Counted from the stretch's first letter, positions 1 through 64,000 are shown. The stretch: DNA of 64,000 bases from a bacterium (GCA_965213685.1 CBDBZY010000064.1:512001-576000); one strand, 5' to 3'. A program made the numbers and translations. The notes: generated by a model from the sequence alone, not told the origin.

Positions 1-799
1 TAAAATATGAAATGGAGGATAACGAGTGAGTATCCAAAGTAAGATTATTCCAAGGAGGAATTACACTTGGAAGCAAGTTATGACATATTATGTTCTAGTA
101 TATGGGCAAATGATACAAGTATATATAATTATCAAAAAATAGTTTCTGTTACTGGTACTACACTGCAAAATCTTCATGTTTTAACCAATAAGAACACAGA
201 GGTATGAACAATGTGTAAGCTGTGTATAGGATATTCCCAAAGAAATATGATCAAGGGATTGAGTGGTAGAGTGAATGACAATCAATTAGTCTACACAGCA
301 AAGAAGGGATGGCTATTTCAACCTGAGTATGGTTATCTCAGTTACAAGTACTTGAGCTCAATTCTACCAATATGTTCACACTGTTCTCAGTTGCATATTA
401 TCATATCTGCTATACTCTATGGAATGTGTAAGGTGTCTCCAAAGTAATGGGTGTCGCGACATGTACTTAAAGTGTGACGGGTTGGAACATGCATGCCTTT
501 CATGATCAATGCTGTGGTCATGGATGATCAGTGTTTAAACTTACTCATGCCCAGTGACCTAGTGAACTACCTCTTCCTCTACTGCTCAATGACCTGTATT
601 ATTGGAGGATATCCTACTCATTCCACACATATTACACATCCAATCAGTGCCAGATGTTGAAGGCATAAACCTGCAACTGAGACAACCATACTTATGGGTT
701 AAACTAACCATAAAATTTTTACAGTGTGGATAAGTTATGTAGATATGAGCTTGACCCTCACATAGTCACATTGGCACATAGCTGCTTGACAGACAGACA

Positions 800-1400
800 A
801 CAGCATGTGCATGGAGTGAGTATGCATGATTGAACAGTCTCTGGCATTTATACAGCATCATTCTAAGGAACATTATGATGTGTGCACTGTGTGCCTGTAG
901 TGCCTATACTCAGGTTTCAGGAAGCATATCATATGTCCAACAGAATCCATAAGATTAATGACTCATTCATGGATGTTCTCTGAAAGATACCATGTAATAA
1001 CTGTGCCAACATTCCTCTATCTCAATAGCAAACCGTAGTATGTAATCAGTACATTTCTACCTCCGAGATAAGGACAACCCCTAACCTCGGGACAACAGAC
1101 AAGCTTCACACCCTGTGAAGACCAGTGGTCGTACAAAATTACCTATGTGAATGGACAAGTGGAAGCTCCACTTGAGGAGGACAGGGTAGAGTCAAAGGCC
1201 TTTTGAAGGTCATAGAAACACACAACATTGTACATTTTTCATTGTACATTTTTTCATTCTTCTAGGAGTACCCTCAAGGGTAGAAAAGACGGCCTCTGCT
1301 CTTCTCCAGTATGCTGTCTGGTTGAGGTGAGGTATGTCTCTCTCAGCCAGGTGACTTAGAAGACAAGCTAAAACTAAGGATTCCAACACTTTGACAACAG
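800..1400 (-). mobile_element. Degenerate non-LTR retrotransposon RT fragment carrying an internal DNA-transposon remnant
   Basis: ORF 1210-1458 contains KVLESLVLA..HLNQTAY..AEAVFSTLE, an N-terminal RT motif region. A close inverted copy lies at about 32760-33495 and a more diverged piece at about 40995-41180. Confidence 0.6.
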
Positions 1401-1471
1401 CATGTGCATGGAGTGAGTATGCATGATTGAACAGTCTCTGTTTTAGGCCCCCATGCAAATATATATGTGGA

Positions 1472-2629
1472 AAGTATGAAAAACATTTTCAAAAAATGTA
1501 TAGGGATGTAGGGATGGCCATGCCAAAAACTACAGAAACTAGGTGTAGGGATGGCAGTGTGCAGGCAAGACATGTTATACAAAGACTACACAACTAACCC
1601 CATCCCTACATCTTTTTTTATATCTGAAATCATTCTGTGAGTTATGCTACAAGATTACTGGGAAGAGCAATTTTTGAGCCAAAAAAAAAAGATGTAGGGA
1701 TGGGGTTAGTTGTGTAGTCTTTGTATAACATGTCTTGCCTGCACACTGCCATCCCTACACCTAGTTTCTGTAGTTTTTGGCACGGCCATCCCTACATCCC
1801 TATACATTTTTTGAAAATGTTTTTCATACTTGTTTGCATTTCTTTTTTTGCACAAGGGTATGTATTGTTCTTGCCACTGAAGCTTCTTTCAGAGTCCAGC
1901 AAACAAATCAGTGGTCATAACAGCCATTGCTAAGGCGGGTAGGGGTAGGGAGGGGCTTGAACACGGTCATTTCTGACTGAGTTGGGGGCTGAGTCCCTCT
2001 ACAAATTCTTGAGCTAGAGTAGCTACATATGTACCTCACTGTATCTAACTGGCCAACTCATCCCCGCTACATAATAGTATAGTGAAGTAAGACGCTGCTC
2101 GAACGCGCCATCAGATATGAGCAGCCTTTGCTACGTCTCGCGAACCTATAATTAATAGGCGTGGCTTCGCGAGGCCCGCCCTCACGTGCTTACCGTTTGC
2201 GCCACGTGACAGTAACTATTACAAAATGGTTGGGAAGTTGTCGGGGACGTCTAGTTTCTGCCCATTTGGGAACGTACTAAGAGTTTTATTAGCGCAGATC
2301 GTACTTGGTAGTGATTACAGTGGATCCGTGAAAGAACTACGGTGATTACTTCAGCCAGTTTTGAGATACGTTAGTCTAAAGAAATCTCTGAAGAAGAATA
2401 GGAAGAAAGACAAAACGACCTTTGGAGAGTTTTCTGGTAGTAAGTCAAGGGATGCATTTTAGCTACTTGGGGGGTATTGTTGGGTAGAGATCCACTGGAA
2501 TAGAATAGCTAGGAGCCCAGAAAGGCTTAGAACGCGAGCGTTCGCGAGTTAAGAAGGCTTTCCTATGTACACGCACTATGGGCGTGTCGGCGCCATCCCT
2601 ACATAGAGAGTCTACCGACTCTCTGATAA
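1472..2629 (+). mobile_element. Palindrome-ended non-autonomous element, copy 1 (Helentron/HINE-like architecture)
   Basis: Inverted arms of about 148 bp (1472-1619 and about 1684-1831). The far end has CCATCCCTACAT (2593-2604) followed by the stem-loop AGAGAGTC-TACC-GACTCTCT (2605-2624). The body matches copies at 5597-6755 and 29676-31570. Confidence 0.75.
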
Positions 2630-2649
2630 TGTCCTATAACTCACTGATA

Positions 2650-3050
2650 GTGTATACTCACTCTTTTTGCTGATGACCTGTTGCTATACAAACACATCAA
2701 ATGCAGTGGAGACTACTACCACCTTCAAGATGTTCACAGCATATATGATTGCATGAACATGCCCAAACAATTTCACTTTAAATTATGCTAAGTGTACAAT
2801 TATGCCTGTCACCAGGAGGCACTTCCACAACTTCACTTGAATAATAGGCCAATTGAACAGGTTTATGCATACAAATGTCATCATCAGACCTATCATGAGC
2901 ATCACACATCATGTTGTACAGGCAATTTTTCAACTACACCAGTAATCAGACTGAACTAAAACTCTATAAAATATTAGTGTGACCTCATCTAGGATAAATG
3001 TCCCAATTCTATACAAAATTGAAGACAATAGTTGAAATTGCTATAAACTG
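2650..3050 (+). mobile_element. Degenerate LINE RT C-terminal fragment
   Basis: ctctttttgctgatgacctgttgctatac reads LFADDLLLY, followed by an LNYAKCTIM-like motif; many stops and frameshifts. Confidence 0.55.
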
Positions 3051-3455
3051 TTTATCGTTTATATCTCCTATTCTCCTTCCTACACTGCAAAAAGGAGATG
3101 TAACTTTGCTGTTTTTATCTCAGTGCAGCTGAATGACATCATATTACTCCCACACTGAGTTCTTGTTTCTTCTACACTGCAAAAAATTTCATGGTTATTT
3201 TAACCAATAAGAATAGTTATCTCAGTTGCACATTTGTCCTCTCAACACTTGGCACTGAACAGAGGTATAAAAAATGTGCAAGATGTGTAGGATATCACCA
3301 AGGAGGGATTGAGTGATAGAATACATGACAGTCCATTAGTCTACTGAGCATGACAGAGGAGTGAGTTATCCTATACTCTTGAGATTGAAGCTGAATGACA
3401 TCACGTCACCCCCCACACAGAGTTATCCTATACTATTGAGATGGAAGGCTTGTGG

Positions 3456-3503
3456 CATAGATAATATAGACGCGTAACCCCCTACGCGTTCATACTATCT
3501 ATG
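3456..3503. mobile_element. 48-bp P-superfamily-like mini-MITE
   Basis: CATAGATA...TATCTATG termini, internal palindrome, 7-bp direct repeat CTTGTGG on both sides. An inverted duplicate lies at about 4001-4048. Confidence 0.7.
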
Positions 3504-4160
3504 CTTGTGGGCAAAGTGTAGGGTGTCTACAGGAAATTGACAGGGGATGGGTAAACAGCCCATGATGGGGGGTCAGTGTGGGGGTGGCTTGCACATGCGT
3601 ATGACCTTTGACCGATTCTTGTACGGTCAGAGTATGGTTATCTCATGAGCTCAATTCTACCAATATGTTCACACTTTTCTCAGTTGCATATTATCATATC
3701 TGCTATACTCTGTGGAATGTGTAAGGTGTCTCCAAAGTAATGGGTGTCGCGACATGTACTTAAAGTGTGATGGGTTGGAACTTTCATGATCAATGCTGTG
3801 GTCATGGATGATCACTTGGCACTGAACAGAGGTATAAAGAATGTGCAAGATGTGTAGGATATCACCAAGGAGGGATTGAGCGGTAGAATACATGACAGTC
3901 CATTAGTCTACTGAGCATGACAGAGGAGTGACCCCCCATCATGGGCTGTTTACCCATCCCCTGTCAATTTCCTGTAGACACCCTACACTTTGCCCACAAG
4001 CATAGATAGTATGGACGCGTAGAGGGTTACGCGTCTATATTATCTATGCCACAAGCCTTCCATCTCAATAGTATAGGATAACTCTGTGTGGGGGGGTGAC
4101 ATGATGTCATTCAGCTTCAATCTCAAGAGTATAGGATAACTCAGTGTGGGGGTGACATGA

Positions 4161-4273
4161 TAGCCTCGTTCCCAGGCTCTCCCCCCTAGCGCACACGTAT
4201 GACCTTTGACCGATTCTTGTACGGTCAAAGGTCATACGCATGCGCTAGGGGGGAGAGCCTGGGAACGAGGCTA
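4161..4273. mobile_element. 113-bp palindromic MITE, Academ(H)-like
   Basis: TAGCCTCGTTCCCAGGCTCTCCCCCCTAGCGCA and its reverse complement form the termini; perfect 9-bp TSD GTGACATGA (4152-4160 and 4274-4282). Confidence 0.85.
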
Positions 4274-4349
4274 GTGACATGATGTCATTCAGCTGCAACT
4301 GAGATAACCATAGCAAGGTTAAAATAACCATCTCCTTTTTGCAGTGCAT

Positions 4350-4770
4350 GAGAGACTGATGAGGCACAGAGTCAAATGCTTTCCTTATATCAAGCAAAAT
4401 GGCCCCGATATCTCTACCATGATCCAGTGTTTTTGCCACTCATTCACTACTGATTTCCTGCTTGAAACCCCATCAGTTGCTATAGAAACCTGCCTTGCTT
4501 CATTGAGGTGTTCATGCAGTTAGCATAGGCATTGAGGATGATGCTCAATCAGTATGCTTAAAAGTGGTAATAGGCCTGTAGTTGGATGCTTCATTGTGGT
4601 TTGATGATTTAGGAACTGGCACTATACAAGAGTTTCCCCAAAGTTTTGGAGATTGGCCAGGGAGAATGGATATAATAAACATTGTGTTAAGAGATGGTGC
4701 TATGCTGTGAGCAGTACGTTTTAGCATTATGGGTTATATCCCATCTGGACCACTTGCTTTGTTGTTACTG
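4350..4770 (-). mobile_element. Degenerate CR1/L2-group LINE RT fragment
   Basis: ORFs read MLKRTAHSIAPSL..IVPVPKS..SNYRPI and LLDIRKAFDSVPH. Confidence 0.75.
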
Positions 4771-5596
4771 CCGATGACTCCGCGCTGAGCAGTCATCTCT
4801 TATTACACTCGTTCTTCCCACGGAGCACAGAGGCCTCCTCCTCGCATCCCTGTTTCCGAGCAAAAGTCACTCCGCACATAAGGATGTTCCATGAACCATG
4901 CAATTAAGGGGCACGTTTGAGCTATACCACATGGTTCTGTGAGGTATGGGTGACAGCGATTGTGTTATGTCATAAGTCATAACGCATTCGAAATTTGTGT
5001 GGGTGCTGTCTGTATCTCGGAATGCTGGGGCAGTGACTTCCTCCACGGCCCTCAAGTTACTATGCTTTGTCTTAATTCCCAGGATCAGCTGATAGAATCT
5101 TAAAGAGTGGGCCTGATTCCCAGGTACAATTACTGGCTGGATCAAGCAGCAACAGAATGATGAAGAAGTACTGCTCGTGCACTTCGTAAACTTCGTCCAT
5201 AACATATTTCTAGTGTTGTATATTTTCTGTTTAATTTATATACTGGTAGTAGATCTATGGTGTCACATCTCACATTGGCATTATGTGTATAGCCATGTCC
5301 ACCTGAAATGGATCAGTACTGACCTAGACCTAGACCAATCTCTTTACCCAGCCTAGCTGGTACGCCACAACAAACCACGTAGGGTATTCACACAGTAAGT
5401 TGTTAATATGGGGAACATGACAGGCCTTCCTTGTCATCTTCTCAACTCCCCCCCCCCGCTTCCTCTTTCCTCTTATGCGCCTGCTACTCTCCTCTCCATA
5501 TGTTAAGTAGATCTAGTTTTTCCCTGCCCGTTCTTGTTTTGCCTTGCCTCGCAGCGCATGCCCGTGAAATACGAACCTTTCCGTCGCAGCAGCGAC

Positions 5597-6755
5597 ATAT
5601 CAGAGAGTCGGTAAACTCTCTATGTAGGGATGGCGCCGACACGCCCATAGTGCGTGTACATACAAAAGCTTTCTAAACACCCCTGCGCTAGCGTTCTAAG
5701 CCTTTCTAGGCACATAGCTACCCTATTCAGGCGTTTCTCTACCCATAGATACCTCCCAAGTAGCTAGAGTCTATCTACAGACTTCCTGCCAGGGAACGGC
5801 TGAACCGTCGGATTGTTCATCTTTCTTAAGAGATTTTTTCAATTGACCTACGCCCAAACTGGCTAAAGTTATCACGTTGGCTTTTGTACGTATGTCCTTC
5901 ATTCCTGTATGCGTAGTGCCTTTTACTACCAGAATGTTCGTACCTTCTCGATTCGATTCCGAGCAAAACGCAGTAGCCCCAGACTCTTCCCCACACTTAG
6001 AAGCCATTTTCTAATATAATGTCACGTGGCGGAGTTTTGAGCACGTGACGGCTGACCCTGCATGCGCGCGCCCCACGCGCGAAGCCAAGCCTAGATCTTT
6101 GACCTAGCTCTGTACAAGTAGCATCGTACTATTAAAGCTACACCTATTTTCGCTAGAGCACCTACAATAGCTACTGTAGCAACTGATTTAATTTTCCTTA
6201 TGTTTGTATGTTGATGATGCTTGTTTGATGTAGGCAGTCGCATACATGCAGTGAGTATATAGCTAAGAACTTTTTAAAGGGGCTCAGCCCCTTCCTCAAG
6301 TGGTGGTCCTCAACTTCTTCTTGCTATGTACTCCCAGCCCATGACACATAGCAAAAGCTGTCTGTGGTCACGAGTTTGTTTATTAGTGCCTGAAGGAAGT
6401 GCACTTGAACAGCACCCTCCTATATGGTGTACTATTGTACAGCAAAAAATGACACAAACAAGTAAATAAAACATTTTCCAAAAATGTACAGGGATGTAGG
6501 GATGGCAGTGCCAAAAATCACAGCAACTAGGTGTAGAGACAGGGCATACAAACACTGCACAAATAACCCCATCCCTACATCTTTTTTTGTGCGTGACCTA
6601 TTCTTTATTTATGCTCTGAGATTACTGGGAAACGACATTGTGCATGAAAAAAAAGATGTAGGGATGGGGTTATTTGTGCAGTGTTTGTATGCCCTGTCTC
6701 TACACCTAGTTGCTGTGGTTTTTGGCACTGCCATCCCTACATCCCTGTATATTTT
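5597..6755 (-). mobile_element. Palindrome-ended non-autonomous element, copy 2
   Basis: Terminus ATATC-AGAGAGT(cggtaa)ACTCTCT-ATGTAGGGATGG at 5597-5633; palindrome arms at about 6481-6588 and 6647-6755. Confidence 0.75.
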
Positions 6756-6955
6756 ATTTACTTTAATATAGAAGAGTTTCCAACCTGGGTAGCCTGGTAG
6801 CCCGGCCTAGCATTTTGCACAGGCACATGATGCCAGTGGATACAACAGAGCATGGCTATATTTCGAACGCAACACTGGCGTAAGAAGTAGAGGGGCTGGG
6901 AGGGCTACAGCCCCTCCCCCCACCATGTTTTTGGAAAGGGCCACACCCACTCAGT

Positions 6956-9247
6956 ACACCATCAATGTTCGGACGCTCTCTCGCTGCTGTCGCTCAATGC
7001 GTGTATTTTTCTGTGTACCTAAATGATAGTTCATAACCAGATACTCCACTACTAGGATTGGGGCAAGTCCTCGTGCCCCCGTTTTTTCGCTACTGGGCGA
7101 CAAAAATAGATATCGGACACAGGTATGTTCGGAACTGAGAATGTACCACCGGACTCACGCGAAACGTTACTCCACCGTACCGAACAACGCGGTGGAGGAC
7201 ACCACTCCCTAACACCCGACAACTGCGCTTGCGTCCCATCACATACTAACCTTTGACCTCGACGATCGGCTGCCTAAAACTGATCATTCACCGCTATTGT
7301 CCGCACGTACGAATAATGGTAAGACAACAACGAAAATGATGGAAAGGCAAGTATTCATACGGAGATCGGTCACAAGTAAAGCTAAAACTATCTGGCTTGG
7401 CTTCACTGACACGAACGCCCACGCAGCAGTCGTACCAGCCCCCGCAGTGGATCCACTTCAGTGGCGTAGGATGATTGTTTCATTAGTGGGGGCACTCCAT
7501 CAATATGCGGTCTAGATGAGAAGGCGTGGCTCCGCGCACTTAAGATACGGCGCAGTTACGCACGACCTTTGACCCCGTATTTGCGTGGACACGACACATC
7601 CACAGACGGTTCTATTATCTATGACGCATCGCGATGCAGCGCGTGACGAGAAGACTGCGAGTGAGGCTAGAGCCAACGTCTGGGTTAGCTCAAGGCAAGC
7701 TAAGTAATTTCTCTACTACATAGTACTATTGCTTGGGACATGAAGATACGGCTAAGTCATTACATACGCCTGCGCTCCAGCGAAATTGCCCCCCCCCTTC
7801 CCCCAAGTTTTAGTGTGGGGGGCACTAATTTCGCTGGAAAGTAGGCGTATGTAATGACTTGGCCATATCTTCATGTCCTATATATGTGAGGCACCATGTA
7901 TAAATCTAAGGCTACAATTATAGAGAGAGGCCACAATTATTGTTGTGAAGCTACATTAATATACAAATGTAAGACTGTGAAGTACATGTAGGTTTGTCAC
8001 ATGCAGGTCACACGAAATCATGTGATAGCTAACCAGCCTCATTAAAATGGCTACTAGAGAGGCTTTAGAGTTGACAGTTAGTGTTGCTGCAGGTGCAGTA
8101 TAGCAGGCAGTGAAGAAGACATTTATTATGATCAAGAGTGAGAATAATGTGTAGTGCATGTGCTAATAAGACTAGCAAGTGAATTGATGAAATGGAGGCT
8201 TATGATACTCCATCATTTTGTAACACATCCACTCACCATTCAAAATGACACATTACCATAAACTCCTATTCCACAAATGTGAGTCAATTCACTTGCAAAA
8301 TTATATTAGTACATGCATTACACAACAACAATTATTTTGACTCTTGACCATCATAAATGCCTTCTTCACTGAGCATGATGCCTGCAAGCTGCAAGTTGCA
8401 ACTGCCCCTGCAACGACACTAACTGTCAGCTCTAAAGACTCTCAAGTAGCAACTATAATGACATGATTTCATGTGATCTGCATGTGACAAACAACCTCAC
8501 ATTTATAAATGTAGCCTTACATTTGTTTCACATTTCTAAACGAGGCCTCATACACACAATTTCCCACACAATTCCCATAGATAATAGAACCGATCATTCA
8601 TTATCTATGGACGCGTCATGTTCCACGCAAATACGGGGTCAAAGGTCGTACGTAACTGCGCCGCATCTCACGTGCGCGGAACCACGCCTTCTCATCTAGA
8701 CCGCATATTGATGGAGTGCCCCCACTAATGAAACAATCCTCCTACGCCACTGAAGTGGGTCCACTGCGGGGGCTGGTACGACTGCTGCGTGGGCGTTCGT
8801 GCCAGTGAAGCCAAGCCAGATAGTTTTAACTTTACTTGTGACCGATCTCCGTATGCCTTTCCATCATTTTCCGCTGCCGTCTTACCATTATTCGTACGTG
8901 CGGACAATAGCGGTCAATGGTCAGAATTAAGCAGCCCATCGTTGAGGTCAAAGGTTAGTATATGATGGGACGCAAGCGCAGTTGTCGGGTGTTAGGGAGT
9001 GGTGTCCTCCACCGCGTTGTTCGGTACGGTGGAGTAACGTTTCGCGTGAGTCCTGTGGTACATTCTCAGTTCCGAACATACCTGTGTCCGATATCTATTT
9101 TTGTCGCCCCGTAGCGAAAAAACGGGGGCACGAGGACTTGCCCCAATCCTAGTAGTGGAGTATCTGGCTATGAACTCTCATTCAGGCACGCAGCGAACTA
9201 CACGCATTAAGCGACAGCAACGGGAGAGCGTCCGAACATTGATGGTG
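6956..9247. repeat. Large inverted repeat (about 650-bp arms) enclosing two further inverted-repeat elements
   Basis: 6956-7600 is the reverse complement of about 8610-9247; ORFs 7297+ and 8907- both begin MSARTNNGKT. Inner palindromes lie at about 7736-7879 and about 7963-8526. Confidence 0.85.
7736..7879. mobile_element. About 145-bp palindromic MITE
   Basis: GGACATGAAGATACGGCTAAGTCATTACATACGCCT...AGGCGTATGTAATGACTTGGCCATATCTTCATGTCC. Confidence 0.75.
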
Positions 9248-9289
9248 TCCGAGATTTGATGGCTTACTCTATAGTTGTCTAGCTGGCTC

Positions 9290-11272
9290 TAATACATTAA
9301 GAAGAAGATGCCTCTTACATCCTACAATCCATAACTCTTCTAAACTACAAATTTCTGAAACACAACTTCAGCATAAAATGTTGGCAGCCAAAGCTAGTTT
9401 TGAAGCAGATTTAATTCAAGAATCTTCTCCAAAGAATATCTCAAGGGTTTATAGATATATTAACAGCATCACTAGGCATGATACAATACCACCAACTGTC
9501 AGCCTGGACTCCCATATCGCCACCTCTGATATTGAAAAGGCTAATCTCTTCAACACATTTTTCCACTCAGTCTTTACACACAGCTCCTACAACTTGCCTC
9601 CTCTAGAAATACTACCCATGCCTCCTTCAACAATTAGTGACATAACTATATCTGAGTCTGACGTTTATGATGCGATGACTTCATTGAACCCAACTAAAGC
9701 AATGGGAATTGATGGAATTGGACCAAGATTACTAAAGCATTGTGCTTTAGCACTGTATCAACCTCTCCACCATCTATTTACTTTGAGCCTTGTTCAGCAT
9801 TATTTGCCCCAAGAGTGGAGATTTCACCTGATCACACCTATCTACAAGTCAGGAAATAAGTCTTCAGTGAAAAAATATAGACCTATCTCACTCCTCTGCA
9901 TTGTTTCTAAAGTACTTGAAAAAATTGTTTATGACAAAATTGTTTCATTTGTTTCCAGATCCATTTCTTCGTGTCAGTTTGGTTTCAGGCAGAATCACTC
10001 CCCTCTTCAACAGTTGCTACTATTCTTGAACTCTGTACATGAGTCCTTCAGCACAACTACACAGACTGATGTTATCTACCTTGATTTCAAGAAAGCTTTC
10101 GATAGCGTTGCACATAATGAGTTGCTCGTCAAACTATGGTCTTTTGGCATCCAAGGAAATCTTTGGAAATGGTTTAGAGGTTACCTTACTTCAAGAATGC
10201 AGTGTGTGTCTATAAATACTTCCATCTCAGCCCAATTACCTGTTATTTCTGGAGTGCCTCAAGGTAGCATTCTTGGCCCACTATTATTTTTAATCTTTGT
10301 GAATGACCTTCCTCCATCAGCGTCAACCTCAAGTGTTTTTCTCTTTGCAGATGACACTAAATGTCTCAAAACTATCCGTAACATCTCTGATTGTCTTTCT
10401 ATGCAGAAAGATCTGCAAAACCTAACAATATGGAGTCAGTGCTGGAAATTGATCATGAATTTCAATGTTGCAAAGTGTGCTCTCCTCCGCTTCTCCTCTG
10501 GATGTTCATCTGTTATCTTCAATTACACCATCAATGACAACTTAATCTCTGCTCAAGAAACTCACAGAGATCTAGGCATCATTATGTCCAGTGATCTCTC
10601 ATGGAGAGAGCACATGAAAAGTATTCTGTGCAGAGCTTACAAAACTCTCAACCTTGTTCGACGCTCATTTAGCAGAGGACACAGTCCTCAAACCAAGAAG
10701 ATCATCTATTTGTCCTTAATTCGTTCACAGCTTACATATTGTTCACAGATTTGGCGTCCCCACCTTCTGAAAGACATAGTAGCTCTTGAAAAGATCCAGC
10801 GCCGTGCAACAAAATATGTTCTGAATGACTACACATCAGACTACAGATCTCGTCTTATTGCTCTCCACATCCTTCCCTTGATGATGCAACTAGAGCTATT
10901 TGATGTCATGTTCTTTATTCGATGTCTGAAAGCACCAACTGATGCCTTCAACATATATGACCATGTTACCTTTCACACTAGCTCTACACGTTCTTCCACC
11001 CACCTCAAGTTGAAACATGTTTTGTCAAGAACAAACTCTGCAAGACATTTTTATTTCAACAGAATTCCTAGATTGTGGAATTCTCTGCCTACCTTTGACT
11101 TGGACCAGTCCATTTCCTCTATTAAGAGAGAGGTAATGCGTAACGCACTTCTGGCCATTAGTTTCCACTAATGGACCCTCAGTACATCTGTCTTTGATCG
11201 TATCACCACACTATCCACTCCCTTTCATTTCTGTACTGTGAAGCATAATAATAATAATAATAATAATAATAG
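9290..11272 (+). mobile_element. 5'-truncated CR1/L2-group LINE with open RT ORF (9378-11171) and (TAA)n tail
   Basis: RT motifs YRPISLL, YLDFKKAFDSV, GVPQGSILGP, LFADD; 3' end CTGTACTGTGAAGCA(TAA)n; paralog of the element at 41230-44051. Confidence 0.95.
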
Positions 11273-11274
11273 TT

Positions 11275-11441
11275 TTCGTAGTTCCTATTAATGTTATTTG
11301 TCTCAGAATGCACCAGAATTGATTTCAGAGCATGCAAGTAAAAACTTTCCTAGGGAAGCATGCCCCCCGACCGTCCTATAGGTAGGTTGGGCCACCCACA
11401 CGGTCAGCCCCCCCATCCAAAAGCATCTTCTTACGCCCCTG
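11275..11441 (-). mobile_element. hAT-like MITE fragment
   Basis: Ends CTTCTTACGCCCCTG and shares the TCTCAGAATGCACCAG..GATTTCAGAGCATGCA core with 23823-24146. Confidence 0.5.
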
Positions 11442-11849
11442 CGCAACATCGCCGTGCATGGGGTGCCAACTGTGTTGGATAAGGGCGGTGTACATATTAA
11501 AGTATACGGATCAGTCGGAGTGCGATGTTGGCGTTTGTCGTTCGTCCTTCTGTTGTTGTGGCGAAGAGTCAGTACCTGGGAATCAGGTGCTCTCTTTTTA
11601 GGACTCTATCAGCAGATCCTGGAAATTAGGCGAGGCACCGCAACCTGAGAGCGATTGAGGGAGCTACCCCCACAACATGTCAATTAAGGTGGTGGGAAAT
11701 ACCCCAACAAGTATTTGCAGGAGGCTGAACGCGTTACGACGTATGATGTAACAGGTGAAGCAAGGCTGAAGCTAGTTCTAAGTTAAACTTGTAGTACAGC
11801 AAGGCATACTTTGCTAAGGTGCGTGTATTAACTATCACATGGGATCAGT

Positions 11850-12300
11850 GATGCAGGAACTGGACTTCTGTTCCAATTCAGCCGCGGTTCAGGACCACAT
11901 GATTTGAATGAAGGGTTAGGCAGGTACAGGGGCCAGTCTGGCAAAACAGAGTGTACTTTATGTGATACTGAGTGTAAAAGTGTGGTTCATGCCTTGTGGG
12001 AGTGTCCAGCTTATAAAAGAGAGTAGGGATGAATTTATGGACTTGCTAGGAAGAGTTTCAGGACTTCAAATCACTGAGCATTGTTGAGAGGTCTTCTTAT
12101 ATGTTCTTGGTTGTGAGCTTTGGGTGGAGAGATTTGAATTGTTGCTTCCTTTAGTGAAGGAATAAGGAGGAATACATGTCTGATCCAATTTGTGGGAGGT
12201 TAAATTGTATGGAGAACCATGCTTTCCTCAGCCTCAGCCTCAGTCCTCGGCTGGGACTCTGAGCTGAGGGGTGCCACTGTGGACCAAATGAAATTGGTAA
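11850..12300 (+). mobile_element. 3' fragment of another non-LTR retrotransposon (C-terminal zinc knuckle)
   Basis: Reads ECTLCDTECKSVVHALWECPAYK, a CxxC..H..C knuckle typical of LINE ORF2 C-termini. Confidence 0.55.
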
Positions 12301-13228
12301 GGCTGCTAAGTTCCGTCACTCATTTCTTACAGTGAAAGTGACAGGTAAGTTGTATAATAGAAAGGCATTGTGAAAAACTGGCTCCACCCAGATGTCTGGG
12401 TAACTGCGTGGTCAATTGCAGTAAACGTGTACCTGCGTTTCAAACTGTGCATCGACTGTGTGGAACACACACAATAGTATTTACACCGAAAAACAAGAGA
12501 GATACTGGCACTAACAAGAACTCTTTGCTAGATTGCCGGGGAAGGTGGAAATGTATGTCCAACTGGTACTGCCTGCAGCTGAGTACTGGACACGGGCGAA
12601 ATTATTTTAACTCAGCGTGCATGACACTTGTCTGGTTGTCTAAGCCCTCATTTTCCAGGAGGGTCCACCATATAGTAGGAAAGAGGAATGGAGTGCATGA
12701 CTTCCTACGAGGTTTCAGGAAGTATAGTAAAGTTGTGACAGCTGTCCATAGCTTTCTCTGAAGCACGAAATGCGAGGTTGAAAAAGTATGCGTGGGAACG
12801 ACAGTAGGTGAAACATGCAGTGAAATACTTGGTAAGCACTCATTCCTTGATACCAGAACACGCAGCCTTGGGACATGGCAGAATACAACCTTGCGTAATT
12901 CAGGGAGCTTACTTGCATGGCAATGTCTCTACCTATTTCGTTGTAATTCACCGCAAAGGTGCCCCTTACTTGAATTGCAAGCTTCGTGGTAACTTATAGC
13001 TTTATCTGTAGGGCAAGTGTTACTCAGAAATAGCGGTGCTCCTGGAACGAGGAGGAGGTCTCTGTGCTCCGCGGGGAGAACGTGTGTAATTAAGGCGACT
13101 GCTCTGCCTGGAGTCATCGGCAGTGACGGCGGCTGAAACTGCACTATATTGCGAAGACCAGGGTGACACGCCTCACTGTCGACAACGTGAAGATTATCGC
13201 ACTCATTCAGCAGCTACGACCACGCACC

Positions 13229-14281
13229 ATGTCACCAGCTGGACTCGCGCTGTCAGCCCTTCTCACGTTGGGGCTCATGCACAGCCTCTGCTCGCTCCAT
13301 TTACGCTGAGGAAGCCATGGCTGAAGACACTGGGGCTCTACCGCTGTTCGCGTCTGAGGAGCAAATTGTACCCTCGGGAGTTGGTGGAGGTACAGCAGTA
13401 GCAGTGTATGGGAAACAACGTGCCCGTGAGTGTTCCATTCGTCAACGCGGACGTTTGCTCTGTGACGTCTAACCAATGTGGATAGGTATAAAAGATGGAC
13501 GTTGGCGGTACATGTACTAATTTTCTGGGTATCAGCCTCGGTGCAAGGGTGACTGTGGATGTCCGAGTCTGTGACCGTGATTATGTATAGAATGTAGCAC
13601 ATCATATGATTTCCCAGGATTACTAGTATGGCTTTTAAGCTAGCACGCTGCTTATAGTCGCAATGGCAGTTTGATTTTATGAATAAATAATTAGGCAAAC
13701 ACTTCACCGTTCACAACTGAACAACTGGTGTGCTGACAACTTAATCTTGCCTTGGGAAACAACGTGCCCGTGAGTGTTCCATTCGCCAACGTGGACGTTT
13801 GCTCTGTGACGTATAACCAATGTGGATAGGTAAAGATGGACGTTGGCAGTAAGTTCATATGTACTCATTTTCTGGATATCAGCCTCGGTGCAAGGCCAGG
13901 GTGACTGTGGATGTCCAAGTCTGTGACCGTGATTATTATTATAGAACGTAGCACATCATATGATTTTCCAGGCTTACTAGTATGGCTTAAGCTAGCACGC
14001 TGCTTATAGTCGCAATGGCAGTTTGATTTTATGAATAAATAATTAGGCAAACACTTCACCGTCCTTAAGGCATTACAACTGAACAACTTGCTTGCTGACA
14101 ACTTAATCTTGCCTTCCACAGAGATTGGCAATTTGTGCTACACGCCCATCACAAATTACTGTTCTCGAATCAGTCCTCTGGCACTTAAAGTCCCAATTAC
14201 AGTTCCTAAATACCTAACGTAGCAGTGGCCTTTCCCACCACTGATGTGTGTGTTCGGGTTCACCTTCCTCACTGTCGTTAA
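13229..14281 (+). pseudogene. Pseudogene paralog of the secreted 8-Cys protein gene at 34727
   Basis: The start ATGTCACCAGCT and upstream sequence match the region before 34727. It has a frameshift in the signal peptide, in-frame TAG stops (e.g. 13399-13401) and an internal tandem duplication of about 345 bp (about 13409-13753 and 13754-14110). Cys codons are retained. Confidence 0.8.
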
Positions 14282-15195
14282 GTGTATGTATAGACAGTTC
14301 ATGTGTTATGAATTAGTAAGGAACCTCCATAGAGACAATCCATAGCTTAAATTGATGCTGCACATTGTCTTTTGTAATTATTACATGTGTAGGGTATAGG
14401 CAATTACAGGAGAGTAGATGTGCTACTTTTCGGAGATGTACATGCATTTGCTGCTAAAGAAATGTTGTGATGGTCAACTACAATTCAAATCTTCTCCCAA
14501 AGCATGTTATATCTTATGGGTGGGAAATTGGTGGTGCATTATTTGTGTTCACTTTGTGCATGTGGCTTTTGAGCAAGTAGCCTTTGTTTTCTTCTTTTAC
14601 TTTTTCCTATCTATACGTATAATAATTACTATTGTATGCCAACACTATTTCAATAGTAACTGCTTGTTAAATAAGTTCAACCTTTGTGCACATAATCATT
14701 AAACCCAGAACCAATCTCAGTTTATGAGCAGAGTTGTAGCTTAGCTGTTAAAGTTGGAATTTGCTTTACTCAGTAATGTCAGCGTGCATTATGACACACA
14801 ACCATGCATGGTCCTGCCAGGTTAAGTGATAGTCAGAGACGAGCAGGCTGCTCTTGAGATGTCAACGTGTAACATTATAGGGGATTGACAGCTCGCTCTT
14901 TGCAACAAGCTAGGGACAAGTTAGGCCACAGAAGAGCTCCTTAACTAGATCAGTTACAGCTCCAGGTTACAGCTTTCCTTCATCAGCATCCTGCAATGAG
15001 CACTTCAATATTTAGCCTGTCATCCGTGTAATTCGGAAGATTTTTCAAAGTTGATTAAAACAACCAGGTCACCTTACAGTCAAAAGGAATAATGTGTAAG
15101 AGCACAATGCACATTGCTATACAAGAAAGTACATAATTTACCATAATCATCATTTTGCACGCTCAGGTCACACCACCACAATTACAATGTCTCCT

Positions 15196-16330
15196 CTAAT
15201 TCCCAGCTATGAGCTCATAGGTAGGTTCCTGTATCCGAGTTCCAGTTTGTGGTACTGAATGGGAACTGACCAACTTCTGGGAGGGGTCAGCTGTGGAGAG
15301 CTTCTGTCTGAGACTGTGACTGGTGCAGAGCCAGCAGCTCGTACTCATGCTCTAGGTCTCCCTCCTCAGGGTCATGTGATATTACCACTGTAACATTTTC
15401 GTGATTGCTTTAACCAATATTCATTCTATACAGACCTGTGTGGTTATAGGTGTACATGTACTCATATCTGACCTTGTTAAACCAACACTAGCCAAAACGA
15501 CAAAATGAAAGCTAGTGTTTGGTATAACAAGTTTAGACACCAATATTTATGGTTATGTCAGTTGCACATTTGCTCTCTCAACACCTGGCACTGAAGAATG
15601 TGCAAGGAATGTGCAAAAATTAATGTGTAGGATAATTCCTATGAAATGATAATAGGGGATTGAATCACACAGTCCTTAGATCACGAAAACATTCATCCAT
15701 TACTCCGGAGACACCCAGTGTATTGCATATATACATGCATTCTGCCTCAAGAAAGAAGTAAAACTCAGCGTGGGATTGACATATGAAGTCATTCTGTTGC
15801 AACTGAGACAACCATAACAAGGTTAAAACAACTCCCTGTGGGCCTGGTTGCTGGAAGTGGACATGGTAGCATCCTTGGTCACTCCAGCCTCACTACAGAA
15901 GGATTTGAATGATTGCTAGTATGTATAGGGCATATCCAATCCTTACTCACTTCTTTTGACTAAATTTTCTATGTATCTTCAGATGAACTACTACAACCAC
16001 AGCCACACTAATAACTACTGCTATACTGCCATTTCTGCTGCTCCGTCCACTGCACCAGATGTACTGACAGTCTCTGTGGGGGTTACTGTGAGCCTGATAT
16101 TGATGCCATGCCTTTCTACTGCTGACCTAGGAGGTGCAATGCTGTATATAGCACTCTTCTCTCCTGTTAGTAGCCCACACAAGTATCATGTACATGTACA
16201 TGTACATTCCTACCATCAGGTCATTAATCACCACCAGGAACATATGAGTAGCAAAGCCACTCATAAGCTCCTGTCACCATTTTGGGTGGGGTGTGTGGCC
16301 ATATTGTTTGTCTTGAAAAACTCTTCATTC
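15196..16330 (-). pseudogene. Decayed duplicate of the receptor's FN3 + TM + cytoplasmic-tail exons
   Basis: Paralogous to 17390-18040: tail SHDPEEGDLEHEYELL..QEPTYELIAGN*, TM-like IAVVISVAVVVVVHLKIHRKFSQK, and an FN3 remnant. It carries frameshifts and a CACTG element inserted in the tail exon (15386-15836). Confidence 0.75.
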
Positions 16331-17389
16331 AACTGAATGACTTCTATTGAGTGAGTCAGAACACACATGCACTTGAGAGCAGGCAGCCCACCTTCCCTGG
16401 CCCCTGTCTCTTCCTACATTTGCCTGATGGCATGAGTTGTGTGTTGCATGCAGTGTGTGTGGTCAACACTGCTGTGTGTGGCCCCCAGGTGCTGACTCAT
16501 GGAGTCTATACTAAGAACAACTGGTAGTCATACCCATGGCACATCTCCTCTCTGCATCTCTAAGGTACACAATGACTGGTGGGGGTGGAGTGTGTGCATA
16601 TTCGTAGGGAGGTACACAGGTACTAGTGTTGACTGTTTATGTACACAGTGTAGGTACTGTCCAGTAGAGCATGTACACACAGTCAGGATATTAATGAAGG
16701 AGATACAGTAGTGTTTGTGTAAACCCAACCAGTCCTAACATGTACTGCACATCAACGTGCCGTCTCAACCATATTGTGTACTGCAAACAACATGCCATCT
16801 CAAGCTCATGGTATGTGCTGTGTCTCTCTCTAGCAGGAGACAGCGTGGGGCACCTCCACTCGACTAAACCCAGACAACTTGAATGAGGTTCATCTAGTGG
16901 ACCTCTTAGTGGGCCCTGTGACTCTGGAGTACCTGCATGGCACCATATATATAACAGCCCCCCCAATCTTAAAACTATTCCTACACCTATGCCTGGACAG
17001 CCTCCACTCCTACCACCTGCCAGTCAGTGGACACTGCATACTGTTCATACTCTCCCACAGTACACATAAGCAAAGCACACTGAGATCATGTACTCACAAT
17101 GTATTGCTGTATCATCCAATGCTGTGTTTGTGTCTGCTCTCGGCTCTGCAGGAGCTGCACGCTGCATTCGACCACAAGTGCTGAGACACAGATAGACTAG
17201 AACACTTTGTGTTTTAGTTACATCACATGATTGTACCTTGTACAAGTACCTTCAGAATGATAATGCACCATGTTTAACTACAACTAACAGCACACTGATT
17301 ATCTAAGCACTACAAAATTCACACTGTCTTGTACACACCCTAAGATGCAAACTTCAAGTCACAGATCCAATGATGTGTGTTGTGATGAT

Positions 17390-20300
17390 CTACTGCCTAG
17401 CCACGAGTTCATAGGCAGGTTCCTGTGTCCCAGTTCCAGTCTGTGGTATGGCATGGGGACATACATGCTTTTGGGAAGGGTCAGGTGCAGAGGTGTGCTG
17501 TGTCTGTGGCTGGTTCAGGGCCACCAGCTCATACTCATGCCTCTGGCCTCCCTCCTGAGGGTCATGTGATACCACACCATAGGCCAGGTTACTTGATGTG
17601 GACATGGAAACATCACCATTGGCTGCTCTGGTGATCTCACTGCAGAGAGATTTGAGTAATTGCTAGTACGTGTATGTAGGGCATATCCGATCATCCTGAC
17701 TTACCTGTTATGACTAGATTTTCTTCGGGACTTCAAGACAAGAAGAACTACTACAACAACAGCTACACCAATAACTGTAGATACACTAACAGCTACTGCC
17801 ACAGCTACTACTCCACCTAGTACAGCAGAGGTCCTGGTGGTCTTTGTGAAAATATATTGCCTCATTGATACTAGCATAATTAAATAGTTAATGCTGACCT
17901 AAAAGATGGAATCCCACAGCACTCTTCTCCCCTGCTCCAGCTGAGTTTGTAGCCCACAGAAGTACTGAGTATGATCCTATCATCAGGTCATTAATCACCA
18001 CACTGTTTTGCATTGGGTGTGTCGATATATTGTTTGTCTTTGTAGAGTCACTGTAGGTCACTGTGTAGCTGAGGACATGGCCCCTGGCCTCATCAGGTGA
18101 GAGCAGAGCCCACTCCACTCTCACATGAGTACTGTCAAGCACACTGGTACTCAGATGGCCAGGGGCTCTGGGAGCTGGAGCAATGCACAAGTGGACACTC
18201 GGACAATGACCACATACAGTGTTGGCCATCAGCTGCACTCACTCAGCTCCTCAGTGAACACATACTCAGTTGCCCTCCACTCTCCCTCTCCAGCACTGTT
18301 CACTGCAGCCACATACACCCTGTATGGCACTCCACTGTCTGCAAGAGAGGGAAGGGGTAGTCCTTGCAGTGTGAGAGGAAGTGTATCATTGAGAGAGAAG
18401 CTCACCCAGTTGGCTCACTAGCACACTCTGAGCATGAGCTGGGCCACTGGTCATTAGGTACTGTGAGGATGAGTTGACCCACACAAGGTAGTGGGAGGTG
18501 ACTCCATTGGCCAGCTGGACTGGTCCCCAGGTGATGTCCAGACTGGAGCTGTTTACAGTCTTGACGGTAATATATGACACAGGACCTAAACCTACATGTA
18601 TGCATAGTGTGAGATAAATGTGTGTTATACACAATGACATAGTCCTAATAAATTAAGTTACCTGTGAATAGAGCAACCTCAGACGTTTGTCTGCTGCCCC
18701 CACCATCATACTCAGCTACACATGTGTACTGGCCACCATCTGACATTCTGAGAGGCTGAAAATGTAACTCAAGGGTCGTCACATGCCCACCAGTGCTTGT
18801 GTTGAGAGTGTGGCCTGTGGAGTTCCTCCACCTCAGACCACTTAGTTGTTGATCACAGGGCAAATGTACTGTGCATGCCATTGTGTAGGTGTGCCCAACT
18901 ACAGAGACTCCAGAGGACTGGATTTGAAATGCTGTAAAAGAGACCAGTCTTTTACACCCACTTATATCTGTAGAATATAACTCACAGCTATCTCCTGTCC
19001 TGAAACTCTGCACACCACTTACAGACTTGTCTGCTGTGTTGGTGGCCACCACTTGGTACTGGTAGTTGGTGGCTGGCTCCAGGTTGGATAACTGTACTGA
19101 GTAGGTCACATCTGTAACGATGATGTCAGGTCCACTCTTCTGAGGGTAGCTGGTCAGGTTCAGGCTGTCCTGACTGGTCCCATACTCCACCACATAGGTT
19201 TCAGGAGTGTAGGCTATGGAGGGCACTGTCCACTGGATAGTGGCTCTGTTCCCACTTATAGCAATCACTGCAACATTCTGTGGCGGGTGAGGGGCTCTTG
19301 GACCTGCACACATGTGAAGGAGGAATGAGATGTTGAAACTAGCAAATCAGTACTTACCAATTAGTGAGACAAATGCTTGGTCTGTGCGATGAATGTTGTC
19401 AGTTCCTTCCAGGTCAAACCTGCACCAATACCCAATACTGCCATTGATTGTCTCACTCATAATCAGTGTACTGCTACTCCCATTGTCAGTGTGGAACATG
19501 TCACTGACGGGCAGAAATGAACCACCTCCCACTCCTCTTTTCTTCCACTGCCACGTCCTCCTCAGCTGTTCCCTCCCCTCCAGTCCAGTGACCTCCACTG
19601 TGGCAGAGCAGGTGGCAGTGAATGTGTTGTATGGAGGAACGTCAAGTATCCCAGTGGTGGCTGTTGTCATGATAACAGTCACTCTAGGAACTGTAACGAT
19701 GAGCAATATAGCTCATACATGTATGAACAACATGAAGCATTTAGTCATATGAATATATATCTGCCTTGTGGACAGTCTAGTTCACTAACCTGCTACTTGT
19801 AGAGGTGTATTGTTGGATACTCCTGTCTGAGTCCTCAGATATGTGTACTGTGCTGTAGGACTAAGGACTACTTCACAGGAGTAGGTTCCATTATCATTTC
19901 TGTAGCTGAGAGGAGTGAATTTAGTAGTGCAGCGATATAGAGTAGGAGAGAGTCTTTCAGTGTCAGGACAGCTCCTGAAGCTCCGCCCATTCTTCCTCCA
20001 TTCAACAGATACATTCACATGTGTATCAGTCACAGTGAGCAAGGTCACATCACACTGCAGGGTCAGGTTCAGACCAGCATAGAGTATGTCTGGAGCACCT
20101 AATGCTGTGGCAGTCACTGCAGGTGGGGGCACTGGAGAAGAAAGTTTGGTACTACATATAAATCAACACACTTACACACACACACACATTCATGATGACT
20201 CACCTGTGACTAGCACCACCTCAGACGTTTGTCTGCTGCCCCCACCATCATACTCAGCTACACATGTGTACTGGCCACCATCTGACACTCTGAGAGGCTG

Positions 20301-23300
20301 AAAGTGTAACTCAAGAGCAGTCACATGACCACCAGTGCTTGTGTTGAGAGTGCGGCCTGTGGAGTTCCTCCACCTCAGACCACTCAGTTGTTGATCACAG
20401 GGTACATACGTAATGCATTTCATTGTGTAGTTGTGTCCAACTATAGAGTTTTCAGATGACTGGATTTGAAGCAATGCTGTAAAAGAGTATTTGTTATTTA
20501 TTTGCACAAATTGAAACTGTAGGACATAACTTACAACTGCATATATCTCCTGCCCCAAAACTCTGTGCACCACTTGTGGACTTGTCTGCTGTGTTGTTGG
20601 CTACCACTTGGTAGTGGCTGTAGGACTAAGGACTACTTCACAGGAGTAGGTTCCATTATCATTTCTGTAGCTGAGAGGAGTGAATTTAGTAGTGCAGCGA
20701 AATAGAGTTGGAGAGAGTCTTTCAGTGTCAGGACAGCTCCTGAAGCTCCGCCCATTCTTCCTCCATTCAACAGATACATTCACATGTGTATCAGTCACAG
20801 TTAGCAAGGTCACATCACACTGCAGGGTCAGGTTCAGACCAGCATAGAGTATGTCTGGAGCACCCAATGCTGTGGCAGTCACCGCAGGTGGGGGCACTGG
20901 AGAAGAAAGTGTGGTACTATATCAACACACCTATACACACACTAATGATGACTCACCTGTGACTAAAACCACCTCAGATGTTTGTCTGCTGCCCCCACCA
21001 TCATACTCAGCTACACATGTGTACTGGCCACCATCTGACACTCTGAGAGGCTGAAAGTGTAACTCAAGAGCAGTCACATGACCACCAGTGCTTGTGTTGA
21101 GAGTGTGGCCTGTGGAGTTCCTCCACTTCAGACCACTCAGTTGCTCCCCACCAGACACATGTACAGTGCATGTCAGTGTGTAGTGGTGCCCAACTTCAGA
21201 GTGTCCAGAGCTCTGTATATGTAGTGCTGTGTATACTATGATACACAGCTATTCAATATGATGTACACTGCTTATAGAATTGTTGCACAACTTACAACTG
21301 TCTGATGCAAGGAAAGCATGCACACCACTTGCAGTGGACCTGTCTGCTGTGTTGGTGGCCACCACTTGGTAGTGGTAAATGGCTGGTTCCAGGTTGGATA
21401 ACTGCACTGAGTAGGTCACATCAGTAACAGTGATGTCAGGTCCACTGTGCTGAGAGTCACTGGTCAGGTCCAGGCTGTCCCGACTGGTCCCATACTTCAC
21501 CACATAGGTCTCAGGAGTGTAGGCTATGGAATGCACTGTCCATTGGATGGTGGCTCTGTCATTACAGACCTCAGTAACCATCACATTGTACGGTGGTATT
21601 GGGTTAGTAGGACCTATATGTTTGTGTTGTATGGATGTTATTATTGTAGTAAAAGATCAAGACCAGAGAATACATTTCTATTGAGCTCCCTGAAATACAT
21701 CTCTTATCAACGAATTCATAGTGATTCATACCTTGTACTTCCAGAGTTGTTTCATTGTATCCTTGAATACTTCTTTCTGGAATAAACCTAGCTCTACAAC
21801 GATATAGCACTTTCTTCATTGTGTCAGTCTCAGTGGTGGTCAGAATGCTCTGGTAGCCATCCTCAGGGGAGCCCGTTGTCACATACTTAGTGGAAGGAAC
21901 AGCCGAGAAAGATGGTTGATCAGATGAAGCCTCTGCCTTTCGTACCCAGTACACAGTCATCTCCAGAGGAAGAGTCTCCCCCTCAACTTCAGCACTAACA
22001 TTGCAGGTCACTGTGAACTGGTTGTAGGGAGATATATTGAGGATATGAACTGAGGAAGGAGAGGACTCTACCATCACTGACGGAGCTGCAGGAAGAGTGG
22101 GTGGAGGAAATCCTTGTTCATTAGGAATATACCTCACATTTTTGCAACTGTATACAGATACACAGTATGAACTAACCAACCACAGTCAGGTTCATGTCTT
22201 GAGAGGCAGTAGTGGAAGAGAAGGTTCCCTGTAGAGCAAAGACAGTGGCCTCACACTCATACCTTTCACTGTCAGAGGACAGGAGGTGAGTGAAGGACAT
22301 GGTACTCTGAACAAAACCACCAGAACCAACTGGACCAGCAATTATGACTCTGCCAGCGACTCCAATGAACTCACTGCCAGCTTTCAACCACCTCACAGTT
22401 ACACCAACATCACCACCATCCACCACCCCAGTCAACAGAACACCACACACAACAGTGATGTCATTGCCAACATAGGGCACTTTGTTGTTATTGATTCCCA
22501 CACTCAGTGATGGTGGTGGAACTAAAGAAAAGGTATCACAGTTAGCACACAGGAATGAGTAACTACAGTCCATCACTCACTGATAACAGCAACAGTGACA
22601 TTGCCACTCCCCTCAGGAATCTCATCCATAGTGTAGGTAACTGTGCAGGTGTAATCTCCTGCCTGGGAGAGAGTGAGAGGGTTGAGTGTGTGTTGGCTGG
22701 TGTAGGTACTGCCACTGCCCACCACACTCCCAGTGGTGGAGAGACCTGGCCCCTCCCACTGGACAGTGGGTGTCTCTAACACTCCAGTGGGGAGGGTAAT
22801 GGTGCAGGTGAGGGTGAGGGAGGAGCCAGCTGTGGCTGAGTCTTGGGCTGTTACAGTCACTGTGGGAGATGTAGCTAGAGGAATAGAAGCATTTTAAAAG
22901 TGGATTAGGTTCATGTGAACAAAAAATGATAAAAGTACAAGTTGCAGTTTGCCGAGGGCGGACATGATCACGTGATACACGCTCTTAGAAAGTTAAGCGC
23001 CTACCTCCTATTCAGGTTGGCTCTCCGTTTTCGTAGCAAGAGCATGCAAGACATACATATCTTTCAATAGCTCTGATTGAGCCAAACACGAATACTGCGT
23101 GAACCCTGTTGAACCCCTAGGTCGCTGAAGAGATACAGCCGTTTGAAATTTAGACAGCCGTATCTCTCTGTTCCCTCCGGGGAAGGGAACAGTACGGTTA
23201 GGATGAGAATGGTCGAGCCTACAGCATAATCCTTGATTACGATATCGGCTGCTCCTACACTGTAGCAATCCAGGTGCGGGTTCACTTTTATGTACATACG

Positions 23301-26300
23301 AATGTAGAGGGTGTACTTTGAACTCGAAAGCATGTAATTATTACGATACAGTACGTGCGCGTGGTCATGTGATAGTCATGTCGAACCGCCTCCGCCAGAC
23401 AACCACAATAAGCAGGCTAATTGCCCAGTACATTTGAGAGCAGCAGGCACGTATTGTACTGCCTCCTGCTGCAAACCTATGTACTGACCTAAGTGAGAGG
23501 CCTCTAAGAGACATACATGGCTTCAAGTGTAAAAGAGAAACTGAATATGAAACTGTGATAGTACTACATTCTGAAGAACCACATTTCAGCTGGGAGATAT
23601 GTGGCAGTTATCTACATGTTCTGTAAGGGTGATCTATGTATAGTTAGTGCATGTAGAGCAAAGACCACATGTGGGGCTCTAGCTATGGTAGTATTAAGGT
23701 ATGATGTGCATAAATACCTTGTGGCCAATATCCTTGCAAGTATATCTACTGTTACCAGCTAAAACTACACATGAATAGAGAACATTTAGGAACATTTTAT
23801 AGGCAGCCATCATCTCATGTTGCAGGGGCATAGGAAGATGCTTTTGGATGGGGGGGCTGACCTTGTGGTGGCCCAACCAGGCAATTTTTTTTATGTGCAT
23901 GCTCTGAAATCAATCCTGGTGCATTCTGAGACAAATTATAATTGATAGGAATTATACTTAAAATGGGCCCATACTCTTAGAGCAAACTAGACAGCTACAG
24001 CTACTAAAATTTCAGCTAAAGCAGCTAATTGCTAAAGCAGCTTCACAGTATCTATTACAAGTGCAATAAATGGGGGGTGTGGCCCTTCCATAAACATGGG
24101 GGGGCATTATAAAGCCCCCCCAGCCCCCCTGCTTCTTACGCCAGTGTGTTGCTATTTTTGACAGCTTGTTTGATGTTATTTGTTCATTAGATGTTTCTTA
24201 TTTTTCTAATTATTTTATTCTTCTTGGTGATTTTAATGTTCATATGCTGTCACCCTCTTCTCTTTGCTATCATCTCAATTCTATTTTACATAGATTCTCT
24301 CTTGTACAGATTGTTACTGAGCCCACTCACATCAAACACGATGGATCTTCATCCCTGCTAGACCTTGTTATAACTTCTACTCCGGAAGCTGTTTCCACTT
24401 GCTCTACTCTTCCTCCATTGGCCAATTCAGATCACTATGGAGTCCTTATCAATTTTCAGTGCAAGCTGGTTAGAGTAACAAGGAAAAGAAGATTTGTATG
24501 GAGGTATGAGCATGCTGATTTTACCTTGACTTGTGCACTGTTGAGATGCTTTGACTTTGGGCACCTTTTTGATGGAAGATCAATTGATATGTGTTGGACT
24601 CAATGGAACAATGCATTTTTGGAAGTTATGAATAGCTGCATTCCTAAGGCCATTTTGCCTGAAAGGAAGTCACCCACATGGATGAGCAAGAAAATTGTTC
24701 AACTAATAAGGAAAAGGAACTACCGTAGATCGGGAAATTTTCGTCGTTAAAAATATTTCGTCGGTGCCTGTAACGTCGAAATTTTAACACGCGAAATATT
24801 TTCCACGTCGAAAAATAAGAACACGCGAAATATTTTCCAAGTCCAATAATAAGATCGCGAAGCACTTCAGCGAGTAGCCTCGTACCCAGGCCTTCAACGC
24901 GGGGACCTGGGTACGAGGCTATTCAGCGAGTACACATGTGAAGCAAATGGCTGTGTTGAACCAATCGGTTCTCTACCTGATCCTAGAGGAGACTCGATCC
25001 ATGTACGCAAGTGTACAGATACCGTAAACGCCGTTAAAATTTTGTCAGGTTTATAAAATTTCGTGTTTTTAATTTTCGTCGGTGTACTGGAGCGACGAAA
25101 ATATTTTAACGCGACAATTTGACAGACGAAAGTTTCTACAGTTGAAAATTTCCCGATCTACGGTACTACTTCAGAAAGCACAAAGCAACCAAGTCTACCA
25201 TCATGCATGGAAAATACAGGTCTCTCAGAAATAAAGTGGTTGCAAGTCTACGTCAGTCGAAGTGCAGTTTTTACATGAATCTCAAGCCAAAGTCAAGCAA
25301 GACTTTTTGGAAAACTGTTAATACTCTTTCTAGAAGTAAGTCAGCCATACCAACTCTTGTTCATAACAATGTTGCTGTTGCTTCCGATAGGGGTAAGGCT
25401 GAAGCTCTTAATGCCCATTTCACAAAGTGTTTTAGCTATTCTGTTCCTCCTATCATCTGTGGTAGCTGGCACTATTCCACTTCTGATGAGATCTCAGACC
25501 TACTTTGCAGTGAGGAGGAGGTAGAATTTCTTCTTTCATCTGTTGACCCCAACAAAGCCACTGGCCCTGATGGCATATCAGCTAGAATGCTGAAATCAAC
25601 TGCTGCTAGTATTGCACCTGCAGTTATGGCAATCTTCAATTTGTCTCTGATTCAAGGCCAGTTGCCTATGGAGTGGAAAGTGGCTCAAGTCATACCAATA
25701 CCCAAGTCTGAACAACTATCTAATCCTACTAACTACAGACCAATTTCCTTGCTCTCCATTCTGAGTAAATTGTTAGAAAGGTATGTGCAAACCCACCTCC
25801 TCAACCATTTTCACTTCTCAAAAGGAAAATCCACTACTGGTGCTCTCCTGTCTGCAACACATGCCTGGCATATGGCTCTTGAAGCTGGAGAGGATGTTTG
25901 TTGTGTATTTTGGACTTGACAAAGGCTTTTGATAAGGTTCCGCATTTATCTCTCTTACAAACACTTGCTGAACATGGAATTAATGCACACTTATTGAATT
26001 GGTTATATGACTATGTAAGCCAGAGGTCCCAGTTTGTAGTTGTGAATGGTGAGAGGTCAAAGTGCTCAAATGTCATTTCTGGAGTACCTCAAGGATCTGT
26101 GCTTGGTCCTCTTCTCTTCATCATCTACTTGGATGGCATAACAAAACTTCCACTTCATGATGGATCTTGCTTATTGTTATATGCTGATGACATCCTACTG
26201 TATCGCCAGACACAACATCATGAGGACTATCTACTTCTGCAACAGGATATTGCTAGTCTGGAATTATGGCTGCAGCAAAAATATTTGCAGTTGAATGTTA

Positions 26301-28030
26301 CCAAATGTAAGTACATGGTTTTGACTAGGAAATACCATCCCGATCCCTCACATCCTTAGCAATCCAAGGAGCTCCTATTGAGAGAGTTTTTGAGTTTAAA
26401 TACTTAGGAGTATGCTTGACTCACAACTTATCTTGGAAATCTCATATACTACAGATATCTAAGAAGGCTAGGAAGCAGGCAGGAATTATTTACAGAACCT
26501 TTTATAAATATTCAAATCTTGACTGCCTGAAGCAATTGTATCTGTCATTTGTGAGACCTCATCTTGAATATGCTGCACCTGTGTGGGATTCCTACTGTTC
26601 CTCTCATGTTGATATTCTAGAGAAAGTCCAAAAGTTTGCTCTTCGTATTTCCTACAAGGCTTGGAAGGAACAGTACACATCTCTTCTTGAGAGATCTGGA
26701 CTGCAGCCTCTGGCTATACGAAGGAAACTTTTGACACTCTGCTACCTATATCATCTGATACAGGGTAATGTCACTTTTTCTGAGGCTCCAATTATTCCTA
26801 GGAACCTTGACCCCCAGCTTAGAAACTTCTACCCACAACTTCTTTGCCAGCCATATTGTACATCCACCTCATACATGTTCTCATTGTTTCCACATGTTAT
26901 TGCATTATGAAACGCTTTACCTTCTCCATTGCATTGTGTTGATACATTTTCTGAGTTTAAGTGTAATGTTTTGTCCTTCCTGCAGGCTGATTGTGTTGTG
27001 TTGGTGTAATATGGGTGCATTGTTTATTAGGAACATGCTACTAATATATCCCTGCGTGTATGTGCAAACTTTTCATAGGAAAAAAAAGGTATACTGAAAG
27101 AGTATGGCCTGGAAAATGAGAATACAGATTGATAGTGGTTAAGTATATTTGATTCCTTTATCCACGTGCACAACATTCACGATTAACTGGTTCTCTGAAT
27201 ACCTTTACAGTGGAACCCCTCTAAAGCGGACACCATTGGGACCAGGATTTTTTTCCGCTATAGCGAAGTGTCCGTAGCTCAGGGGTTTAGGTGCTCACGT
27301 GTGTGAATGCGCGCGCATGTAGCTAGTGTCCGTATAGGCTATACACACTCATAGGCTGAGGTCAAGATGCGAAAATCTGACTTCGCTGGGAATCCAATCG
27401 TTCGTGAGAAGCCGCCACATGTACCGTACATCACAGATACGTGTAGTTTAGTCTTGACCTACGTGAAGATCATGAGCTTCAATGCTATATATACTTACCA
27501 AGTTGGTATTATTGCTGTATCTACAGTCTAGTTTGTTGTAGCTATTGGGATATAGATGTCCGTAATACAAAATATCGAGGTGTCTGTATCTGAGGGGCTG
27601 ATTTGTGAACTTGAACTTTATATAGGCATGCGTTTGAGACCTTTGATGTTCCTCGTTTTTCGGGAGTCCAGCATAAAGGGATTTACTTTACAATACTAAA
27701 CTGTCCGTTGTGCGGGGTTTTCTAGTATTGCGAGTGTACAATTGGGAACGGATTACTGTCCGTTATACGGAGTAGCGTGGTGTCCGCTATTCAGGGGTTT
27801 CTAATGTATTCAGTCTATGGAGAAACGATCGGGACTTTCAGAACTGTCCGTTATATCGTGGGTGTCCGCCGTTGAGGGGTGTCCGTTAAGCGGGGTTCCA
27901 CTGTACTCCTTAAACCATAAAATACTCACTCACCATTTCCTGCTGTGTCTCCTATGTTGGTAGTAGCCAACATCAAGGCAGAGAGTAGAAAGAAGTTTAC
28001 TGTAACTTGTACCATGCTTCTCTTCTGCAT
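17390..28030 (-). CDS. Type-I membrane receptor: signal peptide, multiple Ig-like and FN3 domains, TM helix, Tyr-motif cytoplasmic tail (about 1395 aa if the broken exon is skipped)
   Basis: GT-AG exons read by eye with consistent phases: 28030-27934 (signal peptide MQKRSMVQVTVNFFLLSALMLATTNIG), 22874-22581 Ig, 22521-22177 Ig, 22085-21732 Ig, 21613-21296 FN3, 21226-20957 Ig, [20896-20535 chimeric, in-frame stop], 20476-20204 Ig, 20131-19790 Ig, 19690-19358 Ig, 19303-18986 FN3, 18931-18662 Ig, 18591-18406 plus 18338-18243 FN3, 18174-17899 FN3, 17870-17705 TM (AVLGGVVAVAVAVSVSTVIGVAVVVVVLLVLKSRRK), 17639-17390 tail. Ig exons have C..W..(D)xGxYxC motifs. The first exon is the least certain. Confidence 0.85.
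23823..24146 (+). mobile_element. hAT-like MITE in receptor intron 1
   Basis: Imperfect TIRs CAGGGGCATAGGAAG and CTTCTTACGCCAGTG; no clean TSD seen. Confidence 0.55.
24723..25163. mobile_element. Tc1/mariner (Tc2/pogo-like, CCGTA-ended) MITE
   Basis: TIRs CCGTAGATCGGGAAATTTTC and GAAAATTTCCCGATCTACGG with a TA TSD. Removing it restores the LINE frame (RKRNY|YFRKHKATK). Confidence 0.9.
24875..24921. mobile_element. 47-bp Academ(H)-like mini-MITE
   Basis: TAGCCTCGTACCCAGG..CCTGGGTACGAGGCTA with a perfect 9-bp TSD TTCAGCGAG. Confidence 0.85.
27208..27903. mobile_element. Tc1/mariner (pogo/Tigger-like, CAGT-ended) MITE
   Basis: TA|CAGTGGAACCCC..GGGGTTCCACTG|TA with internal GTGTCCG subterminal repeats. 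Confidence 0.85.
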
Positions 28031-29675
28031 GAGGTGTTTGTGCACAACTTCTACATATGTTAACAACATCTGTTACACTGCAGACACTCTACATATTGCA
28101 TACATACATTCAGTCCCAAAGGAAAAGTAAAATCTAGTGTGGGAGAACAAAAACGTAGTGTGGGAGAAGAAAAACTTTGTGTAGGAGAAGTAAAACTCTC
28201 TTGACAGGAATGCAACTGAGATAACCACAACATGTTAAAAATAGCTATCTCAGTTTTTCTTTGTAGGTAGGTTGAAGTCTGTCATGTGCTCCACAAGACA
28301 TTCCTATCAGCCTGACAGGGATTTCACTTTCTGAGAAGTTGGCATAACATAATGCCACATATCAGCTGCAGGGTAATGACAAACTCTGGAATAGAAAACA
28401 CTCCTGCTGTCTGCAAGTGCAAGAACAAAGATTATTAGACCATGACCTGATCTAACATGCCACTGTCAATTACTCTTGTGTCCCAAGAGAGTGCTCATAC
28501 CTTGCTTATCACACATGCATCTTGTTCAGTAAGCAATGACTGGAACGAGAGAAGAAATATCTCTACTACTATCAAAAGAGCTGCAGGAGAAATGCAACAA
28601 AACTATTGTCATAGTCAACAGAGGTGAATATGGTGAAGATGTTCCTTTGACATAAGCATCCATACAGTCGTTAACCCATTAAGGGTGGTGTGACATTATG
28701 AATATTAATAAGGTGCTTGGTTGCTATGGGACAGTATTTCTGAAAGTACACTAGCTAAGGACGCCGGATTGGGCTAGAAGCGCTGCACACACCACAGCTG
28801 CTATACGAAGTTTCAGAACTGTAGCTTACTCTGTCACCGGAAGGTGAAGCGGTCAATTCTCGACTTTCTTTTTCATAAAACTCCCTAACTAAACCATCTA
28901 CGTTCTTGAAACTTGGTTCCTAGGGCCATTTCCACTAGCCCAATCGATTAACAGAGCCGTTTTCGTTCTACGCAGTACGCAAGCATGACTTTTTGAACTT
29001 TTCTCAGAATTGGAGCGTTGAATTTGAAAAAAACCCTCTGTTACGGTCTTCGGTACCGCCCCAGGATGACGCAAACGGCTGGGCATCCTTTTCCGGACGA
29101 GCGCAGAGGAGTTTTACAGAGTTATGCATGCTACATACCTTACACGGGCCTTATTGATTCTATGGTTTCCGTAGTTGCCATAGCAAAACCATAGGAATGC
29201 TAATTTATCTGGTTGTGAGAAGGGCGCTATACGCGTAAGCGCCCGTAGGCAACGTAACAGCGCAGCTGTGGCATATGCATGGTTTCCACTAATTAACCGC
29301 GAAGCCCAAGCGCTGCACATTCCTTTGCAGCAACGTCGTATCCATAAAAAATACATTTTGATCCCCCGCTTATGCATGGTAGTCAAGAAATATAATACGG
29401 ATTGTTGGGAAAAAAGAAAGTACAGAAGGCCATCACTTGGTGGTTGTTTTCTGAATACTAGGTTGGGAACATGAACAGGGCAGTTGGTGCTGAGAAGTTG
29501 GAGATTAATGTCGGTGTTGCCTTGGACATGTGCAAATGCAGATTGATTGTACACGTTATGGTAACAGAATCATGAAAGCACAGAAGTACAAACACTCAGC
29601 GCAATGGACTCATATATATGTGCATGCCCAGCTTTGCAATGACATTGGGCGTAAACACATGCAGGTAGGTTCTTC

Positions 29676-31570
29676 ATATCAGAAAGTCGGTAGACTCTCT
29701 ATGTAGGGATGGCGCCGACACTCCCATAGTGCGCGTACATTGGAAAACCTTCTTAACTCGCGAACACTCGCGTTTTAAGCCTTTCTCGGCACGCGAATGG
29801 CCTATTCAACCGATTCTCTACCCAACGATACCCCACAAGTAGCTAGAATGCATTCCTTGACTTACTGCCAGATAATGGACGAAAGGTGATTTTGTTTTTT
29901 TTTCTTATTCTTCTTCTTCTTCTTACGAGATTTCTTTCAAACGACTTTACTCGAAACTGGCTGAAGTAATCACCATAGTTCTTTCACAGATCCACTGTAA
30001 TCACTACGAAGTATGATCTGTGCTAAAAAAATGTTAGTATCTTCTCTACTATGGGCAGAATCTAGATCCCCAGACAACTTTACCATATTTGGAAGCCATT
30101 TTGTAAGCACATGAGGGCGGGCCTCGCGAAGTCACGCCTATTAATTTATCGATGGCTTCACATAGCAAAGGCTACTCGATCTTTTGTCACTGAAAAGAGC
30201 GCGTTCTTACTTCGCCGTACAATTGTACAACGAACTTCAATGTAACTGGTATGAGTTAGCTAGTCAGATACACTGAGGAAACTACTCTAGCTCAGGACTT
30301 TTTAGAGGGGCTCAGCCTCCCAACTTCGTAAGTGACTGATTATGAGGTTTAAGGTAGGAAGGCCCCTAAGTTGCGTTGCATGAAAAGGTATTTTTCTAAC
30401 ATTCTCCCCATGTGCAGATTTACGGTATGGCGTTATTCTCTGGATATTTCCTGCTTCGAACCATCTGTACCACCCGCAAGATGCATATCGCTAAGTTTAA
30501 AAAAAAAATTCCGCAAGAACTACGCATGATAGAAGGATGAACCTTCGCGACTGTATAAAACACTTCTGGCTACACACGAATTGCGGAAGCCTTTTTGCTA
30601 GTTAGTCCTTGTTTTGGATGAAAAACGCATTTATTTTCTAGGCAAAATATTTGAAAAAGCTTCCTAAGAATGTTTTGTGTATGGTCCGTGAAGTCGTTTG
30701 ACGCCAACTGCGCATATTTCGGTTGGTCGTATCTTGCGGAGTTGATGGCCAACTCGAAAGACAGAAATGTGGAACCGGATCCTCCCATTTATATCACGTG
30801 CGCGGTATGGCACACGTACGTACACGTGCGTACGGTATGAGTACACAGTCTGCGATTCCCTAAAGGGGGCGGTGTCTCCGTATATTCTTACTACACGTTA
30901 GTAAAATGTTATGACGTAATTATTTGCGCAGCGCCGCACGTCGAGTTGGAACGACATTTAAAACATTTTTCCACTAAACACTTTGCAAAAATTCCACTGA
31001 ATAATGGTATTTCGCTAACCAGTACAACAACAAAAGTGTGTTAAAAATAGATTTGGCCAGATTCAGAACTCAAGTATTTCCTACCGGCCCACTCGTATCT
31101 CCGCCGCTGACTAGTAGCAATGGCTGTTCTGATCACCGATATGTTTGTTGGATGAAACTTGCAAGAATATTTTGTGTACTATTGTACAAGAAAAAGTACA
31201 CAAACAAGTATGAAAAACATTTTCCAAAAATGTAGAGGGATGTAGGGATGGTAGTGCCAAAAACCACAGAAAATAGGTGTAGAGATGGCAGTGTACAGGC
31301 AAGGCAGGTTATAAAAAGACTACACAAGCAACCCCATCCCTACATCTTTCTTTTTCCTTGAAATTGTTCTGTGAGTTTAGCTATGAAAATTCTGGGAACA
31401 TCAATGCCATGCGATGAGAAAAAGAAAGATGTAGGGATGGAGTTGCTTATGTAGTCTTTTTATAACCTGTCTTGCCTGTACACTGCCATCTCTACACCTA
31501 GTTTCTGTGGTTTTTGGCACTGCCATCCCTACATCCCTCTACATTTTTGGAAAATGTTTTTCATACTTGT
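29676..31570 (-). mobile_element. Palindrome-ended non-autonomous element, copy 3 (with an insertion of about 750 bp at about 30350-31100)
   Basis: Terminus ATATC-AGAAAGTC-GGTA-GACTCTCT-ATGTAGGGATGG; palindrome arms at about 31204-31355 and 31419-31570; the body aligns with copy 1 in reverse. Confidence 0.75.
30349..31090 (+). mobile_element. TTAA-GG-starting repeat (Kolobok-like), related to 37857-38480
   Basis: Both copies start TTAAGG(T/C)AGGA.G.CCCTAAG and share the internal ATGCATATCGCTAA..AAAAAAAATT motif. Confidence 0.4.
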
Positions 31571-31611
31571 AATATTATGTTCTCATGAAAATATCACACC
31601 TTTCTTTATAC

Positions 31612-32220
31612 TGCTTGGTTCCTTGGGTTCCCTGTGGTTCTTTGAGTTTCTTGAGTTGTTGTGGTCCCTTGAGTTCCTTTGGTTCCTTGAGTTCATCCCG
31701 ATGAAGGATCACCGTCATCCGAAAGCTCGAGATAAGTTTTTGATAATATACTGCTGCCAATTGTATGCACACAAGCATGCCCCCCAAGCAGATCTCGAGG
31801 AGACTGAGAGGATACCCGCCCGAGTCGCAGGAGAGGGTCGAGATTGGGAGTGCTGATGAGGAGGCTTCACCTCCTCGGGGAACTTCGCCCCCACCTGGCT
31901 CCGCCAGGGTTGATTGGGTTCCATGTGGTTCTTCAAGTTCTTTGGGTTCCCTGTGGTTTCTAGAGTTCCTCTGGTGCCTTTAATTCCTCTGGTTCCTTGG
32001 GTTTCATATGGTTCCTTGAGTTTCTCTGGTTCCCTGTGGTTCTTTGATTACCTCTGGTTTCTTGAGTCCCACTGCTTCCTTGGTCCTGTGTGGTTCCTTG
32101 AGTTCACTGTGGTTCCCTGGTTCCCTGGTTTCCTGTGGTTCCTTGAGTTCCTCTGGTTCCCTGTGGTTCCTTGGATTCCTCAGTTCCTCTGGTTCCCTGT
32201 GTTTCCTTGAGTTCCTCTGA
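31612..32220. repeat. Minisatellite of 9-10 bp GGTTCC(C/T)T units, interrupted at about 31695-31915
   Basis: Visible iterations of ggttccttga/gttcctct/ggttccctgt. Confidence 0.85.
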
Positions 32221-32759
32221 TCTACCCTTCTTTTCCAGCCAAATTTGGCTAAAGAAAAGAACATTGTGTAGACAACGGAGAACCATATTTTCTATATGTA
32301 CTTGTACTAGCCATTAAAATTTGGACTGTTCACTTCACATACAAACAGCTGGCAGCTCAATGAGATGACTGGCATTTCTAGCTATGTCAGAGAATAAATA
32401 TTAGGGACCTATGGTGATAGGCTTCAAAAGCAGGTTTCACTGAAAATGCCATAATGTTGATATATGACAGCAAGAATCATGGAATATGCACTTTCACTTG
32501 AATGCCGAAAACTCCAGGCCAGACTCAGTCTTCTATACAAGATTATCTACAAGCTATGCTATTTCAATGAAGGCATATTCATACCCAATACTTCAGCTAC
32601 TCACCATGCCTGCCATCCTGTTAGAACTAACACTTACTTTTATTCATTCTTACTCTTGTCTTTGCAATTTTGTTTGTTTGTTCCTTTTTTTAGTTCAATA
32701 GATGCCTTGTATTAGCCTATGTGCTATGTACCTGTGTTCGTGTCTTCAATGACATTGGC

Positions 32760-33495
32760 ATTTTTGTCCCTATACATAAAGGAAGAAGCAGAGATCCCCA
32801 ACAGCTACAGGGAAATCACACTAACTTCAGTGTTTTATCAAAATGTTGGAATCCTTAGTTTTAGCTTGTCTTCTAAGTCACCTGGCTGAGAGAGACATAC
32901 CTCACCTCAACCAGACAGCATACTAGAAAAGGGTCTTCTGTGCAGAGGCGCTGTCTTTTCTACCCTTGAGGGTACTCCTAGAAGAATGAAGTATGTACAA
33001 TGTTGTGTGTTTCTATGACCTTTAAAAGGCCTTTGACTCTGTTCAGTACCCTGTCCTCCTCAAGTGGGGCTTCCACTTGTCCATCACATAGGTAATTTTG
33101 TATGACCACTGGTCTTCACAGGGTGTGAGGTTTGTCCGTTGTCCGGAGGTTAGAAGTTGTCCTTATCTTGGAGGTAGAAATGTACTGATTACATGCTATG
33201 GTTCAATGCATGCTACAGTCGGTTGGGGGCAGGCATTTTGTCCATTCTACGGAGGTTGTCTGCTTCTCGAAGTGCCTATATCGGAGCTTCCACTGTCTGT
33301 AGGCTTTGCTATTGAGATAGAGGAATGTTGGCACAGTTATTACATGGTATCTTTCAGAGAACATCCATGAGTGAGTCATTAATCTTATGGACTCTGTTGG
33401 ACATATGATATGCTTCCTGAAACCTGAGTACAGGCACTACAGGCACACAGTGCACACATCATAATGTTCCTTGGAATGATGCTGTATAAATGCCA
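32760..33495 (+). mobile_element. Degenerate LINE RT fragment with a nested CAGT-type MITE remnant; inverted copy of 800-1400
   Basis: Reads PIHKGRSRDPNSYREITLTSV..LESLVLACLLSHLAERDIPHLNQTAY. Confidence 0.65.
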
Positions 33496-34559
33496 AGGTA
33501 AATTTTTGAGCAACACTGATTTCTACATGTATATGGCCATGCCAACTGTTTTTGGAATATAAGCAGTCATTATCCAGTAGATAGACGTAGGCTTTTTGAT
33601 TGCATTAGACTACTCTTTAAGGTTAGGGATGGGAATGCAAAATTTTTCATCACTCAGGGAAGTAGGAGCTATTGAGGAGCTATGCTGTGCACTGTACTTT
33701 TGTGCATATATTACCCCATTTTAGAAATGGAATTTCTCTCTGGTCTGAAGAGGAAGAGCTCTGAGCGTAACCTCAGGTGGTTTAGTTGTGCAAGTCATAC
33801 TTGTTGGTCCATCATCACCCCAAGGAGTAAACTACGGTAAACCTACAAAAACTGAAAGTGCAGAAGACTAGTTTGAATGTAATGATGAGGGATATTCACT
33901 TTACACATGACAATGAGAGTGGGGTAGTGTCCCTGGTCATTAGTTTGGCATCCTGTTGAGTGAATGAACCAGCTCTATATGCATGGCAGTGCAGACATGG
34001 CCTATAGAAGTGTGCCAGTGGGGCAGAGATCATTGATTCTCATACTTGTTTTGCAATGCATGTGTCTAGACACTTTTACACAGTATCTACATGTACATCC
34101 ACCAGCTCAGGCTCCAGATGGAGATTGTAAGCAAACAACTTTCAGACACAGCTGTTTTTATTACCGCATTAGTACCTAATAAATAGATCATGTGCAGCCT
34201 TTGAGGTGCCTCTGTGTATGAGAACTGGTCTGGAAAAACTACCACTCTGTATATGGCTTCATTACTGCTTGTAATACCATTCAATATTCCAAATCATAAC
34301 AAACCATTTCATCTTGAGATTATAGTTGTCTTCTTTGTCTGGACTGTCAGCCAATGCTGGGAATAAGCACACAGAGGATGCATCACAGCAAAAATGAAGG
34401 AAGACCTGTAGGAGTGTGGAATGCATGAAATCACCTGATCCTACTAAATCCCAGGAAGTAAACGTGCAAGCTCTGCCACCTGCGTCGAATTGATTTTCTC
34501 CAGTCGGTTCCTCTGAACAACCAAATATGTGGTTGAAGAAGAAATGTTCATGGAACGAG

Positions 34560-34726
34560 GAGGAGGGGTTCTGCGTTCTGGAGTATAAGAAGAGGCGACT
34601 GCTCAGCCCGGAGTCATTCGGTAGCGGCGACAACGACTGAAATCGCACTCCGCTAAGCAGAAACTTAGCCACTTCCACAAAAACCTGAAGACTACTTCAC
34701 TCATTCAGAAGCTACGACCACACACC
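34560..34726 (+). promoter_or_regulatory. Putative core promoter/5'UTR of the secreted-protein gene
   Basis: TATAAGAA at about 34584-34591; the block is conserved upstream of the paralog (about 13045-13228). Confidence 0.4.
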
Positions 34727-35375
34727 ATGTCACCAGCTCGACTCGCGCTGTTAGCCCTTCTCGTGTTGGGGGCTATGTGCTCGGCCTCTGCTCGCTCCGC
34801 GCACACAGAGCAGGACTTTTCCAGGCTTTATAAACGGCCGTTGTACGTTTATGAGGGGGAGGAGATCAATGCCCAAGCTGCCGCATCACGAGCGCCCATG
34901 AACTACCCGCAGCTCACCTCGGAGCTGGTGGCGGTTGAGCAGCAGATGTGTATGGGAAGAGACTTACCAGTTCCATCCGCAAGTGTGGAGGTTTGCTCTG
35001 TGACGCCTTTCCATTGTGGATTGGTGAGGGTGCACGCTGGCGGTAATACTTTCAGCTGGGGTCAAACAAGAAAGACTGCGGCGGTTCGAGTCTGTGACCG
35101 TAAGTATTATGCTACTGACTTTAGGCATACAGTGTATTAAAGACTGACTTAGGTGCTAAACAACTTGCATGCTGACAACTCTAATCTTTCCTTCCGCAGA
35201 AAAAGGTAACATGTGCTACATGCCTATGGCAAATGACTGTTCTCGAATTCGTTCGTGGGCACGTAAAATCCCCATCAAAGTTCCAGCACCTAACGGAGAC
35301 ATAACTGTGAATGTCAACCTACAAGCCTGGCCAACTGAGGCGTGTGTTCAGGTTCACCTTCCACGCTGCGTGTAA
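34727..35375 (+). CDS. Secreted cysteine-rich protein of unknown family (182 aa, 2 exons)
   Basis: Exon 1 34727-35099, intron gtaagt..ttccgcag, exon 2 35200-35375, in frame. Signal peptide MSPARLALLALLVLGAMCSASA, a KR site and 8 Cys in the C-terminal domain. A paralog in the window supports the structure. Confidence 0.85.
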
Positions 35376-35416
35376 CGGTATGTGTGATAATGATAATTAT
35401 TGTACTATAATTATAG

Positions 35417-35946
35417 CTATTGTCTATTTGACTTCACCTGAGCCCTCGAAAAATTGTTATAACTTGTCTATTTTACATCCCATCTAAAAAAACGCTAACA
35501 CCATTGGAATCCTCGCAACTTTCCCGCTCTGGTGATGTCCTACACTAAACATGAAAGCCTACCAGTCAAATGTTAGCTGTATGTCCCACAAAGAAAGTAT
35601 GTAGATACCACTGACCACAAGGAATTTAGTCCGCGTGACCTAACGGAGTGCGCGCGCCCCTCACGCAGCACTCGCGTTCTCGTTTCCAGAGGAAAAGCTC
35701 CAAGAAACGCAGGCTATGAAGATCAGGAAGGATTTTGGTGCGTACTAACCTCCTGCAAAGGCAGCGCAAGAGTAGAAAGCAGATCTACTCGGAGTCTCGC
35801 GCGTATACACAGCTCAGACCACGCCCAGATGCCCGCGCATTCCGCTACCCGCAAATATGAGGGAATTTGTAATAACGACGCGCACTTGCGTAAGCGAGTG
35901 AACCACACCTACTTCCGGGGCTCAGGTGAACGCGAATAGACAATAG
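35417..35946. mobile_element. TIR element just 3' of the secreted gene's stop codon
   Basis: TIRs of about 29 bp: CTATTGTCTATT..TTCACCTGAGCCC and GGGCTCAGGTGAA..AATAGACAATAG. Confidence 0.75.
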
Positions 35947-36559
35947 TTAGTAGTAAAATGTGCACTCCCATTGTTTTATTCCTCACAAATTTTCATCCAT
36001 TTCCTTTGTACCATTACTTGTACAGGTCTTTATGATTGCAGTACTGGACAGTAAATATGTCATGGAGTAGTAGAAACCTGCATAAAGATAGTCTATAGGA
36101 ATAAGCTTATGCTGCTTTTAGGCTTTAATGAAGTACACAAACCTTTTTGATTTATACAATTAAAGACAGTAGATGTGTTTGATGTATTAGGTGCTGACTT
36201 AAGCACTGGTAAATTATACTTGATCTTTTCATATTATGCTATGTACTAGCAATACTCAAAACAATTATACTGACCAGAAAGTATATATTATGCTGAAGAT
36301 TATGCTCAAGTGCATGGCATCTGAGCATGTTCGGTAGCTTCAAAGCTGGTTGTACATGGCCTCTGAACATGCTCAGAGAAGAGGGTGTTCAACACTCTAC
36401 AATCGCTTTGGAAATGACCAAAGCAGAGCTGCAGAAGCAAACTGTTATTTATGTTACAGTACAATGAAAGAATCTATATACAGTATATACCGACCATTTT
36501 CTCACAGTCTAATTATACACTAAAAAGAGATTAAGTTTGCAAGTATTATGCTCCTTACA

Positions 36560-37070
36560 CAAAAATAGCAATTAAGCCTCTCTCTCATCAGCAAGCATAA
36601 AATATTATCACAGGAGGCACACCAGTATATGAGAGCCATGTCCAGAGGCAAGATCCACAGTATTGCTCCACAGAGGAAGGCAATAATGGCAGACATCGCC
36701 AGGACAGAGGATGGCTCCATGATCAAGGGAATGAAACAATGTATTTTAGCAGAGGGAGCTCCAGGCGTGCATGGGAAATCAACGTTTGTGTGGAAACTGT
36801 GCCGAAAGTGGAGTAAGGGTAAGATACACTAGCAATTTAGACAAGTGGTGCCGCTTAGGCTCAGGGAAAGGAGAGTCAGAGAAACACAAAGAGCCAGTGA
36901 CTTGTTTAGACGATGTCAACAGACGGATGGATGCCCAGCTGAATTACATGAAGAATCCATTTCTAGACCTAGTCCAGGGCCAAGAACTACCTGATGCCAC
37001 TGTTCTGATGACCAGCAGGCCTCATGCAAGTGAGGTGATTGTGACCAAGTGTCAAGACCACTTACTGTCG
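36560..37070 (+). pseudogene. NACHT-domain (NLR-like) gene remnant
   Basis: Walker A region ILAEGAPGVHGKSTFVWKLCRKWSKGK, then in another frame CLDDV..LVQGQELPDATVLMTSRPHAS; contains frameshifts and deletions. Confidence 0.75.
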
Positions 37071-37139
37071 AGTGGAGAAAGTTATAATTGTGACAGTGCA
37101 GCCCCTTCATCCATATACAGCTCTGGAACACGCTGCATC

Positions 37140-37230
37140 AGACCTAGCTATCCTATTCCAACATTTCTCTACCCAATGATACCCCTCCAAGTAGCTAAAA
37201 TGTATCCCTAGACTTACTGTCAGGAAAATT
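37140..37230 (-). mobile_element. Internal fragment of the palindrome-ended element family
   Basis: TAGCTATCCTATTCC..TCTCTACCCAATGATACCCCTCCAAGTAGCTAAAATG matches 29800-29870 and the reverse complement of 2435-2510. Confidence 0.6.
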
Positions 37231-38802
37231 CTTCTTCTTCTTCTTCTTCGTAATTAGCCAATCAACCAATCAGATTTGACCCTCTGAAATTCCGTGGAGT
37301 ACAAATTATTCTGTCTGTACCAACTGTACCATACCCTCCTCTCCCGTTTTCGAACGTAATGGGTAGTTAGTAACTGGAGAGTAGAGGGTCTGGAAACGAG
37401 ACTACTAACGCTCTAACTCGAAGTAGTATTAGAAGTGCACTTATATATAGCACGATGATGCATGGAGAAGGTTTTAGAAGGTGAATGATACAACACTAAA
37501 GGTATATCCTGTAAGACTTATAATGAAACCAACTAGAGGTGTAAATAAAATCATACAGGTTGAATATAGAACTACTAAGTCCTCCCTCGCTAACAAAACT
37601 TTCTGGGGGATGACCAACTCCAATGCACCGTTTTCGGCTAAAAGCCTCGTTAGTGTCGTGACGTTTTGGAGACGCTTCGCGAGGTGAGTATAAACTTAAA
37701 CTACAACGAATTTACAATTGACTGCCGAAGTATCGGAGCTTAACTCACAATCCTGTGCATTTCCCGATGCTAACGTTAAAAACCTTTACTTTGGCTCGTG
37801 CTGTCGAAACGAAGTTGCTCTCTTCAGTGATGATCCGCCTGCTGCAGTTTCAGACCTTAAGGCAGGACGACCCTAAGACATGATTTTGCCTGATTTATGT
37901 TTTATTGTATTCTCCTAATGATGCCTGTTAGCGAAATAACGTAGTTTTGCGTGATATGTCGGTTCATAGAATTATAAAATTTACGCAATATGCATATCGC
38001 TAATTATAGAAAAAAAATTTGCCAATAACGGCTAATGCTGCAGAGACGAAACTTCGGTGGATGATTACTAAGCATGTTGGCTATCTAAGTTTGCTTTAAA
38101 AATCTGTGCTAAATCTTTCTTTCTAGACATATAATCGTTTTCTTCGTGCTGCAGAATTTAGAAAAACGGTAGCAAATTCTGCCGTAAAGTAGCAAGCCAA
38201 GCCTCGAGCAACCCATTGCGCATAAACTAGTTCACTCCCCTTTGGCGAGCATCCACCTCTTTACCGGTTGGCGCCACACAGCGCCGCACGTCCAACGGTA
38301 GCGGGAAATATGAGTTTTTTCCCAGCGAATTTGCAACCGCGCCAAAGAATTGCTGTCGTTTTAGCGTTGGTAAACGTAGGGGGAAAGCGACGGTAGAGTA
38401 ATTGACGAAGAACGCAATCATGACTCGCCCTCCCTTAACTCCCATGTTTTTACGGAAATTTAGACCCTAACGTTATTTCTAAGTTCATATATGAAGCCCT
38501 ACCACATGCACAGCAGCTGACTGTCACATGACAAAGTATTATCAATATATTACCTTGGTGACATGTGACTTGTGTCAACTACTTGTACAGTGTTCCACGC
38601 GAAGAGACAGATCGCCACACTTTTAAAGTTTTTGTAATTTCACTCTCTCAGGGTATAATTATGCTAGTGGGTCATACTATATATCAAATTAATCTTCCAT
38701 CATCAGGAAATACAGGGGTGGCGGAGCAGGTCCGGCAGAACGGGCGGCCGCCGGAGCAATATTTTTGATGGTCGGGGACGGGGCACCCCGTGGACTTGAC
38801 CA

Positions 38803-39263
38803 CTAGTCTTGCGCGCGCGTAATAATTGAAGACCCCTAGTCAAAAAGGGCGTTAAAACGACGTTCGTATACTTTGAGAAAACGGCCATTAAAAGATTTAC
38901 GGGGGTTGTCCACGAAGGTTTCTTCTGTTTGCTATACCTTCTGGGCGTTTCAAGGCGCTTTCTAGACTACAAATATTGTGAACTACCCATGCGGGGAATG
39001 CAGAAAGAGGTGAAAGCACATGACAAGGCCCTTTTGGTGCGAGGTTGAAGGTTATAAATCACATAAGGCATATACTATTTAGACTGTAATACTTCGGCAG
39101 CAGATAGTTGAGTCATAGTCCGCTACTTTTCATGCAAAAGTCTTCTTTTTACCTCGAAGTGTTTTAATGTCCTTTTTGACCGGAGCCCTTCAATTGATGA
39201 CCTTTGTACCCGTAAGGAGCCTACGGGTACAACGGTCATCAATTACGCGCGCGCAGGGGCTAG
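38803..39263. mobile_element. TAG..CTA-terminated inverted-repeat element (Academ-like) with internal hairpin
   Basis: CTAGTCTTGCGCGCGCGTAAT.. versus ..ATTACGCGCGCGCAGGGGCTAG; hairpin AATTGATGACCTTTGTACCCGTA..TACGGGTACAACGGTCATCAATT. Confidence 0.5.
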
Positions 39264-40029
39264 TCTTATTGACTGTACTGTAGGTCTCACTACGTGTACG
39301 TGTACTGTAATGGAGTCTCACTACACGTACGTGTACCGAATAATGTTGTCTACCGTTGCGCAAGCGTTTTACCGTAAGTACACTTGCACAATTGGTGTGG
39401 GCACGCACTGTACTACAGCAAAATAACAAAGAACACCACAGGGATGAACGTAAGTCTTACGTTTATCCCTGCGGTGTGCCGTGTCTAGCCTGCTCTACGC
39501 GTGACCTTTGACCCCGTGGCTTAGGAGTTCAAAGGTCATGCATCAACGCGGGGAGAGCCTGGGGACGAGGCTAATTTGTGTCCTCTGCGGTTCTTTTGCA
39601 GTTGTATTCTGCGTACCCACGTGCAGAGCTTTAAATGGCGCAATCGCAGTGTTCATTGCTAGTGTACTTTTCATAGCTAGTGTACTTTCCGATATATAAT
39701 CCCATAACGTCCAAGCATCTCATTAATAATCATGATGTCAGACCACCCAGACTCTCGCCTGACCAATCATTATTAGCTTCCGCCGGTCCTTGAATAGGGA
39801 GTTGCCTGCAAAGTTTGGAAGCTAACTGTGCATTTCCCGAGCCTAATGGCAAAGGCCCTCAAAAACCACCGTGACTGTTTTCTTCTGCTGTGCAAAAATT
39901 GTTGAGGTTTGCTTCGTGACAGTGAGTTCACATATACCCCCCCCCCCCCCCTAGGGAAGAAGTATTTTGCTGCATTTGCGTGGAGCACTGTAAGGTCTTT
40001 AAAAAATGTGGAAATGTGGCCATTGCACT

Positions 40030-40722
40030 CTTCTAGTGTGAAACACTGTCTTCAGTATCGATGAGAGTCCTGGGTGTTCAGCAGTTTGGTGAGAACACCT
40101 TCAACCCACTTGGGGCCCTGTCTGTAGTTCTGGACCATAATGTTCTGTCCAACACTAAAATGCCTGGGTCGGGTGTGTTGTTCGTGATATGACACTTGAT
40201 CAGCTTGCTTCTTGTGAACCTGTGTCTCTGTGCTGAGATAAAGCAGGGAGAACCGAGTGCATAGCTGACATTGAAGAAACAGAGTGCATAGAACTCTGTT
40301 GGTTGTGGCATGTGGTGTGGAACAATATGTGAAAAGGAAGTTAGCCAAATGATGAGACAAGGTGTGGCTTTCCTTATCACTTGCCTTCTTTGCTTGTTTG
40401 AATGTCTCGATGAAATGTCCACTGCTCCATTTGAAGAAGGATGATAGGATGAATTATGGGTATGATTTACTCCATTTCCCTTCATGAAGGCTTTGTGTAA
40501 ATTGGGGGCCATTGTCAGAGACAACCTGCTCAGGCAGGCCATACATGATACAGGCTGATGTAGAACAGCATTGGTCTTGGCTGTAGACATTTCAAAAAAT
40601 TCAGGCCACTTTGAGTTGGCGTCAACCACCACTAGAAATGATCTTCCTAGGAATGGCCCAGTGAAGTTGATGGGTAGGCGTTGCCATGGTTTGGCTGGCC
40701 AAGTCCAGGGATGTAGAGGTGC
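40030..40722 (-). mobile_element. Ty3/Gypsy LTR-retrotransposon integrase remnant
   Basis: Reads LHPWTWPAKPWQRL..GPFLGRSFLVVVDANSKWPE..SYHPSSNGAV..FLFTYCSTPHATT..VQNYRQGPKW; frameshifted. Confidence 0.85.
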
Positions 40723-40858
40723 TAAAGGAGGTGCATGCTTGATGCTCTGACAGGATAATGCATCAACACACTGAAGATGCGAGGGCTTCTTTGGCTTGTT
40801 GGAAGGCCTGAGAACATTCCTTTATCCATGCCAAAGATCATCCATTCTGTGGGCACGT

Positions 40859-40912
<54 letters not shown>

Positions 40913-41229
40913 TAGCCCTTCTCCGAGGACTTCTGGCTCACACTACAGCCCTTAACTCAGCTTCACTATGCTACAGTTCTTAACTCAGCTTTGCTATAGA
41001 GGAATGTAATAACATGGCATCTTTCAAAGAACATCCATGAGTGAGTCATTAGCACCTGGTATACAAGGCAAACATGGACTCTGTTTGAGATATGATATTC
41101 CTCCTGGAACATGACTACAGACACATAGTGCACCCACATGAATAGTTATTTTGGCTGAATGATGCTGTACAAATGCCAAGACACTTTATGTCAATGTTAC
41201 ATGTGTCAATGTTACATGTGTCAATGTCT

Positions 41230-44053
<2,824 letters not shown>

Positions 44054-44628
44054 ATGTATGTTAATATGTAGCCTCGCGGAGCCACGCACGCGAGAAAATT
44101 TACACAACAGGACTACCGTGACTAGAACTAAGCGGGTATGTTTGCGCGTTTGAGTTCAAGGGCTCGTTTAAATCCTGACAGATAGATCTCGTGAAAAACG
44201 TTTCCTGTAAAGTGACGTTTTCTCTAAAACTGCTTCGTTCGAGTGTTAGAAGCGTTAGAAACTTACCCGGCCGGCTCGAGTCCGCCATTTTGTTCACGCA
44301 ATGTTTCGTATACCTCCGTTTCACGTCCGTGACGGTACGTAGAGTTGTGTGTTGTATGAAAAGCTCTCTTCTGATACAATGCCAACACCTATACTTTAGT
44401 ACATCTGCACCACATGCACATGCAATGGCAACAGCTATATATATGGAAAGAGTGCAAAAATGTGCCCTAAGAATATGTTCAAGAAAATGAACCAGTAGTT
44501 ACTTGAGATGTTCAAATTGGAAAACTGCCAAATGTATTGATCCTTTTAATAGTATTGTTACTGGGCATATATATATTATATCCACCCAAACACCTCCTGA
44601 AGCATCAAGGTCTACACATATATAGCTA

Positions 44629-44820
44629 CAGGGTTTAATCTAGAAAACTTTATCAGGGGGGGCGGAAATTCAGTCATTATAATCAAATGACCAAATGAAA
44701 AGTAGGTGTGGTTTCTATTCTAAATTAGGATATTGTGAAGGGGTGGTTGAAGAATTTGGGGGGAAGTTGGAGAGTTAGGGGGGAAGCTTTCCTGACACCC
44801 CCTCAGTAGATGAAACCCTG
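44629..44820. mobile_element. hAT-like MITE
   Basis: TIRs CAGGGTTTAATCTA and TAGATGAAACCCTG. Confidence 0.6.
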
Positions 44821-45129
44821 AATGTATCTGTAATACTGCATACCTTCAGCCCGTACCAACCATCTCAAAATAATGTTCCTTTATGATAAGACCTATTACA
44901 GTATGAATGCTGACTATCACCATTACTGTGTATTTGAAGCAGTTACTTAGCATTTAAGAAGTACATACTATATACTACTCTTTTAGTATATGTACACAAC
45001 TTAAATGGGCGCACTTTATATTAATTAACATTTAAATGCTATTTGTGTGTAACTGCATGAGAAATCATGACATCCCTGGTCTGTACCAGGTATATATACT
45101 TAAACCTGAATTCCATCATCAAAGGCCAA

Positions 45130-45235
45130 AGACCGCGCCAAGACGAAGCATGCGCATGCGCAAATTCAGTGACGTAATTTGGCGCGCAATCTACGCGCGA
45201 AATCGCGAAAGAAGTAACATTCCGGAAGTTAGGTT
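45130..45235. promoter_or_regulatory. CpG-rich promoter-like motif cluster
   Basis: TGCGCATGCGCA (NRF1 consensus, 45151-45162), TGACGTAA (CRE-like) and CCGGAAGT (ETS consensus, 45222-45229) within 80 bp. Confidence 0.4.
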
Positions 45236-48200
45236 TGTAGTAGTGATATGCATATCTGATACCATGATCCAGTGTACGAGTACCCAAAGAGAAGCGAAGG
45301 AGCAGTGTATCTGCAGAGCAGGAACGTCTTGACAGACAGGAACAGTTGTACAGTACGTTTAATGAGTACATGAGTGGTACCGCAGCGTCAGCGTGTGTAA
45401 TAATTTGCCGTTCAGCAACTTTTTGGGCCGTCCTGTAGTACCGTTACTGTGTGCTTTCTGTGTACATACTGTACACTGTTACCTTCTAGGGTGCTGTAGA
45501 ACAGCGCTATCACTGCATTCACTTCCTAGCGCCTATACAACTGACTGCTCAGCAACCGATGCAAGGCGGGATGCTTTTGCTAGTGCGTAGCCTTGACACT
45601 GCGGCCTTGTTACTAACTTGCTTAGCGTATATGTGCCGAAGAGACAGTACATTTGCGGGCGATCACATTTGCCAGTATACCGTTGTCCTTTACTACTGAC
45701 AGTATCCAGCGCGCTGACCCAGCCACGCACATGTGTATTTACTCTCCCGTTCTCTTATTCTTCCAGCTGCTTCTGCAGTGCGAGATAACAATCCTACGTG
45801 TACATGTGGCGGCAGTTTAGCGTGCATTGCCGCCAGTCCATCATGTTTAGTACGTTTGTATGTCTACACATCCCCTCTTAATAACTGGAGTGGTACTTCG
45901 AATCCAGCTTGATCAGTTGTTGCTGGATCACGTACGGTGCAGCACCTGTTGCCTGGCTTTGTAGCCACAATATGCCCTCGGGTTCCCCAGTGGGCTACAG
46001 GGCATAGTGGTGGAGAGAGGTGATACAACCACAGTGGAGGGCTGTAGGCCAAGTAAAGGCGGCCAGCTGATTAGTAGGCTCTGTGAATCATAGGGTGTGT
46101 ATGTTACACAGATGCTGTAGTGGGTGTTACTTATTAGCACATACTGTGCTCTGAGACTGAACCACTCTGGCCCTTGATGTAATGGCAACTACTGGACCTT
46201 GTGGGGACTTGTGCTGGTGCAAAGTGCACACTCTTAAGTTCTCAGGCTGCACCTTGCACCCAATGCTTCCACAAAACTGGAACCAAGGCTAATCTCTGGC
46301 TGACCACTGGCTAAACAATGTGGGTGACAATTGGATGACTTCTAGCTGGCCACTGTGCTGCCCAATGGTCCAGTTGGGAGTGGAGTACTCCTCCCATGGC
46401 AAGTGGGAGTTGTGGCTATGGAAGGAATTCTTTGTGGCCACTGTCAGGTAAATGCAACTAGCTGAACAGGTTTGCTATTCTTGCGTTACATGTAGGTATT
46501 TGTAGGTATTTGTGTAAGCCACAAGTATTATTTCCTGCGTACACCCACAGATGCTTTAGTATCTATGGTACACCTGACTGCCTTGAGTCAATGACAAGCC
46601 TTGACAGTATCACTGCAGCAGAATCTGCTAGTTTGTACTCTCCACAAGACCACTCTCCTCATGTGGTCACAAACGTGTGCTAGTGTTGATATCATATGCC
46701 CATCACAAGTGCCCATAGTGGGAGTACTACATGTACATGTAAGTATGGTGAGTATTCTTTGTGTCTGTAGCACGAGGGAATTTAGGAAGTTTCTGGCCAT
46801 GAATAACATGTACACAACACACAATGGTCTTTGTTTGCTGGAGGATGATGTGTTGGGCGCTGTAAGTGTCTGTATTTGTGCACGCAACTTCATGTGATGT
46901 GCTAAGTGCTGTCTGACCATAAGAAATGTCAACAAATGTCGAGTATGGCTGGCAGGCAGGCAGGCAGGCAGGCAGGCAAAAAGCCAGGCAGGCAGGCAAG
47001 CAGGCAAAAAGCCATGGTGTGCATGTTTGCTGCAGGGGCCTTGTTTATTCACTTGTTTTCATAATTGCTTCTCAAGAAGTATCACCATGGAGTTCCCCAC
47101 CCCACACTACAGGCGCCAGTGACCAGTAGGCAGCTGTTGTTGCACTGTAAGAACAATCCAATATTGAAAGTGTGTCCTAGTGTGTTAACAGTGTGCAGTC
47201 ATGCACTGTACTACTATACCTTGTTACTCTCCTGGAAGCTCATAATGACTTTCCTAAGTGTCTAGCACTGTATGATGTGGTTTGCTTTGGTGGTGCGCTA
47301 ATTGATGTATACACCAGCACAAGCCACTGAAATGTCTCATGAGACTCTGAGTGAGCAAAGGTTAGGGAGTAGTTATGCCAACATTAGTGTACAGGTAAGG
47401 TTATGCTACATGACATCTAAGTGGCAAGAAAATTTTGTTGACCACATGTTATTACATGTACCTGTGGACACTTGACATAAGGCTTCACCTGGGAACCTTA
47501 TCAGCTCTCAAAATGAGCCCCACCCCCCCCCCCCCCCCCTCTGCCATTGCTGCTTGTATGGCCCTAATCTGTCCCTCTGCAATGTGAAGAGGAAGTCCAG
47601 TCATAGACAGGAAGTGAGTAGTGGGTGCTGAGGTCATTAAGTTCCCCAGGGAGCTTGCACAGCACTCTTTATCAGTTGTTGCTGACCACTACACACTCTA
47701 CACACTAGCTAGCCTCCATCACTGTCAGGACAGACCCAGGACTTCCTGGCAGAGGGTTCGCATTAACAGTGCTAGCTTGCCACCCCCCACACCGTTGGGG
47801 CGCTGTTCATTGCATGGGCACGATGTGCTCTGGCAGGGCCCAAAGGGAATGTCCCCTGACTCCTTGCGACTGACCTTAAGTACATGTAGTAATCTGGTAA
47901 CTTCGTCATGCCATTGCTACATCTGTCAAAATTTGAAATGCCTCACCTACAAGAAAGTAGTGTCATGGAGTGGCTGGTCCTCTTGGTCCCCGGCAGGGCT
48001 AGAGCAGCAAGGGATGATAGCCTCATCTACATTTGTGATGCAGTCAAGTGCCCCTAAATCTATCCTTCTATCAGAAGGTCTTGTCATTCATGGACATGTA
48101 TTGTGTTGGTATTGCAAGACTCTGACATAGTCATAGCAGTACAAGTTGAGGGTGGTACCTCTCCACCCTGTGAGTGTGACGTGCTTGGGGCCTCCTGCCT

Positions 48201-48579
48201 TGGCTGTGCTGTTCTGTTGCAATGCATGTACACGTACAAATGCACCATCCCCTTACCATACACTGGCTGCTGGTCTGGAAGTGCTGTACAAATACATGAA
48301 AATCTGCACAGTGTTGAGAGCCTGTTTTATCTCCCATGGATTAAGAATCTGAAGGCACCAGTACCTCTCCCTCTTCATACTATACTGTATATGTCCTCAC
48401 TATATACAATGTACATGTATGTATGTACATATTATGTACATGCAGCATGCAGCATTAGTTCTGCTGGTATATGGAGAAGGTATGGAGGAGGACCATGTGA
48501 CTTGCATGATGCATTCCTGCGTGTGCCATGATCACACCACCACCATACTGGGAGCGAGGTACTTTGCTCAGGAATGGTG

Positions 48580-48655
<76 letters not shown>

Positions 48656-49979
48656 ATACATGTACATGTATGTATGTGTACATTGCTGGCTGTGACAGAA
48701 GAATCAATGGTCATTATGTGCAGGTGCATGTCTATCTCCCTGCAGCAGCCCACACTGGGAGAGGGAATCACAGGCCCTAGTTTGTCAACACTTCATATGC
48801 TGCTTGGACTAGAGGCTACAAATGGGATATGATCTCCCATAGACTTCCTTCTGCTTCACTTGCATCAGAAGCAATGCATGTACACATGTTTGTGTGCTGC
48901 TGTGCCTCCAAGACATAGCTCTGAGGCATAGCTCTGAGGTGAGGTGGCCCCTGCCTGTGTGCCTGTCTCTCTTCCTGTGGGCCAGGTGTGCACACACCAC
49001 ACCACTAGGCCAGCCCTGGCTTCCTCCCCTGAGCTGGCTGGGCATGTGCTGGGCATGAGGTGGTGAGTGGGTGCAGAGTGAGGGGAGGGGAGAGGAGAAC
49101 AAAGGCCATTGCAGACCTACTTCAAAGGGTTGCATCTGGGAATCAGGAAAGCTGCCCATGCACAACCCTCCATGCTGTAGGAGACTGTCCACTATTACAT
49201 AACACTGACACTAGTGCCAGATGACTGCAGTGGCATAGGAATCATGGGAGGGTGCCCCCTATTGTATAGCTAATATCGTTTTTGTTCACTGTACAATTGT
49301 TCTCTGTACAAACTAGTTTTGCTAGTTAGTCTAGTACTCTGCTAGTGCACTGTACACTATGCAGTGTGCACCAGTGCCACCCTCGATCCGAGATCACATG
49401 TTGAAGATGTGTGTGTACTCTTGTGATGAATTGTCAGTTCTAATGAAAGTGGTGCTCCCTATAGAAAAGTACATGTATCTTCCTATGCCACGGAACTGCA
49501 CTTTATATTATTAGCTGCACAGTAAGCTACTGTACGTGTACATGTATGTGTGTGCATACTGCAGTACCCCATCCACCATGATCCATGCACACTTTGTTGT
49601 GCCACATTCTCCTGTGCCAACTCCTCCCCCGCCCCCCACTTCACGCCCGGGTGAACAGACGTTGGTGTGGGTGGTATGTAGCACCCACGCCACTCCATCC
49701 CCCCTGCCATACTGGTCAGCCTGGAATGTGCACATGTCAGGTGCCCCATGGCCGACCACATGCCGCCTGGCCAATGGCCCGGGCCACGTCTCATCACATA
49801 ATGGCTCCTCCTGCCATATTAGCAGTGGGCCATCGCTGGTTCCCACGAGGTGCTGTGCAGTGGGTGCAGTGAGCTACGCCTCATTCACTCCTGGCTGCCA
49901 TTACTGGTCCTCTCCCTCCCACTCTGCCTCTCTGCCTGTGTCGCCTCTGTCTATCTGTTGAGGACACAAGGAGAGATTT

Positions 49980-50140
49980 TGAGGCTCAGTTGATAGAGCG
50001 TCTGCCTCTTACGCAGAATGTTGCGGGTTTGAATCCCACCTGAAGCAGCTCATTTTTTTCTCTTGAGAAAAAAGGAGTTGTCTTCAGGTGTAGTTGCTTT
50101 GCTTTGCTTCGTCTCATTGACTGAGTTTACATGTACATGA
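49980..50140 (+). mobile_element. tRNA-derived SINE (family A)
   Basis: A-box GGCTCAGTTGATAGAGC, B-box GGTTTGAATCC, 3' body shared with 61105-61295, ends in TACATG repeats. Confidence 0.8.
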
Positions 50141-50164
50141 TGAAATGGCTCAGGAATATTTTTA

Positions 50165-50280
50165 GAGAACTGTGAAAAACTGGCAGCCACCCGGGATTGA
50201 ACTGGGGGCCTCTGACTTAAGCTGTCAGTGCTCTACCACCTGAGCTATGGCCACCAGGTGACAGCCAGCCCTTACAATTC
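50165..50280 (-). mobile_element. tRNA-derived SINE (family B)
   Basis: The reverse strand reads GTGGCCATAGCTCAGGTGGTAGAGCACTGACAGCTTAAGTCAGAGGCCCCCAGTTCAATCC. Confidence 0.6.
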
Positions 50281-50639
50281 TCAATGTACATGTACATGTA
50301 CATGTATGCAAATCTATGGCATACATACATGTACATGATTTACTAAGCCACTGAGGCTGAGAGACTATATTTCTAAGCTGGTGAAGCTGTTGTTTGTGTG
50401 TACAATATGCTGCCTGTGTGTGTAATATGTTTGTTTGTTTCTTTCTTTCTCATCTTTCCTTTCTTCTTCTTTCTATAAGTGATTTTTCATCATGTGTGTG
50501 TACGGCACATACATGTACATGTATATGTGCATGCATGTTGTGTGTGTGAGGGGGGGAGAGCAGGAGGTAATGGGCAGTGTGTCAACAGCAGGAGTGCTCG
50601 CCAGGAGTACCACTCTTCTTCTTTTTCCTTTTCCCTCAG

Positions 50640-61422
<10,783 letters not shown>

Positions 61423-61588
61423 GTCAGTCCACTGCTGCACCACACCCTCCAGTGCAGACCCTTTGGCACAATATGTACAGTACACGTGTGTCTGTTGCTC
61501 TGAGTATGTGTGTATGTGTAGTGTGAGGTCTGTTGAGATCATTGGAAGTTGCATCAGCAGATGTTTGTGAGCAGGTACATGTATGTTT

Positions 61589-61758
<170 letters not shown>

Positions 61759-64000
61759 ATGCATGCATGAAAGCATGTACACATGGGTGTGTGGGGGGAC
61801 AGAGAAATAACTTTGTCTGGGGGCACTGTTGAGGTAAATTGCCTCTTCACACTGGGTGTGGTGGGCTCTAAGGTCGACATCCTGTTGTACTGGTACTCAC
61901 AACCCGCCATACCAGTATTCCTCATACCAGCATTCCGCTCCACATCCCATGGCTGAGCTGGAACTGTCTTATCTCCCACTACACCCTATCCAGCTTTGTG
62001 GGAGGGCTTGTGTTTAGCCAGTGCACTGTGTGCTCCAATCACTCTGCATACCACTGGTTAGAAATTGGTTCAGAGGTGGCCCATGGTGTTGGTGGAGACC
62101 CTATGGAGGGAGGGAGCCTGGGAGTGAGGCTGTGGACACCCACCACAACCCAATCAACACCCCTTATTGCCCCATGTGGGTTGTCTTGCAGCAGGAAGTT
62201 GGTAGAGCAGCCATTCCATGGACTAGTGTCTGGATGATGTTCTGTGGTAGAGTAGGTAGTAGATATGTGTGGGTCAGGAACCACATGTATGATACTGTCA
62301 GGACAGCCTGCACTTGGCTAGTCAGCAGGGCTAGGCATGAATGTTAATGAGGAGCTGCAGAGAGGGCTATTTTCAGAAGTACATCTGGAAACAGTCTGGG
62401 AATCTCAACCCATCACACACAAAAATTAATTAAGCTTTCATTCATGTGACTTCACATCCCAGTTTCTGCTGTCATCATCGATAGTGCGCACACCACCTAT
62501 CTTCAGGGGAAGGCCCTGTAATCAAGGCTAATATTCCCACTGTTTGTTGACAAACGAATGCCATCCCAGCAGACACTGCTACTGAGTGGGTGTGGTGTGT
62601 GCTGGAGTGGAGGTAGTGCCTGGCACTTGGCATCCTACATGTATCACAACATGTACACACATGTATTAGTGACACTGCCCCACATTGACAGCATCTCTCA
62701 CTACCTTACAGTTGGTCCTGTGCTCTTGTGCATGAGGTATTGGCTGGATATGTACATGTACATGTCTCATGTGCTCATGTGACAGAATGTGATGCATCAT
62801 GTGAGTGTCAGTCTTCCTGTGAGGAGAGTGGCTACACTCGTAGTGCATGTCCATGGTCACTATACTCATAGATACTATACCTTGCAGGGTATGTACATGT
62901 ATGTGTGTACATGTGTGTTGCAACACCATTGACTCCTGACCCCTCCTCCCTGTATGTCTCTCACATACAAACATGGCCATATCCTCTCGGCTTTCCTTGT
63001 AGTGTGGATCAATTCCACTGGAAGTCCATATAAACACACACACACCTGTACACATACGATTCTTTCCATTCCTCTCCTTTGTTGCAGGTCATGAATGCTA
63101 CATGTATATAGCTCGCATAGTAGAGTGTACATAGACTCATTGTACTGTCCTAGAGTGCATGTACATGTACTATAACCCAGGAAGGAGTGTGGCCATACAG
63201 GAGGTGAGCAACTCACCTGACTCTGGTCTGACTTGAGTGGTATGATGGATGAAAGGAGGAGAGGGGGAGGGAGAGTGGAAGGGAGGGAGGGAGGCAGGGA
63301 GGGAGGGAAGGAGAGAGTGGGGGGGAAGGAGGAATGGAGGGAGGGAGGGAGGGAGGGAGGGAGGGAGGGAGAAGGAAGGGTAGTAGGGGAGGGAATAGTG
63401 TTCACGATGGGCATCTGGTGGGTGTGTTTGTTAGGCATGTAAACACTTCCCCTTATCTCAGTCTCCAAGGACCTCTAGTACCGCATGAATTCTCTCCAGC
63501 CCTAGGGAGCAGACCAGCCACCCGAAACACTGCCCCAGCCCCCACTGCAGCTGCCGGGGAAAGGGGAGGATGGCATGAATACCATGACAACAATGTTGAT
63601 TGTAGTGGAGGCAGCTCAGTCTCCATTGGGTGTGGTGCTACATGCCTGCAAGTACATATTGTCTCTCTGATCAGGGCACCCTTGGGACAAGAAGGAATGT
63701 CCTCAGTAACAGGGTATTCAGGGGTCAAATGTACTCCATTATGGTATGTGAAGACAGCAGTAGGGTCTTGTGTGTCAAGTTGTTGGTGTCCTGCTGAGAG
63801 GAGCTCCACTGCCTGTACATGTGCTAGTGTAGGCCAGCCATTCTGTGTGCAGGTACCTCAACTGTGTGCATTCTCAGTACACTCTCGATCGAGAGGAACG
63901 AAGTTCCACGTGTCCATATTGATTACATATTACATATGTAGAGACATGCACACAATACACTGCACCATATACTACATCAGGCATGTACATCTACATGTAC

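Follow-up and report, generated by a model that had tools for sequence, protein, structure and literature searches.

Introduction

HUH enzymes drive both the transposition of Helitron-like elements and the terminal resolution of parvoviruses. The terminal hairpins of parvoviruses undergo rolling-hairpin replication, occur in flip and flop orientations, and carry short motifs repeated in the stem. The two isomers are reverse complements over the full length of the palindrome, both genome ends bear hairpin telomeres, and an HUH/SF3 Rep nicks the inner boundary of the palindrome. Helitron-type elements can bypass their 3' end and capture downstream DNA, and central tandem repeats are common in HINEs. 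Elements of the En/Spm type carry subterminal repeats, and the subterminal sites of CACTA and hAT elements are bound by the transposase. To our knowledge, the chemistry of Helentron-type transposition has never been studied directly.

Elements of the Helentron/HINE type are described as featuring short inverted repeats at both ends, a stem-loop following the right repeat and no target site duplication (TSD), according to the available portions of three reports (PMC4067079, PMC11417382, PMC7492417). At the left end of HINEs the subterminal inverted repeat (subTIR) is accompanied by a complementary inverted repeat (IR) of 7-12 bp, located 1-12 bp away (available text of PMC7492417 and PMC4067079). 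In the mite and Culex Helentron families covered by the accessible part of PMC4067079, the left repeat is found 2-4 nt from the 5' terminus, and runs of T are present at the termini. Helitron-like elements 2 (HLE2) are defined, in the sections available of PMC11417382, by terminal inverted repeats of 12-16 nt, a stem-loop after the right repeat and insertion at T-T sites. Taking PMC4067079 and PMC11417382 together, terminal or subterminal repeats of about 11-18 nt are expected at both ends of HLE2. Canonical Helitrons (HLE1) are given instead 5' TC and 3' CTRR termini, a hairpin about 11 bp before the 3' end and A-T insertion (same portions of PMC4067079 and PMC11417382). Inverted repeats are also known as substrates of template switching, which is reported to homogenise the arms and invert the spacers (available text of PMC8604942) and to expand the repeats (available text of PMC13100816).

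A family of three non-coding elements

The window, that is the whole 64-kb stretch of DNA which was analysed, contains no N. Its DNA is animal, as denoted by LINE reverse-transcriptase/endonuclease frames and Ig/fn3 exons, the only Pfam domains retrieved from the frames scanned. One non-coding repeat is present in three diverged copies, having in common the body, the 3' end and a 5' palindrome. The first-pass annotation had reported three copies sharing one body, and both self-BLAST and repeat search retrieve them. The limits of the copies had to be corrected as follows, and a fragment was added:

1471-2628, body sense on the plus strand: copy 1, 1158 bp, carrying the flipped spacer
5598-6764, body sense on the minus strand: copy 2, 1167 bp, with the 3' stem-loop at 5602-5621 and the right repeat at 5622-5634
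29677-31570, body sense on the minus strand: copy 3, 1894 bp, with the 3' stem-loop at 29681-29700 and the right repeat at 29701-29713
37142-37250, minus strand: degenerate fragment of about 110 bp, 78-83% identical to the 3' part of the body, with neither end preserved

A weak arm-like stretch (37088-37130, E = 0.09) comes after the degenerate fragment. In self-BLAST and repeat search, copies 1 and 3 match in inverted orientation (1980-2628 with 30325-29677, 75.0% identity over 685 positions), as do copies 1 and 2 (2342-2633 with 5875-5594, 75.7% over 292), while copies 2 and 3 match directly (5596-5875 with 29675-29973, 72.2% over 299). A segment of about 790 bp (approximately 30326-31114) is private to copy 3. 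The interior is less conserved than the ends: copies 1 and 3 are 93% identical in the 114 nt at the 3' end, 84-87% in the arms, 75% in the body and about 64% in the spacer. Palindromes are 85.5% identical between copies 1 and 3, and about 74% between copy 2 and either of them, so that the relationships of the copies are described by the tree ((c1,c3),c2).

Coding capacity had been denied to the family at first pass, and this holds, since stop-free frames wholly included in any copy do not exceed 101 aa. A frame of 133 aa extends beyond copy 3 into the flank. The window has 67 stop-free frames with a length of 120 aa or more, and a Pfam scan covering 42 of them found no Rep/helicase, nor any transposase. 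As expected, a collection of prokaryotic genomes gave no match to a 22-mer from the 3' end or to the arm pattern (one scan each). No RNA family model reached its gathering score within the copies. At E-value thresholds, only models of plant miRNA precursors matched the long stem, with scores far below gathering, and were set aside as a generic effect of hairpins.

A repeat of about 550 bp (842-1397) is located beside copy 1, and an inverted copy of it (32835-33495) is found near copy 3, both repeat search and self-BLAST agreeing on this. The repeat at 844-1392 is bracketed by a direct repeat, 48 of 48 nucleotides being identical (796-843 and 1393-1440), and is therefore a recent separate insertion. 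This rules out that copies 1 and 3 stem from a segmental duplication, which is equally incompatible with three other findings: the 550-bp repeats are 86-98% alike vs 75% for the element bodies; the DNA separating repeat and element measures 74 bp at copy 1 and 1264 bp at copy 3, and is not homologous; the 3' flanks are unrelated. Copies 1, 2 and 3 are independent insertions. The presence of members of the 550-bp family on the palindrome side of both copy 1 and copy 3 is a coincidence without explanation.

Termini and insertion sites

The right end is organized in the same way in all the copies. It reads CCATCCCTACAT, directly adjoining an 8-bp stem with a 4-nt loop, which is followed by GATA, so that the stem-loop ends 4 nt before the terminus in all three. 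In the 114-nt stretch most conserved between copies 1 and 3 the order is GCCATCCCTACAT, 8-bp stem-loop and GATA, and the flanks diverge beyond. In copy 1 the components are:

2592-2604, minus strand: right 13-nt inverted repeat, ATGTAGGGATGGC on the minus strand
2605-2628, plus strand: 3' stem-loop, AGAGAGTC-TACC-GACTCTCT, then the terminal GATA

That an 8-bp stem-loop next to a 12-mer marks one end had been noticed at first pass and is true of all three copies. The 12-mer ATGTAGGGATGG has 15 exact matches in the window, and 17 when one mismatch is allowed, all located within the three copies; the chance expectation is 0.41, and none of 100 shuffles reached 17. The repeat common to both ends is, more precisely, 13 nt long: each copy has ATGTAGGGATGGC in its left arm and again, in inverted form, at its right end. 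Nothing related to the 12-mer was found in the literature, as judged by titles and abstract openings among the matches listed. A second 3' hairpin, ACACGC..GCGTGT, occurs in copies 1 and 2; in copy 3 its pairing is disrupted and no compensating change restores it, and it was not counted.

The extreme termini are A(A/C)AAGTA at the 5' side and CTGATA at the 3' side, and the flanks differ immediately outside in all three copies. No direct repeat is visible in the flanks of any of the three, in agreement with the earlier statement that no TSD is seen. At the insertion junction, copies 2 and 3 read T|T and copy 1 reads G|A. Counting from the 5' terminus, 35 nt precede the first left repeat (1506 vs 1471). 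Runs of T are not found at the element ends. Central tandem repeats were not found either, copy 3 featuring only a (TTC)7.7 microsatellite.

The 5' palindrome and the concerted evolution of its arms

The palindrome is about 360 bp long and reaches exactly to the 5' terminus of the element in all three copies. The inverted-repeat arms are 1472-1619/1684-1831 in copy 1 (148 nt, 99% identity, spacer of 64 nt), 6481-6588/6648-6755 in copy 2 (108 nt, 98%, spacer of 59 nt) and 31204-31356/31418-31570 in copy 3 (153 nt, 97%, spacer of 61 nt). Long arms and an asymmetric loop had already been described; the description stands with arms of 108-153 nt and spacers of 59-64 nt, except that the outer arm of copy 2 had to be extended to 6764, beyond a deletion of 13-17 bp. 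The resulting map is:

1472-1619, plus strand: outer (5'-terminal) arm of copy 1, with the small stem-loop ACATTTT-CAA-AAAATGT and the 12-mer at 1506 (plus), 1543 (plus, 1 mismatch) and 1600 (minus)
1620-1683, plus strand: spacer of copy 1, 64 nt, inverted relative to the body when compared with copies 2 and 3
1684-1831, plus strand: inner arm of copy 1, 1 mismatch in 148 to the outer arm
6458-6588, plus strand: inner arm of copy 2, with a 19-bp deletion that recurs in the outer arm
6589-6647, plus strand: spacer of copy 2, 59 nt
6648-6764, plus strand: outer arm of copy 2, with the 19-bp deletion and a private 13-17-bp deletion removing the small outer stem-loop
31204-31356, plus strand: inner arm of copy 3
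31357-31417, plus strand: spacer of copy 3, 61 nt
31418-31570, plus strand: outer arm of copy 3, with 5 private point differences to the inner arm

From outside to inside, the arms are made up by the A(A/C)AAGTA terminus, a 7-bp stem-loop (ACATTTT..AAAATGT) and two to three copies of the 12-mer. The small stem-loop near the outer end is an addition to the earlier description, and has been lost from the outer arm of copy 2. Folded as single-stranded DNA, the palindrome of copy 1 has an energy of -182 kcal/mol (z -36), and none of 100 shuffles folds as well.

Concerted evolution of the arms is the new feature of this family. Arms are 97-99% identical within a copy and 80-87% between copies. Of the 144 core columns of the arm alignment, 87 are invariant, 31 vary between copies with the two arms of each copy in agreement, and in 26 the arms disagree. 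The mirrored columns correspond to 12 substitution columns plus the 19-column deletion carried by both arms of copy 2. As to the disagreeing columns, 17 are due to the one terminal deletion in the outer arm of copy 2, and about eight are point differences. RNAalifold found that both sides had changed in 23 of 171 pairs. Paired changes and mirrored columns together denote that one arm has been repeatedly copied onto the other. Point differences between arms number 1 in copy 1 (of 148), 2 in copy 2 (of 108) and 5 in copy 3 (of 153), the cleanest arms thus being those of the flipped copy. All eight are private to one copy, and no arm-specific state is common to two copies; hence an inversion of the whole palindrome in copy 1 and an inversion of the spacer only look the same.

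Orientation of the spacer

Spacers were aligned in pairs on either strand, and scores compared to 1000 shuffles per pair. Same-strand alignments gave z values of 6.8, 8.6 and 5.5, opposite-strand alignments values of -0.9, -0.7 and -1.0. Since similarity is restricted to the same strand, the spacer is asymmetric and reads on the plus strand in all three copies. The body of copy 1 is inverted with respect to the bodies of copies 2 and 3, and the spacer of copy 1 is consequently inverted relative to its own body. A loop marker that reads on the plus strand in all the copies, and hence runs against the body of copy 1, had been noted at first pass, and the shuffle-tested alignments bear this out. 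Only copy 1 has the flipped spacer. On the tree ((c1,c3),c2) the flip counts as one event, placed on the copy 1 branch. The flip is real and unusual, yet errors of an ordinary kind, made when inverted repeats are copied, can account for it.

Comparison with Helitron-like elements

The family resembles HINE/DINE-1 elements in many respects. It is non-coding, shares with them an inverted repeat in the 11-15-nt range near both ends (13 nt here), and lacks TSDs. A stem-loop directly follows the right repeat in all three copies. A 5' hairpin, here greatly enlarged, is formed by the left repeat together with a complementary IR close to it. Conservation is higher at the ends than inside the element. 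As to the junction, two copies out of three show T|T and copy 1 shows G|A. In spite of this overall similarity, differences are evident. In place of a 7-12-bp stem and a 1-12-nt loop, the hairpin has arms of 108-153 nt around a spacer of 59-64 nt, and each arm hosts two to three copies of the repeat. The distance of the left repeat from the terminus is 35 nt, vs 2-4 nt in the families described in the available part of PMC4067079. Terminal T runs and central tandem repeats are both missing here. The Helentron/DINE-1 layout proposed in the first-pass annotation is accordingly retained for the short inverted repeats, the 3' stem-loop and the lack of TSDs, and does not extend to the position of the left repeat, the terminal T runs and the junction of copy 1.

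The 7-bp stem-loop located upstream of the first left repeat in the arm recalls HLE2-reverse elements (FoHeli3/4/5) and proto-Helentrons. These elements, from Fusarium and Phytophthora, feature a 5' stem-loop, and a 3' stem-loop is not mentioned for them in the available text of PMC11417382, whereas the present family keeps it; this comparison is one of descriptions only. Termini of the A(A/C)AAGTA and CTGATA types, and the very presence of inverted repeats, set the family apart from canonical Helitrons (HLE1).

As a whole, the ends fit HLE2/HINE (Helentron) elements in most respects, and the family is probably to be regarded, on the structure of its ends, as an HLE2-like non-autonomous element. 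Membership in HLE2 is unproven, because the window hosts no Rep/helicase partner and T|T junctions are found in two of the three copies only. By analogy, the palindrome looks like the 5' subTIR plus IR hairpin of DINE-1/HINE elements, greatly enlarged, and this is the simplest way to interpret it.

Origin of the matched arms and of the flip

The data are best accommodated by an HLE2-like non-autonomous family in which both the copying of the arms and the flip result from generic template switching. We assign to this joint interpretation a probability of about 0.5. According to it, the three copies would be non-autonomous DNA transposons independently inserted in an animal genome, and moved by an HUH Rep/helicase encoded elsewhere, which we infer to operate through rolling-circle, single-strand transposition. 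Where known HINEs have a short 5' hairpin, the family has the palindrome of about 360 bp, with two to three repeats per arm. The arms would have been repeatedly copied onto each other, and the 60-nt spacer inverted once, on the copy 1 branch. Polymerase template switching, or recombination, between closely spaced arms would have produced both changes, and switching from arm to arm may be helped by the single-stranded phase of the element. A dedicated hairpin-resolution step is not invoked.

Concerted arms and an inverted spacer, both found here, are also reported for template-switch mutations (available portions of PMC8604942 and PMC13100816). By analogy with these, template switching alone would explain why the palindrome is enlarged, why its arms evolve in concert and why the spacer has flipped, and it fits the occurrence of the cleanest arms in the flipped copy. 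The two situations differ because the cases described in the same portions of those papers involve short IRs in yeast genes and promoters, whereas arms of about 150 nt are concerned here. These arms, moreover, belong to a mobile element and are kept matched over a lineage divergence of 13-20%. Some observations count against this interpretation. Homogenisation of the arms across lineages is equally predicted by a hairpin step coupled to transposition, and three copies are too few to separate flipping in situ from flipping coupled to transposition. The HLE2 identity, in turn, is weakened by the G|A junction of copy 1, by the left repeat being 35 nt from the terminus, and by the lack of T runs and tandem repeats.

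The first-pass annotation had favored a palindromic end regenerated through a fold-back or hairpin-resolution intermediate. Such a rolling-hairpin process, acting at each transposition, would give flip/flop isomers and reset the arms to identity. We consider it unlikely, though several features agree with it. The spacer is found in both orientations relative to the body. The palindrome stops exactly at the 5' terminus of the element in all three copies, as expected if a nick site sets the boundary of the arm. Arms are 97-99% alike within copies vs a divergence of 13-20% between lineages, and the 19-bp deletion is mirrored, as in a reset of the LTR kind. The two to three 12-mers per arm may be candidate Rep-binding sites. 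Likeness to parvoviruses extends to the terminal palindrome, with an asymmetric centre in both orientations and short motifs repeated in the stem, and plausibly, by analogy, to the class of enzyme, HUH proteins serving both Helitron-like transposition and parvovirus terminal resolution.

Other findings oppose rolling-hairpin replication. With one flipped copy out of three, the tree records one event only. The parvovirus signature, which is inversion of the palindrome as a whole, is inseparable from inversion of the spacer alone, as no arm-specific marker is common to two copies. The opposite end is an 8-bp stem-loop, and not a telomere-like hairpin, so that parvovirus-type hairpin telomeres are not found at both ends; the copies, unlike parvoviruses, are integrated and devoid of viral genes. 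Transfer of a hairpin swaps the arms, but does not by itself homogenise them. No description of flip/flop in Helitron-like elements was found in the literature, as judged by titles and abstract openings among the matches listed. A rolling-hairpin step is not needed, because template switching is reported to homogenise arms and to invert spacers (available text of PMC8604942), and covers both observations. For the same reason flip/flop cannot by itself be taken as a hallmark of hairpin resolution, as had been done at first pass. What survives of the inference then drawn is a non-autonomous mobile element with asymmetric ends; the hairpin-resolution step is not supported as proposed, with one copy in three flipped and only an 8-bp stem-loop at the other end. 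The more specific proposal of a eukaryotic HUH (Helitron-like) family, in which the long 5' hairpin is copied arm-to-arm and resolved at each cycle to give flip/flop isomers and identical arms, would be slightly less likely still.

An improbable alternative is that the symmetric palindrome is separately mobile, having been inserted beside the body in either orientation, or inverted by a transposase acting at two equivalent ends. The inner arm indeed mimics the right end, as a 7-bp stem-loop with a short tail behind it lies no more than 6 nt beyond CCATCCCTACAT. With a small stem-loop and a repeat in each arm, the palindrome alone would have the architecture of both a left and a right end, and a left repeat is missing from the body itself. 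Bypass of a 3' end, with capture of downstream DNA, is known for Helitron-type elements and would be in line with this alternative. Against this, the junction between inner arm and body is homologous in all three copies, which implies that the composite predates their divergence. No direct repeat surrounds the palindrome alone in any of the three copies. Sensitive profile searches of the window found six arms, all inside the three composites, and none of the three palindromes is solo.

Little credit can be given, likewise, to a cut-and-paste (DDE) transposon or MITE, in which the 12-mers would be subterminal transposase-binding sites, as in CACTA and hAT elements. The 12-mers are subterminal, repeated and found in both orientations, and in this resemble En/Spm-type repeats. 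TSDs are however missing in all three copies, around the whole element as well as around the palindrome alone, and the extreme termini, A(A/C)AAGTA and CTGATA, are not inverted repeats of each other, at variance with DDE MITEs and foldback elements. The two ends are strongly asymmetric, the stem-loop adjoining the right repeat. A TA duplication, and with it a Tc1-like reading, would suit copies 2 and 3 only, copy 1 being at odds with it; it lacks the support of a terminal inverted repeat, and was discarded.

That the orientation of the copy 1 spacer is an assembly error is very improbable: 148-nt arms at 99% identity are ambiguous for short reads, and in copy 1, which has the most perfect arms, the spacer could be crossed in either direction by a graph assembler, but the window is free of N, and the long microsatellites, LINEs and other near-perfect inverted repeats traversed suggest a long-read or clone assembly, with single reads spanning the 360-bp palindrome.

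Implications

Should the classification be true, the 5' subTIR/IR hairpin of Helentron-type elements can grow to a palindrome of several hundred bases, which each lineage keeps matched. A matched palindrome would in that case point to a function of the folded single strand, for example in recognition by Rep or in the priming of second-strand synthesis. The concerted arms provide, as LTRs do, an internal clock by which copies may be dated. What the flip means depends on its cause. Were it coupled to transposition, a cellular transposon would for the first time show a sign of hairpin resolution, and a true hairpin-resolution step would link Helitron-like elements mechanistically with replication of the parvovirus type. 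If due to template switching in situ, the family would be a natural reporter of that mutation process at long inverted repeats.

A minor observation concerns the strand on which the 3' stem folds. The variant stems of copies 2 and 3 each include one G.T pair on the body-sense strand, and are mismatched at that position on the other strand. Minimum free energies are -11.2 (sense) and -10.3 (antisense) kcal/mol in one case, -9.4 and -8.2 kcal/mol in the other. Although chance alone would give this pattern with a probability of about 1 in 4, the G.T pairs weakly suggest that the body-sense strand is the folding strand of the 3' stem.

CpG-rich tracts within the element

The body of this non-coding, probably Helitron-like transposon, i.e. 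the part of each copy located between the long 5' palindrome and the 3' stem-loop end, hosts a conserved CpG-rich block, GGCGTGGCTTCGCG...CACGTG, with AAAATGG after it.

CpG-rich block of the element body
2140-2215, copy 1
6010-6090, copy 2
30100-30150, copy 3

Two CACGTG boxes are found in copies 1 and 2. The block looks like a promoter joined to the start of a first exon, and may derive from captured host sequence. A CpG-rich segment of about 790 bp (30326-31114), specific to copy 3, separates the palindrome-proximal body from the remaining body; neither a second match within the window nor a long open frame was found for this segment.

Repeats flanking the element copies

Perfect 48-bp direct repeats (796-843 = 1393-1440) border both sides of a roughly 550-bp repeat (844-1392), of which an inverted copy, 86-98% identical, is found at 32835-33495. 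These full copies are each located on the palindrome side of an element copy (copies 1 and 3, respectively), in the same orientation relative to the element. The first 160 bp of the repeat are matched also at 41006-41182, directly upstream of a LINE ORF. The palindrome of copy 3 is directly adjoined by a degenerate tandem array (31600-32230), formed by 9/18-bp GGTTCCTTGAGTTCC-like units.

The window is rich in near-perfect inverted repeats. A large nested one (6956-9248) directly adjoins copy 2, includes additional self-complementary stretches at 7736-7878 and 7992-8492, and may be a foldback-type element. Other repeats cluster in the 3246-4273 region.

Inverted and associated repeats
6956-7336/8868-9248, arm pair of the nested inverted repeat, 381 nt, 93%
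7356-7589/8622-8855, arm pair of the nested inverted repeat, 234 nt, 96%
3362-3575 with 4143-3929, near-perfect inverted repeat, 98%
3246-3364 = 3813-3931, accompanying direct repeat, 97%
4161-4273, palindrome, 113 bp

A fragment related to the element body

Within 37088-37440 (minus strand) lies a 110-bp fragment homologous (78-83%) to the body's 3' part. It starts with a (GAA)n run; CCAAT-like and TATA-like motifs lie ahead of the fragment, and beyond it comes a stretch weakly matching an arm of the palindrome (E = 0.09). The fragment could be a very old, rearranged element copy or, alternatively, a relative of host DNA captured by the element.

LINEs, host exons and tRNA-like repeats

Three LINE copies with endonuclease and reverse-transcriptase domains are found in the window.

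LINE copies
9243-11171
24094-26910
41163-43886, 907-aa frame open, closest database relatives 66-80% identical

A series of Ig and fibronectin-III exons at 18645-22984 (minus strand), in which a unit of roughly 765 bp is duplicated in tandem (19852-20617 and 20617-21375, 86%), belongs to a large cell-adhesion-type gene. The stretches at 49975-50255 and 61126-61290 share a repeat of some 157 bp at 84% identity, which starts in both with a tRNA-like sequence and is probably a tRNA-derived SINE.

tRNA-like sequences (Rfam tRNA)
49975-50047
61126-61198

ARAGORN additionally predicted a tRNA-Lys at 50181-50255 (minus strand).
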